NCBI GenBank assembly: GCA_944383705.1
Contig: CALWQR010000002.1
Span: 5,118 to 69,117, forward strand
Direction: 5' to 3'
Source: an uncultured Clostridia bacterium
GTDB taxonomy: Bacteria; Bacillota; Clostridia; Oscillospirales; CAG-272
Length of the DNA: 64,000 nucleotides
Position numbers and translations under genes: made by a program
The notes under the pieces: model-generated
Told to the model about the DNA's origin: nothing
Databases searched by the model: none
Seen by the model: the letters and a program-made list of their open reading frames with translations, nothing else
Shown here: piece after piece, positions 1-64,000 of the stretch
How the letters are laid out: every line of letters begins with the position of its first letter
Position numbering within the stretch: the stretch's first letter is position 1

Positions 1-438
1 GATTTCATCGATTTTACCCTGATCAACTTTGCGGTTTTCAACGTGGCGGATTCCTTTGTCACGGTAGGGGCGGGTATTCTGATTGTGTATCTGATTGTCG
101 GCGAGGTGCGCGAGGTGCGGGCCGCCCGCCGGAGCCGTCAGACCGGAGCCGCGCCCGCAGAGGACGGCCATGCGGGGGACGCCCCCTCTACGGAACCCCC
201 GCCGTCCGCCGCCCCGGAAGTCGGCCATGCGGGGGACGCCCCCTGCACGGAACCCCCGCCGTCCGCCGCCCCGCCCGCCAGTCCGGAAGCCGGACAGGCG
301 GCAGAGGCGCCCGGGGAGGCAGCGCTGGCGGACGGGGGACGGCGCCCGGCATCCCCGCCCCCCGGGCAGCCGGGAGAAACGCCCACGGCCCCCGGGCCGG
401 AGGCAGCGGACGGGCAGGACGAGCATGTGCCGCATTGA
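1..438 (+). CDS. lspA: Lipoprotein signal peptidase II, C-terminal fragment (5' end outside window) with a long Pro/Ala/Glu-rich tail
   Basis: Frame 1 from base 1 reads DFIDFTLINFAVFNVADSFVTVGAGILIVYLI, matching the conserved FNxAD membrane motif of signal peptidase II. The frame is open to the window edge. The gene lies directly upstream of and overlaps rluD, a conserved gene pair. Confidence 0.7.
   Translation, partial: DFIDFTLINFAVFNVADSFVTVGAGILIVYLIVGEVREVRAARRSRQTGAAPAEDGHAGDAPSTEPPPSAAPEVGHAGDAPCTEPPPSAAPPASPEAGQAAEAPGEAALADGGRRPASPPPGQPGETPTAPGPEAADGQDEHVPH
166..273 (+). repeat. 57-nt tandem duplication (two copies, second truncated) inside the lspA tail
   Basis: GGCCATGCGGGGGACGCCCCCT..ACGGAACCCCCGCCGTCCGCCGCCCCG occurs at 166 and again at 223. 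There are 2 mismatches over the first 51 nt. It encodes the repeated peptide GHAGDAP.TEPPPSAAP. Confidence 0.85.
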
Positions 439-1441
439 GGAAGTCCCGGAGCCGCTGGTGCTGGAGGCCGGCGCAGATATGGCCGGGCAGCGGCTGGATC
501 AGGCGGTGGCCGAGGCGGCCGGGGTGACCAGGTCTGCCGCGGCGCGGCTGATTGCCGACGGATATGTGCGGTGCAACGGCATGCCGGCCGCCAAAAACGA
601 CCGGCTGCGGGCGGGCGACCGGGTGGAAATTGTTCTGCCCGCGCCCGAGCCCTGCGAGGCCGTGCCGCAGGATCTGCCGCTGGATGTGGTGTATGAGGAC
701 GACGACATCATTGTGGTGAACAAGCCCTCGGGCATGGTGGTGCATCCGGCGGCCGGCAACCCGGACGGCACACTGGTCAACGCGCTGCTCTGGCACTGCG
801 GCGGCTCGCTCTCGGGCGTGGGCGGTGTGATCCGCCCCGGCATTGTTCACCGCATCGATAAGGACACCAGCGGGCTTCTGGTGTCGGCCAAGAACGATGC
901 GGCCCATCTGGCGCTTGCCGCGCAGCTGAAGGAGCACCGCATCCGCCGGGTTTATACCGCGGTTGCGCTGGGGAATCTGCGCGAAGAGAGCGGCACGGTC
1001 AACGCCCCGATCGGCCGGCACCCCACCGACCGCAAGCGCATGGCCGTGATCCGCAATCCCGAAGGCAGAGCCAGGGAGGCCGTGACGCACTGGCAGGTGC
1101 TCGCCCGGGGAACTGCCGATGGGGCGGCCTTTACGCTGCTGCGCTGCGAGCTGGAAACCGGACGCACGCATCAGATTCGTGTGCATCTCTCCTCGATCGG
1201 GCATCCGCTGCTGGGCGACCCGGTATACGGCAGCAATCACACCGCGTTCGAGACGCACCACCGCGCGCTGATCCGTGGGCAGTGCCTGCACGCGGGGGAG
1301 CTGCGGCTGCGCCATCCCCGCACCGGGCAGGAAATGCGCTTTGCCTGTCCGCCGCCCCCTGAGCTGTGCGAGACGGTGCGCCTGATTTTCGGCGCACAGG
1401 CGCTGGAGCGCATCCAAAACAGCAGTGAGAAAGAAAGGTGA
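425..1441 (+). CDS. rluD: 23S rRNA pseudouridine synthase, RluD subfamily (S4 domain plus RluA-type catalytic domain)
   Basis: The translation has an S4-like N-terminus (GQRLDQAVAEAAGVTRSAAARLI), the HRIDKDTSGLLV catalytic Asp motif and GRTHQIRVH. ATG at 425 chosen because the upstream part of the ORF is Arg/Pro junk in the lspA shadow frame. Confidence 0.9.
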   Translation: MCRIEEVPEPLVLEAGADMAGQRLDQAVAEAAGVTRSAAARLIADGYVRCNGMPAAKNDRLRAGDRVEIVLPAPEPCEAVPQDLPLDVVYEDDDIIVVNKPSGMVVHPAAGNPDGTLVNALLWHCGGSLSGVGGVIRPGIVHRIDKDTSGLLVSAKNDAAHLALAAQLKEHRIRRVYTAVALGNLREESGTVNAPIGRHPTDRKRMAVIRNPEGRAREAVTHWQVLARGTADGAAFTLLRCELETGRTHQIRVHLSSIGHPLLGDPVYGSNHTAFETHHRALIRGQCLHAGELRLRHPRTGQEMRFACPPPPELCETVRLIFGAQALERIQNSSEKER

Positions 1442-1447
1442 GCGCAT

Positions 1448-2266
1448 ATGCGGGTCGGTTCGGGTGACGGCATGGGAGAAAGAAGCGGCAGGCGGCCGGA
1501 TCTTGGCGGGTGGTTTACTGTGGAGCGGTTGGATGCCGGAACCTATGCCGTCAGTGAATACAGGCACTGGGAGGAGACGCACTGCTACCTCCTGCTGGCA
1601 TCGCGCAACGCGGTGCTGATTGACACTGGTCTTGGCGTCGGCGACATCCGGCAGGCTGTGGAGGAGCTGACGTCTCTTCCGGTCGCCGTGCTGACTACGC
1701 ACGCGCACTGGGATCACATCGGAGGGCATGCGCGGTTTGATGACATTGCCGTGCATGAGGCAGAGGCGGGCTGGCTGGAGGGCGGCTTTCCGCTCTCCCG
1801 CGACGCTGTGCTGGCCAATCTGTTGCGCAGACCCTGCCGGTTTCCCGATGATTTCCGCCCGGAGGACTACCGGATTTTTCAGGGAAGGCCCCGGCGTTTG
1901 CTGCATGACGGGCAGCTTCTGGATTTCGGAGACCGCCGTCTGACCGTTCTGCATACCCCCGGACATTCTCCGGGGCATTGCTGCTTTTATGAGCCGGAGC
2001 GGGGGTATCTGTTTTCCGGCGATCTGATTTACGCGGGCTGTCTGGACGCTTTTTATCCTTCCACCGATCCGCTCCTGTTCCGGCAGTCGGTGCAAAGGGT
2101 GGGGGAGCTGGCGGTGAACAGGCTGTTCCCGGGGCACCACCGGCTGGATGTTCCGGTGTCTCTGATCGGCGACGTTGCAAACGGCTTTTGCCGCCTTGCC
2201 GAGAGCGGGGAGCTGGAGCAGGGAAGCGGGGTATTTGATTTCGGCATGTTTCAGATTCATCTGTGA
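1448..2266 (+). CDS. MBL-fold metallo-hydrolase
   Basis: Contains THAHWDHIGG (HxHxDH motif) and HTPGHSPGH. AAAGGTGA RBS upstream. Starts 7 nt after the rluD stop. Confidence 0.8.
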   Translation: MRVGSGDGMGERSGRRPDLGGWFTVERLDAGTYAVSEYRHWEETHCYLLLASRNAVLIDTGLGVGDIRQAVEELTSLPVAVLTTHAHWDHIGGHARFDDIAVHEAEAGWLEGGFPLSRDAVLANLLRRPCRFPDDFRPEDYRIFQGRPRRLLHDGQLLDFGDRRLTVLHTPGHSPGHCCFYEPERGYLFSGDLIYAGCLDAFYPSTDPLLFRQSVQRVGELAVNRLFPGHHRLDVPVSLIGDVANGFCRLAESGELEQGSGVFDFGMFQIHL

Positions 2267-2277
2267 GGAGAAGCCCG

Positions 2278-2817
2278 ATGAAAATTGCGATTTTGGGCTA
2301 CAGCGGGAGCGGAAAATCCACGCTGGCGCGGAAGCTGGGCGCGCTGTACGGGCTGCCGGTGCTGCATCTGGACAGCGTGCAGTTTCTGCCGGGCTGGCAG
2401 ATCCGGGACCGGGAGGAGGCGCAAGGCATGGTGCGGGCGTTTCTGGATACGCACGCCGAATGGGTCATTGACGGCAGCTATCGCCGCTTTGCGCAGGAGG
2501 AGCGGCTGGAGCAGGCCGACCGGATTGTCCTGATGCTGTTCCCGCGCCTGGTCAGCCTGTTCCGCTGCTGGAAGCGGTACCGGAAATACAGGAATACCAC
2601 CCGCGAGGACATGTCCCCCGGGTGCCCGGAGAAGCTGGACGCCGAATTTGTCTGCTGGATCCTCTGGAAGGGACGCGGACACAGCGTCCGGGCGCATTAC
2701 CGCCGGATTGCAAAGCAGTATGCGGAAAAAACGGTGATTCTGCGCTCCCAGCGGCAGATCGACCGCTTTGTGCGCAGCTGCCGGGCCAGCCGGCCACCGG
2801 AACAGAACGCCGGGTAA
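2278..2817 (+). CDS. P-loop NTPase, adenylate-kinase-like (DNA topology modulation FlaR-like family)
   Basis: MKIAILGYSGSGKSTLARKL Walker A at the N-terminus. Size and layout fit the FlaR/AAA-kinase family. GAGGAG RBS lies 6 nt upstream of ATG 2278. Confidence 0.7.
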   Translation: MKIAILGYSGSGKSTLARKLGALYGLPVLHLDSVQFLPGWQIRDREEAQGMVRAFLDTHAEWVIDGSYRRFAQEERLEQADRIVLMLFPRLVSLFRCWKRYRKYRNTTREDMSPGCPEKLDAEFVCWILWKGRGHSVRAHYRRIAKQYAEKTVILRSQRQIDRFVRSCRASRPPEQNAG

Positions 2818-2860
2818 GCCGGAGGAAAACGGCAGACCGCAGCAGCGTCTTGGGCCGGCT

Positions 2861-2898
2861 TTTGCGGGGGCGCTCCCCATGGGAGGCGCCCCCGCAAA
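2861..2898 (+). terminator. GC-rich hairpin downstream of the P-loop kinase gene (possible terminator, no U-tract)
   Basis: TTTGCGGGGGCGCTCCCC-ATGG-GAGGCGCCCCCGCAAA, a near-perfect inverted repeat with one bulge. Confidence 0.4.
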
Positions 2899-2953
2899 GC
2901 GTCTCCGAAATAGAAACAAAATGTAAAGAAACACCGAAGTGCCGGGCGGAATC

Positions 2954-2982
2954 TTGACATTTCGGGCCGGATATGGTATGAT
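2954..2982 (+). promoter_or_regulatory. Sigma-A-type promoter for the surface protein gene
   Basis: TTGACA (2954-2959), 17-nt spacer, TATGAT (2977-2982) preceded by TGg (extended -10). Confidence 0.6.
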
Positions 2983-3095
2983 ATACGGTAAGAGCCCGCG
3001 CGGCCGCGGCGGGGGGAATAGCCCCGCCCGCAGCTGCGGCGCTCCGGCCGGGCATTGCCATGGCAGCAACCTTTTACGGAGAGAACGGAACCCAG

Positions 3096-6000
3096 ATGAA
3101 AAAAACAAGGATGGCCGGCCGTCTGCCGGTGTGGATTGCGGGCCTGCTGTGCCTGCTGACCCTGTTCGGAACCACGGCCGCGGCCGCTCCCCGGGCGGAG
3201 AAAACCCCGGAGGAGGGAGAGATTGCGGTCACCGCCTCGGCACTGTTTGAGGCGCTGTTCGGCGAGAGCGAGGCTCCGCTGACCGAGGCCGAGCGCGCAG
3301 CGCTGGACGCGATGGTGGAGGTTTCTCTGCGCTACAACCGCAGCATTCCCGATACAACGGTGACAACGGCATATGACGGAGAGGCCGGCCGCCTGACCGT
3401 ACAGGTGCAGTCTTACCTCTACCAGGCCTCCAACGGGCAGGCCGTGCGCTGGGTCCCCGATGCGGTGACCCTGCACTATCAGGACGGCGTCTATACCGAG
3501 CAGCTGCAGGCGCCGCAGGGAGAGGACTCTTATGTCTGCCAGTTTGACGGCATCTGGAATTCGGACGATTTTACCCTGGATGTGGAGTTTGTCTGGCAGG
3601 TGGAAATATCGGCAGGGACGGCGGACGAGCTGCTGACGCTGCCGTATGCGGTCGCGCAGGATGCACTGGAGCAGATGCAGGCCTATGAGGCCGCCAAGGA
3701 AAGCTACGACAGTGCGGACAGCGCCTACCGTGACTATCTTGCCGCCCTGGCGCAGTACGAAGCCGACAGCGAGGCCTATGCCGCGTATCTGGCCGTCAAG
3801 CAGGCGTATGACGAGAAAAAAGCCGCCTATGACGCATATCTGGCCGCAAAGGCGGAGTATGACGCGCAGGTGCAGGCCTATGCCGTGTATCTGGAAAAGA
3901 AAAAGGCCTATGAGGAGGCCGAGGCGGCATATTATGCCTACGAGGCGTTCCGGCAGGAGTATACCGAAGTTTACGCTGCCTATGAGCGGTATCTCGGCGA
4001 GCTGGAGGGCGCGCTCTCCCGGCTGAATATCATGGAGAGCATGTTCGTATCGGACAGCCACGGCTGGCAGTTTTACGGCGGGGTGATGGGCGCCACCGTG
4101 GACATGGTGCTGGCCAACCGCGAGGAGCTCATCAAGTATGCGGTGGTCGATCCCGACTCGATTGACGCTGCCTACGACGCCACGCAGGCGCTGCGCCCGG
4201 TGCTCCGGGGCTACGCCGAGGTGCGCTCGGCCGACTATGCCACCGAGCTGGAGCGCTACCGGGCCGAATTTGCCTACTATACCGCGAATTTTGAGGCCAT
4301 CCGGGACGGCGTCAACGCCCTGAACCGGGCGCTGCGTAACATCTACTACGCCAACAGCGGCCTGCAAACCGCCATGCGGAACGATCCGCGCACCAAGGAC
4401 AAGGTGGAGCATTTTCACCAGTTCCTGGGGCAGCTCTATGTGCTTTCCTGCGCGCTGAACGACGCCGAGACGCTGGACCCGTCCCAGACCGTATCCAAAT
4501 ATCACAGCGAAACCGTCGCCGAGCTGGTGGAGGCCCCCCTGCTGCTGGCCGACAGCAACCATGCGCACCCCGCCGGCGTTACGCTGCCCGAGGTGGAGGT
4601 GGTGCTGCCCGACAATATCCCGGAGCCGGTCGAAAAGCCGGTCAAGGATTTTGAGGATATGGAGGATCCCTCCAAAACCGGCGCACCGGCCGTGGTGGCC
4701 GACCCCGGCCCGGCCCCGGCCGTGGTGGCCGACCCCGGCCAGGCTCCCACGCCGGTGGACCCGCCCGTTGGCGAGCCGCCCGTCCGCCCCGACCTGTCGG
4801 ACGAGGCCGTTGCGCTGGCAGGGGAGCTGGAGGACGGCATTCTGCCGCAGCGGCAGCCGCGGGGAACGGCGCAGCTGTTTGCGGTGCGCGAGACGGTCTC
4901 CTGCCTGCGCTCGCTGACCAACAAGAAAACCGTCACCTTTTACGATTGGCAGGGCAACAAGCTTGGCGAGGCGCTGGTGGAATACGGCGCCTCGGTGACC
5001 CCGCCGGACGCCGCCCGCCCGGCCGACGCGCAATATACCTATCTGTTCCTTGGCTGGGTATCCCGCGACGGCGGGGAGACCGGGCAGACCGTGAATCTGC
5101 AGTCGGTGACCGAAAATCTCTCGCTCTCCCCGCTTTACCGGCGAGTGGAGCGGGAGTACCGCATCAGCTGGGTGGTCAACGGCAAAACCGTGACGCAGGT
5201 CTACCACTGGGGGGATACCCCGGTCTGCCCGGTGAGCACCGACCGGCCGGCCGACAGCCTGGAGTATGCCTTTGCAGGCTGGTCCCCGGCCGTAACGCCC
5301 GTGCAGGGCGACGCCGTATATACAGCGCAGTATACCGAGTCGCCCCGGACCTATACCGTTAGCTGGGATCTCGGGGACCGCGTTCTCACCTCGCAGCACA
5401 CCTACGGGGAGATGCCGGAATGCCCCGTGACCCCCTCCCGCGCGCCGGACGACCGGGTGTATACCTTCCTCGGCTGGGACCGCGCCCTGCGGGCGGTGAC
5501 AGAGGACGTCACCTATACCGCGCGCTACCAGGAGACCGTGCTGGGGGTTGGCAATGACGGCTCCGCCTGTGCGGCCGAGCACTCGGATACCGCCGTGACG
5601 CTGGTGTCGGAGCAGCCGGCGGTCAATTTTGCGGCCGCCGCGCAGTACGCCCGGGAGCAGGGCAAAAGCCTGGTGCTGCGCTGGGAGAGCCTGCCGCCCC
5701 GGATGGCGGCTGGTCTGCTGGCCGGCGCTGCCGCGTCGGGCGGCAGCTGGTCGGTCACCCTGAGCCCCGCCCTGCTGGACGCGCTGGGCGATGCCCTGTG
5801 CACCAAGCTGGAGTGGACGCAGTCCGCGGGGGAGACCGAGGAGGCGGTGCTGTTCCGCCTGCGCTGCCTCGACAGCGCGGGGGTGGAGGTCTCCTTTGCA
5901 CAGGCGCTGCCGGTGACGGTGACCTATGCGCCGTCGGCCGGCATGTATGCCATGGTCTATCATCTGACCAACGGCGGGGAGCGGACCGAGGCGGAGCTGA

Positions 6001-6734
6001 CCCGCTATGCCGACGGCCGCGCCGAACTCTCGGTCACTCCCGGCGCACAGATGCTCTTCTGCCCGGAGTATCAGCTCAGCTTCAGCGACCCGACCGAAAA
6101 CTGCAACCTCACCGCCTTCCCGCAGCACATGCCGGCCGGCGCGGTGGTGGAGCTGAACGCCAACTGCACCTACGGCTATGAGATTTCCTCTGCCGAGCTG
6201 GTGTATGCCGACGGTACGCGCGAGACCGTCACGCAGTCCTTTGTCATGCCGCGCGGCGCGGTGTCGGTGGAACTGAAGGTGACAAGGATTGTCTATCACG
6301 TCAGCTTTGTGGTGGAAGGTACCGTGGTTTCCGAGATGGATTTGTTTTTCGGCGAGGAAATTCCTCTGCCGGCCGACCCGACCCGACCCGAGGACGACCG
6401 CTACACCTATACCTTTGCGGGCTGGTCCCCCTATGTCAGCGTGGCCGCCGGGGAGAACCGCTCGCCGGTTTACACCGCCACCTTTACTCCGGTGGAAAAG
6501 CAGGACATCGCCGGTACCGACAGCACCCGCGACCCCTTCCTGACCGTAATGGTGCCCATTCTCTGCGCCGTGCTGGTGGCTTTGGTGGTGCTGGTGGTGC
6601 TGTGCGTCCGCTTCCGCCGGCAGATTGGCCGCGCGCTGGTCCGCGCGGGCAGATGGCTGTGCGTGCATGTCTCGGCCGCCGCTGCATGGGTGCGCGACCG
6701 TGTCCGCCGCCGTCCGGACGACCGGGAGGAATGA
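3096..6734 (+). CDS. Large cell-surface protein: signal peptide, Ala/Tyr-rich coiled-coil-like region, four Listeria-Bacteroides (InlB B-repeat/Flg_new-like) repeats, C-terminal TM anchor
   Basis: N-terminus MKKTRMAGRLPVWIAGLLCLLTLFGTTAAAAP is signal-peptide-like. Repeated modules end in Y(T/A)F(A/L)GW (YLFLGWVS, YAFAGWSP, YTFLGWD, YTFAGWSP). C-terminal hydrophobic helix LTVMVPILCAVLVALVVLVVLCV is followed by RFRRQ. The start could also be 3060 or 3111. Confidence 0.8.
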   Translation: MKKTRMAGRLPVWIAGLLCLLTLFGTTAAAAPRAEKTPEEGEIAVTASALFEALFGESEAPLTEAERAALDAMVEVSLRYNRSIPDTTVTTAYDGEAGRLTVQVQSYLYQASNGQAVRWVPDAVTLHYQDGVYTEQLQAPQGEDSYVCQFDGIWNSDDFTLDVEFVWQVEISAGTADELLTLPYAVAQDALEQMQAYEAAKESYDSADSAYRDYLAALAQYEADSEAYAAYLAVKQAYDEKKAAYDAYLAAKAEYDAQVQAYAVYLEKKKAYEEAEAAYYAYEAFRQEYTEVYAAYERYLGELEGALSRLNIMESMFVSDSHGWQFYGGVMGATVDMVLANREELIKYAVVDPDSIDAAYDATQALRPVLRGYAEVRSADYATELERYRAEFAYYTANFEAIRDGVNALNRALRNIYYANSGLQTAMRNDPRTKDKVEHFHQFLGQLYVLSCALNDAETLDPSQTVSKYHSETVAELVEAPLLLADSNHAHPAGVTLPEVEVVLPDNIPEPVEKPVKDFEDMEDPSKTGAPAVVADPGPAPAVVADPGQAPTPVDPPVGEPPVRPDLSDEAVALAGELEDGILPQRQPRGTAQLFAVRETVSCLRSLTNKKTVTFYDWQGNKLGEALVEYGASVTPPDAARPADAQYTYLFLGWVSRDGGETGQTVNLQSVTENLSLSPLYRRVEREYRISWVVNGKTVTQVYHWGDTPVCPVSTDRPADSLEYAFAGWSPAVTPVQGDAVYTAQYTESPRTYTVSWDLGDRVLTSQHTYGEMPECPVTPSRAPDDRVYTFLGWDRALRAVTEDVTYTARYQETVLGVGNDGSACAAEHSDTAVTLVSEQPAVNFAAAAQYAREQGKSLVLRWESLPPRMAAGLLAGAAASGGSWSVTLSPALLDALGDALCTKLEWTQSAGETEEAVLFRLRCLDSAGVEVSFAQALPVTVTYAPSAGMYAMVYHLTNGGERTEAELTRYADGRAELSVTPGAQMLFCPEYQLSFSDPTENCNLTAFPQHMPAGAVVELNANCTYGYEISSAELVYADGTRETVTQSFVMPRGAVSVELKVTRIVYHVSFVVEGTVVSEMDLFFGEEIPLPADPTRPEDDRYTYTFAGWSPYVSVAAGENRSPVYTATFTPVEKQDIAGTDSTRDPFLTVMVPILCAVLVALVVLVVLCVRFRRQIGRALVRAGRWLCVHVSAAAAWVRDRVRRRPDDREE

Positions 6735-6781
6735 CGGGCAGACCCCTGCGAGGGAGTCCGGCCTTCCGGCGGGCGGATTCA

Positions 6782-6810
6782 GGGGGCCGCCTCCCCGGGA
6801 GGCGGCCCCC
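6782..6810. terminator. Bidirectional GC hairpin between convergent genes
   Basis: GGGGGCCGCCTCC-CCG-GGAGGCGGCCCCC, a 13-bp perfect stem lying between the surface protein stop (6734) and the TetR fragment stop (6838). No clear U-tract. Confidence 0.5.
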
Positions 6811-6837
6811 TGCGCGGCCTTTGCCGCAGCGGTCGCT

Positions 6838-7400
6838 TCAGCGCTGGATTTCCTTTTCGCACGATGCGGCGGCAAGCGCCATTTTCAGCACCACGTCGGC
6901 AAATTCCTTTGCGCCGATGGGGAAGCCGGCCTCAATCCAGTCCCCCAGCAGGCCAATCACACCGCTGACGATAAACAGGTATTCGTACCTTGCCAGCAGC
7001 GCATCCCCCGGCCCGGCTGCGGCGCGGTATTTGTCCAGCACCGCTTCCACCAGCCGCCGGGTAAAGGCCAGGCTGTCGGGCTGCAGAATCAGGACGCGGA
7101 ACATGCGCTGGTTTCCTGGATGTATGCAAAAAAGCGCTCCAGGAGTTCCACAAACTGCCGGTCCGAGGTGATGGCGTCGGGCTCCGACAGGACGGGAATC
7201 TGGCTCAGCACATGGTTCTCAATGTCCCGGCGCAGCATGACAACGTCCTCGTAATGCGCATAAAAGGAGGTCCGGTTCACATCGGCTTCCTTGCAGATTT
7301 CGGTGACCGACAGCTTCTGCTTCCGGCCGTCCAGTATCAGCCGGAAATAGGCGTCCTGAGTCATCTGCCTGGTCATGCGCTCCCGTCTACTTTCTGCCAT
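6838..7400 (-). pseudogene. TetR-family regulator (DhaS-like) split by a 1-nt frameshift into ORFs 7089-7400 and 6838-7104
   Basis: The upstream ORF has the TetR HTH (LSVTEICKEADVNRTSFYAHYEDV). The downstream ORF is the ligand-domain half. Reading FFAYIQE then NQRMFRVLILQ is restored if one A is added to the AAA run (plus-strand TTT 7112-7114). AAAGGAGGAAG RBS precedes ATG 7400. Confidence 0.65.
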
Positions 7401-7452
7401 CGCTCGGCTTCCTCCTTTGTTTACAAAAACTTTTCATTTGGAATTGCTGTGT

Positions 7453-7482
7453 TTCCGACAGTTTGTTTTGTTCCTGTCGGAA
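7453..7482. promoter_or_regulatory. Inverted repeat in the TetR / acyl-ligase divergent region (possible operator)
   Basis: TTCCGACAG-N12-CTGTCGGAA, 9-bp perfect arms. Confidence 0.3.
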
Positions 7483-7556
7483 GCACACCGATTTTGCCAA
7501 TACTGATTCTTGACATTCCGGTCTCCTGCCGCTGTCATTATAGTACACAACAGGCA

Positions 7557-7574
7557 ATTTGTCAATGGACAAAT
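7557..7574. promoter_or_regulatory. Palindrome just upstream of the acyl-ligase RBS (possible TetR-type operator)
   Basis: ATTTGTC-AATG-GACAAAT, 7-bp perfect arms, ending about 10 nt before the GGGGAGGG RBS of the 7598 ORF. Confidence 0.35.
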
Positions 7575-7597
7575 GATCGGGGAGGGAATACAGAATC

Positions 7598-8797
7598 ATG
7601 AAGCACGACGGACAATGGTACAGGGAAACCAGATTTGCGGATTTCCGCGAGCTGATCAACCACAGCGCCGCGCACTATGGCAGGCGCACGGCGTTTGCAA
7701 TCAAAACCGCGGACGGCTGGCTGCGGCAAATCAGCTACCGGGAATTCCGGCAGCGGTATTACGCGCTGTGCGCGCGGCTGGCGGCCGACGGGCTGCGCGG
7801 GGCGCGCATTGCCGTGACGGGCCCCAACTGCTACGAGTGGGTGCTGGCCTATGTTGCCGCCGCAACGGTGGGGGTGGCCGTTCCGCTGGACAGGGAACTG
7901 CAGGCCGCCGACATTGCCAACTTTGTCCGCTCTGCTGACTGCCGGGCGGTCTGCCTGGCCGACGGAATGGCGCAGGACCTGCTCCCCGCGCTGCCGCAGG
8001 GGCTGCGGGTGTACCGCTTTTCCGGGCTGGAGGAGGGAAGCGGGGAGCCCACCCCGGCCGAGGTGGCAGCCATTGACGGGATTTTCATTGCACCGGACCG
8101 GATGCAGGTGCTGATTTTCACCTCGGGTACCACGGGCAGCGTCAAGGGGGTGTGCCTTTCGCAGTTTGCCATCTGCTCGGATATCTATTCGACGGTGCGG
8201 GCGGTGAAGATCCGGCCGCAGGATGTGACGCTGTCGGTTCTCCCGCTGCACCACACCTACGAATGCACCCTGAACTGCCTGCTGCCCCTGTCGCGCGGGG
8301 CCAAAATCACCTACTGCGAAGGGCTGACGAAAATCCAGAAAAACATCGTGGAATACTCCCCGACCGTGCTGGTGGTGGTCCCGGCGCTGCTGGGCGTGCT
8401 CAGCAGGCGCATCTGCCATTCCGTCGCCAGGGAATGTCCGAAGCGCTACCGGCCGCTGTTTGAGGCCGGGCGCCTGGCCGGGGCAATGGCTGCCGTGCCG
8501 TTTCCGCTGCGCCGGCTGATCCGCGCCCGGGTCGGCAAATCGCTGGGCGGCCGGCTGCGGCTGATGATTGTCGGCGCGGCGGACCTGGACCCGGCGCTGG
8601 TGGAGGATTTTGCGTCGCTGGGCATCCGCACCCTGCAGGGCTACGGTCTGACCGAATGCGCCCCGCTGCTGGCCGGCAACAACGATTTTTATCTGAATCC
8701 ACGGTCCACGGGCATTGCCATGCCGGGCATTCAGCTGAAAATCGACCGCCCGAATGCCGAAGGGGTCGGCGAAATTCTTGCCCGGGGAGGATTGTGA
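7598..8797 (+). CDS. AMP-dependent acyl-CoA synthetase/ligase (FadD15-like), truncated after the N-terminal domain; probably a gene remnant
   Basis: Carries the FTSGTTGSVKGVCLS (A3) and GYGLTECAPL (A5) adenylation motifs. The ORF stops right after GEILARGG, before the expected TGD and GRxKD hinge motifs. Confidence 0.7.
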   Translation: MKHDGQWYRETRFADFRELINHSAAHYGRRTAFAIKTADGWLRQISYREFRQRYYALCARLAADGLRGARIAVTGPNCYEWVLAYVAAATVGVAVPLDRELQAADIANFVRSADCRAVCLADGMAQDLLPALPQGLRVYRFSGLEEGSGEPTPAEVAAIDGIFIAPDRMQVLIFTSGTTGSVKGVCLSQFAICSDIYSTVRAVKIRPQDVTLSVLPLHHTYECTLNCLLPLSRGAKITYCEGLTKIQKNIVEYSPTVLVVVPALLGVLSRRICHSVARECPKRYRPLFEAGRLAGAMAAVPFPLRRLIRARVGKSLGGRLRLMIVGAADLDPALVEDFASLGIRTLQGYGLTECAPLLAGNNDFYLNPRSTGIAMPGIQLKIDRPNAEGVGEILARGGL

Positions 8798-9804
8798 CCG
8801 GGAACGGCAAAAATATTTACCCGGAGGAGCTGGAAACCCGCCTGTCCCGCTTCCCGTGCGTCGGAGAGGCGCTGGTCCTGGGCACCGGGGACGCCGGCGG
8901 CGTCCGCGTCCGGGCAAAAATGGATCTGACCGGCGGGTACCTTGCGCTGAAATACGGGGACGCGCGCATGGCAGAGGAGCTGCCCGCGCCCCCGGGCCCG
9001 GAGTGGACGGCCGACGGCTACCGGGCCTGCGGGCGCGGCCTTTCCGGCGCGCGCCGCCGGGGGCCTGTCTATCGCTTGGCCGGTACGCCGGAGCACCCTT
9101 CGCGGGCGCGGCTCACCCGGTTCCGGCTGCCGGCCGGGCAGCTCCGGCGGCTGGCGCAGGAGCAGGGCGTCAGCGTCACCGGATATGTGGCGGCCCTGCT
9201 GTTCCTGGGCATCCGGCAGGTGCAGCTGGCCGGGCCTGCGCAGGCGCAGCGCCGGAAAATCCGGCTGAGCGTCCCGGTCAATCTGCGCACCCGGCTTTCC
9301 TGCCGTACCCTGCAGAACTTTTCACTCAACGTCTACCCCGAGGTGAATCCGGACGCCGACAGCATGGAGCTGCCCGCGCTCTGCGATGGGTTCCGCCGGT
9401 ATATGCGGTGGGCGCTGGAGCCCGGCCGGCTGGCCGGCCGCTGCCGCGCGTACAGTCTTGCGGCAGGGCTGCACGCCTGCCGGCTGCTGCCGCTTTCCTT
9501 CCAGCAGCGGCTGGTGCGCGGCGCGCTGGATGCTCCGTCCGCCGGCAGCACGCTGACCTTTTCCAGCCTCGGGGCGCTTTCGCTGCCTCCGCAGATGAGG
9601 CCGTATATCGACGAGATCCCGGTTTTTTTCAGCGCACGGCCGGGCTCTCCCTACAGCTGTGCGATGCTGACCCTGGGGGACACCCTTTGCCTGACCCTCC
9701 TGCGGACCGTCCGCGAGCCCCTGCTGGAGGAACGGCTGGAGCAATTGTTTGCGGATTTGCGGATTTCCTGCCGGAAGGCCGTGACCGTGCCGGATTGGGA
9801 GTGA
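8794..9804 (+). pseudogene. Out-of-frame continuation: adenylation C-terminal subdomain fragment (NGKNIYPEELE) fused to a condensation/alcohol-acetyltransferase-like C-terminal half
   Basis: The +1 frame reads IVTGNGKNIYPEELETRLSRFPCVGEALVLG, typical of the small C-terminal domain of ANL enzymes. A later stretch, F.LPAGQLRRLAQEQGVSVTGYVAALLFLGIRQ, resembles the second half of condensation-like acyltransferases. No HHxxxDG region seen. GTG 8794 overlaps the upstream TGA. Confidence 0.5.
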
Positions 9805-9811
9805 GAGACCA

Positions 9812-10528
9812 ATGGACGAATTTCTGGACAAATACATCTTCCCCTATACGGGGAAATTCATCGGCCGTGCGAAAAAGAACAAGGACGGCTTCCCCCTGTA
9901 CACCCGGCGGGAGGATCTGCTGAATATGATCTCGCACATCGTCGGCTGCTTCATCGGCGTGGGGATGCTTGTGGCGGCGGTTTTCTGCGCCCGCTCGGAT
10001 ATGGGGCTGGCCGGCGGCGTGATTTACGGGGCATCGCTGATGCTGCTGTACTGGGCCTCCAGCGTGTATCACGGGCTGCCGTTTGCCGCGGTCGGGGACA
10101 AAAAAATCTTCCGGCTGCTGGACCACTGCTCCATCTTTGTTCTGGTTGCCGGAACCTGCACCCCCTGCCTGCTGGGGCTGATTGCCCGGTGCGGTGCGGG
10201 CAGCGGATGGCTGTTTTACGCGCTGGTCTGGGGAATGGCCATCGGCGGGATTGCCCTGCTGTGCGTCAATATGAAGCGCTTCCGGTCGATTGCGGTCCTG
10301 ATGTATGTGCTGATGGGAATTTTCCTGTTTGTGCGTGCGGGGGACCTCTCCGCGCTGATAGGCCCGACCGGCATGTGCCTGCTGCTGGCGGGCGGGGGCG
10401 TCTACCTGCTCGGGCTGCTGTTTTACGGGCTGGGCTCCCGGCGGGAGTGGATGCACTCGGTGTTCCATCTGTTCTGCCTGGTCGGCAGTGTTCTGCACTG
10501 TGTCTGCATCTGCGGGTATGTCATCTGA
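9812..10528 (+). CDS. Hemolysin III family (PAQR) membrane protein
   Basis: Seven predicted TM segments. N-terminal RREDLLNMISHIVG and C-terminal HSVFHLFCLVGSVLHCVCI histidine motifs are typical of HlyIII/TrhA. Confidence 0.85.
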   Translation: MDEFLDKYIFPYTGKFIGRAKKNKDGFPLYTRREDLLNMISHIVGCFIGVGMLVAAVFCARSDMGLAGGVIYGASLMLLYWASSVYHGLPFAAVGDKKIFRLLDHCSIFVLVAGTCTPCLLGLIARCGAGSGWLFYALVWGMAIGGIALLCVNMKRFRSIAVLMYVLMGIFLFVRAGDLSALIGPTGMCLLLAGGGVYLLGLLFYGLGSRREWMHSVFHLFCLVGSVLHCVCICGYVI

Positions 10529-10567
10529 GCCGGGCGGAGCGGTGCGGCCGGGGGCGGCAGAACACGC

Positions 10568-10598
10568 AAAAAAACGGCAGACGTTACACGTCTGCCGT
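10568..10598 (-). terminator. Intrinsic terminator for the rluA-like gene (usable from both sides)
   Basis: The minus strand reads ACGGCAGACG-TGTAA-CGTCTGCCGT followed by TTTTTTT. It lies 37 nt downstream of the minus-strand stop at 10635. Confidence 0.65.
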
Positions 10599-10634
10599 GC
10601 CGGGCGGGGGCCGGCGCCGCCGGTGCGGCGGGGC

Positions 10635-11282
10635 TCAGCGCAGCCAGTCCCAAGGGGCTCCTGTGGGGTCAAGCGCATAGGTCCGCTGGGGTGTCCCGTT
10701 GTGCGCGGGCAGGGTGATGCTGCGGCACCAAAGGGAAATGCCGGTGTCCCCGCTGCCGCCGTACCGGCGGTCGCCCAGCAGGGGCAGGCGGCGGGAGGCA
10801 AACTGCACGCGGATCTGGTGGGTTCTGCCGGTCAGCGGCCTGACCGACGCCAGCGTCAGCGGTCTGCCGGTTTCGGGATGCGGGCGGGTGCGGATGACGC
10901 GGTAGAGGAGCACCGCCTCCTTTACCCCCTTGCGCTGCCGCCCGACCGCAAAGGCCTTGCCCCTTGCGCGGTCGTAATACAGCAGGTCGCGCAGCTCTCC
11001 CGTGGGGGACTGCGGCACGCCCTCCAGAACGGCGAGGTACTCCTTGCCCAGCCGGTGCTCCTGTGCGGCGCGCGAGAGCCTGGCTGCGGCCTCCGGGGTT
11101 CTGGCGTACAGCATCACGCCTCCAACGCCGCGGTCCAGGCGGTGCACCGTGCCAATGTATCCCCCGTTGCGCGTGGCCAGCAGGTCCGCAAAGCCCGTGC
11201 CGTCCGGGGTTTGCTCCGAAATCAGCCCGGGCGGCTTGACCGCTACGGTCAGCTCCGGGGTTTCGGCAAGAATGTGCGGCAT
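10635..11282 (-). CDS. RluA-family pseudouridine synthase
   Basis: HRLDRGVGGVMLYART catalytic motif and GRTHQIRVQFA. AAAGGAG RBS precedes ATG 11282. The upstream 30 codons of the ORF were not used. Confidence 0.85.
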   Translation of the reverse strand: MPHILAETPELTVAVKPPGLISEQTPDGTGFADLLATRNGGYIGTVHRLDRGVGGVMLYARTPEAAARLSRAAQEHRLGKEYLAVLEGVPQSPTGELRDLLYYDRARGKAFAVGRQRKGVKEAVLLYRVIRTRPHPETGRPLTLASVRPLTGRTHQIRVQFASRRLPLLGDRRYGGSGDTGISLWCRSITLPAHNGTPQRTYALDPTGAPWDWLR

Positions 11283-11371
11283 ATGCGGCTCCTTTCGGTT
11301 TGCAAAATTTTCTGACAAAAAGGACAGCCCGGCCGGCGCGACCGCGCGGCAGGGGCGGATGGTGACAAGCA

Positions 11372-12136
11372 ATGGATGATATTCTGACCGTACAAAGCCT
11401 GCGCGCGGCCCTGGGGCCCTGCGGCAAGGCCCTGACCCTGCGGGTGCTGCCCGTGTGCGATTCCACCAGTTCCGAGGCGCGCCGCCTGTTCCTGGCAGGC
11501 GAGACGGCTGCGCTGATTGCCGCCGGGCAGCAGACCTCCGGGCGGGGGCGCCTCGGGCGCGGCTTTTATTCCCCTGCCGGCAGCGGTGTGTATTTTTCGC
11601 TGCTGCTGCCCCTGTCCGAGCTGCTCTCGTCCTCGGTCAGCGCCAGCTGCGCCGCCTCGGTGGCGGTGATGCGGGCCATCCGGCAGACCGCGGGCCGGCA
11701 GGTGCGCATCAAATGGGTCAACGACCTGCTGCTGGACGGCAAAAAGGTGTGCGGTATCCTCAGCGAGGCCGTGGGGCTGGGGGAGCCCTCCCATCTGATT
11801 GTCGGGGTCGGGGTCAATCTGCGCCCGGCCGCCTTCCCGCCGGAGCTGCCGGACGCAGGAAGCCTGTGCGACCCGCGTACCCCCCGCCGGGTGCTGATTG
11901 CCGCGGCGGTGCGCGAGCTGCTGCCCCTGCTGCTGCACCCGCGCGACGGCTCCTGGCTGGCCGACTACCGGGCGTATTCCTGCGTGCTGGGCCGGACGGT
12001 GCGTTGGTGCCGGCAGGGAGAGTGGCGCGAGGGAGTGGCCGAGAGCATTGACGGCGCCGGCGGACTGACCGTCCGTTCCCCGGACGGCAGCGCAACCGTC
12101 CTGCGCACCGGCGAAATTTCCCTGCGCACGGTCTGA
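11372..12136 (+). CDS. birA: Biotin--[acetyl-CoA-carboxylase] ligase, group I (no HTH domain)
   Basis: GRGRLGRGFYSPAGSGVYFSLLL (GRGRxGR biotin-binding loop) and KWVNDLLLDGKKVCGILSE. At 254 aa it is too short for the repressor domain. Confidence 0.85.
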   Translation: MDDILTVQSLRAALGPCGKALTLRVLPVCDSTSSEARRLFLAGETAALIAAGQQTSGRGRLGRGFYSPAGSGVYFSLLLPLSELLSSSVSASCAASVAVMRAIRQTAGRQVRIKWVNDLLLDGKKVCGILSEAVGLGEPSHLIVGVGVNLRPAAFPPELPDAGSLCDPRTPRRVLIAAAVRELLPLLLHPRDGSWLADYRAYSCVLGRTVRWCRQGEWREGVAESIDGAGGLTVRSPDGSATVLRTGEISLRTV

Positions 12137-12590
12137 CGGCCGGAACCCTCCGCAGGCCCCGGCAGCCGTCCCATCAGCAGCAGCTCCATCGGCAGCCGTT
12201 TCATTATGTCGCCCGGCTCTTGTTCGCTCCGGCGGGAAGGCCGCCCGGCGTCGGTCCCCCGGCGGGACCGCTGTCCGGCGTTTGTTGGATCCAACGGGGC
12301 GGCTGTATGGTTCCGCTCCGCCTCAGCAGGACGGCTGCTGGGCGTCTGTTGCGCTGTCACGCGCGTCTCCCGGCGCGGCCCTGTTTTCGCATACCGTATG
12401 GAAGCATCCGGTGTGCAGGGGGCGCGCCGGGCTTTTTCTTGGGAGCGCCGGCGGTGGCGGCGGGCGGCGAAATAGGCCGTCTGGCGCTGGTTCGCCCCGG
12501 CAGGGTGGTCGCCCGGCGGTTGTCGGCTTTGGCAGGCCGCACGGTGCCGGCCTCCCCGGTGGGGTGCGGCGCGGTTTTGGTTGCCGGAGC

Positions 12591-13514
12591 TCAGGCGATG
12601 TCGATTTCCAGGCAGAGGAAGGCGCCGGGCGCCGGGAGCGGGATCGGGGTGTGGAGTGCGAAATCGCCGACGGCGCGGGGCAGGGCGAATTCCAGCAGCC
12701 ATGTCTGCCCGGACTGCCGCAGGGAGACGCCGGAAAAGCAGGGCAGGGAGAGAAAATCCGGAGCCGGGCGCCGGTCCGGGGACTCCCGGCGCTCCCGGGT
12801 ATGCGTCAGCCGCAGGCGCAGGGTGCGGCGGTCGTTCTCCCCCATTCCCAGCACGGGCCCGCCGGCGCTCCCGCCGCGCAGGGTCAGAAATACACAGAGC
12901 AGCAGCGCGATCCAGCGGAGCCGGTCCGCGGGGGCAAGCGGCAGATTCCCAGCCGGCAGAGCGAGGACGTCGGCGCGGCAGCCGGCAAACCGGGCGGCAA
13001 GGGCGCAGTGCAGGCGGAAGCCGGTTTCGCTGTCCGGGCGCAGAATCCGCCCGCAGGCCGCAAATTGCTCCTCCAGCATGGCATAGCATTCCTCGGGCCG
13101 GCCGGCGGCGCTCTCCGCGCTCAGGCGCGCAACGGCGGGAGAAAGAACGGTATCCGGCCGCCCGAGATATCCCAGGCAGCGCGCCAGCATGGCCGGTTCC
13201 CCCTGGGGCAGGAAGACCGGCAGCAGACCGGTGGCCGGGAAGGGCTCGGCACAGCATACGGCCACCCCCTGCGCGGTGAGCAGCGCGATACGGTTGTACG
13301 AGGTCAGACGCTCCTCCAGAAAGCGGCGCTCCGCCGCCGGCAGCTCCAGCCGGGAGCCCGCCCGCAGGCGCGTGCCGCGCGCCGCGTAGATCCTGCCGTC
13401 CCGGGCCGGGGCAAACAGGGCAAAATCCTCGCGGCATTCCCGCCCGGGCAGCGCATCCTTTCCTTCCAGATAGCGCCCCGCGGGTACGTAGCTCTCCAAT
13501 TCCGGGTGCTGCAT
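12591..13514 (-). CDS. Hypothetical protein (307 aa), no family recognised
   Basis: Strong third-position G/C bias in this frame. AAAGGAGGA RBS lies 6 nt before ATG 13514. It sits 34 nt downstream of the NERD gene on the same strand. Confidence 0.6.
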   Translation of the reverse strand: MQHPELESYVPAGRYLEGKDALPGRECREDFALFAPARDGRIYAARGTRLRAGSRLELPAAERRFLEERLTSYNRIALLTAQGVAVCCAEPFPATGLLPVFLPQGEPAMLARCLGYLGRPDTVLSPAVARLSAESAAGRPEECYAMLEEQFAACGRILRPDSETGFRLHCALAARFAGCRADVLALPAGNLPLAPADRLRWIALLLCVFLTLRGGSAGGPVLGMGENDRRTLRLRLTHTRERRESPDRRPAPDFLSLPCFSGVSLRQSGQTWLLEFALPRAVGDFALHTPIPLPAPGAFLCLEIDIA

Positions 13515-13548
13515 GGGCTCCTCCTTTCTCGCTCCGGCTCCGCCCTGC

Positions 13549-14403
13549 TCAGAACAGAATGCGGCGGAGCTTGTTCAGCGCAAAGCGCCGCCACGAGCCG
13601 TCCAGGCAGTGCAGGGTCAGCTCGGCGTCGCTGTTGTAAAAAACACCGCAGGCGCCGTTGGTATAGGTCACGGTCAGTCTGTCCCGCAGGTGCAGGGGCT
13701 GGGGGTCTATGCGGATGTAGCGCAGATAGTCGGTCTGCAGTGCCACCTGACGGCCCTCGGAGTCGGTGCAGGGAATCTCCCGGTCTGCCAGCAGCCCCTT
13801 GCAGAACTCGCTGTTCCGGCTGTAAATGCGGGTGCAGCGCAGGACCCGTTCGGGCGGGAGCTCACCCGGTTCCCCCGCGTGCTCCCGCACCTGTGCCCGG
13901 ATGGCGGATACCATCCCGGCGGCCGAAACCAGCCGGATCCCCTTCATGCTGTCCGGCAGGTTCAGCCGGCAGTCGGGCTCGGCAAAAACCACCATGCCAG
14001 CCACCGTGCGCTCCAGCCCGTAAAACGCTTTCATGCACTGAATGAACTGCCGGGTGGTGCCTACCGGGCTTTTCAGGGTTTTGCGCGTGCCGTCCGGCTT
14101 GTCCTGATAAAAATTCCCGCCCGCGGTCTCGCAGCCGATGCTGCCCTTCCAGTTCTTGACCTCAATCACCACCGGGACCCCTTTGTGCAGCACCAGAAAG
14201 TCCTTTTCCAGGTATTTTTTGCCGTGCGGGACAATGACTCCCCGCAGCACGCAGGAGAACTGCCCGTGCAGGATGCGGAAGATTGCGTCCTCTCCCTCTG
14301 CCCCGAAGCGCTCGATTTCCTCCTGCGCCGGAACCCCCGGCCCCAGCGTGCGGATGCGGATTCGGCGCACCCCGTTCTGAATCTGATTTCGTATGTTTCC
14401 CAT
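13549..14403 (-). CDS. NERD (nuclease-related domain) protein with uncharacterised C-terminal half
   Basis: N-terminal region GAEGEDAIFRILHG...LEKDFLVLHKGVPVVIEVKNWKGSI matches the NERD pattern (GxxGE..., D/E-hhhh, hhhhExK). Start set at MGNIRNQ (14403); the ORF extends to 14481. Confidence 0.7.
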   Translation of the reverse strand: MGNIRNQIQNGVRRIRIRTLGPGVPAQEEIERFGAEGEDAIFRILHGQFSCVLRGVIVPHGKKYLEKDFLVLHKGVPVVIEVKNWKGSIGCETAGGNFYQDKPDGTRKTLKSPVGTTRQFIQCMKAFYGLERTVAGMVVFAEPDCRLNLPDSMKGIRLVSAAGMVSAIRAQVREHAGEPGELPPERVLRCTRIYSRNSEFCKGLLADREIPCTDSEGRQVALQTDYLRYIRIDPQPLHLRDRLTVTYTNGACGVFYNSDAELTLHCLDGSWRRFALNKLRRILF

Positions 14404-14621
14404 GTTCTTTCTGCCTTTCTGCCCTGCCGGACGTTGTTTCCGCTTCTCACGGGCGCGGCCGCCCGCCGTTCGGTCCCCCAAATTCGCATCATGCGCAAAA
14501 TCCTCATGTCAATGCCCCAAAAAACCATGGTTTTCCGCGGTGCGGTGCGATATAATGTAAGCAAACCGGTCCCGTGCCGCCCCAGGCCCGGACGGGACCC
14601 TGTCTGAAAGGATGCACCGAT

Positions 14622-16565
14622 ATGACACAGGTATTTCGCCCGACCGCCGTTCCGCTGATTGCCACCGACCCGTATTTCAGCATCTGGAGCTTTGCCGACC
14701 GCCTGACCGACGACCACCCCCGCCACTGGACCGGCCGGCGGCAGTCCATGCTTGGCGTTCTGTTTGTGGATGGCCGGCCCTATCGCTTTCTTGGGAAAAC
14801 CGAGCCCTTTGAGAGCTATTTTACGGACGGTCCCGCGCTGGAGCAGACCTCGCTGGAGGTCACGCCGACCGCCTCGGTTTACAGCTTTTCGCACCCGCTG
14901 TGCCGGCTGCGCGTCACCTTCCTGACCCCGCTGCTGGCCGACCGGCCGGAGGTGCTCTCGCGTCCGGTGTCCTACATCTTCTATGAGCTGGAGCCGCTGG
15001 AGCCGGGGCATCGGTTTGAGGTTTCTGTCGATTTCTCGGCCGATCTTTGCGGCGACGAGCGGGGCCAGAGGCTGGTTTGCCGCGCCGAGCCCGGGCATGT
15101 CTCCATGGGGGCCGAGGAGCAGACCCCTCTGCACTGCAGCGGGGACGATGTGCGCATCGATTGGGGATATCTTCATCTGGTGCATCCGGGCGCAAGGCTC
15201 TCGTCTCTGAGGGACCGGCGGAATCTGTTCCGCAAGCGCATCAGCTCCCGGCAGCAGGAATGCGATTTTTCCCAGCCGGTCCCGTTCCGCACCATGCCGC
15301 TGCTGTGCGCAGTCTCGGACAGGCTCAGCGACGTGTTTGTGGTTGCTTATGACGACGTGCAGTCGGTCGAATACTTCGGCCAGCCCCTGAAGGCCTACTA
15401 TCATACGGTATACGGCAGCTTTGACGCGATGCTGTCGGCTGCCGTGCAGGAGGCCGGGGAGCTGCGCCGGGTCTGCGCGGAATTTGACCGGGAGCTTACC
15501 GCCCGGATGCGCCGGGTCTGCCCTGCCTATGCCGAGGTGGGGGCGCTGGCCTACCGCCAGTCGCTGGCCGCGCACAAGCTGGTGGAATGCAACGGCGAGC
15601 TGCTGTTCCTTTCCAAGGAGAATTTCAGCAACGGCTGCATTGCCACCCTGGACATCACCTATCCGTCGGCCCCGCTTTATCTGCTGCTCAATCCCGAGCT
15701 GGTGCGGGGAATGCTGCGCCCGATCTTCGCGTATGCCCGAACCTCTGCCTGGGAGTTTCCTTTTGCCCCGCACGACTGCGGAACCTATCCCCTGTGCAAC
15801 GGTCAGGTGTACGGAGAGAAGAACGGCCGGCTGCTGCCCGAGATGCAGATGCCGGTGGAGGAGTGCGGGAACGCGATTCTCTGCGTGGTTGCGGCGGTCC
15901 GGGCCGACGGCAACCGCGCGATTGCCGAGGAAAACCGCGACCTGCTGGAGAAGTGGGCCGATTATCTGCTGGAGTATGGCTATGACCCCGAAAACCAGCT
16001 TTGCACCGATGATTTTGCCGGGCATCTGGCCCACAACTGCAACCTCAGCCTCAAGGCCATTGTGGCGCTGGGGGCCTACGGGCAGCTGTTTGACGCGCCG
16101 CGCTACAGCCATGCCGCGCAGGAGATGGCGGCGCGCTGGACGGCCGAGGCGCGGCGGAGCGGCCGGGGCTGGCGGCTGACCTTTGACCGGGACGACACCT
16201 GGAGCCTGAAATACAACATCATCTGGGACCGTCTGATGGGCCTGGGACTGTTTGCGCCCGAGGTCAGCGAAGAGGAGGTGGCGGTGTATACCGGGCAGAT
16301 GCGGCGCTACGGCGTCCCGCTGGACAGCCGCGCCGATTACACCAAGCTGGACTGGATGGCCTGGACCACCGTGATGACCGACAACCCGGCCTATACCGAG
16401 GCGGTTTATACCGCCATCCGGCGCATGGTGTGCGAGTCCCCAGACCGGGTGCCGCTGACCGACTGGTACGATGCGGTGGACGGCCGGCAGGTGGGCTTTC
16501 AGGCGCGCTCGGTGGTGGGCGGGTTCTATATCAATCTGCTGGCCGAACGCTTCCTGCACGCCTGA
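14622..16565 (+). CDS. Glutaminase A-like protein (DUF4964/DUF5127/DUF4965/DUF1793 architecture)
   Basis: N-terminus FRPTAVPLIATDPYFSIWSFADRLTDD..W.G and the overall 650-aa length are typical of this family. No signal peptide. Confidence 0.75.
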   Translation: MTQVFRPTAVPLIATDPYFSIWSFADRLTDDHPRHWTGRRQSMLGVLFVDGRPYRFLGKTEPFESYFTDGPALEQTSLEVTPTASVYSFSHPLCRLRVTFLTPLLADRPEVLSRPVSYIFYELEPLEPGHRFEVSVDFSADLCGDERGQRLVCRAEPGHVSMGAEEQTPLHCSGDDVRIDWGYLHLVHPGARLSSLRDRRNLFRKRISSRQQECDFSQPVPFRTMPLLCAVSDRLSDVFVVAYDDVQSVEYFGQPLKAYYHTVYGSFDAMLSAAVQEAGELRRVCAEFDRELTARMRRVCPAYAEVGALAYRQSLAAHKLVECNGELLFLSKENFSNGCIATLDITYPSAPLYLLLNPELVRGMLRPIFAYARTSAWEFPFAPHDCGTYPLCNGQVYGEKNGRLLPEMQMPVEECGNAILCVVAAVRADGNRAIAEENRDLLEKWADYLLEYGYDPENQLCTDDFAGHLAHNCNLSLKAIVALGAYGQLFDAPRYSHAAQEMAARWTAEARRSGRGWRLTFDRDDTWSLKYNIIWDRLMGLGLFAPEVSEEEVAVYTGQMRRYGVPLDSRADYTKLDWMAWTTVMTDNPAYTEAVYTAIRRMVCESPDRVPLTDWYDAVDGRQVGFQARSVVGGFYINLLAERFLHA

Positions 16566-16602
16566 GCGTCCCTTCCCCGTGCGGCGCGGGGCAGCGCGCG
16601 GG

Positions 16603-17382
16603 CTATTCCTCTCCCCGCCCGTACAGAAAGGCCTCCCCGGCCGTGCGGAGACGCATTCCGCTCCGCGCGAGGATGTCGGGCGGCAGGCGCGCGCCGGTAA
16701 CGGCAAAATCCGCCTCTGCGAGCGGGAAGAGATTGAAGGCCGAGCGGCTGCCGAACTTGGCCGAGTCGCACAGGAACACGCGACAGCGGGTGTGCTCGGC
16801 CATACTCAGGCGCAGCTCGGTTTCTTCGTCCGAGTAGTCCGAAATCATGCCGTCCTCCCCCAGCGAGGAGGCCGAAAAAAACATCAGGTCGGCGTTGTAG
16901 CGGGCGGCGTTCGTGCGCGCGGTCTCCCCCACAAAGGCCATGGAGTCGCGTAGCAGCCGCCCCCCGGTGCAAAACACGCGCAGTCCGCTTTCCAAAAAGC
17001 GCTGGCAGGCCAGCAGGCTGTTTGTCACCGCGGTGATGTCCTCCCGCCCCCGCAGGCTGTCGGCAATGTGCAGCGCAGTGGTGGAGGCGTCGGTAAAAAT
17101 CAGCGCGCCGGGCGGTATCAGCGTGGCGGCCAGGCGGCAGATGCGCAGCTTTTCGGCCGTGTGTGTGCCGCTGCGGAAGGAGACCGGGATGTTGCCCTTG
17201 TCGTCTGCCGGAATGGCCCCGCCGTGGCTCCGCCGGATCAGCCCCTGCTGCTCCAGCGCCCCCAGGTCCCGCCGGATGGTCGGCTGGCTGGCGTAGAGCC
17301 TTCGGCTCAGGTCCGGGACCGAGGCGAATTTTTCAGCCTTCAGAATTTCCATAATCTCTTCCTGTCGGTGATTTTTCAGCAT
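16603..17382 (-). CDS. DeoR-family transcriptional regulator
   Basis: N-terminal HTH: RQEEIMEILKAEKFASVPDLSRRLYASQPTIRRDLGALEQQGLIRRSHGGA. C-terminal sugar-phosphate-binding DeoR_C-like domain. Confidence 0.85.
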   Translation of the reverse strand: MLKNHRQEEIMEILKAEKFASVPDLSRRLYASQPTIRRDLGALEQQGLIRRSHGGAIPADDKGNIPVSFRSGTHTAEKLRICRLAATLIPPGALIFTDASTTALHIADSLRGREDITAVTNSLLACQRFLESGLRVFCTGGRLLRDSMAFVGETARTNAARYNADLMFFSASSLGEDGMISDYSDEETELRLSMAEHTRCRVFLCDSAKFGSRSAFNLFPLAEADFAVTGARLPPDILARSGMRLRTAGEAFLYGRGEE

Positions 17383-17440
17383 TTTGTCCTCCCGCCTGCC
17401 GTGAGCGAATTTGATCATTGCTCAAAATCCGAGCCGAATA

Positions 17441-17469
17441 TTGACAGATAACGCTCAATCCGTTATAAT
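17441..17469 (+). promoter_or_regulatory. Sigma-A-type promoter for the HAD / G1P dehydrogenase pair
   Basis: TTGACA (17441-17446), 17-nt spacer, TATAAT (17464-17469). Confidence 0.6.
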
Positions 17470-17540
17470 TATATCGGGAAAGGGCGGAAATGTCAAGCCC
17501 CCCGCGAAAATTTTTACCGGGAACCGGAAGGGAGAGCGAA

Positions 17541-18281
17541 ATGGGCGGACTGATGGCGTTTGATCTGGACGGGACGCTGACCCAGCACAAAACCCCGCTG
17601 GAGCAAGAGAACCGGTGCGTACTGGATGAGCTGCGCGGCCGGGGCTGGTCGCTTTTGATGGTGGGGGCGGGGCAGTGCACCCGGATTTTTGAGCAGATGG
17701 GGCGCTATCCGGTTGACGTCATCGGCAATTACGGGATGCAGTACAGCCGGTATGACGCGGCCACGGGACGTCTGATCCCCGTGTTTGACCGCACGGCTCC
17801 GTGCAACCGGCGGGAGATCCGCCGCCGGGTAGCCGGGCTGCGCGAGCGCTTTGGCTTTGAGGCGTTTTGCGGGGAGAGCGTGGAGTTTCACCCCTCGGGC
17901 TGCGTCACCTTTCCGCTGCTTGGCACCTGTGCGGCCCAGGCCGATAAGCTTGCCTTTGACCCCGACCGCTCCCGCCGCCGTCGGATTTATGCCGAGGTGG
18001 CGGCCTGCTTCCCCGAGTACACGGTGTTTGTGGGCGGCAGCTCGTCCTTCGATATGGCGCCCCGGCCCTACGACAAGCGGTACGCGCTGGCCGAGTACTG
18101 CGCCGCGCGGGGTTTGCCGCACAGCCGGGTGGTGTTTGTGGGGGATGACTACGGCCTGGGAGGCAACGACGAGGCCGTGTATCGCTCGGATTTCGGATTT
18201 GTAAAGATAGACGACTACCGCCGGCTGCGGGAGGCGCTGGGCGCCTGGCTGTCGGGCGGAGCCGGAGAAAGGAGCTTTTGA
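17541..18281 (+). CDS. HAD-superfamily (IIB-type) sugar phosphatase
   Basis: MAFDLDGTLT motif I at the N-terminus and VGDDYGLGGNDEAV motif IV near the C-terminus. GGAAGGGAGAG RBS. Confidence 0.8.
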   Translation: MGGLMAFDLDGTLTQHKTPLEQENRCVLDELRGRGWSLLMVGAGQCTRIFEQMGRYPVDVIGNYGMQYSRYDAATGRLIPVFDRTAPCNRREIRRRVAGLRERFGFEAFCGESVEFHPSGCVTFPLLGTCAAQADKLAFDPDRSRRRRIYAEVAACFPEYTVFVGGSSSFDMAPRPYDKRYALAEYCAARGLPHSRVVFVGDDYGLGGNDEAVYRSDFGFVKIDDYRRLREALGAWLSGGAGERSF

Positions 18282-18283
18282 AT

Positions 18284-19546
18284 ATGGAAATCAAAGATCT
18301 GCTGACGGGGCGGCCGGACTGCGCCTGCGGAATGTCGCACGGCTGCCCGATTGCCTCGGTTGTGATTGAGGAAAATGCCTGCGAGAGCCTGCCCGACCTC
18401 ACCGTGGGCTACGAGCACATCCTGGTGGTGGCCGACCGCAACACCTACGCGGTGGGCGGCGCGGCGGTATCCGGGCAGCTGGGCGTGCGTGCGGCGGACA
18501 CGCTGATTTATCAGACCGATGGGGTTCTGGTGCCGGACGAGACGGCGCTGGCCCTGCTGCGCAGTCACCTGACCCCGCAGACCGATCTGATTCTCGGCAT
18601 CGGCTCCGGCGTCATCAACGATTTGTGCAAGCAGGTCAGCTTTGAGGCCGGTCTGCCGTATTACATCGTGGCAACCGCCCCTTCGATGGATGGCTACGCC
18701 TCGGTGGGCGCGGCGCTGATTCTGGACGGGATGAAGGTGACGCGCACCGCTGCCGTGCCAAAGGCCATCATTGCTGACGTCGGCATCCTCCGGAACGCGC
18801 CGATGGAAATGATACAGGCGGGGTACGGCGACATCATCGGCAAATACTCCTGCCTGAACGACTGGAAGCTGAGCCACGTGGTTACCGGCGAGTACCTGTG
18901 CGAATTTGTCTGGAACGCGACCATGGAGGCAGTGGAGAAGACCGTGCGGCTGGCCGACGGCCTGACCCGGCGGGAGCCCCAGGCCGTGCGCGCTCTGATG
19001 GAGGCGCTGGTGGCGGTGGGCATCCTGATGGCTTATGTCGGCAATTCCCGCCCGGCCTCGGGCAGCGAGCACCACATGGCGCATTTCTTTGAAATTGTGG
19101 GACTGGTGCGCGGGGAGGAGTATTTCCCGCACGGTGTGGACGTCTGCTATTCCGCCGTTGAGACCGCGCGCCTGCGTGAGCGGCTGCTGAATATCCGGGA
19201 TATCCAGACCTTCCGCTATCATTTCAACCGGGCGCTGTACGAGCGCAACATCCGCCGGATTTATGGCTCGGTGGCCGATGAGGTGCTGCAGCTGCAGGAC
19301 CGACTCGGTTGGTACCAGACCGACCGCGTGGCGGTGTACCGCGAGCGCTGGCCTGAGATCTGCCAGGTGCTCTCCGAGGCCCCCTCCCCGGCCGGTATGC
19401 AGGCGCTGGTGGAGCGGATCGGGCTTTCCTACCGGCATTTCCGCGAATTTTACGGCGACCGGAAAATCAATGCCGGCCTTGCCTACGCAAAAGACCTCAA
19501 GGACCGCTACACCGTGCTCTGGATGTACGACGACCTGTTCCGCTGA
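18284..19546 (+). CDS. sn-Glycerol-1-phosphate dehydrogenase (AraM/EgsA-like, iron-containing ADH superfamily)
   Basis: GIGSGVINDLCK, TAPSMDGYAS and GSEHHMAHFFE motifs. AAAGGAG RBS lies 9 nt before ATG 18284. Adjacent to a HAD phosphatase, as with araL-araM in Bacillus subtilis. Confidence 0.8.
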   Translation: MEIKDLLTGRPDCACGMSHGCPIASVVIEENACESLPDLTVGYEHILVVADRNTYAVGGAAVSGQLGVRAADTLIYQTDGVLVPDETALALLRSHLTPQTDLILGIGSGVINDLCKQVSFEAGLPYYIVATAPSMDGYASVGAALILDGMKVTRTAAVPKAIIADVGILRNAPMEMIQAGYGDIIGKYSCLNDWKLSHVVTGEYLCEFVWNATMEAVEKTVRLADGLTRREPQAVRALMEALVAVGILMAYVGNSRPASGSEHHMAHFFEIVGLVRGEEYFPHGVDVCYSAVETARLRERLLNIRDIQTFRYHFNRALYERNIRRIYGSVADEVLQLQDRLGWYQTDRVAVYRERWPEICQVLSEAPSPAGMQALVERIGLSYRHFREFYGDRKINAGLAYAKDLKDRYTVLWMYDDLFR

Positions 19547-19567
19547 CCCGGCGCAGACCCCCGGAGT

Positions 19568-20183
19568 GGGGAGTTCCGCCAGAGAAGAAGACCTTGGAGG
19601 GGCCGCCTCTTTCGGAGAGGCAGTCCCCTCCAAACCTCCCCTTGCGAGAACTTCCCCAGCCGCTGCCCGCCTGTTTGGTATAAACGCGAATGACAGCGCT
19701 CCGCCGGCGGGCGGCAGCCGGGGAAGTCTTCTTTGGGGAGGTGCGCAAAAAAACAAGGGCAATATCGCCATGAAACGCGATTTGCCCTGCATATCAGAAA
19801 ACCGGACAGCCGCCATGGGTTGCCCGGTTTTTGACGTTTTAGGTGAATTCATATGTATAAGCGTCAGCGTTTATCCTTGCTTTTTTATTGGACGCTGTCC
19901 TCTACTGGTTGCTCACTGTTCATTGTTAATTGCTGACCGCGCAAAAGAGCCGATATTCTGGAGTCACGCTATCCGACCGCGTCCGTTCGCAATCTCCCAA
20001 AAATTCATCCGCCCCCAAAAGAAATTCCCCGGCGCAGGCCCCCAGGTATACCATTTGCAATACAGTATGCAATACTGGGGGCCTTGCGCCGGGGAAGGTC
20101 TCGCCGGGGGAGGCCCCCGAGGGACCGGCCTCTCCTTAAGAGGCGGGTCCCTCCAAGGTCTTTCCCACTGGCGGAACTCTCCC
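19568..20183 (-). repeat. Composite palindromic repeat element, copy A (inverted relative to copies B and C), ORF-less
   Basis: By eye, most of its length aligns closely with the reverse complement of 41725-42339; the middle (about 19835-20020) is divergent. Its right arm aligns with the arms of 37265-38150. Termini GGGGAGTTCCGCCAG (19568-19582) and CTGGCGGAACTCTCCC (20168-20183) are inverted repeats. Confidence 0.85.
19797..19833. terminator. Bidirectional terminator-like hairpin inside element A, between convergent genes
   Basis: AAAACCGGACAGCC-GCCATG-GGTTGCCCGGTTTTT: a 14-bp stem (one mismatch, one wobble) flanked by an A-tract and a T-tract. Confidence 0.6.
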
Positions 20184-22826
20184 TCAGCGAAATTCGGTTT
20201 CGCCGTCCGGGAGGTAGACGTGTGTGCGGAGAATCGAGTATTCCTCTTCTGTCGGGTTGCCCGAGAGGATACCGCACTCCCGCCGGGCGGCCTGAATCAG
20301 CAGCTCGGGGTTGAGGTAGCTCCCTTCGCTGGCCGAGAGCCTCGCGCGGATGCGGATAACGCCTGGCTGCGCAGGGTCATATACCGTTTGCACACGGCGG
20401 ATCAGCGGAATCAGGTCAACCTCCTTCTCGCCTGACTTGCTCTTTTTGGTCATGGTCAGCGGTGAGGTGGTATACAGCGCCTGCAGCCGCCCGGCCGTTT
20501 CCGCATCGGCGCCGGCAAAGCGCAGCACAATTTCATAATCCGCCCAGCCGATGTCACGGAATTTCGTTTCGGGCTCGTAGGCCTCGGATACGCGCATCTC
20601 GTCGGTCAGCTCGCGGTTGAGCCGCCCGACCAGCTCCTCGGGGGGCATGTCGCGGTCCAGACGCAGGTCCAGCAGCTCGCACTCGCTTTCGGTTCCCACC
20701 GAAAGCGGCAGACCGAAGGTCACCTTGGCGTGGGGATTGAAGCCCTGCGTATACCACATCGGAATCCCGGCGCGCACCAGCACCCGCGCCAGGGTGCGCT
20801 GCAGGTCCAGGTGAGAGATGTATTGCAGGCTACCCACCTTGCGGAAGCGGACGCGCATGGTTTTGGGGGACTCCAGCCGGGGCCAGGCCCGCAGCGCCTC
20901 CTGCCGGTCGGGCAGGCGGGGCAGGGCCGGGGCGGTGGTGGGCTCGGGCGGACATTCGGCCACGTGCGGGCATACCGCGCGCACGCCCCCCAGCCGGTTG
21001 GCGCCGCAGCCGCTGCAGCTCTCGCGGCAGTTGGGCGTTGTCCTGCCGGCGTAGGCCTTTTCGCGCTCGCGCAGCAGAAATTCCTTGCTCACGCCGCAGT
21101 CGATGATGTCCCAGGGCAGCACCTCGTCGGCGCCATAGGCCCGGTTGGCGTAAAAGGCCGGATCGATTCCGGTGCGGGCAAACACCTCCATCCAGCGCTC
21201 ATAGCTGAAGAACTCGTCCCATGCGTCAAAGCAAAAGCCCTCGCGGCAGGCGAGCTCCAGCGCGGCAGAGAGCCGCCGGTCGCCCCGCGCCAGCACGGCC
21301 TCCACGCGGCTGACCTCGGCGTTGTGATGCTGGTAGCGGATGTGCCGGTTGGTGATTTTGCTGCCCAGATAGCGCTGTTTTTCGGCCAGCGTTTCCATCG
21401 TGTCCTGCGCCTCCCACTGAAAGGGCGTGAAGGGCTTGGGGATGAAGCAGGAAACGCTCACGGTCACCTGCACCTGCCGCGCCTTGTTGCGGTTGGGGTT
21501 TGCGTAATAGGCCTCCACCACCCGTTCGGCCAGCCGGGCAATGCCCTCCAGGTCCTCGGGCGTCTCGGTCGGCAGCCCCTCCATGAAATAGAGCTTGACC
21601 GCGCTCTTACCCGCGTCAAAGGCCACCTGCATGGCGCGCAGCACGTCCTCCTCCCGCACGTTCTTGTTGATGACGTCGCGCAGCCGCTGGGTGCCGGCCT
21701 CGGGCGCAAAGGTCAGGGAGGAGGCGCGCACCGAATCGATGCGGTCCATCAGCTCCCGGCGGAAGCTGTCCACCCGCAGAGAGGGCAGAGAAATGCTCAC
21801 CATGTTTTCGTCGGTCCAGGAGAGCAGCCTGTCGCAGAGCGGCTCGAGCGTGGTGTAGTCGCTGATCGAGAGCGAGGAGAGCGACAGTTCCTCGTATCCG
21901 GTGCTGCGGTAGAGGCATTCGGCCTGCCGGTTGAGCACCTCGGGGGTCTTTTCGCGCACCGGGCGGTAGATCATACCGGCCTGGCAGAAGCGGCAGCCCC
22001 GGATGCAGCCGCGGTAGACCTCAAGCATGATGCGGTCGTGCACGGTTTCGATGTAGGGCATCACCACCTTGTCCGGGAAATAGACGCGGTCCAGGTCTCG
22101 CACAATCTGCTTCTGCACCCGGGCGGGAATGTCGTCATAAACCGGGGTATAGGCCTCAATGGTACCGTCGGGACGGTAGCTCACGCGGTAGAGCGAGGGG
22201 ACGTACACGCCGGGAATGCTGCGCGCCGCCTCGTGCAGAAATTCCGCGCGGGTGTAGCGCCCCTCCTCCTTCATGCGGATGTAGAGGCGGACAATCGCGG
22301 GGAGCATGTTCTCCCCCTCCCCGATGTTGAACAGGTCGAAAAAGTCGGCCACCGGCTCGGGATTGAAGGCGCAGGGACCGCCGCCGATGACCAGCGGGTC
22401 GTCCTCCCCGCGGGTCTCGGCGCGCAGCGGAATGCCGGCCAGGTCCAGCATGTTGAGCACGTTGGTGTAGCTCATTTCATATTGCAGCGTGAAGCCGACA
22501 AAATCGAAGCAGTCCAAGGGGTCCTTGCTTTCCAGCGCCACCAGGGGCAGGCCGTGCGTCCGCATCTGCTCCTGCATGTCCACCCAGGGGTCGTATACCC
22601 GTTCGCACCAGATGTCGGAATGGGAATTGAGCGCGCCGTAAAGCAGGCGGACGCCGAGATTGGACATGCCGATTTCATAGGTGTCCGGGAAGCAGAAGGC
22701 AAACCGGGCCTTGACCGCGGAGCGATCCTTGATCACCTCGCCGTACTCCCCGCCGGCGTAGCGGCCGGGCTTGGAGACCGATTTGAGAATGGTGCTGTTG
22801 GGCCGGTTGATTGGTTTGGTTTTCAT
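20184..22826 (-). CDS. B12-binding-domain radical SAM protein (TIGR03960-type) fused to a TIGR03936/DUF2344 domain
   Basis: N-terminus SKPGRYAGGEYGEVIKD...FAFCFPDTYEIGMSNLGVRLLY is diagnostic of this family. CxxxCxxC is present as YRGCIRGCRFCQAG. The C-terminal 250 aa (MRVRFRKVGSLQYISHLDL) matches DUF2344. Confidence 0.85.
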   Translation of the reverse strand: MKTKPINRPNSTILKSVSKPGRYAGGEYGEVIKDRSAVKARFAFCFPDTYEIGMSNLGVRLLYGALNSHSDIWCERVYDPWVDMQEQMRTHGLPLVALESKDPLDCFDFVGFTLQYEMSYTNVLNMLDLAGIPLRAETRGEDDPLVIGGGPCAFNPEPVADFFDLFNIGEGENMLPAIVRLYIRMKEEGRYTRAEFLHEAARSIPGVYVPSLYRVSYRPDGTIEAYTPVYDDIPARVQKQIVRDLDRVYFPDKVVMPYIETVHDRIMLEVYRGCIRGCRFCQAGMIYRPVREKTPEVLNRQAECLYRSTGYEELSLSSLSISDYTTLEPLCDRLLSWTDENMVSISLPSLRVDSFRRELMDRIDSVRASSLTFAPEAGTQRLRDVINKNVREEDVLRAMQVAFDAGKSAVKLYFMEGLPTETPEDLEGIARLAERVVEAYYANPNRNKARQVQVTVSVSCFIPKPFTPFQWEAQDTMETLAEKQRYLGSKITNRHIRYQHHNAEVSRVEAVLARGDRRLSAALELACREGFCFDAWDEFFSYERWMEVFARTGIDPAFYANRAYGADEVLPWDIIDCGVSKEFLLREREKAYAGRTTPNCRESCSGCGANRLGGVRAVCPHVAECPPEPTTAPALPRLPDRQEALRAWPRLESPKTMRVRFRKVGSLQYISHLDLQRTLARVLVRAGIPMWYTQGFNPHAKVTFGLPLSVGTESECELLDLRLDRDMPPEELVGRLNRELTDEMRVSEAYEPETKFRDIGWADYEIVLRFAGADAETAGRLQALYTTSPLTMTKKSKSGEKEVDLIPLIRRVQTVYDPAQPGVIRIRARLSASEGSYLNPELLIQAARRECGILSGNPTEEEYSILRTHVYLPDGETEFR

Positions 22827-22905
22827 TGATGTGTAGAATCCCTTTCGTATACCGAGAGCGCCCCGCCCGCCGCGCAGCGCGGCGGGAAGAGGGCGCGTGT
22901 GTGGA

Positions 22906-25900
22906 TTATTCGTCCGGACGCAGGCCGAAGCGCGTCAGAAAAAAGGAGATTGCCAGCCACAGCCCGCGGAAGAGCATGGGGAAGAGCACCAGCATGGCCG
23001 GCAGAAAGAGGCTGCGGTTGAGGAAGAGCAGCAGGGCGGCCAGCGCGCCGGCGGCAATTCCGGCCAGCTGCAGCCGCACCCCGGCGGTGCGCACCCGGCG
23101 GATTTCCGCCGCGGCTGCCAGGGGCAGGGCAATGTCATACACCTTTCCCAGCGCCACCGCGCCGCTGTCCGCCACCTCCTGCAGGGCGTCGGGCTCGTAG
23201 CGGCCGGGCTTGATGACCCGCACGTATCCGGCGTCATCCGGCCGGCTGCTCCGCAAAAATGCCTCGTTGAGGTTGGGGTCGTAGGTCTGAATGGCGGTGG
23301 TTGTATCGGATTCGGCCAGCAGCAGGGCCATTTCCTCAAACGAGGAGGCAACGGTGTACTCAATTTCATAGCTCAGCCGCAGTACGCCGTCAATTGCCAC
23401 ATACATCAGGCTGACATTCTTGGCGCGCTGTCCGGTGCGGTCGGTGGTTTCCCGCGGGACGCGCACTCCGCTTTTTGCAAGGAAGGCGGCGTTCCCGGCC
23501 AGCAGGTGATAGCGGTTGTCCACCACCGCCTCGGTGCCGTTTTCGGTCAGCCGTACAAAGGCCACCGGCGGGTCGTCGCTGCTGTGCAGCGGGGCGTTTT
23601 GCCCCACGGCGCCCAGCGTGCCGCTCATTTTGCGGAACAGGACGCCGGCCAGGCGCATATCCTGCCGGAAGTCCTCCCCCTCCCGCACCGAAATCTGTGT
23701 GCACCTCTGGGCGGTGTACATGTCGCTGTCATTGAAGATTACGGTTTTGGGCCGGCTGTATTCCTCCACCGATTCCTCACCGATCAGCGCGCAGTTGCGG
23801 CGGGAGAGGATGGCGTTGGCCCGGCAGAGCGGGTAAAAATAGAGCAGAAGCGAGGAGGTGGGGAGCGTGAACATCAGGAAGAGCGAGAAGGCCTGCAGCG
23901 CTCCGCCGAAGCTGTCGGACAGAATTCCACCGCCGATTCCCCCGAGCACGGCCAGAGCCACGGCCGATGCGATGAAAGCGGTGAACGGGCTCGATGCGTC
24001 CGAAAAATCGTTGCACCGGCGGAAGAATCCGGCAAGCTGTGCGGTGCGGCGGACGCGGTACAGGGCTTCGTCCACGTCGTCGTTGATGATTTTGACGATC
24101 CTGTCCCCGGCGCGCAGTTTTTTCTTGCGGGGCTCGGCGGTTTCCAGCACGGTTTTCTCGCCGTCGGCCGCAGCAATGCGGCAGACCCGCATCTCATCCG
24201 AAAGCCGCAGTGCGTCGCACACCGCGCACACCAGCAGCAGGCCGGACGCCGAGAGATTCAGGGGCAGCGCACCGTCTCCCGAGACGAGCAGCGAGAGCGC
24301 GCCGGTCAGCAGCGAGAGCGGGACAAACAGGCCGGCGGCCGAATAGGGCGTGGGGGTAAAGCGGAACAGACTGCGCAGCCCGGCCGTGATCTGCCGCAGC
24401 GAGAACAGCCCGGCCGCGCAGAGCAGCAGCAGGCCCAGCGCCGGGAAGAGCAGGGGGGCGGCCTCGGTATAGGGCGCAAGAGCGCCGCCGAACAGCCCGG
24501 GCAGGTCGATCGGAATCAGCAGCAGCGTGCAGAGCGCGGTGAACAGCAGGCGCAGCATCAGCCGCCGCCGGTCATGCGCGTAGTGCTCCAGCATCAGCTC
24601 CCGCCGGGGGGCGCCCCCGGTAAAGGCAGGGTTGCGGTAGCCAAAGGCGGTGCGGTACTGCCCGCTGTCGGCCTCCGCCTGCGTGCGGCGGATGTGGTCG
24701 AACTTCAGCCGGCGCAGCGCGTCATAGCCCACCAGGCGCCCCAGCTCGTTTTCGTATCCCAGCTCAAAAATCAGGGCCACGTCGTCCTCGGTCAGATTGG
24801 TCTTTTTTTCGATCAGGGCAATTGCGTTCATGGCCTCTTCGGCCCGCTTTTGCTTCTTTTCCTTCATCACCGCAAAGACCGATTGCTTCCGGGTCTGCAC
24901 CACCTCGGGCTCCTCCATCGGCAGCACCTCCATGGGGCTCTCCTCGGGGACAATCTCGTCCAGCGCCTCGTCCAGGTTGTCGTCCTCGGGCAGGGCGGCA
25001 ATCGGCGTGCGGTTGATGCGCATCGGGCGCTTTTTGGCCGGATGCATCCTGGGCCCGGCCGGACGCAGCCCCGGCCGCGGCGGCTTGGGCGGCGTCTTTC
25101 CGGGAGCTCTGGTGGTTGTATTGCCGGCTCCCGGCGCGGACGTGCGCGCCTGGGGCGCCGGCCCGGAGGCTGCCGCTGCCGGAGCGGTCTTTGGAGCGTC
25201 CGCGGCTCTGCGCGCCTGCGGTGCGGGCGCGGCAGCTTCCGGTGCGGGCTTGGCGGCCTGCGGAGCAGATTGGTTTGCCTGCGGAGCGGATTTGGTTGTT
25301 TCCGGCGCGGGCTTGTTTGCCTTCGGCGCGGGCGCGGCTTTTGCGGCTGACGCCTGCGGCTGTTCGGGAGAGGTGGCCTGCCCGGCCGCGGGCCGCGGCT
25401 GTTCTGCCTGCGGGGAGGGGCTGGGCGGGACCTGCTGCTCCGGGCGCCCGGCTTTCTGCGGTGCGGCCGCAGCCGGTGCGGCGGGCGGATCGAGACGCTT
25501 CGGCGCGTCCGGACGGTCGGTCTGCCTGGGCTTGATGACAATCGGCGCCTGCGGCTGCGCTGCCGGCTGCACCGGTGGAATGACAATTGCTTCCGCCGGC
25601 TGTGTAGGTTTCACTGCCGGTTGCTGTTGCTTTGCCTCCGGCTGCGTCAGCCTGACCTTCGGCTTTTCCTCTGGCTGTGCCGGTTTCGCCGCCGGTTGTG
25701 GCTGCTTTGCCTCCGGCTGTGACGGCTTAACCTTTGGCTTTTCCTCGGGCTGCGCCGGTTTTGCCGCCGGTTGTGGCTGTTTTGCCTCTGGCTGTGACAG
25801 CTTGACCTTCGGCTTTTCCTCGGGCTGTGCCGGTTTCGCCGCTGGTTGTGGCTGCTTTGCCTCTGGCTGTGACGGTTTAACCTTCGGCTTTTCCTCGGGC

Positions 25901-26742
25901 TGTGCCGGTTTCGCCGCTGGTTGTGGCTGCTTTGCCTCTGGCTGTGACGGTTTAACCTTCGGCTTATCCTCGGGCTGCGCCGGTTTCACTGTTGGCTGTG
26001 GCTGCTTTGCCTCCGGCTGCGACTGCCTGACCTTTGGTTTTCCCTCCGGCTGTGGCTGCTTTGCCTCCGGTTGCGCCGGCTTTTCCGGTGGCTCGGTTGC
26101 CGCCGATGCGGTTTTGCCTGCGTTGGATGCGGCTTTTGCCGTTTCGGCTGCGGGCTTGGTTTCTTTGGCTGCGGCTTTGGAGTCTTCGGGGTCAACCTTG
26201 GCCGCCGTGGGAACACTGTCGGCGGTCAGCTTCAAAAGGGCTTCGGGCAGCTTCTGCTCCCCGGATATCCCGTCCTCCGCCGGCAGTTCCTCCTGCGCCG
26301 TCAGGGCCCGGATGGGCGCGGGGGCGGCGCTGTGGGCGGTCTTCTGCCCGCTTCTTTTTTTCGTTTTTGGCTGTTCCTCCGGCGCCGCGTCTGGCTCTGC
26401 TTTCCGGGGGCTTGCCGGGGACGTCCTGCCGGCCGGCTCCGGCTCCGGAGACGCTTTTTTTCCGGCTTTTTGCCGTTCGGTCCGGTCCGGCGTCTGTTTC
26501 CCGGCCTTGCCGGCCGGCTTTTCGGGCGGGGCTGGTGTGTCCCCGTCGTTCGCGGCAGGAGGCTGCCGGCTCTCCTCGCCGGAAACCCGGTTGAGCATTC
26601 CGGCAATTTTGTTCTGAAAATCCACCTCGTCCGCGTCCGGCTTCTGCTTCCGTCCGGACGGTTCCTGGGCGGAGAGCACCGCCTGCTGCAGCTTTTGCAG
26701 CAGTTCGTCGGTATTCTGCTGATTGGTCTTTTTGGCTTTCAT
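22906..26742 (-). CDS. 1278-aa protein: long disordered K/P/Q/E/A-rich N-terminal region with 25-aa tandem repeats, plus a C-terminal polytopic domain resembling a catalytically degenerate P-type (P1B-like) ATPase
   Basis: AAAGGAG RBS precedes ATG 26742. The C-terminal about 700 aa has TM helices and, by eye, aligns to heavy-metal P-type ATPases: ...ALIGEESVEEYSRPKTVIFNDSDMYT at the DKTGT position, TYDPN at TGDN, and GKVYDIALPLAAA at GDGxNDAPAL. Confidence 0.75.
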   Translation of the reverse strand: MKAKKTNQQNTDELLQKLQQAVLSAQEPSGRKQKPDADEVDFQNKIAGMLNRVSGEESRQPPAANDGDTPAPPEKPAGKAGKQTPDRTERQKAGKKASPEPEPAGRTSPASPRKAEPDAAPEEQPKTKKRSGQKTAHSAAPAPIRALTAQEELPAEDGISGEQKLPEALLKLTADSVPTAAKVDPEDSKAAAKETKPAAETAKAASNAGKTASAATEPPEKPAQPEAKQPQPEGKPKVRQSQPEAKQPQPTVKPAQPEDKPKVKPSQPEAKQPQPAAKPAQPEEKPKVKPSQPEAKQPQPAAKPAQPEEKPKVKLSQPEAKQPQPAAKPAQPEEKPKVKPSQPEAKQPQPAAKPAQPEEKPKVRLTQPEAKQQQPAVKPTQPAEAIVIPPVQPAAQPQAPIVIKPRQTDRPDAPKRLDPPAAPAAAAPQKAGRPEQQVPPSPSPQAEQPRPAAGQATSPEQPQASAAKAAPAPKANKPAPETTKSAPQANQSAPQAAKPAPEAAAPAPQARRAADAPKTAPAAAASGPAPQARTSAPGAGNTTTRAPGKTPPKPPRPGLRPAGPRMHPAKKRPMRINRTPIAALPEDDNLDEALDEIVPEESPMEVLPMEEPEVVQTRKQSVFAVMKEKKQKRAEEAMNAIALIEKKTNLTEDDVALIFELGYENELGRLVGYDALRRLKFDHIRRTQAEADSGQYRTAFGYRNPAFTGGAPRRELMLEHYAHDRRRLMLRLLFTALCTLLLIPIDLPGLFGGALAPYTEAAPLLFPALGLLLLCAAGLFSLRQITAGLRSLFRFTPTPYSAAGLFVPLSLLTGALSLLVSGDGALPLNLSASGLLLVCAVCDALRLSDEMRVCRIAAADGEKTVLETAEPRKKKLRAGDRIVKIINDDVDEALYRVRRTAQLAGFFRRCNDFSDASSPFTAFIASAVALAVLGGIGGGILSDSFGGALQAFSLFLMFTLPTSSLLLYFYPLCRANAILSRRNCALIGEESVEEYSRPKTVIFNDSDMYTAQRCTQISVREGEDFRQDMRLAGVLFRKMSGTLGAVGQNAPLHSSDDPPVAFVRLTENGTEAVVDNRYHLLAGNAAFLAKSGVRVPRETTDRTGQRAKNVSLMYVAIDGVLRLSYEIEYTVASSFEEMALLLAESDTTTAIQTYDPNLNEAFLRSSRPDDAGYVRVIKPGRYEPDALQEVADSGAVALGKVYDIALPLAAAAEIRRVRTAGVRLQLAGIAAGALAALLLFLNRSLFLPAMLVLFPMLFRGLWLAISFFLTRFGLRPDE
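25605..26075 (-). repeat. About 6.5 tandem copies of a 75-nt coding repeat (25-aa unit KPKVKPSQPEAKQPQPAAKPAQPEE)
   Basis: The near-identical unit GGCTTTTCCTCGGGCTGTGCCGGTTTCGCCGCTGGTTGTGGCTGCTTTGCCTCTGGCTGTGACGGTTTAACCTTC repeats head to tail on the plus strand. It is in frame with the 22906-26742 CDS. Confidence 0.9.
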
Positions 26743-26775
26743 CGCGCACTCCTTTCCTTCAGAGTGAGTCCCGGC

Positions 26776-27693
26776 TCAGCCGGCGCCGTGGTGCTGCCGT
26801 GCGGCCTCTGCCAGAATCACGGCGGCGGCAGTGGACACGTTGAAGGAGTTGACCCTGCCGTACATCGGGATGGATACCGCCCCGTCGCAGACCCTGCGCA
26901 CCACCTTGGAAACGCCGTTCCCCTCGCTCCCCAGCACAATTGCGCAGGGACCGCTCAGGTCGGTGCCGTACAGGTTGGCCCCGTCGGCCTCGGCGGCGTA
27001 GACCCACACGCCGGCCTTTTTCAGCTGCTCCACGGTTGCGGCAATGTTGGACACCTTGGCAATGGCCAGATGCTCCACGGCTCCGGCCGAGGCCCGGGTC
27101 ACCAGCGGGGTCAGCCCCACGGCGCGCCGCTTGGGAATGATCAGCCCGTGCGCGCCGCAGCATTCGGCGCAGCGGATCACCGCGCCGAGATTGTAGGGGT
27201 CGGTGATGCCGTCGCACAGCACAATCAGGGGGGGCTCGCCCCGCCCGGCCGCCAGCTTCAGGATATCCTCTACGCCGCAGTATTCCTTTTCGGCCGCCAT
27301 GGCAATGACTCCCTGATGCGGGGCGTAGCCGGCCATGGCGTCCAGCTTGGCCTTTTCGGTTTCCACCACCGGGATGCCGCGCTCCAGCGCCTGCGCCACC
27401 AGCACCACAATCGAGCCGGTGCGCTCCCCGCGCTGTACCAGCAGCTTGTCCACCGGCCGCCCGGAGCGCAGCAGCTCGCGCACGGCGTTCCTGCCGATGA
27501 CGGCGCCGTTCTCGTAGTCACCGTGTATGCCGCTCCCGGCGTCCGGCAGCGGCTGCCGGACGGGGGCGGCGGATGTATCCCGGCGCGCCGGGGAGTGCCG
27601 CGTGGCGTCCGGGCGGCTCTGGGGCCGCTCCGGCCGGCGCTTGGGAGAGCGGGAGGGCGTCCCGCGGCGGTTTTGGTTCTGCTGAGATTCCAT
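26776..27693 (-). CDS. rlmB: 23S rRNA (guanosine-2'-O)-methyltransferase RlmB (SpoU/TrmH family) with a basic N-terminal extension
   Basis: GRNAVRELLRSGRPVDKLLVQ (SpoU substrate-binding domain), then the SpoU methylase motifs LIVLCDGITDPYNLGAVIR, AIVLGSEGNGVS and IPMYGRVNSFNVSTAAAV. Confidence 0.85.
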   Translation of the reverse strand: MESQQNQNRRGTPSRSPKRRPERPQSRPDATRHSPARRDTSAAPVRQPLPDAGSGIHGDYENGAVIGRNAVRELLRSGRPVDKLLVQRGERTGSIVVLVAQALERGIPVVETEKAKLDAMAGYAPHQGVIAMAAEKEYCGVEDILKLAAGRGEPPLIVLCDGITDPYNLGAVIRCAECCGAHGLIIPKRRAVGLTPLVTRASAGAVEHLAIAKVSNIAATVEQLKKAGVWVYAAEADGANLYGTDLSGPCAIVLGSEGNGVSKVVRRVCDGAVSIPMYGRVNSFNVSTAAAVILAEAARQHHGAG

Positions 27694-27746
27694 GGGTTGG
27701 TCCTTTCCGATGCCGGCCGGGCCGACAAAAAATGCATATCATCTAT

Positions 27747-27775
27747 ATTGTATCACAAATTTCCGTTTTTGTATA
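27747..27775 (-). promoter_or_regulatory. Candidate promoter for rlmB operon
   Basis: Minus strand reads TATACA, 17-nt spacer, TACAAT with TGa extended -10, inside a locally AT-rich patch. Confidence 0.4.
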
Positions 27776-27992
27776 GACCTTTTTGAAATTTATCTGCCCC
27801 GGAGCGCGAAAATCCTTCGACCGCCTCCGACGCATTGCCCGGAAATGCGGCCGAATCGCGCCCCGCGGCAGGAAAACCATGCCGGATGCCGCCCAAACCG
27901 GTCGAAGCCGGGCAGGCCACGTCGGCGGCGGGCAGAGGCCTGCGGAGGATTCCGCCTGCCGGAAAATTTTTCGGAAAAATCCGGAAAAGATA

Positions 27993-28021
27993 TTGACACG
28001 GTGTCAGAACTGTGCTATAAT
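27993..28021 (+). promoter_or_regulatory. Strong sigma-A-type promoter for the alcohol dehydrogenase / flavodoxin cluster
   Basis: TTGACA (27993-27998), 17-nt spacer, TATAAT (28016-28021) with TGc extended -10. Confidence 0.7.
27994..28006. promoter_or_regulatory. Operator-like palindrome O1 overlapping the -35 box
   Basis: TGACAC-G-GTGTCA, a perfect 13-bp palindrome. Confidence 0.55.
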
Positions 28022-28028
28022 ACAGATA

Positions 28029-28043
28029 CTGACATCGTGTCAG
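28029..28043. promoter_or_regulatory. Operator-like palindrome O2 just downstream of the -10 box
   Basis: CTGACA-TCG-TGTCAG, a perfect 15-bp palindrome with the same TGACA/TGTCA half-sites as O1. Confidence 0.55.
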
Positions 28044-28118
28044 AATGCAGGCGCAGGGGAAATTGCCCCCGCGGACGCATTCTGCGCACGCAAAACCAAT
28101 GATTGGAGGAACGGAACC

Positions 28119-29291
28119 ATGTTTGGCAATTTTACCTACTGCAACCCCACCAAGCTGTATTTCGGGGAGGACGCCCTGCAGGGGCTGCGCACCGAGCTGC
28201 CCCGGTACGGCGGAAATGTGCTGCTGATATACGGCGGCGGCTCCATCCGCAAAAACGGGATTTACGACGAGGTGCTCGCTCTGCTGCGGGAGGCCGGGAA
28301 AACCGTGACCGAGCTGCCCGGCGTGATGCCCAACCCCACCGTGGACAAGCTGTACGAGGGGGTGCGGCTTGCCCGCGAGAGCCGTGCGGAGCTCCTGCTG
28401 GCCGTGGGGGGCGGCTCGGTGTGCGATTACGCCAAGGCGCTCTCGGTTTCGGTCAACTGCCGGGAGGACCCGTGGGAGAAATACTATGTGCGGTTTGAGG
28501 AGCCGGACTGCCCGACCCTGCCTGTCGGCTGTGTGCTCACCATGGCGGGGACCGGCTCGGAGATGAACGCCGGCGCGGTCATCACCAATCCCGGAACCAA
28601 GCAGAAAATCGGACACGTGTTTGCGGACGAGCGCATCATGCCCCGCTTTGCCGTCCTCAATCCGCGCTACACCATGACCCTGCCGCACTACCAGATGGTA
28701 GCCGGCATTTACGATATTTTCAATCACATCTGCGAGCAGTACTTTTCGGGGGAGGACGACAGCACCAGCGATTATCTCAGCGAGGGGCTGATGCGCTCGG
28801 TGATTCATTCGGGCCGTCTTGCCAACCGCAACCCGCAGGACTACGAGGCGCGCAGCAACCTGATGTGGGCGGCCACCTGGGCGCTCAACACCCTGCTCTC
28901 ACGCGGCAAATCCACCGACTGGATGGTGCACATGCTGGGGCAGGCGGTGGGGGGCTACACCAACGCCACGCACGGCATGACCCTGGCCGCCGTGTCGCTG
29001 CCCTATTACCGGCACATTCTGCCGTACGGGGTGGAAAAATTCCGCCGCTTTGCCGTCCATGTCTGGGGAATTGACCCGGCCGGCAAAACCGATGCGCAGA
29101 CCGCCCAGGAGGGCCTGCAGGCGATGGAGAGCTGGATGCGCGAGCTGGGGCTGGTGATGAACACCTCGGACCTGGGCGTTACGCCCGGGATGCTGCCGGG
29201 CATTGCGGACGCCACCATTGTGATGGGGGGCGGCTACCGGCGGCTGGAGCGCGACGAGATTCTGGAGATTCTGAAGGAGAGTATGCAATGA
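28119..29291 (+). CDS. Iron-containing alcohol dehydrogenase (butanol dehydrogenase/YqhD-like)
   Basis: MFGNFTYCNPTKLYFGEDAL N-terminus, GGGSIRKNG, AVGGGSVCDYAK and HMLGQAVGGYTNATHG metal-site motifs. GGAGGA RBS. The upstream part of the ORF was not used. Confidence 0.85.
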   Translation: MFGNFTYCNPTKLYFGEDALQGLRTELPRYGGNVLLIYGGGSIRKNGIYDEVLALLREAGKTVTELPGVMPNPTVDKLYEGVRLARESRAELLLAVGGGSVCDYAKALSVSVNCREDPWEKYYVRFEEPDCPTLPVGCVLTMAGTGSEMNAGAVITNPGTKQKIGHVFADERIMPRFAVLNPRYTMTLPHYQMVAGIYDIFNHICEQYFSGEDDSTSDYLSEGLMRSVIHSGRLANRNPQDYEARSNLMWAATWALNTLLSRGKSTDWMVHMLGQAVGGYTNATHGMTLAAVSLPYYRHILPYGVEKFRRFAVHVWGIDPAGKTDAQTAQEGLQAMESWMRELGLVMNTSDLGVTPGMLPGIADATIVMGGGYRRLERDEILEILKESMQ

Positions 29292-29758
29292 GCGGCAGAA
29301 TTCTGGTTGCTTGGTTTTCGGCCGGCGGGGCGACTGCCCGCGTTGCCCGGGAGCTGGCAGAGGCCGTGGGGGCGGACCGGTACGAAATCCGCCCGGCGCA
29401 GCCCTATACCGCCGCGGACCTGGACTGGACCGACCGGAACAGCCGCAGCACCCGCGAGATGCAGGACCCGTCCTGCCGCCCGGCCCTGTCCGGCCCCTTG
29501 CCGGACCTGGGGCTGTACGGCACGGTGTTTGTCGGCTTTCCGGTATGGTGGGGCGTCGAGCCCCGGATTGTGGATACCTTTCTGGAGAGCGGTGATTTTT
29601 CGGGCAAGCGGATGGTTCCCTTTGCCACCTCCGGCGGCGGCATTGCCGGAGCGGAAAAGAGCCTGCGGGAGCACTGCCCCGCCGCCCGCTGGGAGCGGGG
29701 GCGGCTGCTGAGAGCGCCGGGCGGAGCCGAATGGGCCCGGCAGCTGTGCCGCGGCTGA
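29288..29758 (+). CDS. Flavodoxin-like protein (Flavodoxin_4 type)
   Basis: ILVAWFSAGGATARVAREL...YEIRPAQPYTAADLDW...FVGFPVWWG pattern. The start overlaps the adh stop (ATGA). Confidence 0.8.
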   Translation: MSGRILVAWFSAGGATARVARELAEAVGADRYEIRPAQPYTAADLDWTDRNSRSTREMQDPSCRPALSGPLPDLGLYGTVFVGFPVWWGVEPRIVDTFLESGDFSGKRMVPFATSGGGIAGAEKSLREHCPAARWERGRLLRAPGGAEWARQLCRG

Positions 29759-29810
29759 GCGCCGCCCGGCAGGCACTGCCTGCCGGGCGGGCGGGAAGGG
29801 AGGTGCGGAG

Positions 29811-30479
29811 ATGCCACGCGGATCGGAGCAACTGACACAGGCCAGGAAGGAGGAGATTGTCAGCGCCTGCGCCTCGCTGTACGGCCGGCTGGATTTCCGG
29901 GACGTCACGATTCTGCGCATTGCGGAGCAGACCTCCTTTACCCGCACCTCCATCTACAATTATTTTCAGACCAAGGAGGAAATTTTCCTGGCCCTGCTGC
30001 AGCGGGAGTACGAGACCTGGATTTCGGATCTTGCCGCCATGCGCCCTGTCCCGGGCCGGCCGCCCGTCTCCGACTTTGCCGCTGCGCTGGCCCGCACGCT
30101 GGCCCCGCGCGGGTGCATGCTCAAGCTGCTGTCCATGAACCTGTACGACATGGAGCGCAGCAGCCGCGTGGAGAACCTGGTGGCCTTCAAAGCCGTGTAC
30201 GCCCGGGCACTGCGGGCGGTGGAGGAGGGGCTGCTCCGCTTTTTCCCGGATCTGTCCGCGGGGGCGCGGCAGACCTTTCTGTACGCCTTTTTCCCGTTTC
30301 TGTTTGGGGTATACCCCTACACAACGGCAACCGACAAGCAGCGCCGGGCCATGGAGCAGGCAAAGGTGCCGGCCGTCCGGTACACCATCGGGGAACTGGT
30401 CCGCTCGTTTGCCGGGCCGTTGCTGCGCGGGCTGACCGGGACGTCCGCCGCCGAGGAAGGCCGGAGAGGAGAGGAATGA
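29811..30479 (+). CDS. TetR/AcrR-family transcriptional regulator
   Basis: HTH: FRDVTILRIAEQTSFTRTSIYNYFQTKEEIFLALL. GAGGTG RBS. Confidence 0.85.
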   Translation: MPRGSEQLTQARKEEIVSACASLYGRLDFRDVTILRIAEQTSFTRTSIYNYFQTKEEIFLALLQREYETWISDLAAMRPVPGRPPVSDFAAALARTLAPRGCMLKLLSMNLYDMERSSRVENLVAFKAVYARALRAVEEGLLRFFPDLSAGARQTFLYAFFPFLFGVYPYTTATDKQRRAMEQAKVPAVRYTIGELVRSFAGPLLRGLTGTSAAEEGRRGEE

Positions 30480-30483
30480 CGCC

Positions 30484-31140
30484 ATGAAACATGCAATCAG
30501 GCAGGCGCTGTGCCTGCTGACGGTCCTGGCCCTGCTGGCCGGCGCCGCCGCCTGCACTCCCGGGCCGGAGCCTTCGGCCGGGAGCGGCGGAACGGCGGGG
30601 AATGCTCCGGCAATCCCGGACGGCGCCGGCGGCGGGCAGGAGAATACGGGCGGAGGAGAGCCCGGCGGAACGGTGCTGGTGGCGTATTTTTCGGCCACCG
30701 GAAATACCCGCAGGGTCGCGCAGCGGCTGGCCGCCGTCACCGGCGGGGATCTGTACGAAATTCAGCCGGCGGAGCCCTACACCGAGGCCGACCTGGACTA
30801 CGGCAATCCGCAAAGCCGTTCCTCGCTGGAGATGAACGACCCGGATGCCCGCCCGGCCATCGGCAGCCCGCTGCCGGCACTGCAGGGCTATACCACGGTT
30901 TACCTCGGCTATCCCATCTGGCACGGACAGGCTCCCCGCATTCTGTGTACCTTTGTGGAGAACTGCGCGCTGGAGGGGGTGACGGTGATCCCGTTCTGCA
31001 CCTCGGGCGGCAGCGGCATCGGGAACAGCGCCGGGTTGCTGGAGGAGCTGGCCGGCGGCGGCAGATGGCTCCCGGGCAGGCACTTTGCGCAGGATGTAAC
31101 CGACGCCGCCCTGCTGGAGTGGGTCGGCAGTCTGGCGTAG
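30484..31140 (+). CDS. Flavodoxin-like lipoprotein (lipobox signal peptide plus Flavodoxin_4 domain)
   Basis: MKHAIRQALCLLTVLALLAGAAAC has a lipobox (LAGAAAC). A Gly-rich linker follows, then VLVAYFSATGNTRRVAQRL...YEIQPAEPYTEADLDY...YLGYPIWHG, paralogous to 29288-29758. Confidence 0.8.
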   Translation: MKHAIRQALCLLTVLALLAGAAACTPGPEPSAGSGGTAGNAPAIPDGAGGGQENTGGGEPGGTVLVAYFSATGNTRRVAQRLAAVTGGDLYEIQPAEPYTEADLDYGNPQSRSSLEMNDPDARPAIGSPLPALQGYTTVYLGYPIWHGQAPRILCTFVENCALEGVTVIPFCTSGGSGIGNSAGLLEELAGGGRWLPGRHFAQDVTDAALLEWVGSLA

Positions 31141-31246
31141 CCCGATGGAAAAGAACGCCCGGTGCGGGTCTTCCTGTATCGGGGCAGCCCAACCGGCAGG
31201 GCCCCCGGCCGCCTCTTGTTCTGCCGGGGCCGGGAGGACGGATACG

Positions 31247-31296
31247 AACGGCGGAGCCGCGCCGATGCATGATCGCATCGGCGTGGCTCCGCCGTT
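31247..31296. terminator. Long hairpin between convergent genes (bidirectional terminator candidate)
   Basis: AACGGCGGAGCCGCGCCGATGC-ATGATC-GCATCGGCGTGGCTCCGCCGTT, a 22-bp stem with one G-U position, followed by CTGTGTTTCGGTTT. Confidence 0.6.
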
Positions 31297-31327
31297 CTGT
31301 GTTTCGGTTTGGCCCGCAGCGTGGGCG

Positions 31328-31810
31328 TCAGTCGCTCCATACGGCCCGGTATCCGTCGGCCCGGCTCCCGGTAATCGTCAGATGACGGGATTCGCCGAAG
31401 TGCGCTTCCCATGAAATCGGATTGATATATCTAGTGATGTCCTCCGGATAGATATTTTCAAAATTCGGATCCACATATTCCGTGATGATTCTGAACTGTA
31501 TCCGCAAATCCACCGTATCCGCAGCGCTGCCCAGCGCCTCCCGTTCCCAAACAATCACGTTTTCGGAATCCCGACCGATGGGCGACCGGTCCGCGTTTGA
31601 GATGCCGCCGCTGAATGCGCGGCCGTCCGCGCGGTAATCATAAACCAACAGCCCGATATCTTCTTCTGTCCGCAGCCGTACATGCAGTGCAATTTCATTG
31701 TCGGCCGGTGTGTACTCGCCGGGGAACAGGAATCTGAAAAGCAGAAAGCCCAATCCCAGCGCAGCTACCACCGCAACCGCAATTCCGACCCCGATTCTGG
31801 TTTTACTCAT
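31328..31810 (-). CDS. Hypothetical membrane-anchored protein (single N-terminal TM)
   Basis: MSKTRIGVGIAVAVVAALGLGFLLFRFLF TM anchor. Its start overlaps the GDPD stop by 8 nt (translational coupling). Confidence 0.6.
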   Translation of the reverse strand: MSKTRIGVGIAVAVVAALGLGFLLFRFLFPGEYTPADNEIALHVRLRTEEDIGLLVYDYRADGRAFSGGISNADRSPIGRDSENVIVWEREALGSAADTVDLRIQFRIITEYVDPNFENIYPEDITRYINPISWEAHFGESRHLTITGSRADGYRAVWSD

Positions 31811-32663
31811 GCCGTCCCGCGGGTTTCTGCTTGAAGTACCGTCCGGTTTCCTTCAGGTATCCAATCAGCATCTGGGGCCAGTCGGTCTGAATCAGGTCAA
31901 AGCCGCGGTCGGCCAGCCAGCCCCAGCCGCGGTCCATGGATTCGGACAGCGCGGTGTCGTCCGAATGCCCGGCGCTGAGCTGCCGCCGGCAGTCAAAGAT
32001 GATGGAGTTGACCCACACCAGCTTGCCGTCGCGATGCATCATGTCGAGAAAGGCCGGGGAGGCCACCTCGTCGTCATCGGTGTCAAACAGCACCTCGGCC
32101 CCCACATAGCGGATGCCCGAGCGCATCAGCTCCCCGTGCAGCGGATGCGTGCGGCCGACAATCGGCATAAAGGCCAGCTCGGGCGCCAGCTCGCGCAGCA
32201 TCCGGAGCACGGTCTCGTTCGGGTCGGACTTGACTACAATCTGGTCCAGCATATTGTGCCGCTTGATGGCGCGGTAGATGGCCTCGGGGTGATCCCAGAA
32301 CTTGTCCACATTGATGTAGCAGCGGCCGCGGAAGGTCTCGAGCAGGTCGTCAAAGGGCACAATGCCGAACTGCGTCGGGGTGCGGTCGTAGTTCCGGTAG
32401 CGAAGCGCGCGGATCTCCTCAAAGGTCATCTGTGGCAGTCGCCGGTCGGTCAGGCCGAGGTGGTGCGGCTCCTCCCCGGGGTGGAAGACCACGAGAACGC
32501 CGTCCGAGCTGATGCTCACATCGGTTTCAATCATGTCCGCCCCCTGCTTCAGGGCGGTTTCATAGGCGGTTATGGTGTTGCAGGGAATGTTGCCGCCGGC
32601 CACTCCCCGGTGTGCCACCACCAGTATTTTTTCGCTGGCGGCCTGGTGCAAATCGAATTTCAT
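31803..32663 (-). CDS. Glycerophosphodiester phosphodiesterase family protein
   Basis: VVAHRGVAGGNIPCNTITAYETALKQGADMIETDV (HR...E.D GDPD motif). GAAAGGA RBS precedes ATG 32663. Confidence 0.85.
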   Translation of the reverse strand: MKFDLHQAASEKILVVAHRGVAGGNIPCNTITAYETALKQGADMIETDVSISSDGVLVVFHPGEEPHHLGLTDRRLPQMTFEEIRALRYRNYDRTPTQFGIVPFDDLLETFRGRCYINVDKFWDHPEAIYRAIKRHNMLDQIVVKSDPNETVLRMLRELAPELAFMPIVGRTHPLHGELMRSGIRYVGAEVLFDTDDDEVASPAFLDMMHRDGKLVWVNSIIFDCRRQLSAGHSDDTALSESMDRGWGWLADRGFDLIQTDWPQMLIGYLKETGRYFKQKPAGRHE

Positions 32664-32738
32664 GAGTATAGTCCTTTCTTTGAACTCCCATCCCGGCACC
32701 GGCCGGGGCGGGGAAATGATGTTGGTGTGATTCTGCCG

Positions 32739-33188
32739 TTATCTGACGCCGGTATGCCCGAAGCCTCCGTCGCCCCGCTCGGTTTCATCCAGTTCCTCGC
32801 ATACCAGAAAACCGGCGTGGTGCACCGGCAGGAACAGCATCTGTGCGATGCGGTCGCCTCGTGCGACCGTAAAGGGCCGGTCGCCGCGGTTGATCAGCCC
32901 CACCTGAATCTCCCCCCGGTAATCCGAATCAATCACACCGATGCCGTTGGAGAGCGACACGCCGTGCTTGACCCCGAGACCGCTCCGCCCGGCAATCACG
33001 GCCACCACATCGGGGCTCCCGGGGGAAATGGCAATGCCGGTGGGAATCAGCGCCCGCTCTCCGGGCTGCAGCACCAGCTCGGCGCCCTCGTCCAGCGCTG
33101 CGCGCAGGTCCACTGCTGCGGCGCCTGCCGTGGCGTATTCCGGCGCGGTCATGCCGCGCGAGAGCTTGATTCTGACCTGAATGTTCAT
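32739..33188 (-). CDS. dut: dUTP diphosphatase
   Basis: AGRSGLGVKHGV, GVIDSDYRGEI and the C-terminal RGDGGFGHTG motifs of trimeric dUTPases. Confidence 0.9.
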   Translation of the reverse strand: MNIQVRIKLSRGMTAPEYATAGAAAVDLRAALDEGAELVLQPGERALIPTGIAISPGSPDVVAVIAGRSGLGVKHGVSLSNGIGVIDSDYRGEIQVGLINRGDRPFTVARGDRIAQMLFLPVHHAGFLVCEELDETERGDGGFGHTGVR

Positions 33189-33295
33189 CCTGTTATCCTT
33201 TTGTGATCCTTTCCGTTGCCGGGGCGGCCGTCCGCCGCGCGCCGGCTGCTCTTTGCGGCGCCGGGGCAGGGGAGTGCCCCGCTCCGGCGCTGCGG

Positions 33296-35377
33296 TCAGT
33301 GTATCGGCGTCCCTTCGGGCACGCTGTCATCCACAAACACAATCTGGCAGCCGCAGGCATTGTTGGTGGCGGCCAGCAGCATCCCCTGCGAGTTGATGTT
33401 GCAGATGCGGTTGGGCTTGAGGTTGGCAATGACAATGATTTTGCGCCCCACCAGCATCTCGGGCGTGTACTCGGCCTTGATCGAGGACATGATGACCCGT
33501 TCGCCGAGCCCGTCGGCCAGCGTAAGTTTGAGGCAGGAGTGGGATTTGCGCACCGGCTCGGCCCGGAGCACCCGGCAGACGCGCAGGTCCAGCTTCTGGA
33601 AATCCTCCATCACCACCTGCTCCTTCACGGGCGGGACCGGGTCCGGCTCGCCGCGCGGCGCCGCAGGCGCCGGGGCGGGGCAGGCCTCGGATGCGGACTG
33701 CCCCGGCGCGTCCGCAGCCTCTGCTGCGGCGGCTTCGGCCGCCCGCTCCTGCTCGGTCTGCGGGTAGGAAAAGTCCAGCAGCTCCACATACCGTGCGGGG
33801 TCGATGGCGTAGAGGAACAGGTAGAGCCGCGGCCCCTGCTCCCGGTCCAGCAGCAGCCGGTAGACCGCGCGGAAAAAGGCACTCTGCACGCCGCGCAGCT
33901 CCCGGCTCCCGTCCAGCTGCGGCCAGACCTGCTTGGGAATGTCGTAGAGCATGGTGTTCAGCCCGTCCAGGTCGTACCCGCCCCTGGCAATGCCGTCATG
34001 CAGCAGGGCAACGGCGCGCCGTTCCTCCTCGCTCAGGGTGTTGTATACCGTCCAGTTGCGGGTGGTGCGCAGACGGTTGACCTGATCCGGCGCGCACTGC
34101 TCCAGCCAGTACTTCGCGCGCTCCAGCCGGTCGGCAAACTGCGCGTAGGTGTAGGGCGTGCCGAGCTTGCGGAAGACGGTTTCCAGCATGGGAACCTGAA
34201 AATCCACAATCGAGCCCAGCTGCACCAGCAGGCTCATGGGTACGGTTTCCACGGTCCTGCCTTCAATCAGGCAGTTGTACATAATGGCCTGCACCGCCTC
34301 GGTTGCCCGGCCGGCGCGGCAGTCGTTGAGCATTTTGTCAAACTCGAAATACTGGCGCAGAATGCCGTCGTCAAAGCAGAAGTCAAAGGCCTTGTTCGGC
34401 TCGGTTTTGGAGTAGAGCCACAGAATCACCTCGGGCTGATAGAGCTTCAGCAGCGTGGCCGGCGTGAGATTGAGGCCGGAGGAGCCCGACATTTTGCCGG
34501 TCATGCCCTTGATGCCGATGAACTCGTAGCCCTGGAACAGCGGAGGCCGGTAGCCGAAAATCCGTTCGGATATGACCTTGCCGTTGGAGTAGGAGCCGGT
34601 GGGGGCGGCGTGGTCCTTTCCGCCCGGCTCAAAATCGACCTGCTCGTATCTCCAGCGCATGGGCCAGTCCACCTTCCAGCCCAGCTTGCAGTTGAAGTTG
34701 GTGGGGAAGTGAAAGGTCCCGCTGTGCCCGCAGCGGCAGGTGTATTCCGCCGTGGTACAGTCGTCCGAAAGCCGGGTAATCGTAGTGAAGTCGGTGTGGC
34801 ACTCCGGGCAGAAAATGCTGACGGGGTAGTAGCTTTTCCGCTCCTCCTCCCGCTCGGCCGCCAGCTGCTCGGGGGTTTTGTCCGGGTCCTTGGTTTTGAA
34901 GGAATCCAGAATGTCGAAAATCTCCCCGCGCTTGCGCAGTGCCTCCAGGATATCCTTTGTGTAGGCGCCCGCGCGGTAGAGCTTTGCCTGGTAGCGGCAG
35001 TCCATCTCAATGCCGAACTGCTGCATAGCGTCCAGAAATTCCTCCTCAAAATGCGCGGCAAAGCTCTCGTGGCAGCCCCAGGGGTCGGGGATGTCCACAT
35101 AGGGGCAGCCGATATATTTGTCGTAGCTGTCCCCCACAACCTCCCGGACATTCGCGGGAATTTTGCGGCAGCGGTCAAACTCGTCAAAGGAGAACAGCAG
35201 CCGGGCCTTTTTGCCCATTTTGCGCAGTGCCCTGACCACAAACAGCGGGGTGGCCACATCCCGGAAATTGCCGATGTGAATCGACCCGGAGGGGCTGATG
35301 CCCGCGGCACAGACGTATTCTTCCTTATCCGGGTTGCGCTCGATGATGCGCTGCGCGATTTCTTCCGACCAATGCAT
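33296..35377 (-). CDS. lysK: Class I lysyl-tRNA synthetase with a C-terminal Trbp111/EMAP-like tRNA-binding domain
   Basis: Class I signature SPSGSIHIGNFRDV (HIGH-like) and GKMSGSSG (KMSKS-like). Zn-type CPECH...CRCGH. An Ala/Pro-rich linker precedes DFQKLDLRVCRVLRAEPV...SSIKAEYTPEMLVGRKIIVIANLKP (OB-fold tRNA-binding domain). Confidence 0.85.
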   Translation of the reverse strand: MHWSEEIAQRIIERNPDKEEYVCAAGISPSGSIHIGNFRDVATPLFVVRALRKMGKKARLLFSFDEFDRCRKIPANVREVVGDSYDKYIGCPYVDIPDPWGCHESFAAHFEEEFLDAMQQFGIEMDCRYQAKLYRAGAYTKDILEALRKRGEIFDILDSFKTKDPDKTPEQLAAEREEERKSYYPVSIFCPECHTDFTTITRLSDDCTTAEYTCRCGHSGTFHFPTNFNCKLGWKVDWPMRWRYEQVDFEPGGKDHAAPTGSYSNGKVISERIFGYRPPLFQGYEFIGIKGMTGKMSGSSGLNLTPATLLKLYQPEVILWLYSKTEPNKAFDFCFDDGILRQYFEFDKMLNDCRAGRATEAVQAIMYNCLIEGRTVETVPMSLLVQLGSIVDFQVPMLETVFRKLGTPYTYAQFADRLERAKYWLEQCAPDQVNRLRTTRNWTVYNTLSEEERRAVALLHDGIARGGYDLDGLNTMLYDIPKQVWPQLDGSRELRGVQSAFFRAVYRLLLDREQGPRLYLFLYAIDPARYVELLDFSYPQTEQERAAEAAAAEAADAPGQSASEACPAPAPAAPRGEPDPVPPVKEQVVMEDFQKLDLRVCRVLRAEPVRKSHSCLKLTLADGLGERVIMSSIKAEYTPEMLVGRKIIVIANLKPNRICNINSQGMLLAATNNACGCQIVFVDDSVPEGTPIH

Positions 35378-35419
35378 GTTTTCATCCTCTTTTTTATCCA
35401 GATTCGCAATTGCCCATAC

Positions 35420-35448
35420 ATTTTACCATATTTTGCGCCGTTTGTCAA
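35420..35448 (-). promoter_or_regulatory. Sigma-A-type promoter for lysK
   Basis: Minus strand reads TTGACA, 17-nt spacer, TAAAAT with TGg extended -10. The leader to the ATG is only about 40 nt. Confidence 0.6.
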
Positions 35449-35609
35449 TCGCGGTGCGAAAGAATTTTGCGCCGGTTTCGTCCGGTTTGGCGCTTTGACC
35501 GTCTTTGCCGGGGAGAAGGAAACACGCGCCTCCTGTTTCTCGTATAAACTGACAATTGTATTCGATTCTGATTTGTAAATTTTTGTTCATCATTTTTCCC
35601 CGGAATGTA

Positions 35610-35638
35610 TTGACAAAAATGAAGAAAGGGTGTATAAT
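35610..35638 (+). promoter_or_regulatory. Sigma-A-type promoter for the 534-aa membrane protein gene
   Basis: TTGACA (35610-35615), 17-nt spacer, TATAAT (35633-35638). Confidence 0.6.
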
Positions 35639-35671
35639 TGACAAAAATAAATCATTTTCATGGAGGATGTT

Positions 35672-37264
35672 ATGAACAAAGACATTCAGAAACCGTTCAG
35701 ATGGATCTACGCCGCCGGAATGCTGGTACTGGCGGCCGCATTGCTGATTGTAAGCTTTTTGCCCATTGTCAGCCTGCGCAGCACCGGTGAGCCCTCCGAG
35801 TGGTACACCGGCGGGCGGTACACCTCGGTGATGGGGGAGAACGATGAGGACCTGCCCCTGACCTTTGGCACCGCGCTGTTTGCCGTGCAGAATTTCTCAG
35901 ATATTTATACCATTCTGCAGATTCAGGGCTATGAGTCCTCGATTGAGGAGCTGGAGGACAGCATTGCCGAGGAACGCGCCAAGGGCGAGGATGCGTCCGA
36001 ATCCCGGCTGGAGAAGCTGAACACGGAGCTGACCGAAACCGGACTCAAGCTGACCGAGGCGCTGGCCTCCCAGACCGAGGAGCAGAAGGCCGCGCTGGAT
36101 GAAAAGCTGAAGAGCGGCGAGCTGACCCCCCTGTTCCGCTGCACGGAGTCTGCCCTGCAGGCGTTTGTCGGCACCACCTCCGAGGGCAACGCCACCTTCG
36201 GTATCATCAGCGGAATGGTTGGCCTGCTGGCCCTGGTGGCTTACATCCTGTTTGTTGTGATTTTCCCGATTGTAGCCGCCATTTCGCTGCTGGTTCTGCT
36301 CATCCGCTTCCTGACCCGTATGAAGAACCTGGAGGATGAGCAGCTTGCCAAGCTTTCGGCCGTCAAGCTGTACGCCGGGTTTGTTCCGCTTTTCCTGATG
36401 CTCCTGGTGCTGCTCTCGGTCGGCTCTTTCCATGTGTCCCTGAACGGCGGGCTGGTTGCCCTGCTGCTGGTGCTGCTGGCGCTGGCGGTTGCGCTGAACA
36501 TTGCCCGTGAGTGGAATCTGGAGGGCAAGAGCGGCGTTGCCTCGATCATCCGTCAGGGGCTGACCGTGCTCAGCCTGGTGGCCCTGACTGTGATGGCCTT
36601 CGGACTTTCGGGTATGCGCCTGAGCGAGACCTTCATCGCGGATTCCGGCCGGTTCTCGCTGGAATATCAGACCGCCATGGTGGCCTCCGGCAGCAATCTG
36701 ACGACGGCCGGGAGTCAGGCCGACAGCAAGTGCATGCTCGCCGCGGCAATGGTGGTAGGGATTGGTCTGATCGCCGCCATTCTGATTGAAATCGGCCTCC
36801 ATTCTCTGCTGACCGGCCGCAGCGCTACCACAAAGTTCGCCCGCAAAAAGAGCGGTACGCCCAAGTTTATCCTGGCCGGCCTGCTGCTGGTGCTGATGAT
36901 TGCCGTACCCGTGCTGCTGGTTACCGGAAGCGTGGAGTCCCGCAGCTCGGCCGCCCGCAGCGGAAGCTTCAAGGTGATTCTGGACGCCTACCGGGTGGAG
37001 GGCACCGCGGACTATACCGAGTACCAGGCTGCCCAGGTCGCGCTGGACGCCGCCACCGCTACCGGCAGTGCAGAGCTGATTGACCAGGCGCAGGCTACCC
37101 TGGATGGCCTCGAAACCAATCAGAAAGCCTCGCTGACCCTCTCTGTCGCGTTTGCCGTCATCCTCTTTGCTTCCGAAATCTGCTATGCCGTTCTCCCCGG
37201 CAAATTTGAAACGAACGACGCAGCTTCGCCAGAGGAGAAGCCTTTGGAGACCCCCGCCTCGTAA
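35672..37264 (+). CDS. Polytopic membrane protein of unknown function
   Basis: Multiple long hydrophobic segments with an acidic coiled-coil-like loop (EELEDSIAEERAKGEDASESRLEKLNTELTE). GGAGGA RBS before ATG 35672. The last 14 codons and the stop lie in repeat-derived sequence. Confidence 0.7.
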   Translation: MNKDIQKPFRWIYAAGMLVLAAALLIVSFLPIVSLRSTGEPSEWYTGGRYTSVMGENDEDLPLTFGTALFAVQNFSDIYTILQIQGYESSIEELEDSIAEERAKGEDASESRLEKLNTELTETGLKLTEALASQTEEQKAALDEKLKSGELTPLFRCTESALQAFVGTTSEGNATFGIISGMVGLLALVAYILFVVIFPIVAAISLLVLLIRFLTRMKNLEDEQLAKLSAVKLYAGFVPLFLMLLVLLSVGSFHVSLNGGLVALLLVLLALAVALNIAREWNLEGKSGVASIIRQGLTVLSLVALTVMAFGLSGMRLSETFIADSGRFSLEYQTAMVASGSNLTTAGSQADSKCMLAAAMVVGIGLIAAILIEIGLHSLLTGRSATTKFARKKSGTPKFILAGLLLVLMIAVPVLLVTGSVESRSSAARSGSFKVILDAYRVEGTADYTEYQAAQVALDAATATGSAELIDQAQATLDGLETNQKASLTLSVAFAVILFASEICYAVLPGKFETNDAASPEEKPLETPAS

Positions 37265-38150
37265 GATTCCCACCGATGGAGAAGACCTTGGAGGGACCCG
37301 TCTCGTAAGATTCCCACCGATGGAGAAGACCTTGGAGGGACCCGCCTCTTAAGGAGAGGCCGGTCCCTCCAAGCCTCCCCCGGCGAGACCTTTCCCCGGC
37401 ACAGGCCCCCGATTTTCGTATCCTGTATTGCAAATACGGTATGCCCGGGGGCCTGCGCCGGGGAATTTCTTTTGGGGGCGGATGAGGGGTGAGGTCGGCG
37501 GACAGGCGCGGTTGGATAGCATGACTCCGGAACACTGGCCCTTTTGCGCGTTTGGCGGAATGCTTTGAATGGAACAATACGGGATGCGTAACGCGCAGGA
37601 AACAGCAGGCAGCGGGCAACGGGCAGCGGGTAGTTAGTAGTGGCCAGTGGTCTGTGACCAGGAAAAAGCGAGAACAACAGCTGATGTTTAGATATAGACG
37701 CACCCATACCATCAAAAACCGGGCAACCCATGGCGGTTGCCCGGTTTTCTGATATTTTCTGATATGCAGGGCAAATCGCATTGGATGGCGGTATGCTCTT
37801 ATTTTTTGCGCACCTCCCCCAAAAAGACTTCCCCGGCTGTCGCCCGCCGGCGGGGCGATGTCATTGGCGCATACCTGAAAGAAACGTGAAAAGGTGGGAA
37901 ATACCTTCCGGCGTTTTGCTATTGATTCGCGTCTGTCCGCAAACAATAAAATTTCATCCTATCCCAAGAAAAATTCCCCGGCGCGGGCCCCAGGGCATCC
38001 CATATTTGCAATACCGTATGCATTTCTGGGGGCCTGCGCCGGGGAAGGTCTCGCCGGGGGAGGCTTGGAGGGACCGGCCTCTCCTCAAGAGGCGGGTTCC
38101 TCCAAGGTCTTTTCCAGCGGCGGGAATCTTAAGAGGCGGGGCTCTCCAAG
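37265..38150 (+). repeat. Composite palindromic repeat element, copy B (most complete, both arms present), ORF-less
   Basis: Left arm (37265 to about 37560) and right arm (about 37862 to 38150) are inverted copies. Each carries hairpin H1 (37331-37373; 38064-38106) and hairpin H2 (37394-37463; 37976-38044). The core holds a heptamer tract (37601-37656) and a terminator hairpin. Confidence 0.85.
37715..37748. terminator. Terminator-like hairpin inside element B
   Basis: AAAACCGGGCAACC-CATGGC-GGTTGCCCGGTTTT, a perfect 14-bp stem including the A/T tracts. Confidence 0.65.
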
Positions 38151-38184
38151 TTTTTCTCTTTAGCGAATCTCTCCCAAAAGGCGC

Positions 38185-38213
38185 TTGACAGGTTTTTGTG
38201 AATGTGGTATAAT
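38185..38213 (+). promoter_or_regulatory. Sigma-A-type promoter for the ABC exporter operon
   Basis: TTGACA (38185-38190), 17-nt spacer, TATAAT (38208-38213) with TGg extended -10. It starts 35 nt after the end of element B. Confidence 0.65.
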
Positions 38214-38316
38214 AGGGCGGAGACGGAGCGCGGGAGGAACCGGCAGGTCGGAGAAACCGGGAGACCGGCGAAAAAACGGTCTATGGCGGCGCGTTCCGGC
38301 GGAAAGGAGCAGGAAG

Positions 38317-39042
38317 ATGCTGAACATTCAACACCTCACCAAAACCTACGGTGACAAAAAAGCGGTGGACGATTTATCGCTGCACATTGCGCCCGGTGAA
38401 ATTTACGGCTTTATCGGGCATAACGGGGCAGGGAAAACCACCACCATCAAGGCATGCTGCGGGATTTTGCAGTTTGACAGCGGGGAAATTCTCATCGACG
38501 GTCTTTCCATCCGGCAAAAGCCCCTGCAGTGCAAGGCGAAAATCGCATATATACCGGACAATCCGGACCTGTACGAATTTATGACCGGCATCCGGTATCT
38601 CAATTTTATTGCCGATATCTTCGGCGTGAGCGCGGCCGACCGCCGCGAGCGCATCCGCCGGTATGCCGACCTGTTTGAGCTGACGCCGAGCCTGGCGCAG
38701 CCCGTCAGCGCCTACTCGCACGGGATGAAGCAGAAGCTGGCCATCATTTCGGCCTGGCTCCACAGCCCGCAGCTGATTATTATGGATGAGCCGTTTGTCG
38801 GTCTGGATCCCAAGGCCTCCCACCTGCTCAAGGAGATGATGCGGGAGGTCTGCCGGCAGGGCGGCGCCATCTTCTTCTCCACGCACGTGCTGGAGGTGGC
38901 TGAAAAGCTGTGCGATAAGGTTGCCATCATCAAATCCGGCCGGCTGATTCGCTCGGGCACAATGGAGGAGGTCAGGGGAGACGCCTCGCTGGAGGAGGTC
39001 TTTCTGGAACTGGAGGACGGCAATGCTGGGCGCGCTGATTAA
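38317..39042 (+). CDS. ABC transporter ATP-binding protein
   Basis: Walker A GHNGAGKTT, signature YSHGMKQKL, Walker B LIIMDEPFVGLD. GGAAAGGAG RBS. Confidence 0.9.
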   Translation: MLNIQHLTKTYGDKKAVDDLSLHIAPGEIYGFIGHNGAGKTTTIKACCGILQFDSGEILIDGLSIRQKPLQCKAKIAYIPDNPDLYEFMTGIRYLNFIADIFGVSAADRRERIRRYADLFELTPSLAQPVSAYSHGMKQKLAIISAWLHSPQLIIMDEPFVGLDPKASHLLKEMMREVCRQGGAIFFSTHVLEVAEKLCDKVAIIKSGRLIRSGTMEEVRGDASLEEVFLELEDGNAGRAD

Positions 39043-40624
39043 AAAACAGATGCTGGAGGCGTTTGCCTCATTCACCAAGGGCAGCAAGCAGGGCAAAACA
39101 CGCAGCCCGGGCGCGGCGATAGGCATTGGGCTGCTGCTTCTGTTCGCCTATGCGTCGCTGGCATTCTGCTTTGCCATGCTGGCTTTTTCGCTTTGCACCC
39201 CGCTGGCCTCGGCCGGCCTTGGCTGGTTGTATTTTGCGCTGATGGGGAGCTTTGCCACCCTGTTCGGCGTGATAGGCAGCGTGTTTACCACCTACAACGC
39301 GCTGTATGTGGCCAAGGACAACGAGCTGCTGCTGTCCATGCCGATTCCGCCGGCCTGTCTGCTGTTCTCGCGCATGGTGGGGCTGTATCTGATGACCCTG
39401 CTGTTTGAGGCCATTGTGATGGTGCCGGCATGCGTGGTGTATTGGATTTTTGTACCGGCCGGGCCTGCCGCGGTCATCTTTGCTCTGCTCACGGTTCCGG
39501 TGCTCCCGCTGCTGGCGCTGTCCATTTCCTGCATTCTTGGCTGGCTGCTGGCGCTGATTGCGCCGTATGTCAAGCACAAGAGCATTGTAACGGCGCTGCT
39601 TTCGGTGGTGTTTCTGGTGCTGTACTATATTGTGGCGTTCCGCATGAACGACCTGATGCAGAGCCTGATTGCAAACAGTGAGGCGATTGGCGGGCAGTTC
39701 CGGACCGTGCTCTTCCTGTTTTACCAGATGGGCCTGGGGGCCGAGGGCGGCGTGCTTGGATTTCTGCTTTTTGTGCTGATGACTGCCGGGGTTTTTGCCA
39801 TTGTATATGCGGTTCTGTCGGCTAATTTTGTCAAGCTGGCCACCAACAGGCGGGGCGGACCCCGGGCGGTCTACCGCGAAAAGCGCACCGAGGCGCGCCC
39901 GCAGGGTAGGGCGCTGCTGGGCAAGGAGCTTTCCCGCTTCTGGGGCAGTTCGGTGTACCTGCTCAACAGCGGCATGGGATCGCTGTTTCTGATTGTGGGC
40001 GCTGTGGCGGCGCTCGTCAAGGCCGGGTGGATTTCCGAAAACATTACAGCTTTTCTTGCTCAGTCCGGCCTGGCCGATATGCTCCCGCTGCTGCTTTGCG
40101 CCGTGGTCTGTATGGTCGTGTCCATGAATATCGTCACGGCGCCGTCGGTCTCGCTGGAGGGCAGCGGTATCTGGCTCTTGCAGTCGCTTCCGGTCCACCC
40201 GTGGAAGGTGCTGTGCGCCAAGCTGGAGCTGCACCTGCTGATTACGCTTCCGCCCGCGCTGCTTTGCACGGTCGTGCTGCTGGCGGTACTGCGGGTCGGG
40301 GTGCTGGGCGCGGTGCTTTCCGTGCTGACGGTTTGCCTGTTTGTGCTGTTCTGCGCAGCCTTTGGCCTGGTGATGAATCTGCTGTTCCCCAACCTCAAAT
40401 GGAACAGTGAGGCGGTTGCGGTCAAGCAGGGCATGAGCGTGATGCTGGCCATGTTCGGCGGCTGGGGGCTGGTGCTGCTGCTGGGACTGGGGGGATACCT
40501 GTGGTGCCTGATTCTGCCGGCCGCCGGATATCTGGCGGTGTGCGTCGCGGCGCTGGGACTGGGCGGCGGATTGCTGCTGTTCGCCCTACACGGCTGGGGC
40601 AGCCGGCGCTTTGCCGGGCTGTAG
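39023..40624 (+). CDS. Putative ABC exporter permease (large multi-TM, ABC_export-like)
   Basis: Overlaps the ATPase gene by 20 nt. About 12 hydrophobic segments. The N-terminus MLGALIKKQMLEAFASF is typical of this permease family. Confidence 0.75.
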   Translation: MLGALIKKQMLEAFASFTKGSKQGKTRSPGAAIGIGLLLLFAYASLAFCFAMLAFSLCTPLASAGLGWLYFALMGSFATLFGVIGSVFTTYNALYVAKDNELLLSMPIPPACLLFSRMVGLYLMTLLFEAIVMVPACVVYWIFVPAGPAAVIFALLTVPVLPLLALSISCILGWLLALIAPYVKHKSIVTALLSVVFLVLYYIVAFRMNDLMQSLIANSEAIGGQFRTVLFLFYQMGLGAEGGVLGFLLFVLMTAGVFAIVYAVLSANFVKLATNRRGGPRAVYREKRTEARPQGRALLGKELSRFWGSSVYLLNSGMGSLFLIVGAVAALVKAGWISENITAFLAQSGLADMLPLLLCAVVCMVVSMNIVTAPSVSLEGSGIWLLQSLPVHPWKVLCAKLELHLLITLPPALLCTVVLLAVLRVGVLGAVLSVLTVCLFVLFCAAFGLVMNLLFPNLKWNSEAVAVKQGMSVMLAMFGGWGLVLLLGLGGYLWCLILPAAGYLAVCVAALGLGGGLLLFALHGWGSRRFAGL

Positions 40625-40696
40625 GCTCCGGGCGCTTCTGCGTGGCCGGAGCGGTCGCATCGGATTTTTTTGACGAATGGATAACGAAAGGATGCT

Positions 40697-40729
40697 GCCC
40701 TGCCGCCGGAAGCCTTCCGGCGGCAGGGC
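40697..40729. other. 33-nt near-perfect palindrome between the ABC permease and the deaminase gene
   Basis: GCCCTGCCGCCGGAAG-C-CTTCCGGCGGCAGGGC, 16-nt arms. No U-tract. Confidence 0.6.
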
Positions 40730-40739
40730 GAACCGGAAT

Positions 40740-41147
40740 ATGGAACCAATCTGGGAGGAGCTGTACCGCCGCGCCGCGGCTGTACGGCAGGAGAGGCGCA
40801 TTTCGCCCTTTGTGGAAGCCGGCGGCGTGGCCGCGGCGCTCCTGACCGGGGCGGGCAATATTTACACGGGGGTGTGCATTGACACGGCCTGCTCGCTTGG
40901 CATGTGCGCCGAGCGCAACGCCATTGCCAACATGATTACCAACGGGGAGCATGACATCCGCCGCCTGGCGGTTGTCATGCCGGACGGGCAGCTGGGGCAG
41001 CCCTGCGGCGCCTGCCGGGAACTGATGATGCAGCTGGGGCGCGATAGCGGGGAGATTGAAATTCTGACCGACCTCGCCTCCGGCGCCTCGGTCCGGCTGC
41101 GGGAGCTCTGCCCCGACTGGTGGACGGAGGCCCGGTATGACTGCTGA
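40740..41147 (+). CDS. Cytidine/blasticidin-S deaminase family protein (small homotetrameric CDA type)
   Basis: Zn ligand motifs CAERNAI and PCGACRELM. About 135 aa. The overall layout resembles Bsr/BSD-type deaminases. The start is uncertain (weak RBS). Confidence 0.7.
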   Translation: MEPIWEELYRRAAAVRQERRISPFVEAGGVAAALLTGAGNIYTGVCIDTACSLGMCAERNAIANMITNGEHDIRRLAVVMPDGQLGQPCGACRELMMQLGRDSGEIEILTDLASGASVRLRELCPDWWTEARYDC

Positions 41148-41724
41148 ACCGACCGCCTGCGGCTGCCCGGAGCGGACAGGAAGCGCCTCCGCGCCGGTCC
41201 GCTATGCCGTGCTGACGCCGGAGAATTTCGGCCCCCGTTCGCTCGATGGGTTTATCCGGCATCAGGAGGTGCGGGAGTGCTGGCGGCGGATCGGAGGCGA
41301 TTGGGCGCTGGTGCCCGTTGCCTTTACGGAGGAGTGGAGCCGTGCACAGCTCCGTGAGAATGCGGATGCGCTGCTGCGCGCGCTGTTGTCCGGCGGCTAT
41401 GCCTGCGGGGCGTTTTGCGGGCAGACGCTGGTCGGCTACCTCCTGGTGCTGCCGGAGCGCTTCGGCAGCCGGGGGCAGTATATCGAGCTGAAGGAGTTTT
41501 ACGTTTCGGAGCCTTATCGCGGCCGGGGCATCGGCCGGGAGCTGTTTGCACGCGGGGTGGCCTATGCCCGTGCGGCCGGAGCCCAAAAGCTCTATATCTC
41601 GGCGCATTCCTCCCGCGAGAGTCAGGCCGCCTACCGCCGTCTCGGATGTGTGCCGACCCCCGAGCCCGACCCCGCCCGCGCCGCTCGCGAGCCCTGTGAC
41701 GTACAAATGGAATACCTGTTGTGA
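41137..41724 (+). CDS. GNAT-family N-acetyltransferase
   Basis: Acetyl-CoA motif A: FYVSEPYRGRGIGRELFARGVAYARAAG. The start overlaps the deaminase stop. Confidence 0.8.
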   Translation: MTAEPTACGCPERTGSASAPVRYAVLTPENFGPRSLDGFIRHQEVRECWRRIGGDWALVPVAFTEEWSRAQLRENADALLRALLSGGYACGAFCGQTLVGYLLVLPERFGSRGQYIELKEFYVSEPYRGRGIGRELFARGVAYARAAGAQKLYISAHSSRESQAAYRRLGCVPTPEPDPARAAREPCDVQMEYLL

Positions 41725-41916
41725 GAGCTTCGCCGTTGGGAAAGACCTTGGAGAGACCCGCCTCTTAAGGAGAGGCCGGTCCCTCGGGGGCCTCCCCCGG
41801 CGAGACCTTCCCCGGCGCAGGCCCCCAGTATTGCATACGGTATTGCAAATACGGTATGCCCGGGGGCCTGTGCCGGGGAATTTCTTTTGGAGGCGGATGG
41901 ACAATTGGCAATGTGC

Positions 41917-42028
41917 CATTAGCAATTAGCAGTTAGCAGTTAGTAATGAGCAATGAGCAGTGGGAAATGGGCAGTGAACAGTGAACAGTGAACAGTGAAC
42001 AGTGAACAGTGGGCAGTGGTCGGTGGCC
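41917..42028 (+). repeat. Heptanucleotide tandem tract, 16 units (5 perfect AGTGAAC units)
   Basis: cattagc aattagc agttagc agttagt aatgagc aatgagc agtggga aatgggc (agtgaac)x5 agtgggc agtggtc ggtggcc. Confidence 0.9.
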
Positions 42029-42083
42029 CCTAAAAGCAAGGGCAACTGCTGATATGTTACATATGAATATACCCATATCATCA

Positions 42084-42117
42084 AAAACCGGGCAACCCAT
42101 GGCGGCTGTCCGGTTTT
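42084..42117. terminator. Terminator-like hairpin inside element C
   Basis: AAAACCGGGCAACC-CATGGC-GGCTGTCCGGTTTT. A second hairpin plus T-tract follows at 42127-42166. Confidence 0.6.
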
Positions 42118-42427
42118 CTGATATGCAGGGCAAATCGCATTGGATGGCGATAAGCCCTTATTTTTTGCGCACCTCCCAAAAAAGACTTCCCCGGCTGCCG
42201 CCCGCCGGCGGGGCGCTGTCATTGGCGATTTTCTCAACAGGCGGGCGGCGGTCGGGGAAGGTCTCGCAAGGGGAGGTTTGGAGGGGACTGCCTCTCCGAA
42301 AGAGGCGGCCCCTCCAAGGTCTTCTTCCCCAGCGGCATCTATCTTTCGCCAGACGGTGGGCGGGCAAGAGATACAATTCTTACATGGGTATTTCCGTAAT
42401 TTTTGGAGCCGGAAATGGAAAAAGCAC

Positions 42428-42456
42428 TTGACAAATCCGTCCGGGTGTGCTATACT
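42428..42456 (+). promoter_or_regulatory. Sigma-A-type promoter for the pyr operon
   Basis: TTGACA (42428-42433), 17-nt spacer, TATACT (42451-42456). Confidence 0.65.
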
Positions 42457-42679
42457 ATAATCGCAATTTTTAAGTCGGTACCGCGATGCCGGCAAGATTG
42501 GGGAAACAGCCGCCGTGCGCACCGTACCGGGTGCGGCGGGGTGGCTTTGCGTGCGTGTCAATCCTGCCGGAGGCAGGATTTTTTTGTTGCCGCCCGGGGA
42601 CGTGCGGGTGACCGCGCGCCGGTGCTTTGCCGATGTTTTGCCGGTGTTTTGGAGTATTACAGAAAAGGAATGGAACCGC
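42457..42679 (+). promoter_or_regulatory. pyr operon leader with transcription attenuator (PyrR-type regulation expected)
   Basis: A leader of about 220 nt upstream of pyrR contains a competing hairpin (CCGCCGTGCGCACC...GGTGCGGCGG) and an intrinsic terminator. The canonical PyrR-binding loop (UCCAGAGAGG) was not found by eye. Confidence 0.5.
42560..42586 (+). terminator. Intrinsic terminator (attenuator) in the pyr leader
   Basis: AATCCTGCC-GGA-GGCAGGATT followed by TTTTTTG. Confidence 0.75.
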
Positions 42680-43216
42680 ATGAAGCCGAGAACACAGATC
42701 ATGGACGAGGCCACGCTGCGCCGCACCATGGCACGCATCACGCACGAGGTGCTGGAGCGCAACCAGGGGGTGCGGAATCTGTGTGTGCTGGGGGTCAAAC
42801 GGCGGGGCGTGCCCCTGGCGCGGATGCTGTGCGACAATATCCGCCGCTTTGAGGGGGCGGAGGTGCCGCTGGGCTTTCTGGACGTCACGCTGCGGCGGGA
42901 CGACCTGAGCGAGCGGGACAAGCAGGCGCTGGCCACAGGCTCAACGGTCCCGTTTGACCTGCACGACAAAACCGTGGTGCTGGTAGATGATGTGCTGTAT
43001 ACCGGCCGCACGGCCAAGGCAGCGCTGGAGACCGTATTCGGCTTCGGCCGTCCCCGCGCGGTCCAGCTGGTGGTTCTGATTGACCGTGGGCACAGGGAGC
43101 TGCCCATCCGCCCGGATTATGTGGGCAAAAACGTTCCCACCTCCCGCTCCGAGACGATTGCGGTGCGGCTGGAGGAAATTGACGGCGAGACCGCGGTATA
43201 CATCTGCGATGCATGA
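42680..43216 (+). CDS. pyrR: Bifunctional pyr mRNA-binding attenuation protein / uracil phosphoribosyltransferase
   Basis: IMDEATLRRTMARITHEVLERN, LVDDVLYTGRTAKAAL (PRPP motif) and the C-terminal PIRPDYVGKN. Confidence 0.9.
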   Translation: MKPRTQIMDEATLRRTMARITHEVLERNQGVRNLCVLGVKRRGVPLARMLCDNIRRFEGAEVPLGFLDVTLRRDDLSERDKQALATGSTVPFDLHDKTVVLVDDVLYTGRTAKAALETVFGFGRPRAVQLVVLIDRGHRELPIRPDYVGKNVPTSRSETIAVRLEEIDGETAVYICDA

Positions 43217-43262
43217 CGCGCGGATGTACGGAAACGATTTGAAAAACAGGCAGGAGGCAGGA

Positions 43263-44492
43263 ATGATGAACGAGAACAGGGTCAGATGGGTCGGCATTCA
43301 GAGCGAGGCGGTCAAGGCGTCCGCATCCGGACTTCTTTCCCGGATGGGGTTTTTGTCTGTTCCCGGCTCGAGATATCTGGTTTTTCCCGGTTTTTGCGAT
43401 GTGCATGTGCACCTTCGCGAGCCGGGATTTTCTGATAAAGAGACCATCCGCACCGGTACAATGGCCGCGGCACGGGGAGGCTACACCACGGTGTGCGCCA
43501 TGCCGAATCTCCGCCCGGTGCCCGACAGCGTTGCCACGCTGGAGCAGGAGCTTGCCATCATCCGCCGGGACGCGGTGGTGCAGGTGCTGCCCTACGGAGC
43601 GATCACCGTGGGAGAGAAGGGGGCGGAGCTGGCCGATCTTGCGGGCATGGCTCCCTGGGTATGCGGGTTTTCGGACGACGGCCGGGGCGTGCAGGACGAG
43701 GCCGTGATGTACAAGGCCATGACCCGTGCGCGGGAGCTGGGCAAGGTGATTGCGGCGCACTGCGAGGACAACCGGCTGCTGCGCGGCGGATATATTCACG
43801 ATGGGGAGTACGCCCGTGCGCACGGGCACAAGGGCATCTGCTCCGAGAGCGAGTACGGGCAGATTGCCCGCGACCTTGAGCTGGTGCGCCGCACCGGCTG
43901 CCGCTATCACGTCTGCCATGTTTCGACAAAGGAAAGCGTGGATCTCCTGCGCCAGGCAAAGGCCGAGGGGCTGGACGTCTCCTGCGAGACCGCGCCGCAT
44001 TACCTGGTGCTGTGCGACGGGGACCTGCAGGAGGACGGCCGCTTCAAAATGAACCCGCCCCTGCGGGGCCCGGAGGACCGGGAGGCCCTGCTGGCGGGCG
44101 TGCTGGACGGCACCATTGACATGATTGCCACCGACCACGCCCCGCACACCCCGGCCGAGAAGAGCCGGGGGCTGGTGGGGAGCCCGTTTGGCGTCGTGGG
44201 GCTGGAAACCGCCTTTCCGGTGCTGTATACCGCGCTGGTGCGCCAGAACATTCTCAGCATCGAGCGCCTGGCGGCGTTGATGTGCGCCGCTCCGCGCGCC
44301 CGGTTCGGCATCCCGCCGGACGAGGGAGACTATACGGTGTTTGACATCTTCCGCCCCTACGCGGTCCGCCCGGCGGAATTTGCATCCAAGGGGCGCAGCT
44401 CGCCGTTTACCGGCAGGCTGGTCTGGGGCCGGTGCGTGCTGACCGTACACCGCGGACGCGTGGTGTACGCGGCGAACGACGCGCGGCTCTGA
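43263..44492 (+). CDS. pyrC: Dihydroorotase
   Basis: PGFCDVHVHLREPG metal motif and DHAPH. AGGAGG RBS precedes ATG 43263. Confidence 0.85.
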   Translation: MMNENRVRWVGIQSEAVKASASGLLSRMGFLSVPGSRYLVFPGFCDVHVHLREPGFSDKETIRTGTMAAARGGYTTVCAMPNLRPVPDSVATLEQELAIIRRDAVVQVLPYGAITVGEKGAELADLAGMAPWVCGFSDDGRGVQDEAVMYKAMTRARELGKVIAAHCEDNRLLRGGYIHDGEYARAHGHKGICSESEYGQIARDLELVRRTGCRYHVCHVSTKESVDLLRQAKAEGLDVSCETAPHYLVLCDGDLQEDGRFKMNPPLRGPEDREALLAGVLDGTIDMIATDHAPHTPAEKSRGLVGSPFGVVGLETAFPVLYTALVRQNILSIERLAALMCAAPRARFGIPPDEGDYTVFDIFRPYAVRPAEFASKGRSSPFTGRLVWGRCVLTVHRGRVVYAANDARL

Positions 44493-44582
44493 CCTGTCCG
44501 GGGCCGGAGCTCACAGACAAAAACAGAATTGCAGGATTCATCCATATAACAGACGCAGAAGGAAAATTCGGGAGGAAATACC

Positions 44583-47500
44583 ATGCCTAAAAGAAGCGAT
44601 CTCAAAAAAATCATGATCATCGGCTCGGGGCCGATTGTCATCGGCCAGGCGGCCGAGTTCGACTATGCCGGAACGCAGGCCTGCCTTGCGCTCAAGGAGG
44701 AGGGCTACGAGGTGGTGCTGTGCAACTCCAACCCCGCCACCATCATGACCGACACCAGCATTGCCGACAAGGTGTACATGGAGCCGCTGACGCTGGAGTA
44801 CATTGCCAAGATCATCCGCTATGAGCGGCCGGACGCCATCATCCCCGGCATCGGCGGGCAGACCGGGCTGAACCTTGCCATGCAGCTCGAAAAGAAGGGC
44901 GTGCTCCGGGAATGCCAGGTCGAGCTGCTGGGCACCCGCAGCTCGAGCATCGAACAGGCCGAGGACCGCGAGCTGTTCAAGGAGCTCTGCCAGTCGATCG
45001 GCGAGCCGACCATTCCTTCCGAAATCACCTATTCCACCGAGGAGGCAAAAGCCGCGGCCGCGCGCATCGGCTACCCGGTGGTGCTGCGCCCGGCCTTTAC
45101 GCTGGGCGGGACCGGCGGCGGCTTTGCCAACAACGAGCAGGAGCTGACCGAAATCAGCATCAACGCCTTCCGGCTTTCTCCTGTGCACCAGGTGCTGGTG
45201 GAAAAGAGCGTCAAGGGCTACAAAGAGCTTGAATTTGAAATGATGCGGGACGCGGCCGACCATGTCATCACCATCTGCGGCATGGAGAATGTGGACCCGG
45301 TCGGCGTGCACACCGGGGACAGCATTGTGGTGGCGCCCATCATGTCGCTGGACGAGGAAAAGCTGAACATGCTCAACGAGAGCGCCGTCCGGCTCATTCG
45401 CGCGCTGAAAATCGAGGGGGGCTGCAACGTGCAGTTCGCGCTCCACCCGCAGACCAAGGAGTATTACCTGATTGAGGTCAACCCCCGTGTCTCCCGCTCC
45501 TCGGCGCTCGCCTCCAAGGCCAGCGGCTACCCGATTGCCAAGGTGACGGCCAAAATTGCGGTGGGAATGCTGCTGGAGGAAATTGCCATTGCCAACACCA
45601 CGGCGGCCACGGCGCCCTATCTCGACTATGCGGTGGCCAAGCTCCCGCGCTTCCCGTTCGACAAATTTTCTGCGGCCTCCAACAAGCTGGGCACCCAGAT
45701 GAAGGCGACCGGCGAGGTCATGGGCATCGGCTCAACGCTGGAGGAGTGCCTGCTCAAGTCGGTGCGCTCGCTGGAAATCGGCGCGGTGCACTTCCACCTG
45801 CCCAAGTTCGATTCCTACACCGACGATCAGCTGCGGGATTACATTTCGGAATTCCGGGACGACAACATCTTTGCCGTTACCGAGCTGCTGCGCCGGGGAG
45901 AGAGCGTGCAGAGCCTGTTTGCCATCACGCAGATTACCCCGCTGTTCCTCGAATCGCTGAAGCGGATTGTGGAGATGGAAAACACCCTGCGCCGGAACGC
46001 CGGCAGCCTCGAGGTCCTGCGGGAGGCCAAGAAAATGGGCTTTTCCGACCCCTGCATCGCCAAGCTGTGGGGGACCGATGAGCTGAGCGTATTTGCCCTG
46101 CGCCGCGAGAACGGCATCATGCCGGTTTACCGCATGGCCGACACGCTGCACACCGGCGCGTATATCCCGTATTTCTATTCCTCCTACCAGGGAGAGAACC
46201 GGTCGGTTGTAACCGACAGCCGCAAGCTGGTGGTGCTGGGGGCCGGACCCATCCGCATCGGGCAGGGCGTGGAGTTCGACTACTCCACCGTGCACGCGGT
46301 GACCACCATCAAAAAGTCGGGCTACGAGGCCATCATCATCAACAACAACCCCGAGACGGTTTCCACCGACTACACCTGCTCGGACAAGCTCTATTTCGAG
46401 CCGCTGACGCCCGAGGACGTGATGAACATCATGCTGTTCGAGACCCCCGAGGGGGCAATCGCCTCTCTGGGCGGGCAGACCGCCATCAATCTGGCCGAGC
46501 CGCTGATGAAGCGCGGGGTGCGCATTGTGGGCACCGACTGCGAGGCCATTGACAAGGCCGAGAACCGCGACCGTTTTGAAAAGCTGCTCGAGTCGCTGCA
46601 CATCCCGCAGCCGCAGGGCCGGGCCGTGACCAACATCGAGGACGGTGTGCGCGCCGCCGCGCAGATCGGCTACCCCGTGCTGGTGCGCCCCTCGTTTGTG
46701 CTGGGCGGCCGTGCGATGCAGATTGTCGCCAACGAGGAGCAGCTGCGCCACTATCTCAAAACCGCGGTGGAAATTGACGCCGACAAGCCCGTGCTGGTGG
46801 ACAAATATATCATCGGCAAGGAGGTGGAGGTGGACGCCATCTGCGACGGGCACGATGTGTTTGTGCCCGGCATTATGGAGCTGGTGGAGCGCACCGGCAT
46901 TCACTCGGGCGACTCGATCAGCGTCTACCCGCCCTTCAGCATTTCCCAAAAGGTCAAGGGAATCATCCTCGAATACGCCAAAAAACTGGGGCTCGGCATC
47001 GGCATTGTCGGGCTGTACAACATCCAGTTCATTGTGGACCGGAACGAAAAGGTCTTCATCATCGAGGTCAATCCGCGTTCCTCGCGCACCGTGCCCTTCC
47101 TCTCCAAGGCCACGGGCTACAGCCTGGCCGACATCGCCACCGAGGTGATTATGGGCAAGAGCCTCAAGGAGCAGGGAATTTTTGAGATGTACCCCGAGGA
47201 AAAGCACCGCTGGTACGTCAAGGTGCCGGTGTTCTCCTTCAACAAAATCCGGGGGCTGGACGCTTACCTGTCGCCCGAGATGAAGTCCACCGGAGAGGCC
47301 ATCGGCTACGACAACAAGCTCAACCGCGCGCTCTATAAGGCCCTGCAGGCCTCGGGTATGCATCTGCAAAACTACGGCACCGTTTTTGTCACGGTGGCGG
47401 ACAAGGACAAGGAGGAGGCACTGCCGCTGGTCCGCCGCTTCTATCGCCTGGGCTTCAACATCGAGGCCACCAAGGGGACCGCGGATTTCCTCAAGGCCAA

Positions 47501-47768
47501 CGGCATCCGTACCCGGGTGCTCAAAAAGCTGGGCGACGGCTCGGATGAGATTCAGGAGGCGCTCCGTCAGGGGCACATCGCCTATGTCATCAACACCAGC
47601 GACATCGGCTCGGCCGATCACCTGTCGGACGGCTACCGCATCCGCGCGCTGGCGACAGAGAACAACATCACCATGTTCACCGCGCTGGATACCGTGCGCG
47701 TGCTGCTCGACGTGCTGGAGGAAACCACGCTCTGCGTCTCTACCATCGATTCGGAGGGCGAATCATGA
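44583..47768 (+). CDS. carB: Carbamoyl-phosphate synthase large subunit
   Basis: 1061 aa with two ATP-grasp halves (IMIIGSGPIVIGQAAEFDYAGTQA / LVVLGAGPIRIGQGVEFDYSTVHA) and a C-terminal MGS-like domain. Confidence 0.95.
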   Translation: MPKRSDLKKIMIIGSGPIVIGQAAEFDYAGTQACLALKEEGYEVVLCNSNPATIMTDTSIADKVYMEPLTLEYIAKIIRYERPDAIIPGIGGQTGLNLAMQLEKKGVLRECQVELLGTRSSSIEQAEDRELFKELCQSIGEPTIPSEITYSTEEAKAAAARIGYPVVLRPAFTLGGTGGGFANNEQELTEISINAFRLSPVHQVLVEKSVKGYKELEFEMMRDAADHVITICGMENVDPVGVHTGDSIVVAPIMSLDEEKLNMLNESAVRLIRALKIEGGCNVQFALHPQTKEYYLIEVNPRVSRSSALASKASGYPIAKVTAKIAVGMLLEEIAIANTTAATAPYLDYAVAKLPRFPFDKFSAASNKLGTQMKATGEVMGIGSTLEECLLKSVRSLEIGAVHFHLPKFDSYTDDQLRDYISEFRDDNIFAVTELLRRGESVQSLFAITQITPLFLESLKRIVEMENTLRRNAGSLEVLREAKKMGFSDPCIAKLWGTDELSVFALRRENGIMPVYRMADTLHTGAYIPYFYSSYQGENRSVVTDSRKLVVLGAGPIRIGQGVEFDYSTVHAVTTIKKSGYEAIIINNNPETVSTDYTCSDKLYFEPLTPEDVMNIMLFETPEGAIASLGGQTAINLAEPLMKRGVRIVGTDCEAIDKAENRDRFEKLLESLHIPQPQGRAVTNIEDGVRAAAQIGYPVLVRPSFVLGGRAMQIVANEEQLRHYLKTAVEIDADKPVLVDKYIIGKEVEVDAICDGHDVFVPGIMELVERTGIHSGDSISVYPPFSISQKVKGIILEYAKKLGLGIGIVGLYNIQFIVDRNEKVFIIEVNPRSSRTVPFLSKATGYSLADIATEVIMGKSLKEQGIFEMYPEEKHRWYVKVPVFSFNKIRGLDAYLSPEMKSTGEAIGYDNKLNRALYKALQASGMHLQNYGTVFVTVADKDKEEALPLVRRFYRLGFNIEATKGTADFLKANGIRTRVLKKLGDGSDEIQEALRQGHIAYVINTSDIGSADHLSDGYRIRALATENNITMFTALDTVRVLLDVLEETTLCVSTIDSEGES

Positions 47769-48502
47769 AGGAGGTGTGCTACCGGGTTGCCGAAAACCGG
47801 CCGCTGGCGCGCGATGTGCTCCGCATGCGGCTGGCCGGCGACAGTTCGGCCTTCACGGCGCCCGGGCAGTTCCTCAATCTGCGCGTACAGGGGTGCTATC
47901 TCCGCCGCCCCATCTCGGTCTGCGACTGGGACCGCGAGGGCGTGACCATCATCTACAAGGTGGTGGGCAAGGGAACCGCGGCCATGAGCCGTATGGAACC
48001 GGGGGAGACGCTGGACGCGCTGACGGGACTGGGCAACGGCTTTGACCCGGACAAGGGGGGAGCGGCCCCGCTGCTGATTGGCGGGGGCGTGGGCGTCCCC
48101 CCGCTCTATCGGCTTTGCCGGGAGCTGATTGCGCGCGGCGCAAGCCCCACGGCGGTGCTGGGCTTCGGGTCGGCGGCCGACGTGTTTTACCGGGAGGAAT
48201 TTGAGGCGCTGGGCGCGCAGGTCCGGATAGCAACGGCCGACGGCAGCGCCGGGCAGCGCGGCTTTGTCACCGATGCGATGGCCGGGCTGGACTACACCTA
48301 TTTTTACGCCTGCGGGCCGGAGCCGATGTTCCGGGCCGTTGACCGGATTGCAAAGAGCAGCGGGCAATACAGCTTTGAGGAGCGCATGGGCTGCGGCTTT
48401 GGCGCCTGCATGGGGTGCTCCTGCCGGACGCTGACCGGCAGCAAGCGCATCTGCCGGGAGGGCCCGGTGCTGGAACGGGAGGAAATTCTATGGGAGAAGT
48501 GA
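47765..48502 (+). CDS. pyrK: Dihydroorotate dehydrogenase B electron-transfer subunit
   Basis: FAD/NAD-binding fold with a C-terminal 2Fe-2S cysteine cluster CGFGACMGCSC...ICREGP. Overlaps the carB stop. Confidence 0.9.
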   Translation: MKEVCYRVAENRPLARDVLRMRLAGDSSAFTAPGQFLNLRVQGCYLRRPISVCDWDREGVTIIYKVVGKGTAAMSRMEPGETLDALTGLGNGFDPDKGGAAPLLIGGGVGVPPLYRLCRELIARGASPTAVLGFGSAADVFYREEFEALGAQVRIATADGSAGQRGFVTDAMAGLDYTYFYACGPEPMFRAVDRIAKSSGQYSFEERMGCGFGACMGCSCRTLTGSKRICREGPVLEREEILWEK

Positions 48503-49509
48503 GAAACACCGCGCCCGGGGCGGCAGGGCAGGGGACCGGCGCTCCGGGGCAGGGTCGGATTGCGGTCATCCCGGACGGCGCCGCGGCGGCAGCGCCCGAC
48601 ACGCGGGTCACGCTGTCGGGCTGGGAGCTCGAGAACCCGGTCATCCCGGCCAGCGGCACCTTCGGATTCGGTAAGGAGTTTGCCGAGCTGTACGACATCA
48701 ACTGCCTTGGCACCTTCTCGTTCAAGGGAACCACGCGGCAGGCGCGCTTCGGCAACCCCACGCCCCGCATCGCCGAGTGCACCGCGGGCATGATCAACTC
48801 GGTGGGGCTGCAAAACCCCGGCGTGGAGCATGTCATCGCGCACGAGCTGCCCGAAATGAAGGCGTATTTTCACAAAAAGGTCATTGCCAATGTCAGCGGC
48901 TTTTCGGTGGCCGAGTACGCCGAGACCTGCGCAATGCTGGACCGGGAGGAGCAGGTCGGGCTGCTGGAGGTCAACGTCAGCTGCCCGAACGTCCACAACG
49001 GCGGTATGAGCTTCGGGGTCTCGCCCGAGGCCGCGGCCGAGGTGACGCGGGCGGTCAAGGCGGTGACGACCAAGCCGGTTTATATCAAGCTCAGCCCCAA
49101 CGTCACCGATATTGTTCCCATTGCAAAGGCCTGCGAGCAGGCGGGGGCCGACGGCCTGAGCCTGATCAACACGCTGCTCGGAATGCGGATCGATCTGCGC
49201 CGCCGCCGTCCGGTCATTGCCAACCGCATGGGGGGCTTTTCCGGCCCCGCCATCTTCCCGGTTGCGCTGCGCATGGTGTATCAGGTCTGCGAGGCGGTCA
49301 GCATTCCGGTCATCGGGATGGGGGGCGTGTCCTCGGCCGAGGATGTGATTGAGATGATGCTGGCCGGCGCGGCCGCAGTGCAGGTGGGGGCGGCCAATCT
49401 GGTGGATCCCTTTGCCTGCAAAACCATTGTGGAGGAGCTGCCGCGGGTGATGCAGCGGTACGGAATTCAAACATTAACCGAAATCATAGGAGGTGCGCAC
49501 CATGGGTAA
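48490..49509 (+). CDS. pyrD: Dihydroorotate dehydrogenase B catalytic subunit (about 35-aa low-complexity N-terminal extension)
   Basis: [20 protein letters not shown] and [17 protein letters not shown] motifs. ATG 48490 overlaps the pyrK end. No alternative start codon nearer to the conserved core was seen. Confidence 0.9.
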
Positions 49510-50203
49510 GGATGTGATTGTCGCCTGCGATTTTGCCGGGCGGCAGGAGGTGTCCGATTTTCTCGGACTGTTCGGCGAAGGGGAAAAGCCCTTTGTCAAA
49601 ATCGGAATGGAGCTGTTTTATGCTGAGGGCCCCGAGATCGTGCGCGAAATCAAGCGCCGCGGGCACCGGATTTTTCTCGACCTCAAGCTGCACGACATTC
49701 CCAACACGGTCAAAAAGGCCATGCGGGTGCTCGCGGGGCTGGAGGTGGACATGTGCAACGTCCACGCTGCCGGCACCGCCGCGATGATGGAGGCTGCGCT
49801 GGAGGGCCTGACCCGGCCCGACGGCAGCCGCCCGCTGCTGATTGCCGTGACGCAGCTGACCTCCACCGATCAGGAGCGCATGGAGCGAGACCTGCTCATC
49901 CGCGAGCCGATCGACGAGGTGGTCATGCACTATGCGCTCACCGCCCGGGGCGCGGGGCTGGACGGGGTGGTCTGCTCCCCGCTGGAGGCCGCAAAGGTAC
50001 ACGCGGTGTGCGGGCAGGGCTTTCTGACCGTGACCCCCGGCGTCCGCTTTGCCGAGGGGGACAGGGGCGACCAGAAGCGGGTGACCACACCGGCCGAGGC
50101 AAAGAAAATCGGCTCGGATTACATTGTGGTCGGCCGTCCGATTACGGCCGCGCCCGACCCGGTTGCGGCCTACCGCCGCTGCGTGCGGGAATTTGTGGGC
50201 TGA
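49502..50203 (+). CDS. pyrF: Orotidine 5'-phosphate decarboxylase
   Basis: [20 protein letters not shown] and IVVGRPIT motifs. AGGAGG RBS. Confidence 0.9.
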
Positions 50204-50228
50204 GCGCCCCGGGACAGGGAGGTATCCG

Positions 50229-50393
50229 ATGGAAAAGGTGATATTTGTAGAGGGCTACAATGACGGCAACGCCGTTCTGGACGAGATGAACGAGCTGCTG
50301 GAGGACGGCTGGTATGTGGAATCGGTTACCGCCGCGCCGGTCAGCGACGGCGGGAATCCGGTGTTTGCCTTTGTGCTGACCGACGACGAGTGA
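50229..50393 (+). CDS. Small hypothetical protein (54 aa) embedded in the pyr operon
   Basis: MEKVIFVEGYNDGNAVLDEMNELLEDGWYVESVTAAPVSDGGNPVFAFVLTDDE. GGGAGG RBS lies 7 nt upstream. Codon third positions are GC-biased. Confidence 0.5.
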   Translation: MEKVIFVEGYNDGNAVLDEMNELLEDGWYVESVTAAPVSDGGNPVFAFVLTDDE

Positions 50394-50430
50394 GCGGCCG
50401 CACAGAATCCATGAAAGAGAGAAAACGTGC

Positions 50431-50841
50431 ATGGAAACCAGAAAAAGCTATTGTGAGAAAAACCATCTTGACCCCGACCGGATGTTCCTGATGGTGCTGG
50501 GCGAGGGCGGCGGACTGCTGCCCTGTCCGGTGGGCATGACGGGGTATTTTACGGCGATTACCGACACGGGTCTGGTCTGTGAGAACGAAAAGCTGGGGGT
50601 GAAAAAAGAGCTCCCCTTTGCGCAGTTCGAGTCGGCCGAGTTCGGCATCGGCAGCGCGCAGCTCTGGCTGCAATGCCAGGTAGACGGGCACCCGGTGGTC
50701 TTCTGCAGCCCCCGGCGGTACTGGAAATCCCCGGCCGGGAAGCTGCTGCTGGAGAAAATCGGAGAGCATACCGAAATCCAGGGCTGGAAGGAATATCAAA
50801 AGTATACCGGCAAGCTGTTTCTGCTCTATATGCTCAAATAA
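50431..50841 (+). CDS. Hypothetical protein (136 aa) embedded in the pyr operon
   Basis: ORF with plausible composition. No family recognised. Weak RBS. Confidence 0.5.
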   Translation: METRKSYCEKNHLDPDRMFLMVLGEGGGLLPCPVGMTGYFTAITDTGLVCENEKLGVKKELPFAQFESAEFGIGSAQLWLQCQVDGHPVVFCSPRRYWKSPAGKLLLEKIGEHTEIQGWKEYQKYTGKLFLLYMLK

Positions 50842-50900
50842 AAGGCAGCTGTGCATCTGAAATCCCGCCCGGGCACGGGCGGACAGAGGAGGAGAAAAAC

Positions 50901-51548
50901 ATGACCGAACTTCAACAGAAAATCGCAAAGGATCTCTTGTCCATCCGGGCGGTGTTCTTCCGGCCGGACGAGCCGTTTGTCTGGGCCAGCGGCATCAAAA
51001 GCCCGGTGTACTGCGACAACCGCCTGACCCTGACGGCACCGGCCGTCCGCACCGATGTGGAGAACGGGCTGGCCGAGACCATCCGCCGGGAGTACCCGGA
51101 GGCGGAGGTGCTCATGGGCACCTCGACGGCCGGCATCGCGCATGCGGCCATCACCGCGCACCTGATGGGACTGCCGATGGGATACGTGCGCTCGGGCGCC
51201 AAGGACCACGGCCGGCAGAACCAGATTGAGGGCCGGCTGGAGCCGGGGCAGAAGGTGGTGGTGGTAGAGGATCTCATCTCCACCGGCGGCAGCGTGCTGG
51301 AGGTGGTGAACGTGCTGCGCGGGGCCGGGGCCGAGGTGCTGGGCATCGCGTCGATTTTCACCTACGGCATGGAAAAGGGCCTGAGGCGGCTGGCCGAGGC
51401 CCATGTGAAAAACGTGAGCCTGACCAACTTTGACGTGATTGCCGAGATTGCCGCGCAGGAGAACTACATCCGGCGGGAGGATGTGGCGCGCCTGGTTGCC
51501 TTCCGCAACAACCCCTCGGACGAGAGCTGGATCGGAGCGGGCAGATGA
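50901..51548 (+). CDS. pyrE: Orotate phosphoribosyltransferase
   Basis: [16 protein letters not shown] and [13 protein letters not shown] (PRPP motif). GGAGGAG RBS precedes ATG 50901. Confidence 0.9.
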
Positions 51549-52465
51549 GACACATCATCAATATCCTGGACCTTTCGGTGGAGGAGATTGAGGAGCTGAT
51601 GGACACCGCCGACGACATCCTCGCCAACCCCGGAAGATACAACGAGGTCTGCCGCCACAAGATTCTGGCCACCCTCTTTTTCGAGCCCTCCACCCGCACC
51701 CGGCTGAGCTTTGAGTCGGCCATGCTGTCGCTGGGCGGGCAGGTGCTCGGCTTTTCGGATTCCGGCTCCTCCTCCTCGGCCAAGGGGGAGAGCGTGGCCG
51801 ACACGGTGGCGATTGTCTCGGGATACGCCGACATCATCGCCATGCGTCACCCCAAGGAGGGGGCGCCGCTGGTGGCCTCGATGCACTCGCGGGTTCCGGT
51901 CATCAACGCCGGGGACGGCGGGCATTATCACCCCACCCAGACCCTGACCGATCTGCTCACCATCCGGCACGAAAAGGGGCGGTTTGAAAATCTCACCGTC
52001 GGCCTGTGCGGCGACCTCAAATTCGGCCGGCCGGTGCACTCGCTGATTGAGGCCATGTCGCGCTACGCGGGGGTGAAGTTTGTGCTGATTTCCCCGGAGG
52101 AGCTCAAGCTCCCCAGCTTTGTCAAGCAGGAGTTCATCAAGGACAAGGGCATCGAATACAGGCAGAGCCGGTCGCTGGACGACGTCATCGGCGACCTGGA
52201 CATCCTGTATATGACCCGTGTGCAGAAGGAGCGCTTCTTCAACGAGGAGGATTACCTGCGCCTGAAGGATACCTACATCCTTACGCCCGAGAAGATGAAG
52301 CTGGCGCGCCCCGATATGATTGTCATGCATCCTCTGCCCCGGGTCAACGAGATTTCCACCGCCGTGGACGACGACCCGCGCGCCTGCTATTTCCGGCAGG
52401 CCTACTATGGACGGTTTGTGCGCATGGCGCTGATTATGAAGCTTTTGGGGGTACATGCGGAATGA
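51545..52465 (+). CDS. pyrB: Aspartate carbamoyltransferase catalytic subunit
   Basis: [17 protein letters not shown] and HPLPRV motifs. Overlaps the pyrE stop. Confidence 0.95.
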
Positions 52466-52872
52466 ACATCGACAGCATCAAAAACGGCTTTGTCATCGAC
52501 CACATCACGGCCGGCCGGGCCATGCAGCTCTACCGGATGCTGGGGCTGGACTGCCTGCAGTGCTGCGTGGCGGTCATCCAGAACGTGCCCAGCGCAAAGA
52601 TGGGCAAAAAGGACATCATCAAGGTGGATTCCAGCATCGACATCAACCTGGAGCTGATCGGCTTTTTCAGCCCCAACGCAACGGTCAACGTGATCCGGGA
52701 GGGCAGGCTCATTGACAAGAAGCACATCGACCCGCCCGAGCGGCTGGAAAACATCATCCGCTGCAAAAATCCCCGCTGCATCACCACCACCGAGCAGGAG
52801 ATCAAACACATCTTTGTCCGTTCCCACTCGGGGGAATACCGCTGCCTGTACTGCGAGACCCGGGCGAACTGA
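52462..52872 (+). CDS. pyrI: Aspartate carbamoyltransferase regulatory subunit
   Basis: [11 protein letters not shown]-terminus and the C-terminal zinc domain CKNPRCIT...YRCLYCE. Overlaps the pyrB stop. Confidence 0.9.
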
Positions 52873-52925
52873 GCGCCGCGCGGGGCGCAACGCGGCGGAT
52901 TTCCGCGAAAAATTCCGCGAATATC

Positions 52926-52954
52926 TTGACAAATCCCCATTTTTATGGTATACT
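52926..52954 (+). promoter_or_regulatory. Sigma-A-type promoter for the pur operon
   Basis: TTGACA (52926-52931), 17-nt spacer, TATACT (52949-52954) with TGg extended -10. Confidence 0.65.
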
Positions 52955-52957
52955 GAA

Positions 52958-53097
52958 GGACGGAATCAACTGTTCCTTGTAACTGGCGGAATCAACGTGG
53001 AGCACCACGGAGGGAGCAGGGAACACGTCCGGCAAGACACGCCGTCCCCCATGGGCTTCTGTGCGCAATGCTTGCCGCCGCCGTCCGTCTGGGCACG
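52958..53097 (+). promoter_or_regulatory. ZTP (pfl-motif) riboswitch aptamer
   Basis: The 5' subdomain GUAACUGGCGGAAUCAACGUGGAGCACCACGGAGGGAGC matches the conserved ACUGGCG...GUGG.A..ACCAC.G.GGGAGC core. A variable linker hairpin follows (CGGCAAG...CUUGCCG). The 3' subdomain CCGUCUGGGCAC matches CCGCCUGGGCA. Location upstream of pur/folate genes fits. Confidence 0.75.
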
Positions 53098-53136
53098 CTT
53101 GATCGCTGGGGGTTAAGTGTGCCCTTTTGTATTTTT
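53091..53136 (+). terminator. Riboswitch expression-platform terminator
   Basis: GGGCAC...GTGCCC stem followed by TTTTGTATTTTT. The left arm overlaps the 3' pseudoknot segment of the ZTP aptamer. Confidence 0.7.
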
Positions 53137-53192
53137 CCGGCGCCGGCCGCCCCACGGGCGGCCGGCCCGGACCACAGGAAAGGTGAAGAATT

Positions 53193-53687
53193 ATGAAAAA
53201 AGTCGGAATTGTCATGGGGAGCGACAGCGACCTGCCCATTCTCGAGAAAGCCATGAACACGCTGGCCTCCTTCGGCGTCCCCTACGAGGTACACGTGTAT
53301 TCGGCCCACCGCACGCCGGACGAGGCCATTGCGTTTGCGCGCGGAGCGGCCGGAGCGGGCTTTGGCGTGCTGATTGCCGCCGCCGGCATGGCTGCGCACC
53401 TGGCCGGAGTGCTGGCGGCAAACACCACGCTGCCGGTCATCGGAATCCCCTGCAAATCCCAGAATCTGGATGGCATGGACGCCCTGCTTTCCACCGTGCA
53501 GATGCCCTCGGGCATTCCGGTTGCCACGGTTGCAATCAACGGGGGGGTCAATGCCGCTTTGCTTGCCTGTCAGATGCTGGCGCTCTCGGACGACGCCCTG
53601 GCCGTCCGTCTGCGCGAGAAGCGCGAGAGCGATACCCGCGCGGTCCTGGAAAAGGACGCGCGCATCAGCCGGGAGTACAGCCGCTGA
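53193..53687 (+). CDS. purE: 5-(carboxyamino)imidazole ribonucleotide mutase
   Basis: VGIVMGSDSDLPIL, SAHRTP and AAGMAAHLAGVLAANTTLPVIGIP motifs. Confidence 0.9.
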   Translation: MKKVGIVMGSDSDLPILEKAMNTLASFGVPYEVHVYSAHRTPDEAIAFARGAAGAGFGVLIAAAGMAAHLAGVLAANTTLPVIGIPCKSQNLDGMDALLSTVQMPSGIPVATVAINGGVNAALLACQMLALSDDALAVRLREKRESDTRAVLEKDARISREYSR

Positions 53688-53755
53688 GCGGCTGCGGCTG
53701 CCCGGCCGGTGTGAGGCGGGCAATCTGATTTTTCTGTTTTCGTCAAGGAGGGCCT

Positions 53756-55231
53756 ATGGGAGGCTTTTTTGGAGCTGTTGGCAAGGACAGCGTCATCTCG
53801 GATGTCTTTTTCGGAACCGATTACCACTCGCATCTCGGTACGCGGAGCGGCGGTATGGCGGCGTTCGACCCGGTCATCGGGCTGCAGCGCAACATTCACA
53901 ACATCGAAAATTCCCCCTTCCGCACCAAATTCGAGCATATTTTTGAGGAGATGCGGGGCAATGCCGCCATTGGCTGCATCAACGATACCGACCCGCAGCC
54001 CCTGCTGATTCGTTCGCGGCTGGGCACCTATGCCATCTGCTTTGTGGGGACGGTGATCAATGCCGAGGCGCTCATCGACCGCTATCTGTCGGCCAACGGG
54101 GGGCATTTCGGCGCCATGACGGCCGGCCGGGTCAACACCACCGAGCTGGTTGCCGCGCTGATCAACCAGAAGCAGAGCTTTGCCGAGGGCATCCGCTTTG
54201 CGCAGGAGGTCATCGAGGGCTCGGCCTCAATTTTGCTGCTGTCGGAGGACGGCAGGCTGATTGCCGCGCGCGACCGCGTGGGGCGGCTGCCGGTGCTGGT
54301 CGGCAGGAACCGCAACGGGCACTGCGTGTCGTTTGAGTCCTTCGCCGCGCAAAAGCTGGGGTATACCCCCGAGCGCGAGCTGGGGCCGGGCGAGATTGTG
54401 GAGCTGACCGCCGACCGTTTGACCGTGCTGCGCGGGCCGGGGGAGGAGATGCACATCTGCGCCTTCCTCTGGAGCTATTACGGCTACCCGCCCTCAACCT
54501 ACGAGGGGGTCAACGTGGAGGTCATGCGCTACCGCAACGGTGAGATCCTGGCCGAGAACGACGAGGCCGCAGGCAACCGGCCGGACATCGATTATGTCTG
54601 CGGGGTGCCGGATTCGGGAACGCCGCACGCCATCGGCTATGCCAACCGCAGCCGGATTCCGTTTGCGCGTCCGTTCATCAAATACACCCCGACCTGGCCC
54701 CGCAGTTTTATGCCGGCCAACCAGACCGACCGCAACAAGGTGGCCAAAATGAAGCAGGTGCCGGTGGACGAGCTGATTCACGGCAAGCGGCTGCTGTTTG
54801 TGGACGACTCGATTGTGCGGGGGACCCAGCTGCGCGAGACCGTGGAGTTCCTCTACGAAAACGGCGCCGCCGCGGTACATATGCGTTCGGCCTGCCCGCC
54901 AATCATGTACGGCTGCAAGTATCTCAATTTCTCGCGTGCCACCAGCGACATGGAGCTGATTACGCGCTCCACCATTGTGGAGCTGGAGGGAGAGGAGGGG
55001 CTGCGGCACCTGGGTGAGTACAGCGATTCCTCCACCGAGCGCGGGAAGGCCATGCGGCAGGCCATCTGCAAAAAGCTGCACCTGGCCTCGCTGGAGTTCC
55101 AGACGCTGGAGGGCCTCTCCCGCGCCATCGGCATAGATCCCTGCCGCCTGTGCACCTACTGCTGGAACGGGCGGGAGCCCTCCCGGCCGGACGGCGGGAG
55201 CGTCTCGCCGGAGGCAGTGGCAGGGAAATGA
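53756..55231 (+). CDS. purF: Amidophosphoribosyltransferase homolog (PRTase domain intact; N-terminal Gn-AT domain lacks Cys1)
   Basis: PRPP motif LLFVDDSIVRGTQL and C-terminal Cys residues (CPPIMYGC, CRLCTYC). The N-terminus is MGGFFGAVG where canonical PurF has MCG(I/V)xG. AAGGAGG RBS supports this start. Confidence 0.8.
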   Translation: MGGFFGAVGKDSVISDVFFGTDYHSHLGTRSGGMAAFDPVIGLQRNIHNIENSPFRTKFEHIFEEMRGNAAIGCINDTDPQPLLIRSRLGTYAICFVGTVINAEALIDRYLSANGGHFGAMTAGRVNTTELVAALINQKQSFAEGIRFAQEVIEGSASILLLSEDGRLIAARDRVGRLPVLVGRNRNGHCVSFESFAAQKLGYTPERELGPGEIVELTADRLTVLRGPGEEMHICAFLWSYYGYPPSTYEGVNVEVMRYRNGEILAENDEAAGNRPDIDYVCGVPDSGTPHAIGYANRSRIPFARPFIKYTPTWPRSFMPANQTDRNKVAKMKQVPVDELIHGKRLLFVDDSIVRGTQLRETVEFLYENGAAAVHMRSACPPIMYGCKYLNFSRATSDMELITRSTIVELEGEEGLRHLGEYSDSSTERGKAMRQAICKKLHLASLEFQTLEGLSRAIGIDPCRLCTYCWNGREPSRPDGGSVSPEAVAGK

Positions 55232-55268
55232 GACGCCAAACCCAATTCCAAGAAAGGATGTTTGCATC

Positions 55269-56312
55269 ATGAACGAACTTTCCAAGTCCGAGAGCTACGC
55301 CGCCGCCGGCGTGGACATCACCGCCGGGTACCGCGCGGTGGAGCTGATGAAATCCCATATCGCCCGCACCGCTACGCCCGGGGTCTGCTCGGACATCGGT
55401 GGGTTTGGCGGCCTGTTTGAGCCGGATCTGAGCGGGATGACCCGCCCGGTGCTGGTCAGCGGCACCGACGGCGTGGGCACCAAGCTCAAGCTCGCGTTTC
55501 TGATGAACCGGCACGACACGGTGGGCATCGACTGCGTGGCCATGTGCGTCAACGACATTGTCTGCTGCGGCGCGCGGCCGCTCTTCTTCCTCGATTACAT
55601 CGCCTGCGGCAAGAACGTCCCCGAGAAAATCGCCGACATTGTCAAGGGCGTGGCCGAGGGCTGCGTGCAGGCCGGCGCGGCGCTCATCGGCGGGGAGACC
55701 GCCGAGATGCCCGGCTTTTATCCGGAGGACGAGTACGACCTGGCCGGCTATGCCACCGGCATTGTGGACAAATCCGCCATCATCGACAACCGGACCATGC
55801 GCGAGGGGGACGTGATTCTGGCGCTGCCCTCCAGCGGGGTGCATTCCAACGGCTTCTCGCTGGTGCGCAAGGTGTTTGACGTGGAGCATACCGACCTGCG
55901 CGCTCCGGTAGAGGCGCTGGGCGGGCAGTCGCTGGGCGAGGCGCTGCTCACGCCGACCCGGATCTATGTCAGGCCGGTGCTGGCGCTGGCCGCACAGGTG
56001 CCGGTCCGGGGCATCTCTCACATCACCGGCGGCGGCTTTTACGAGAACATCCCGCGCAGCATTCCGGACGGCCTGGGGGCCGAAATCGAAAAGAAGGACG
56101 TGCGCGTGCTGCCCATCTTCCGCCTGATTGCCGAGCGGGGCGGCATCTGCGAGCGCGACATGTTCAACACCTTCAATATGGGCGTGGGCATGAGCATTGT
56201 GGTGCCGGCCGCCGACGCCGACCGCGCGCTGGATATTCTGCGGGACAACGGCGAGCAGCCCTACCGGCTGGGGCGCATCATCCGCTCGGACGAAAAAATC
56301 GTCCTGCGCTGA
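55269..56312 (+). CDS. purM: Phosphoribosylformylglycinamidine cyclo-ligase (AIR synthetase)
   Basis: SYAAAGVDI, DGVGTKLK and DCVAMCVNDI motifs. Confidence 0.95.
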   Translation: MNELSKSESYAAAGVDITAGYRAVELMKSHIARTATPGVCSDIGGFGGLFEPDLSGMTRPVLVSGTDGVGTKLKLAFLMNRHDTVGIDCVAMCVNDIVCCGARPLFFLDYIACGKNVPEKIADIVKGVAEGCVQAGAALIGGETAEMPGFYPEDEYDLAGYATGIVDKSAIIDNRTMREGDVILALPSSGVHSNGFSLVRKVFDVEHTDLRAPVEALGGQSLGEALLTPTRIYVRPVLALAAQVPVRGISHITGGGFYENIPRSIPDGLGAEIEKKDVRVLPIFRLIAERGGICERDMFNTFNMGVGMSIVVPAADADRALDILRDNGEQPYRLGRIIRSDEKIVLR

Positions 56313-56324
56313 GGGGGTGCGCGC

Positions 56325-57002
56325 ATGAAGGATACCGTAAACATTGCCGTGCTGGTCTCGGGTGGGGGCACAAACCTGCAGGCCCTGATCAATGCACAGC
56401 GAAAGGGACTGCTGCCCAGCGGCAGAATTGTGTTGGTCATCTCCAACCGGCCGGACGCCTACGCTCTGACCCGTGCGGCCAACGCGGGCATTGCCACCGC
56501 GGTGGTGCCCAAAACCGCCTGCTCCGGTCAGCAGGAGTTTGAGGCGCGCATCCTGCGGCTGCTGGAGGAGGCCGGGGCCGAGCTGATTGTGCTGGCCGGC
56601 TTTCTCTCGATTCTCAGTCAGGATTTCACCGACCGTTATCCCCGCCGCATCATCAACGTGCATCCCTCGCTGATTCCGGCGTTCTGCGGCAAGGGGTATT
56701 TCGGTCTGCATGTGCACGAGGCCGCGCTCCTGCGCGGCGTCAAGGTGACCGGCGCAACGGTTCATTTTGTCAACGAAATTCCGGACGGCGGCGCCATCAT
56801 CATGCAAAAGGCGGTGACGGTCCGTGAGGACGATACCCCCAAGAGCCTGCAGGCGCGCGTCATGCGGCAGGCCGAATGGAAGATTCTGCCCGCGGCAGTC
56901 GAGCAGGTCTGCGCTGGGCTGCTTGCCGCCCCTGCCGCAGCGGCCGAACCCGCAAAGCCGGTCCGGACCGGCTGGAGAAGAAAGGATATGAAGCTGAGAT
57001 GA
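56325..57002 (+). CDS. purN: Phosphoribosylglycinamide formyltransferase
   Basis: IAVLVSGGGTNLQALI, INVHPSLIPAFCG and GATVHFV motifs. Confidence 0.9.
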   Translation: MKDTVNIAVLVSGGGTNLQALINAQRKGLLPSGRIVLVISNRPDAYALTRAANAGIATAVVPKTACSGQQEFEARILRLLEEAGAELIVLAGFLSILSQDFTDRYPRRIINVHPSLIPAFCGKGYFGLHVHEAALLRGVKVTGATVHFVNEIPDGGAIIMQKAVTVREDDTPKSLQARVMRQAEWKILPAAVEQVCAGLLAAPAAAAEPAKPVRTGWRRKDMKLR

Positions 57003-57727
57003 AATCCATGGATATTTATCAGATCCCCGATATTGCCGGGCGCGTGCGCGGCAACTCCTATGTGGGGCGGGGCATTGTCATCGGCAAGAGCGAGGACGGG
57101 CGTTCGGCCTGCACGGCCTATTTCATCATGGGGCGCAGCCGCAACAGCCGCAACCGCGTGTTTGCCGAGCGGGACGGCGTGCTGTACACCGAGCCGTATG
57201 ACGCCTCGCTGGTCGAGGACCCGAGCCTGATCATCTATGCCGCCGTGCGGGAGTACGGCAACCGCCTCATTGTCACCAACGGCGACCAGACCGATACCGT
57301 TTACCACGGCCTTGCCCGGGGCAAAAGCTTCAGCCAGGCGCTGCAGTCCCGCTGCTTTGAGCCCGACGCTCCCAACTTCACCCCACGCATCAGCGGACTG
57401 CTGACCTTCGGGGACCGGGATTTCAGCTATGAGATGAGCATTCTCAAAAGCGCCGACGCCGCCGGCAGCGCCTGCTGCCGCTATACCTTCTCCTATCCTG
57501 CCCTGCCGGGGCTGGGACATTTCCTGCACACCTACGTGTGCGACGGGGACCCGATTCCCACCTTCCAGGGCGAGCCCGAGCGGGTGCGCATTCCCAACGA
57601 TATCGACGCCTTTGCCGACCCGCTGTGGGAGGCGCTGGACGCCGACAACAAAATTTCGCTCTACGTCCGTTATACCGATCTCGTCACCGGAAAGACCGAG
57701 ACACGGCTGATCAACAAAAACCGCTGA
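56999..57727 (+). CDS. IMP cyclohydrolase, PurO-like (IMP_cyclohyd family)
   Basis: YVGRGIVIGKSEDG...YFIMGRSRNSRNRVF...TNGDQTD...FEPDAPNFTPRISG matches the stand-alone IMP cyclohydrolase family. ATG 56999 overlaps the purN stop. Confidence 0.8.
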   Translation: MKSMDIYQIPDIAGRVRGNSYVGRGIVIGKSEDGRSACTAYFIMGRSRNSRNRVFAERDGVLYTEPYDASLVEDPSLIIYAAVREYGNRLIVTNGDQTDTVYHGLARGKSFSQALQSRCFEPDAPNFTPRISGLLTFGDRDFSYEMSILKSADAAGSACCRYTFSYPALPGLGHFLHTYVCDGDPIPTFQGEPERVRIPNDIDAFADPLWEALDADNKISLYVRYTDLVTGKTETRLINKNR

Positions 57728-57776
57728 GCAGCGGTACCGGAAAAACCGTTTGAACCGACAGAAAGGAAGCCCGAGC

Positions 57777-58961
57777 ATGAAAGAATTTGAACTGAAATAC
57801 GGCTGCAACCCCAACCAGAAGCCCGCCCGCATTTTTATGCAGGACGGGAGCGACCTGCCGATTGAGATTCTCAACGGCCGGCCCGGCTACATCAATTTTC
57901 TTGACGCCTTCAACAGCTGGCAGCTGGTCAGGGAGCTGAAGGAGGCGCTCGGTCTTCCCGCGGCCACCTCCTTCAAGCATGTCAGCCCGACCTCCGCGGC
58001 GGTTGGCCTGCCGCTTTCCGACAGCCTCAAGAAGGCCTGCTTTGTGGACGATGTTGCCGGGCTGGACGCCTCCCCGCTGGCCTGCGCCTATGCGCGGGCG
58101 CGGGGTACCGACCGCATGTGCTCGTTCGGGGACTGGGTGGCCCTTTCGGACGAGTGCGACGCGATGACCGCAAGGCTGCTGGCCCGCGAGGTGTCGGACG
58201 GCATCATTGCGCCGGGCTACAGCCCCGAGGCGCTGGAAATTCTCAAAACCAAGAAAAAAGGCAATTACAACATCGTGCGCATCGACCCGGCCTATGTGCC
58301 GGCGGCGGTGGAGCGCAAGCAGGTGTTCGGCGTGACCTTTGAGCAGGGGCGCAACAACTTCCGCATCGACCGCGCGCTGCTGGGCAATATCGTGACCAAA
58401 GAGAAAAATCTGCCCGAGAACGCGGTGCGGGATCTGATTGTCTCGCTCATCACGCTCAAATACACGCAGTCCAACTCGGTCTGCTACGCGGTGGACGGTC
58501 AGGCCATCGGTGTGGGGGCAGGGCAGCAGTCCCGCATTCACTGCACCCGCCTGGCCGGCACCAAGGCCGACACGTGGTTTTTGCGCCAGCATGAAAAGGT
58601 GCTGGCTCTGCCCTTCCTCGATACCCTGAAGCGCCCCGACCGGGACAACGTCATCGACGGCTACATCAACCGCAACGAGGAGGACGTCTGCGCCGACGGC
58701 ATCTGGCAGAAGTACTTCAAAACCCGCCCCGAGCCCCTGACTGACGCCGAGATCCGGGCCTACCTTTCGGGCATTGACGGCGTCTCTCTCGGATCGGATG
58801 CGTTTTTCCCGTTTGACGACAACATCGAGCGCGCCCGCCGCAGCGGCGTGCGCTATGTGGCCGAGCCGGGCGGCTCGATCCGCGACGACGCTGTGATTGC
58901 CTGCTGCGACAAATACGGCATGACCATGGCCTTTACCGGCATGCGGCTGTTCCACCACTGA
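57777..58961 (+). CDS. purH: AICAR formyltransferase (PurH AICARFT domain only, no MGS-like cyclohydrolase domain)
   Basis: [10 protein letters not shown]-terminus, [10 protein letters not shown] and the C-terminal [11 protein letters not shown]...GGSIRD...[11 protein letters not shown]. Confidence 0.85.
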
Positions 58962-58986
58962 TTCCCCCGGAAGGAGAAAAATAGAA

Positions 58987-60225
58987 ATGTTTTTTGAAAA
59001 GCTGAACCAGTATGACCCCGAGGTGTACGCCTCCTGCCAACGGGAGCTGACCCGGCAGCAGCACAACATTGAGCTGATTGCCTCCGAGAACATCGTCTCC
59101 GAGGCCGTCCTGCTGGCGGCCGGCACCGTGCTGACCAACAAGTACGCCGAGGGCTACCCCGGCAAGCGCTACTACGGCGGCTGCGTATACGTGGACGAGG
59201 TGGAGGAGCTGGCCCGCACACGGGCGAAACAGCTGTTTGGCGCCGAGCACGCCAATGTCCAGCCGCACAGCGGCGCCAATGCCAATCTGGCCGTCTTTTT
59301 CGCCCTGCTCAATCCCGGCGATACGGTGCTCTCGATGAGCCTGGCGCACGGCGGGCATCTCTCGCACGGCTCCCCGGTCAATATTTCGGGAAAGTATTTC
59401 CACATCGTCCCCTATTTTGTGGACGACGAAACGCAGACCATCAATTACGAGGCTCTGCGCAGGCTGGCGCATGAGAGCAGGCCGAAGCTGATTCTGGCCG
59501 GCGCAAGTGCCTATCCGCGGGCGATTGACTTCAAACAATTCCGCGAGATTGCCGACGAGGTGGGGGCCTACCTGATGGTGGACATGGCGCACATTGCCGG
59601 CCTTGTGGCCGCCGGCGTGCACGAAAGCCCGGTGCCCTATGCCGACGTGGTCACCACCACCACGCACAAAACGCTGCGCGGCCCGCGCGGGGGACTGATT
59701 CTCTGCCGCGAGCAGTACGCCAAGCAGATTGACAAGGCGGTGTTCCCGGGCACGCAGGGCGGGCCGCTGATGCACATCATCGCCGCCAAGGCAGTTGCCT
59801 TCGGCGAGGCGCTGACCCCGGCCTTCTGCGAGTACCAGCAGCGCATTGTGCAGAACGCAAAGGTGCTCTCCGAGGCGCTGCTGGAAAAGGGCTTTCACCT
59901 GGTGTCGGGCGGCACCGACAACCACCTGATGCTGCTGGATCTGCGCGGGACGGGGCTGACCGGCAAGGAGCTGGAGCGGCGGCTGGACGAGGTGCACATC
60001 ACGGCCAACAAGAACGCGATTCCGAACGACCCCGAAAGCCCGTTTGTCACCAGCGGCGTGCGCATCGGCACCCCTGCGGTCACCTCGCGCGGCTTCGGCA
60101 TCGACGAGATGAAGCGGATTGCAGACTTCATCGCCGATGTGACGTTCGATTTTGAAAACAGCCGCGAGCGCGTCAGCCGCGAGGTCATGGCGCTGTGCGA
60201 CAAATTCCCGATTTACCGTGACTGA
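58987..60225 (+). CDS. glyA: Serine hydroxymethyltransferase
   Basis: [24 protein letters not shown] and [14 protein letters not shown] (PLP-Lys) motifs. Confidence 0.95.
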
Positions 60226-60240
60226 GGAGAGGATGCAGAG

Positions 60241-61509
60241 ATGAACATTCTGGTTGTCGGCGGCGGCGGGCGGGAGCACGCCATCATCAAAAAAATCAGG
60301 GAAAACCGCCAGGTGACAAGCATCTGGGCGCTGCCCGGCAACGGCGGCATTGCCGCCGACGCCGAGTGCGTGGACATCAAGGCCACCGATATCGAGGGCA
60401 TTGTGGCGTTTGCCGCCTCGCACAGGGTGGACTACGCCGTTGTCGCGCCGGACGACCCGCTGGTGCTGGGCTGCGTGGACGCGCTGGAGGCCCGGGGCAT
60501 CCCCTGCTTCGGCCCGCGCGCCAATGCCGCCATCATCGAGGGGAGCAAGGTCTTTTCCAAAAACCTGATGAAGAAATACGGCATTCCCACCGCGGCATAC
60601 GAGGTGTTTGACGAGCTTGACGCCGCGCTGGCCTATCTCGAGAATGCCCCCGTCCCCACCGTGGTCAAGGCCGACGGGCTGGCGCTGGGCAAGGGCGTGA
60701 TCATCGCGCAGACCCGGCAGGAGGCCCGCGATGCGGTCATCTCCATGATGCGGGACGGCAAATTCGGCAAGAGCGGCAGCCGGGTGGTGATTGAGGAGTT
60801 CCTCACAGGCCCCGAGGTCTCGGTGCTTTCGTTTACCGACGGCAAAACCGTGGTACCGATGGTCTCCTCGATGGACCACAAAAGAGTCGGAGAGGGGGAC
60901 ACCGGCCTGAACACCGGCGGCATGGGCACGGTTGCGCCCAATCCCTATTACACCGACGCGGTGGCAGCCGAGTGCATGGAGCGCATTTTCCTGCCCACCG
61001 TGCGCGCGATGGCGGCCGAGGGCAGACCCTTCAAGGGCTGTCTCTATTTCGGTCTGATGCTCACGCCGGACGGCCCCCGTGTGATCGAATACAACTGCCG
61101 CTTCGGCGACCCTGAAACGCAGGTGGTGCTGCCTCTGCTCGAGAGCGATCTGCTCACGGTCATGCAGGCGGCCACCGAGGAGCGCCTCGGCGAGGTGGAG
61201 GTGAAATTCCGCCCGGGCTGCGCGGCCTGCGTGATCATGGCCTCGGGCGGCTACCCGGAGCACTACGCGAAGGGCTATGAAATCAGCATTCCTGATGATC
61301 TGGACGCGCAGGTCTATGTGGCCGGCGCCGAGAGACGGGACGGAAAGCTGGTCACCAGCGGCGGCCGGGTGCTGGGTGTGACCGCTGTGCGGGATACCCT
61401 GAGGGAGGCACTGGACGCCTCCTATGCGGCTGTCCGTCGCATTTCGTTCCGGGATGCGTATTACCGCCGCGACATCGGCGCGCGGGCGCTACGGGCAAAG
61501 GAGGATTGA
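60241..61509 (+). CDS. purD: Phosphoribosylamine--glycine ligase
   Basis: MNILVVGGGGREHAI and ATP-grasp motifs (VVKADGLALGKGV, EYNCRFGDPE). Confidence 0.95.
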   Translation: MNILVVGGGGREHAIIKKIRENRQVTSIWALPGNGGIAADAECVDIKATDIEGIVAFAASHRVDYAVVAPDDPLVLGCVDALEARGIPCFGPRANAAIIEGSKVFSKNLMKKYGIPTAAYEVFDELDAALAYLENAPVPTVVKADGLALGKGVIIAQTRQEARDAVISMMRDGKFGKSGSRVVIEEFLTGPEVSVLSFTDGKTVVPMVSSMDHKRVGEGDTGLNTGGMGTVAPNPYYTDAVAAECMERIFLPTVRAMAAEGRPFKGCLYFGLMLTPDGPRVIEYNCRFGDPETQVVLPLLESDLLTVMQAATEERLGEVEVKFRPGCAACVIMASGGYPEHYAKGYEISIPDDLDAQVYVAGAERRDGKLVTSGGRVLGVTAVRDTLREALDASYAAVRRISFRDAYYRRDIGARALRAKED

Positions 61510-61514
61510 GGCTT

Positions 61515-64000
61515 TGGTATACAGAGTGTTTGTGGAAAAGAAAAAGGAGCTGGCCAACGAGGCGAGGGCGCTGCTTGCCGACGCGCGCGGGCTGCTCGGC
61601 ATCCGGAGCCTGCGCGACGTGCGCGTCATCAACCGCTACGACGCCGAAAACATCGCTCCCGAGCTGTTCGAGTACGCCAAGCGCACGGTATTCTCCGAGC
61701 CGCAGCTGGATCTGGTGTCGGACAGCCCCGACCTGACCGGTGCCGCGGTGTTTGCCGTGGAGTATCTTCCCGGGCAGTTCGATCAGCGCGCCGATTCGGC
61801 GGCCCAGTGCATTCAGATCATCTCAACCGGCGAGCGCCCGCTGGTGCGCACCGCCAAGCTCTATGCGCTCTACGGTGAGCTGACCGACGCCGAGCTGGCA
61901 GAAATCAAAAAGTATGTGATCAACCCGGTGGAGGCGCGGGAGGCCAGCCTCGCGCTGCCCGAAACGCTGCGGATGACGTATGAGATCCCCACCCGCGTCA
62001 AAACCGTAGAGGGCTTTCTCGGCTTTGACCGCGCCGCGCTCGAGCGGATGCTCGAGAGCTACGGGCTGGCGATGGACATCGACGACCTCGCCTTCTGCCA
62101 GGACTATTTCCGCCGGGAGGGAAGGGACCCGACCGTCACCGAGATCCGTATGATCGATACCTACTGGTCGGATCACTGCCGGCACACCACCTTTGGCACG
62201 GTCATTGACCGCGTGGAATTTGAGGACGAGCTGCTTCAGCAGACCTATGAGGAGTATCTGGAGCTGCGCCGGCGCCTCGGGCGCACCAAGCCGGTCTGCC
62301 TGATGGACATCGCCACGCTGGCGGTGAAGCATCTGCGGGCAGCCGGAAAGCTGGACAAGCTGGACGAATCCGAGGAGATCAACGCCTGCACGGTCAAAAT
62401 CAGCGTGGAGGTGGACGGCGAGAAACAGCCCTGGCTGCTGCTCTTCAAGAACGAAACCCACAACCACCCCACCGAAATCGAGCCGTTCGGCGGTGCGGCA
62501 ACCTGCATCGGGGGCGCCATCCGCGACCCGCTCTCGGGCCGTTCCTATGTGTACGGAGCCATGCGCGTGACCGGCGCGGCCGACCCGCTCCTCCCGGTTT
62601 CCGAGACGCTCAAGGGCAAGCTGCCCCAGCGCAAAATCGTCACCACCGCCGCGGCGGGCTATTCCTCCTACGGCAACCAGATCGGCCTTGCCACCGGCAT
62701 TGTGGATGAAATCTATCATCCCGGCTATGCGGCCAAGCGCATGGAGATCGGCGCGGTGATTGCCGCGGCGCCGGCCGCAAATGTCCGCCGCGAGCGTCCC
62801 GCGCCCGGCGACGTGGTCATTCTGCTGGGGGGCAGCACCGGTCGGGACGGCTGCGGGGGAGCGACCGGCTCCTCCAAGTCGCACAACGCCCACTCGCTCG
62901 AGAGCTGCGGCGCCGAGGTGCAGAAGGGCAACGCCCCCGAGGAGCGCAAGCTCCAGCGGCTGTTCCGCAATCCCGCGGCCTGCCGCATGATCAAGCGCTG
63001 CAACGATTTCGGCGCGGGCGGCGTGTCGGTTGCCATCGGCGAGCTGGCCGACGGGCTGGACATTGACCTCAACGCGGTTCCCAAAAAGTACGAGGGGCTG
63101 GACGGCACCGAGCTTGCCATCAGCGAGTCGCAGGAGCGCATGGCCGTGGTGGTGGAGGCACAGGATGTGGAGGGCTTTCTTGCTCTGGCCGACGCCGAGA
63201 ACCTGCAGGCCTGCCCGGTTGCAACCGTCACCGAGCAGGCGCGGCTGGTCATGCACTGGAACGGCCAGACCATTGTGGACGTGAGCCGCGAGTTCCTCGG
63301 CTCCAACGGGGCGGAGAAGCACATTTCGGTGCGTGCCGCAAAGCCGCAGAGCTACGAGCGGGAGATTTCCGGCTCCTTCGGGGAGAACTACCGCCGGCTG
63401 GCAGGCGACCTGAATATCTGCTCCAAGCGCGGGCTTTCCGAGCGCTTTGATTCGACCATCGGCGCGGGAACCGTGCTGATGCCGTTCGGCGGCAAATATC
63501 AGCTCACCCCGATTCAGAGCATGGTGCAGAAAATTTCGGTGGAGAAGCAGCACACCGACGACTGCTCACTGATGTCCTGGGGCTTCAACCCCTTCATCAC
63601 CGAAAAAAGCCCCTACCACGGGGCGTACCTTGCGGTGGTCGAGTCGGTGTGCAAGCTGATTGCCACCGGCGCGGACTTCCGCGACGTTTACCTGACCTTC
63701 CAGGAGTATTTTGAAAAGCTGGGCAAGGATCCCGCGCGCTGGGGCAAGCCGCTTTCGGCGCTGCTGGGGGCCTTCAAGGCACAGCTGGAGCTGGGTGTGG
63801 GCGCCATCGGCGGCAAGGACTCGATGAGCGGCTCGTTTGAGCAGCTCGACGTTCCCCCCACGCTGGTTTCGTTCGCCGTGACCACCCAGAAAACCGCCGA
63901 CATTGTCTCTCCCGAATTCAAGAGGGCGGGGGATCGGGTGATTCTGCTCACTCCGGCATATCAGGAAAGCGGTCTGCCCGAGACGGCTTCGCTGCTCGCG
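61515..64000 (+). CDS. purL: Phosphoribosylformylglycinamidine synthase, single-chain large type (3' end outside window)
   Basis: Not in the ORF track because no stop falls inside the window. Read by hand from TTG 61515 (AAGGAGGA RBS 8 nt upstream), the frame gives MVYRVFVEKKKELANEARALL...TYWSDHCRHTTF...ETHNHPTEIEPFGGAATCIGG. It remains open to 64000. Confidence 0.9.

Follow-up and report, generated by a model that had tools for sequence, protein, structure and literature searches.

Gene X of the window (the whole 64,000-nt stretch of DNA analysed) encodes a membrane protein that descends from P1B ATPases and is predicted to be unable to run the canonical Post-Albers cycle, because the phospho-Asp, TGES with most of the A-domain, GDGxND, the SEHPL His and CPC are gone. 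X is an intact, conserved, real gene that belongs to the core genome of one order of gut Clostridia and is present there in one copy. We consider the chances about even that X is a CopA-like P1B descendant which is no longer a pump and serves as a membrane pseudo-ATPase switch or scaffold with a ligand-binding pocket and a tip-presenting arm.

Gene, fold and domain layout

The open reading frame of the original prediction was real by ORF listing and translation (minus strand, 1278 aa), and the good ribosome-binding site claimed for it is AAGGAG, 7 nt upstream of the ATG. Features are collected in Table 1.

Table 1. Positions in the window of gene X, its parts and its neighbours
Feature	Position	Strand	Basis
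Fused TIGR03960 + TIGR03936 B12-binding radical SAM gene, 79 nt 3′ of X	20184..22826	-	Profile match 1e-278
Gene X, 1278-aa degenerate P1B-ATPase-like membrane protein	22906..26742	-	ORF listing and translation; stop codon included
TM helices M5-M6, aa 1201-1273	22924..23142	-	AF2 helices H621-661, H668-693
P/N headpiece, aa 984-1197: degenerate phosphorylation and nucleotide-binding domains	23152..23793	-	AF2, Foldseek, hhalign
TYDPN, aa 1153-1157, counterpart of TGD(N)	23272..23286	-	hhalign
Degenerate phosphorylation site KTVIFNDSDMYT, aa 999-1010	23713..23748	-	hhalign; Asn1004 for phospho-Asp
TM helices M3-M4, aa 914-980	23803..24003	-	hhalign; Pro961 in LPT instead of CPC
A-domain stub, aa 863-911: four beta-strands, basic loop EPRKKKLRAGDRIVK	24010..24156	-	AF2 strands E283-324
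TM helices MA, MB, M1, M2, aa 711-857	24172..24612	-	AF2 helices; hhalign
Acidic LDEALDE segment and all-helical cytosolic domain ELGYENELGRLVGY, aa 587-710	24613..24984	-	AF2 helices H42-109, 698-aa piece
Disordered A/P/K/Q/E-rich arm, aa ~51-585	24988..26592	-	Composition; AF2 pLDDT <50
In-frame 75-nt (25-aa) tandem repeat, 6.4 copies	25591..26073	-	TRF score 630, 85% matches
Conserved tip of arm, aa 1-50: helix-like TDELLQKLQQAVLS, then PDADEVDFQNK	26593..26742	-	Motif pattern search
rlmB (23S rRNA Gm2251 2′-O-methyltransferase), 33-nt gap upstream of X	26776..27693	-	TIGR00186, 6.6e-60
Promoter-like site 5′ of rlmB	27747..27775	-	TATACA-17-TACAAT + extended TG

The AF2 model, made from a 698-aa piece of protein X, had a pLDDT of 87.9 and a pTM of 0.84. 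In Foldseek against the PDB, its top 50 matches were all P-type ATPases (~690 aligned columns, E down to 5.4e-13), the best being LpCopA (4bbj/3rfu), ATP7B, ZntA and CadA. The X family was matched by hhalign to the three CPC (CopA-type) pumps of the same genome (probability 98.7%, E 4.7e-16), and this genome's own CopA-like pump was the template of the motif-by-motif alignment, which opens at template residue 80, just past the template's HMA domain. The family HMM matched canonical DKTGT-bearing P1B pumps in other classes (E 1e-19 to 1e-7), among them the CopA-like gene of the same genome (E 1.5e-7), and a profile search against the PDB matched the ATP7B N-domain (E 0.0011). P1B descent follows from the agreement of three independent methods, AF2/Foldseek, hhalign and the family HMM. 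The C-terminal ~560 aa of X are predicted to adopt the P1B-type ATPase fold, and the M/P/N domain architecture of the P-type superfamily was found by Foldseek and AF2. The P1B TM arrangement and domain order that had been read from the sequence by eye thus held in AF2, Foldseek and hhalign, and the AlphaFold model with its PDB matches showed the proposed P-type fold.

AF2 and hhalign showed the eight TM helices of P1B pumps, including the additional helices MA and MB, together with the MB′ platform. The canonical MB′-M1 signature is GxRxLxxxxPNMDxL; the P1B-specific signature of X reads AGLRSLFRFTPTPYS and was aligned by hhalign to SGVRGLLHRAPNMDTL of the CopA-like template. G208, in the MA-M2 region, is 90% conserved order-wide. 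No HMA domain was matched in protein X by Pfam at E≤10, this region being disordered and then all-helical in AF2; the all-helical domain, with conserved G82/Y83/Y141, occupies the place of the HMA metal-binding domain of P1B pumps. W682 is the only residue of M5/M6 conserved order-wide, and across the family these helices contain no conserved metal-ligand residues and no other conserved polar residue.

Transport motifs and pocket remnants

Conservation was scored in 226 members near the window and in 49 order-wide copies from 28 families. The segment KTVIFNDSDMYT occupies the place of xxxxFDKTGTLT in the hhalign alignment, with Asn1004 at the phospho-Asp position, so that both the original placement of this segment and the loss of Asp that an alignment to CopA-type pumps was to establish were borne out. 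It can also be matched, ungapped, to IKTVMFDKTGTIT, which we take to be the phosphorylation stretch of ATP7B. The phospho-Asp of DKTGT is absent from X, and Asp stands at position 1004 in only 16/49 order-wide copies; in the close group the residues at this position were N48 R34 H13 E11 D10 P9, and the far group had D37 E14 P10 S9. The TGE(S) loop was not found in X, its place lying inside a ~60-column deletion of the A-domain relative to the template, and Pfam E1-E2_ATPase gave no match to X though seven other genes of the genome match it. The CPC/CPx metal motif is absent from X, where M4 reads LPT; residues flanking the M4 Pro across the family are L/A/V/M/T and L/G/T/I/V, hydrophobic in character and never Cys or His. 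The reported absence of TGES and CPC/CPx is accounted for by this deletion and by LPT. The strand that carries the Mg2+-binding motif GDGxNDxP is deleted in X, and ADSGAVALG aligns to the ADVGIAMG that comes after GDGxND in the template. GKVYDIALPL, put forward in the original prediction as the counterpart of GDGxNDAPAL, was rejected, since hhalign places it in the last P-domain helix. In the N-domain, the SEHPL His position is Gly in 175/226 members and Ser in protein X, and the first Gly of GxG is invariant while the second is replaced by Glu, so that the combination of SEHPL His and GxG is missing.

Several motif elements persist. One is the Pro that unwinds M4: Pro961 falls opposite the CPC Pro in hhalign, and Pro was found here in 225/226 members near the window and 32/49 order-wide copies. 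TYDPN stands at the place of TGDN in hhalign, as had been read by eye: Thr1153 and Asp1155 are kept, whereas a bulky residue stands for the Gly and there is an additional Pro. Position 1153 is S/T in 221/226 members and position 1155 is Asp in 200/226; order-wide, Asp1155 was found in 47/49 copies and the Asn in 40/49. Position 1005 is Asp in 212/226 members, Asp occurs at 1004 or 1005 in 46/49 order-wide copies (28 families), and an acidic residue stands at 1007 in 37/49. G1069 and G1083 of the N-domain are present in 49/49 order-wide copies, and the GN Gly is invariant. The P/N headpiece is the best-conserved part of X across the order, with 11 of the 14 positions of ≥75% order-wide conservation. 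The claim that no catalytic motif is recognisable was therefore right for most motifs and wrong for the M4 Pro, T-x-D, the GN Gly and the Asp by the phosphorylation site. The Lys of HAD motif III (95% near the window, 5/49 order-wide) and the Asp of motif IV (86% and 7/49) lie in a poorly aligned stretch order-wide; as they are not conserved there, the pocket is not uniformly kept, and both Asp1005 and Thr1153 are missing from an Ethanoligenens-like lineage.

Family, N-terminal arm and genomic context

The X family comprised 1374 representatives at E≤1e-3. X was present in 183/201 sampled genomes of the order, which is probably Oscillospirales, and in 113/121 genera, one copy each; no members were found outside this one order of Clostridia. 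Neither a Pfam or NCBIfam model for the family nor a publication on it was found. Core identity among relatives is 42-76%, with invariant residues, and between strains the core differs at 4/698 residues while the arm gains and loses repeats. X is under strong purifying selection.

The part of the arm included in the AF2 model had a pLDDT <50. Its composition is A20/P20/K12/Q11/E8 %, the first 560 aa of X carry a net charge of +27, and arm length ranges from 0 to 686 aa across the family. The 25-aa tandem repeats described earlier in a K/P/Q/E/A-rich N-terminal half were recovered by TRF, in agreement with this composition. The near-identical strain variant P0003 is without exactly 50 aa (two repeat units) in the repeat tract; the copy number of the 25-aa repeat varies between strains. 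The strict tip motif pattern was matched in 89/224 members (0.6 expected from shuffles), and by eye the tip was seen in nearly all long-armed members, even at ~25% core identity.

The profile matches identified both flanking genes as originally named, RlmB by TIGR00186 and the radical SAM protein by TIGR03960 and TIGR03936. The promoter-like site 5′ of rlmB is the single one on the minus strand for rlmB, X and the radical SAM gene, and no minus-strand terminator was found between these genes. Because of this single site, the lack of an internal terminator and the strong ribosome-binding site, X is predicted to be co-transcribed with rlmB, often with translational coupling. rlmB lay directly 5′ of X in 51/51 close loci having enough upstream flank and in 7/7 distant genomes, across genomes of 26-65% GC and gaps of 3-58 nt, with 3-nt gaps or abutting ends frequent; two distant loci run on into metG-tatD. 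The radical SAM gene was 3′ of X in 53/58 close loci, the remaining five stopping at a contig end, and was not found within 8 kb of X in four distant genomes of the same order. The three-gene unit of the original prediction thus stands for close relatives, whereas order-wide the conserved partner is rlmB alone. The RlmB of the window has a ~60-aa basic disordered N-terminal extension.

Alternative readings and known systems

A non-pumping membrane switch or scaffold is, judging from sequence, the most likely role of X. X has kept its P and N domains and a membrane domain of eight helices; it lacks the phospho-Asp, the HMA, the CPC site, the SEHPL His, the GDGxND strand and, TGES included, almost the whole actuator domain. 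The P/N pocket remnant (Asp1005, acidic 1007, Thr1153-x-Asp1155, Gly1069 and Gly1083) may have kept the ability to bind Mg2+ or a small ligand of phosphate or nucleotide type, which would set the conformation of the headpiece; we infer such binding from conservation. The long, fast-evolving disordered arm would show its conserved tip peptide to a cytoplasmic partner. Headpiece conservation (11/14) together with Asp at 1004/1005 (46/49) suggests that X is no less likely to have a residual ligand-binding or switch function than to be a passive scaffold. The notion of a pseudo-enzyme on a retained scaffold was supported as to P1B descent and loss of the pump cycle; the non-transport scaffold role is putative, and conservation of the headpiece speaks against a purely structural relic.

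Pseudogene decay, or an artefact of annotation or assembly such as a low-complexity ORF fused to a broken pump, is barely credible as an account of X and effectively refuted by conservation: nearly all catalytic motifs are lost and many spurious long ORFs arise in high-GC DNA, but the 1278-codon frame is intact behind a strong ribosome-binding site, the same architecture recurs across hundreds of genomes and independent assemblies, the core holds 42-76% identity with invariant residues and is near-identical between strains, and the AF2 model is confident. It is quite unlikely that X remains an enzyme or transporter with unconventional chemistry, in which Asp1005 (Asp1004 in other families) would be the nucleophile, the acidic residue two or three places further along (D1007) an intrinsic general acid/base as in the DxD of HAD phosphatases, and the TGES actuator needless. 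The Asp at 1004/1005 (46/49) and acidic 1007 (37/49) order-wide, the S/T at 1153 (98% of the 226 members) and the Asp at 1155 (88%), the headpiece as the most conserved region and a D-S-D resembling HAD motif I are consistent with such chemistry; however, the conserved Asp falls on the Lys position of DKTGT and not on the nucleophile in both hhalign and the ungapped ATP7B match, whole sub-lineages have Arg, Met, Asn or Ser at position 1007, conservation of the motif III Lys and the motif IV Asp does not extend across the order, neither the SEHPL His nor the second GxG Gly is retained, the M4 Pro has no polar or metal-binding residues around it, and Ethanoligenens-like copies are without the Asp.

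A dedicated partnership with RlmB or ribosome biogenesis, in which X, through its arm and tip, would anchor the methyltransferase (or nascent large subunits) to the membrane or regulate it there, is unlikely. It would fit rlmB standing directly 5′ in the 51 close loci and seven distant genomes over 26-65% GC, the short or abutting junctions, the continuation of two distant loci into metG-tatD and the basic extension of the window's RlmB, but synteny by itself is no proof of interaction, rlmB is a constitutive housekeeping gene so that the linkage may reflect mere shared constitutive expression, and RlmB is ubiquitous whereas X is confined to one order. Also quite improbable is a rewired X, in which the P/N headpiece would retain some reaction or switch that depends on a nucleotide or phosphate and works through the shifted Asp and the acidic residue (HAD-like D-x-D/E), replacing the actuator. 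The state of the headpiece would be coupled through the tip to large-subunit biogenesis, with RlmB, at the membrane; if true, the P-type ATPase chassis would here have a new role in signalling, one essential for an entire order of gut anaerobes.

Among known systems, X is alike in fold and domain order to the P1B-1 Cu(I) exporters (Legionella pneumophila CopA 3RFU/4BBJ, human ATP7B 7SI6/7XUK and Archaeoglobus CopA), with which it shares eight TM helices with MA/MB, the MB′-M1 platform signature, the helix-breaking M4 Pro, the strand ahead of the phosphorylation site (KTVIF vs KTVMF), the Thr and Asp of the T-x-D hinge, the N-domain GN Gly and the 'LxGNxxxLxxxGI...vAiDG' block. Unlike these exporters, X has Asn1004 for the phospho-Asp, a four-strand A-domain stub without TGE, LPT for CPC, an all-helical domain for the HMA, no SEHPL His, no GDGxND strand and a 0-690-aa disordered arm with a tip, and is fixed behind rlmB, not in a cop operon. 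KdpB, the P1A subunit of KdpFABC, comes second among the structural classes matched in Foldseek (from rank 11, E 4e-9) and exemplifies a P-type subunit whose membrane domain is no self-sufficient ion pathway; unlike X, it retains all catalytic motifs, has a complete A-domain and undergoes phosphorylation. The P-domain of X has the fold of HAD-superfamily phosphatases, and D1005-S-D1007, T1153, K1178 and D1192 resemble motifs I-IV, although the conserved Asp of X is shifted by one residue from the nucleophile position and the Lys and motif IV Asp are found in only 5/49 and 7/49 order-wide copies.

A second degenerate P-type ATPase homologue, without DKTGT, TGES or GDGxND, was found in the same genome (G000, contig C21). 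In contrast to X, it is P2-type, nearest to Listeria LMCA1 6ZHF (E 1e-14), is recognised by Pfam E1-E2_ATPase, and neither bears a long arm nor lies beside rlmB.

In the alveolate and stramenopile guanylate cyclases (P4GC), a P4-ATPase module is kept though some lineages show erosion of DKTGT and of the Glu motif in the A-domain, and this flippase module is thought to be supporting or regulatory, not pumping (PMC13466520). The P4GC modules are eukaryotic, of P4 type and cyclase-fused, with an intact A-domain fold and full motifs in other lineages, whereas X is bacterial, of P1B type and stand-alone, and has lost the A-domain itself.

Genomic context and distribution of gene X

Gene X, which encodes the 1278-aa degenerate P1B-ATPase-like membrane protein, has an ATG preceded by an AAGGAG ribosome-binding site at a distance of 7 nt. 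From their arrangement, rlmB, X and the radical SAM gene look like one operon, because the only promoter-like site found for the three genes precedes rlmB and no terminator-like site was seen between them on the minus strand. In the radical SAM fusion, TIGR03960 (B12-binding radical SAM protein) matched aa 12–614 (1e-278) and its partner TIGR03936 ('radical SAM-associated') matched aa 657–869 (6e-48). The hairpin in the X/radical SAM spacer has no T-run after it and so does not qualify as a consensus terminator; it might act in processing or stability. The TIGR00186 match on RlmB begins at residue 64, beyond the N-terminal extension.

Coordinates of features in the window
Feature	Position	Strand	Description
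X	22906-26742	-	1278-codon intact ORF (ORF listing, translation)
75-nt tandem repeat in X	25591-26073	-	in frame, 6.4 copies
21-nt (7-aa) repeat arrays in X	25238-25331 and 26123-26186	-	several arrays in the N-terminal arm, besides the 75-nt repeat
rlmB		-	33 nt upstream of X; TIGR00186 6.6e-60
N-terminal extension on RlmB	27514-27693	-	~60 aa, basic, Pro/Arg/Ser-rich (MESQQNQNRRGTPSRSPKRRPERPQSRPD...)
Radical SAM gene	20184-22826	-	79 nt downstream of X; single 880-aa fusion, TIGR03960 + TIGR03936
Spacer hairpin	22866-22886	-	perfect 9-bp GC hairpin, CCCGCCGCG-ctg-CGCGGCGGG, in the 79-nt spacer
Promoter-like site	27775-27747	-	upstream of rlmB; sole site on the minus strand for the three genes

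An exhaustive phmmer search returned 1374 representatives (50% identity) at E ≤ 1e-3, 862 at E ≤ 1e-10 and 204 at E ≤ 1e-30. No Pfam domains but two low-complexity matches were on record for the representatives, no model for the family was found in Pfam or NCBIfam, and named representatives were all 'hypothetical'. Of 201 genomes sampled from the window's order, 183 had the gene at E ≤ 1e-20 (155/169 high-quality genomes, 113/121 genera, virtually all 30 families), and it was almost always the only match in a genome. The resulting prevalence of 91% is an underestimate, because at least two of the genomes scored as misses (G190 and G475) have a more divergent copy behind rlmB. A sample of 400 genomes from the phylum gave no strong matches outside the order, and the top matches inspected elsewhere were canonical pumps, that is, P-type ATPases with intact motifs. 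Named carriers were the cultured [Clostridium] cellulosi DG5 (CCDG5_1306, UniProt A0A078KTC7), where the protein is annotated just as 'hypothetical' or 'uncharacterized', and an Ethanoligenens sp. (WP_415532463.1); both are NCBI Oscillospiraceae, which presumably places the order as Oscillospirales of GTDB. In several genomes of one genus (g310, family f168) and in another family (f152), all copies were flagged as having one TAA inside, with matches reaching profile positions 774–776; this probably reflects alignment reading past the true C-terminal stop or, less probably, a conserved split or read-through.

Of the 58 close loci, 47 have enough flank on both sides, and every one of these has rlmB before X and the radical SAM gene after X, on one strand; the other 11 end at a contig edge. 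In seven distant genomes of the same order (GC 26–57%), rlmB directly precedes X, abutting it or with gaps of 3–58 nt. No radical SAM gene was found within 8 kb of X in four distant genomes for which wider flanks were fetched, and two of these loci continue into metG-tatD. The ancient partner of X is rlmB, not the radical SAM enzyme. The rlmB-X-radical SAM arrangement named in the original prediction thus holds among the close loci and fails order-wide, where rlmB alone adjoins X, and the radical SAM gene, a neighbour solely in the close subfamily, was rejected as a family-wide functional partner.

Descent from P1B ATPases and fate of the motifs

As a single sequence, X gave no significant match to Pfam, NCBIfam or the PDB (phmmer), and its kinship to P-type ATPases is visible only by profiles and structure. 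A profile of 26 relatives searched against the PDB had solely copper ATPases as top matches, on the N-domain and hinge of ATP7B (best E 0.0011). The C-terminal 698 aa (the core) were modelled confidently by AlphaFold2 from 76 relatives (pLDDT 87.9, pTM 0.84), and the best 50 Foldseek matches of this model in the PDB were all P-type ATPases, headed by P1B pumps over ~690 columns (Legionella CopA 4bbj, E 5.4e-13, then 3rfu, ATP7B, 7r0g, ZntA and CadA), with KdpB, MgtA and P2/P3 pumps below them. In hhalign, the broad family alignment matched the three CPC-type pumps of the window's genome with a probability of 98.7% (E 4.7e-16, 427 columns) and all six of its canonical pumps with 98.1% (E 7.5e-14, 525 columns). 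The family HMM, run on whole genomes, retrieved DKTGT/TGE/CPx/GDGxND pumps of other classes at E 1e-19 to 1e-7, and the CopA-like gene of the window's genome at E 1.5e-7. Because structure, profile–profile and family-HMM evidence agree, three independent routes show that X descended from a P1B ATPase, and the P-type fold that had been proposed for its C-terminal part, pending a structure search, is borne out. P1B-specific features are present: the hhalign alignment begins directly after the HMA domain of the template and spans MA and MB, and AGLRSLFRFTPTPYS of X aligns with the MB'-M1 signature SGVRGLLHRAPNMDTL. No HMA domain was found in X with Pfam; its place is taken, in the AlphaFold2 model, by an all-helical domain together with an acidic segment, LDEALDE. 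No members with an intact DKTGT bridging the family to pumps were found, the weaker HMM matches beyond the order being ordinary P1B pumps.

Motif positions are in full-length numbering of X (minus 580 for the 698-aa piece). At the phosphorylation site, EEYSRPKTVIFNDSDMYT of X was paired by hhalign with ETGKTDIVVLDKTGTVT of the template, and the ATP7B stretch IKTVMFDKTGTIT aligns here ungapped; this places Asn1004 at the phospho-Asp position and Asp1005 at the Lys position of DKTGT. At the M4 site LPT stands for CPC, with Pro961 kept, and the hinge TGD is T1153-Y-D1155, followed by P-N. The TGES region falls within a ~60-column deletion, and the A-domain is predicted by AlphaFold2 to be a four-strand stub (aa 863–904) with a basic loop, EPRKKKLRAGDRIVK. 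The His position of SEHPL is Ser in X (Gly in 175 of 226 relatives), and the second Gly of GxG is Glu. The original prediction had read the phospho-Asp as replaced, CPC and TGES as missing and TYDPN as the counterpart of TGD(N), in agreement with this alignment to CopA-like pumps. Its equation of GKVYDIALPL with GDGxNDAPAL was wrong and is ruled out by hhalign, because the GDGxND strand is deleted in X and ADSGAVALG pairs with the ADVGIAMG that follows GDGxND in the template.

A second degenerate P-type ATPase, of P2 type and 901 aa, was seen in the same genome on contig C21 at 19114-21819 (+) (locus L146, 7115-9820; locus L007, 1147-3558). It matched Pfam E1-E2_ATPase (2.3e-16) and Cation_ATPase_N (0.0014), and its nearest solved relative was Listeria LMCA1 (6zhf, E 1e-14), the match being confined to the N-terminus and A-domain. 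DKTGT is missing (IVMGPDGLTD), as are TGES (PPVQGERPG) and GDGxND. The gene follows ecfA-ecfT-truA and a 791-aa gene, with no rlmB-like gene nearby in this genome.

Residue conservation and the N-terminal arm

Residues were counted in 226 full-length relatives retrieved around the window and in 49 copies sampled without bias across 28 families of the order.

Residues at motif positions in the 226 relatives
Position	Role	Residues
1004	phospho-Asp	not conserved; close group N48 R34 H13 E11 D10 P9, far group D37 E14 P10 S9
1005	Lys of DKTGT	Asp in 212
1007	Gly of DKTGT	acidic in 174
1153	Thr of TGD	Ser/Thr in 221
1155	Asp of TGD	Asp in 200
1178	HAD motif III Lys	Lys/Arg in 215
1192	HAD motif IV Asp	Asp/Glu in 206
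961	M4 Pro	Pro in 225

Order-wide, G1069 and G1083 were invariant (49/49), D1155 was kept in 47, N1157 in 40 and P961 in 32 copies, and position 1007 was acidic in 37. Asp stood at 1004 or 1005 in 46 of the 49 copies: five families have it at canonical 1004 and most others at neighbouring 1005, and four copies have it at both; it toggles between the two positions across the order. Ethanoligenens-like copies have neither an Asp at the phospho-site nor the Thr of TGD. K1178 was found in 5/49 and D1192 in 7/49, where the stretch from TYDPN to M5 aligns poorly, so that the loss could be partly an alignment effect. A fully kept HAD catalytic tetrad, plausible from the 226 near relatives, was rejected on the 28-family sample, which has no conserved Lys or motif IV Asp. 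The canonical phospho-enzyme cycle is judged to be gone from the family, because no fixed nucleophile, actuator, Mg2+ motif, Lys or metal site is left. With family weighting, 14 positions reach ≥75% conservation, and 11 of them belong to the P/N headpiece; the remainder are G788 (MB' kink), P971 (at the end of M4) and W1262 (in M6). The headpiece appears to be the surface under selection. In our reading, selection preserves the shell of the old active site, which would agree better with a pseudo-enzyme that binds a ligand than with an inert anchor.

The N-terminal half, described earlier as K/P/Q/E/A-rich low complexity with 25-aa tandem repeats, has both properties: its A/P/K/Q/E content is 20/20/12/11/8%, the first 560 aa carry a net charge of +27, and it contains the in-frame 75-nt array. 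Across the family this disordered arm measures 0–686 aa (median 287). Its first ~50 residues form a conserved tip (TDELLQKLQQAVLS, then PDADEVDFQNK in X) that recurs in nearly all long-armed members, even those with ~25% core identity (SADELLKRLKEN, SADDLLQNLKKN); a strict tip pattern was matched by 89 members, versus 0.6 expected from shuffled N-termini. In the strain variant P0003, which is nearly identical to X, the core carries 4 substitutions, and the arm is set apart by exactly two 25-aa repeat units plus two indels of 7 aa. Because repeats and indels vary in this strain while tip and core are conserved, the spacer evolves freely and tip and core are held. The two indels (PAPEANK, PQANQSA) appear to lie within the 7-aa array at 25238-25331.

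Putative role and comparison with known systems

X is a P1B-derived, intact, strongly selected and order-wide protein with neither the machinery of the P-type cycle nor any metal site. At about even probability, its sequence suggests a non-pumping, membrane-anchored switch or scaffold, in which the headpiece pocket would still bind a small ligand and the arm tip would recruit a cytoplasmic partner. Synteny is the evidence for an unlikely alternative, that X is a partner of RlmB or of ribosome biogenesis. The close and ancient link of X to rlmB offers a concrete starting point for finding its function. A headpiece that is rewired and still catalytic, through a HAD-like D-x-D/E, seems quite improbable: the register of the Asp is off the nucleophile position, entire sub-lineages have a non-acidic residue at 1007, and neither the Lys nor motif IV is kept. 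That X is a pseudogene or an artefact is hardly credible, being excluded by its conservation.

As a single-copy core gene in ~30 families, X is more than the oddity of one genome. Major fibre degraders and butyrate producers of the gut and rumen belong to this order, and a function for X would account for a gene that is among the more widespread of the uncharacterized ones in gut Clostridia. For the putative switch or scaffold, the headpiece ligand and the partner recruited by the arm tip would reveal the way in which a pump scaffold takes on a new use.

The phospho-aspartate cycle is the defining trait of P-type ATPases. Full-text literature searches found no description of the X family and no bacterial family that retains the P-type chassis after loss of this cycle. 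Among published cases, the eroded DKTGT of X is approached most closely in alveolate guanylate cyclases, whose P4-ATPase part has an eroded DKTGT within a retained P-type module (PMC13466520).

Follow-up and report, generated by a model that had tools for sequence, protein, structure and literature searches.

An undescribed family of palindromic repeats at gene ends in uncultured Clostridia, with a possible role as a REP/BIME-type terminator and insulator cassette

Three non-coding segments of 0.6–0.9 kb, found in the 64-kb stretch of DNA analyzed here (referred to as the window), constitute a genuine multi-module palindromic repeat family that has hitherto not been described. The segments are located at 19568–20183 (copy A, minus strand), 37265–38150 (copy B), and 41725–42339 (copy C, plus strand), and each was recovered, with all its modules, where an earlier note on this DNA had placed it. 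The family is read here, with somewhat better than even confidence, as a REP/BIME-type mosaic repeat of Clostridia, which would act as a bidirectional terminator and insulator cassette. The elements are mosaics of arms inverted around a variable centre, and this arrangement follows the logic of BIME and BOX elements on a larger scale.

The repeated unit is an arm of approximately 170 nt, comprising an AAGACC box, a hairpin (H1, 17–22 bp among arms), a linker, a long GC stem (H2 or H2′), and a U-tract. The foot of H1 (TTGGAG...CTCCAA) is invariant and the inner stem is free; the C-rich linker ends in RAGAnCTT, and its consensus CC.CCCC..GCGAGAnCTT is conserved among arms. In an alignment of 16 arms (A2), the box, the H1 foot, the linker segment GCGAGAnCTT, and the base of H2 are all invariant. 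The H1 loop reads UAAGGAG, i.e., a stop codon and a Shine-Dalgarno-like sequence, and the arm may be preceded by zero to two degenerate copies of H1 (H1-lite), the number of which varies between strains. The full element, of approximately 0.6 kb, consists of two diverged arms inverted around an AT-rich, variable centre that contains a spacer, an array of 7-nt units, and the terminators T1 and T2; the spacer and the array are its least conserved part. The terminal ~95 nt of both ends are inverted repeats with 85–93% identity, and the whole single strand of the element folds end to end (z = −11 to −27). What the earlier note missed is that copies A and C each end on the right in another, diverged version of this arm (H1′ and H2′). 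The unit also recurs alone, as a solo arm between two co-directional genes (L009/L011). The hairpin units, of 41–70 nt, are extragenic and longer than REPs, and six arms are present in the 64 kb.

The relationship among the copies is evident from several searches. Direct and inverted repeat pairs of 94–154 nt with 77–93% identity join the regions 19576–20181, 37235–38158, and 41723–42342. The 24-mer AAGACCTTGGAGGGACCCGCCTCT occurs five times at three or fewer mismatches, compared with no occurrence in 100 shuffles; the 3′ arm of H2 occurs six times and the core of T1 three times, each against approximately zero expected, and the modules common to the three copies never arise in shuffled sequence. 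An nhmmer profile of the arm detects exactly six full arms over the 64 kb (E-values of 1e-41 to 4e-50), two in each copy and in opposite orientations: 19574–19742 (plus) and 20176–20007 (minus) in copy A, 37311–37483 (plus) and 38126–37956 (minus) in copy B, and 41729–41898 (plus) and 42336–42174 (minus) in copy C. One remnant of H2′ is detected besides (37812–37881), and there is no other match in the window. The region 37704–41763 was recovered at 98.7% identity in an independent metagenome assembly. The description of the segments as free of open reading frames proved correct: indels between copies are mostly not multiples of three and mismatches are without codon periodicity. Likewise, no transposase or integrase was found in Pfam scans of 45 genes in the window, as the earlier note had stated. 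The flanking genes differ at every locus, and therefore the copies are not parts of a larger segmental duplication that includes neighboring genes, a possibility raised in the same note. Copies number many more than three, since 19 spurious "proteins" from 19 other contigs derive from the repeat family; furthermore, metagenome contigs end inside the repeat.

Rfam provides no match for the elements at the gathering or at a permissive threshold, the best matches being microRNA-precursor models at 30 bits against thresholds of at least 65; in the window, only ZMP-ZTP at 52969 passes the gathering threshold. No description of the repeat family was found in the literature searched by topic and by the conserved 12-mer motif. 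The suggestion that the elements belong to no described family is upheld to that extent, and their placement outside the REP/BIME type fails.

Copies A and C have the standard architecture in opposite orientations. In copy A, the short arm occupies 19568–19742 on the plus strand (terminus, H1′ at 19593–19633, linker, H2′ at 19651–19726, and a U-rich tail) and faces the 3′ end of an Fe-ADH_2 gene (18278–19546). The centre (19744–20006, minus strand) contains T2 at 19744–19790, T1 at 19791–19832, a 7-nt tract, and the spacer, and the long arm (20007–20183, minus strand; H2 at 20027–20094, H1 at 20114–20157, and terminus) begins right after the TGA codon of a radical-SAM gene (20184–22826, minus strand). 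In copy C, the long arm (41725–41898, plus strand) comprises the terminus, H1 at 41747–41790, the linker, H2 at 41810–41878, and the U-tract; it begins right after the native TGA codon of a GNAT gene (41137–41724), the C-terminus of the GNAT protein being native as well. The centre of copy C (41899–42169, plus strand) consists of a 7-nt array at 41902–42018, which includes 5.7 perfect CAGTGAA units, an AT-rich block, T1 at 42083–42124, and T2 at 42125–42169. The short arm (42174–42339, minus strand), with H2′ at 42186–42260, a linker, H1′ at 42278–42318, and the terminus, is located ~90 nt upstream of a pyr promoter (42428–42456).

Copy B is more complex. Its left edge carries two 44-nt H1-lite units (37234–37321, plus strand; period 44, 2.7 copies), each comprising the AAGACC box, the 5′ half of H1, TAAG, and a degenerate 3′ half. 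The final 10 codons of the open reading frame 35660–37264, together with its TAA stop codon, are contained in the first of these units (37234–37277); in a test of whether this C-terminus derives from the element, homologs of the 534-aa protein were no more than 30% identical and none aligned past approximately residue 528. The left long arm continues with the AAGACC box and H1 (37322–37373, plus strand; fold of −33 kcal/mol), H1 itself forming at 37331–37373 a 19-bp stem with one C·C mismatch and a TAAGG loop, as previously placed. The following segment (37374–37477, plus strand), composed of the linker CCTCCCCCGGCGAGACCTT, H2 at exactly the position first reported (37394–37463), and the U-rich tail AATTTCTTTTGG, has the form of an intrinsic terminator that would stop transcripts arriving from the upstream gene. 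The variable centre (37478–37713, plus strand) contains a spacer of the A/B type, a degenerate 7-nt array (37603–37630 and beyond), and an AT-rich block. The canonical terminators T1 (37714–37755) and T2 (37766–37810) occupy 37714–37810 on the plus strand, with the previously noted terminator-like hairpin located at 37715–37748, and T1 is bidirectional, having an A-tract before it and a T-tract after it. A remnant of the short-arm hairpin H2′, of which one side only is left, follows at 37828–37869 (minus strand). The second long arm is inverted (37870–38175, minus strand) and consists of the spacer, H2 at 37976–38044, H1 at 38064–38106, an H1-lite half unit at 38107–38150, and a degenerate terminus at 38151–38175. 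The inverted ends of copy B were found as claimed, over 118 nt at 90% and 66 nt at 83% identity, with the alignment running on into the spacer. Copy B, singled out in the earlier note as the most complete of the three, does not represent the fullest ancestral form; it looks like a standard element that was cut within H2′ of its short arm and then joined to a second, inverted long arm. A nested insertion into the TTAAG loop of H1 with duplication of TTAA was also considered. It fits copy B, which is explained equally well by an inverted duplication of the whole arm, and fails for L013, L014, and L015 because the matching outer 3′ hairpin half is absent.

The hairpins are conserved as structures. 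The covariation analysis of H1 and H2 recommended in the earlier note, performed on the arm alignment, revealed eight double-change pairs, and none of 500 shuffles reached the score; 90.7% of cells are paired in the H1 and H2 structure, compared with 41–60% when the partners are slid. The structure of H1 and H2 was specified explicitly for this analysis, instead of the RNAalifold prediction on the same alignment, which mis-paired the H1 foot with the U-tract. Across at least four species, the foot pairs 1–5 of H1 are invariant, and pairs 6–20 change identity and stay Watson-Crick, with free energies of −25 to −49 kcal/mol. A 12-mer, AAGACCTTGGAG, is strictly conserved across species, suggesting specific recognition, since a mirror of the U-tract would not require such conservation. 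In the inward strand of the stems, A·C mismatches (33) outnumber G·U pairs (16), and selection on the inward RNA strand is therefore not demonstrated.

Termination at H2, H2′, T1, and T2 is predicted from the sequence. H2 (−55 kcal/mol) is followed by AAUUUCUUUUGG and H2′ (−44 kcal/mol) by UCUUUUUUGG, with 6–8 U residues within 12 nt after the stem in both cases; T1 (−18/−20 kcal/mol) has U-tracts on both strands, and T2 (−15 kcal/mol) precedes UAUUUUUUG. By sequence, T1 and T2 both qualify as canonical intrinsic terminators, whereas H2 and H2′ are atypical, having stems of 17–20 bp and loops of 34–40 nt. In two more distant species (L023 and L024), textbook terminators with 6–7 U residues occur at the position of H2.

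Arms are positioned at gene ends. All 17 gene-facing arms (17/17) start 1–40 nt past a stop codon, with a median of approximately 16 nt. The orientation of the element tracks the flanking genes, the long arm adjoining the gene whose direction matches that of T1 and T2, and the flanking neighbors are syntenic housekeeping genes (pyr, pur, and radical SAM). Arms also face promoters without an upstream gene reading in (38126–37956 and 42336–42174). The abutment of arms on stop codons, the U-tracts on H2 and H2′, and the extension of the family to other species had not been noticed in the earlier reading of the window. Under the terminator and insulator reading, a transcript leaving a flanking gene would meet H1 1–40 nt past the stop codon and terminate at H2 or H2′, and read-through would be caught by T1 and T2. 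For a transcript running outward from the centre, the sequence downstream of H1 is GGUCUU(U/C)UUCC, and H1 may thus serve as the last barrier to antisense transcription into the neighboring gene. The element would be a portable cassette that additionally provides the mRNA with a structured 3′ end. Function alone fails to explain the architecture because a cell needs no four or five successive terminators.

Several uncultured, Oscillospiraceae-like species carry related copies, which occupy approximately ten other loci. Genomes carrying the family include GCA_949294025.1, GCA_965342355.1, GCA_965334205.1, and CALXUY01. Six additional elements, full or partial, are located on other contigs at unrelated loci, with neighbors including dapA/queA/rpoB, FUR/cobW, and mgsA. 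A genome scan with the H1 pattern yielded one related metagenome-assembled genome (MAG; CALXUY, four stretches) in addition to chance matches (L005 and L008), and a metagenome scan with the pattern of the H1–H2 junction yielded one contig, L011, which represents the same locus as L009. The viral contigs searched contained zero matches to the repeat, and phage and plasmid collections contained none except low-complexity heptad arrays. One further relative, P0028, showed no synteny and was uninformative. An element is present on the 3′ side of the TIGR03960 radical-SAM gene in the window, CALXUY, L023, and L024. L025 lacks it and has at the orthologous position a 59-nt intergenic region with one plain terminator, and L026 carries a different repeat there. 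The version of H1 is species-specific and is shared by both arms. Elements of one genome resemble each other more than they resemble their counterparts at orthologous sites: the match of copy A extends over 83% of its length with the paralog C but over only 68% with the CALXUY ortholog, although the adjacent gene is 91% identical. These copies most likely spread through a trans-acting enzyme that would recognize the H1 foot, together with gene conversion and slippage between copies. No mobilizing gene was found in the Pfam lists for the window or ~190 kb of related loci, and no partner gene (RAYT/Y1 or recombinase) in the window or the fetched related loci.

According to one rather unlikely account of the spread, which is compatible with a terminator role, a domesticated HUH/Y1 (or other) enzyme, whose single-copy gene would lie elsewhere in the genome, recognizes H1 with its 5′ flank and copies arms or inverted pairs as single-stranded DNA in the manner of REPIN/RAYT systems; this account rivals the preferred reading for the spread only. 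The invariant hairpin foot and 5′ box combined with an inner stem that co-varies between species are in accordance with it, as REP families that co-evolve with their RAYT behave in this manner (PMC5581495). Inverted arm doublets forming one long hairpin, the species-specific H1 on both arms, and the extragenic location near stop codons, which is shared with many E. coli REPs (PMC12306157), point in the same direction. By contrast, a Y1 transposase gene is absent from the Pfam lists of the window and all fetched loci, there is no GTAG-type head, and the units are far longer than REPs; moreover, the REPIN-associated RAYT groups 2 and 3 are illustrated with Escherichia and Pseudomonas (PMC5581495). 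The elements could, more generally and rather improbably, be self-propagating "terminator cassettes" settling at gene ends, in which H1, always followed by a predicted terminator, is the site on which a dedicated protein of an Oscillospiraceae-like clade of gut bacteria acts in trans. Such a protein could be a domesticated transposase, or a factor linking translation termination to transcription termination or mRNA decay. To our knowledge, REP systems with an associated RAYT have not been reported from Clostridia, and a domesticated transposase at H1 would be, if true, the first REPIN/RAYT-like partnership in this class. An unlikely explanation is that the elements are classical MITEs, i.e., internally deleted derivatives of a DDE transposon moved by cut-and-paste via terminal inverted repeats, in which hairpins and terminators are incidental cargo. 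The inverted ends, small size, absence of an open reading frame, AT-rich centre, and end-to-end fold are all as expected of a MITE, as are the copies at unrelated loci, the empty orthologous site in L025, and the breaking of assemblies within the element. However, inspection of the ends of copies A, C, and L012 revealed no target-site duplication: the flanks of copy A (GCTGA/ACTCC) and copy C (TTGT/TTTC) contain no direct repeat, and target duplications of the Tn3, IS5, and IS630 types are all absent. The outer ends are also ragged, the AAGACC box lying at a variable 1–40 nt from the stop codon, and arms occur alone and as tandem partial units. The architecture of the arm is kept across species while its sequence is replaced, which is unexpected for decaying transposon ends, and neither a transposase with such ends nor a longer element with the same termini is present in any fetched sequence. 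Derivation from IS200/IS605 as a PATE was considered and rejected; the ends of the present elements are inverted copies of each other, and the T(G/A)AG frequently found ahead of them coincides with the stop codon of the host gene and lies at a variable distance.

The stems might instead act as structured RNA, either as a cis-acting 3′-UTR element in which H1 binds a protein or couples translation and transcription termination, or as a small-RNA gene with an internal promoter in the AT-rich block, and this is considered quite improbable. H1 starts inside the footprint of the terminating ribosome in several copies (1–16 nt past the stop codon), and E. coli REPs less than 16 nt from a stop codon stall ribosomes, according to work cited in PMC12306157. 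The stems co-vary, the H1 loop contains the stop codon and Shine-Dalgarno-like sequence described above, and a weak −35/−10-like pair (TTGCCC-18-TATATT, 42095–42066) follows T1 on the opposite strand. This candidate promoter is, however, not conserved among copies, Rfam yields nothing above noise, and the stems have no excess of G·U over A·C; furthermore, the promoter-facing arms have no upstream gene reading in, and the centre, which would be the body of the small RNA, is the part conserved least. Finally, an invertible phase-variable segment, in which an invertase would recombine the inverted arms and thereby turn around the centre together with the one-way terminator T2, is extremely improbable. 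Long inverted repeats do surround an asymmetric centre, but the window contains no recombinase, the orientation of elements is consistent with the flanking genes, and no reversal of locus C relative to the window occurs in four other contigs, at least two of which are from different samples and only one of which (L015) spans the element.

The assignment to the REP/BIME type, which is the reading preferred here, is consistent with features shared with the repeats of E. coli and relatives: both are extragenic, non-coding, GC-rich imperfect palindromes with a conserved foot, which alternate in orientation, are joined by conserved linkers, and vary in tandem number. Many copies of both lie within ~20 nt of a stop codon, their sequence version is specific to each species, and roles in termination and in the protection of mRNA 3′ ends have been proposed. 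The present units are, however, 4–5 times longer (~170 nt for an arm vs. ~35 nt for a REP), each arm has its own U-tract terminator, and full elements contain two canonical terminators and the 7-nt array in addition. The foot reads RAAGACC-TTGGAG and not as a GT(A/G)G head, GTGG or GTAG occurring upstream in a few copies only, and the host is a Gram-positive anaerobe with no RAYT gene seen in the window or related loci. If this reading is right, REP/BIME-type repeats are not confined to Proteobacteria and are larger and more elaborate in abundant uncultured gut Clostridia. The family would also supply strong bidirectional predicted terminators with a hairpin foot conserved across species, and this combination makes it a tractable system for addressing which protein reads the hairpins and how the repeats spread.

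Other known systems resemble the family in part. BOX elements of Streptococcus pneumoniae (boxA-boxB(n)-boxC) are likewise modular intergenic Firmicute repeats free of open reading frames, with conserved ends, a middle of variable number, and a strong predicted fold; they are 100–300 nt in length, the modules at their two ends do not mirror each other as the arms do here, and they are neither tied to stop codons nor equipped with a terminator set. Correia elements of Neisseria and further MITEs of bacteria (bcr1 and RUP among them) have inverted ends, no open reading frame, and an intergenic dispersal, and are able to supply terminators or to alter the expression of neighbors. Their ends are defined and flanked by a duplicated target (TA in the case of Correia), and a parent insertion sequence is plausible, whereas the present family has ragged ends, no visible duplication, and no parent found. 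Integron attC sites are similarly structured recombination sites, with the foot conserved and the inner stem variable, right after an upstream stop codon; RYYYAAC/GTTRRRY core sites are absent here, as is intI from the window, and the neighbors are syntenic housekeeping genes rather than cassettes. The STRR heptanucleotide repeats of cyanobacteria are intergenic 7-nt arrays with a rapidly changing copy number, and a heptad array, (CAATGAG)n, located between convergent genes of the Yersinia plasmid pYPSE1-1 was matched in the plasmid collection. Here, the array is one internal module of a larger element, and the likeness reflects low complexity and not common descent.

Short-read assemblies fragment at the elements, at intervals of a few kilobases, and may acquire chimeric contig ends, which affects the quality of MAGs from this clade. 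Some of the strain differences come from contigs that end inside the repeat, in which assembly chimeras are possible. The contig L015, from another strain, spans the element and is 98% identical to the window over 9.7 kb; even so, a 45-nt unit and numerous substitutions separate the two versions of copy C. Variation between contigs of the same species affects the 44–45-nt units and the 7-nt array, the difference in the 45-nt unit coming from the spanning contig and that in the 7-nt array from a contig ending in the repeat, and both could be used as strain markers.

The three ORF-less repeat segments described in the earlier note, i.e., copy A (19568-20183, reverse strand), copy B (37265-38150), and copy C (41725-42339, forward strand), are real, with repeat pairs and module recurrence far above chance. 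Repeat finding connected 19576-20181, 37235-38158, and 41723-42342 by pairs of repeats, both direct and inverted, that are 94-154 nt long and 77-93% identical, and module cores recurred at three or fewer mismatches (H1 box, n = 5; 3′ arm of hairpin H2, n = 6; core of the central terminator T1, n = 3), compared with approximately zero each in shuffled sequence. The coordinates proposed for hairpins H1 (37331-37373) and H2 (37394-37463) were matched exactly, and Tandem Repeats Finder bore out the 7-nt arrays and confirmed a 44-nt tandem at 37234-37353. No reading frame is conserved between copies, as had been stated: among the 8-14 indel runs that separate each compared pair, 7-12 have lengths not divisible by three, and no codon periodicity was found in the mismatches between copies. 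In a four-way alignment, the reverse strand of A is colinear with C across approximately 620 nt, and B comprises the same left part and an inverted copy of its own left arm at the right end. This odd right half is not an artefact of the window assembly, because an independent metagenome assembly (contig L016) reproduces 37704-41763 at 98.7% identity. An nhmmer arm profile detected exactly six arms and the remnant of a second hairpin version, H2′, inside B, and zero elsewhere in the window.

Briefly, the arm consists, from the outside in, of a ragged terminus, (G)AGA(G)WTYCCGCCRNNGG, a box, RAAGACC, hairpin H1 with a TTGGAG/CTCCAA foot, a stem of 17-19 bp and a TAAGG or TTCGG loop, a linker, CC.CCCC..GCGAGAnCTT, and a long GC hairpin with a U-rich tail (AATTTCTTTTGG or AAGTCTTCTTTGG) behind it. 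This hairpin exists as H2 (CCCCGGCGCAGGCCCCC...) on "long" arms and as H2′ (CCCCAGCCGCCGCCCGCC...) on "short" arms. Alignment of all ends (alignment A2) identified the "other" end of both A and C as a diverged version of this arm. The centre between the arms comprises a variable stretch (a spacer of the A/B type or a long array of 7-nt units), an AT-rich block, and two terminators: T1, with an A-tract ahead and a T-tract behind, and T2. One or two 44-45-nt units precede some arms; this degenerate unit, H1-lite, is H1 minus approximately 10 nt of the 3′ stem. Copy B is best read as a long arm, centre, and H2′ remnant joined to a second, inverted long arm. An alternative 3′ foot of H1, CTCGGGGGCC, replaces CTCCAAGCC at 41783-41797 and 20107-20121 in the window and at 499-512 in contig L013, creating an alternative small hairpin, GGGGGCCTCCCCC, with the linker; the two foot versions swap between strains at locus C.

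The arms lie in an ordinary chromosome of approximately 64% GC, carrying pyr and pur operons, lysS, dut, a TIGR03960 radical-SAM gene, ABC transporters, and regulators; none of the 45 window genes was found to encode a transposase, integrase, or Y1 protein, and relatives of the window proteins carry Oscillospiraceae, Ruminococcaceae, or Clostridia MAG annotations. All arms facing gene 3′ ends start 1-40 nt past the stop codon (n = 17, at least 11 loci, median approximately 16 nt). At locus C, the GNAT protein keeps the native C-terminus of its family (...EPCDVQMEYLL); at locus B, ORF 35660-37264 stops at the TAA that lies where the first H1-lite unit has its loop. Every ortholog of the radical-SAM gene retains its conserved C-terminal codons, and an element, if there is one, begins 3-20 nt farther on. 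Arms facing downstream genes (38126-37956 and 42336-42174) end before strong promoters at 38185 and 42428.

Large pattern scans of genomes and metagenomes yielded little, and a spurious ORF crossing the element was used instead as a protein query, which returned 19 "proteins" from 19 other contigs. Full elements adjoin dapA/queA/rpoBC (L012, GCA_949294025.1) and FUR/cobW genes (L013), and a 5-kb contig (L014) carries elements at both its start and end. In the related MAG CALXUY01, L007 contains a full element, L009 a solo arm flanked by two genes of the same direction, and L006 and L010 together the ortholog of copy A. In the species of the window itself, contigs break within elements. Within the plasmid collection, only one sequence resembled element C, a long (CAATGAG)n(CAATGAA)n array between two convergent genes of Yersinia pseudotuberculosis plasmid pYPSE1-1 (189514-189650; L022 1501-1640); unrelated bacteria thus also develop similar 7-nt arrays where gene ends converge.

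In a 16-arm alignment, the explicit H1+H2 structure paired 90.7% of cells versus 41-60% with the partners slid, and eight pairs showed double changes, with a covariation score reached by 0 of 500 shuffles; these double changes represent few events, because most are differences between the H2 and H2′ classes. Stronger evidence for hairpin conservation is provided by the radical-SAM orthologs. In L023 and L024 (82% and 78% protein identity), box, H1, linker, and terminator again come after the gene, and the 350-420-nt intergenic region carries this set at each end, with textbook terminators at the H2 position and, in L023, an additional arm past a Na/Pi-cotransporter gene. Foot pairs 1-5 of H1 are invariant in 13 of 14 copies (L024_b deviates in fold register at pairs 3-4), and pairs 6-20 are rewritten (GACCCGCCTCT versus GAGCCCCCTTCT versus AAGGGGGCTTCT) but still Watson-Crick; H1 free energies across the compared copies range from -25 to -49 kcal/mol. 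In L025 (81% identity), the site is empty, its 59 nt holding a single plain terminator of the bidirectional type. In L026 (77% identity), the same gene end is colonised by another repeat family, present twice (hairpin GGGCGGGTTGACCCCGCCCC and flanks; 12700-13450) in the 920-nt intergenic region after the ortholog. Separately, the SpoU-methylase gene has integrase genes directly upstream of it in L023 (3001-5045) and L025 (3917-5089), together with a Rep_1 gene in L023 and IS21-like and HTH genes in L025; this region is likely an integration hot spot that is absent from the window.

The family is dispersed; it turns over between species, and its copies are homogenised or reshuffled inside a genome. 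The match between copy A and its paralog C covers 83% of the length of A, versus 68% for the match to its CALXUY ortholog, and the gene adjacent to A shows 91% identity between the two species. L015, a contig from another strain that spans locus C, shows 98% identity over 9.7 kb, and its element is 90.7% identical overall, with one added 45-nt H1-lite unit, many substitutions, and an H1 foot that differs (CCAAG versus GGGGG). A "foreign" centre, of the type belonging to a different copy, occurs in L016 (4240-4484, locus C) and L027 (5323-5521, locus A); gene conversion would produce such centres, but these may be de Bruijn-graph assembly chimeras, because both contigs end within the repeat. 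Strain comparisons in this family therefore require spanning reads.

Strong conserved hairpins lie directly past stop codons, and U-tract terminators face both directions. Transcripts of flanking genes would terminate at H2 or H2′, with T1 and T2 as probable backups; read outward, H1 followed by GGUCUU(U/C)UUCC could block antisense transcripts entering the neighbour. The whole element may thus act as a bidirectional terminator and insulator cassette, and the arm alone, such as the solo arm of L009, as a 3′-UTR module. Function at the sequence level leaves the cross-species invariance of the 12-mer AAGACCTTGGAG unexplained, and this invariance is taken as a sign of its specific recognition by a protein, potentially an arm-spreading enzyme, as in REP/RAYT, or a host factor. 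No partner gene for spread was found in the window or related loci. Slippage between direct repeats of the box could add or remove 44-45-nt units, and recombination between copies could drive concerted evolution.

By analogy, the element appears to work most like REP/BIME, with which it shares palindromic units with a conserved foot, alternating orientation, variable unit number, nearby stop codons, and species-specific sequence; E. coli REPs have been described with respect to stop-codon proximity and an effect on translation (PMC12306157). It nevertheless lies outside REP/BIME in the strict sense: the GTAG head is missing, each unit is four to five times the length of a REP and brings its own terminator, and the window and related loci showed no RAYT gene. 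Inverted ends and presence/absence polymorphism are shared with MITEs, but the target duplication expected of a MITE was not found and the element ends are ragged. IS200/IS605 derivatives, attC sites, and invertons were rejected on the defining features of each, and no Rfam family matched the element. Pneumococcal BOX elements are modular with a variable tandem module, and the build of the present element recalls them. The repeat family is real, of a known general kind, and, as far as these searches can tell, previously undescribed; it is unusual in its size, its built-in set of four to five predicted terminators, and its tight stop-codon association with a foot motif conserved across species. 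A cognate protein, if found, would make it more interesting.

Several other features were observed in the window. Ahead of pyrR, a consensus promoter (TTGACA-17-TATACT) within 42428-42600 is followed by a terminator-like hairpin and T-run (42560-42580), probably a PyrR-type attenuator; Rfam reported no PyrR site there at the gathering threshold. The sole Rfam match in the window is a ZMP/ZTP riboswitch (RF01750; 52969-53101, forward strand; 43.3 bits versus a threshold of 39) just upstream of purE at 53193. A 17-nt unit, GGAGAAACCGGCAGACC, is repeated 2.4 times at 38233-38273 in the leader between a perfect promoter (38185-38213) and an ABC-transporter gene. The 1278-aa ORF 22906-26742 (reverse strand), which has no Pfam match, contains at least six tandem 75-nt units of 25 codons each (25516-26115) and appears to encode a fast-evolving repetitive protein; in relatives, the ORF between the SpoU-methylase and radical-SAM genes encodes 1142 aa or 1304 aa, or is split into 377 and 723 aa. 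Finally, a 57-nt tandem duplication (149-262; 86-96% identical) lies inside ORF 188-2260 (reverse strand), which has no Pfam match.
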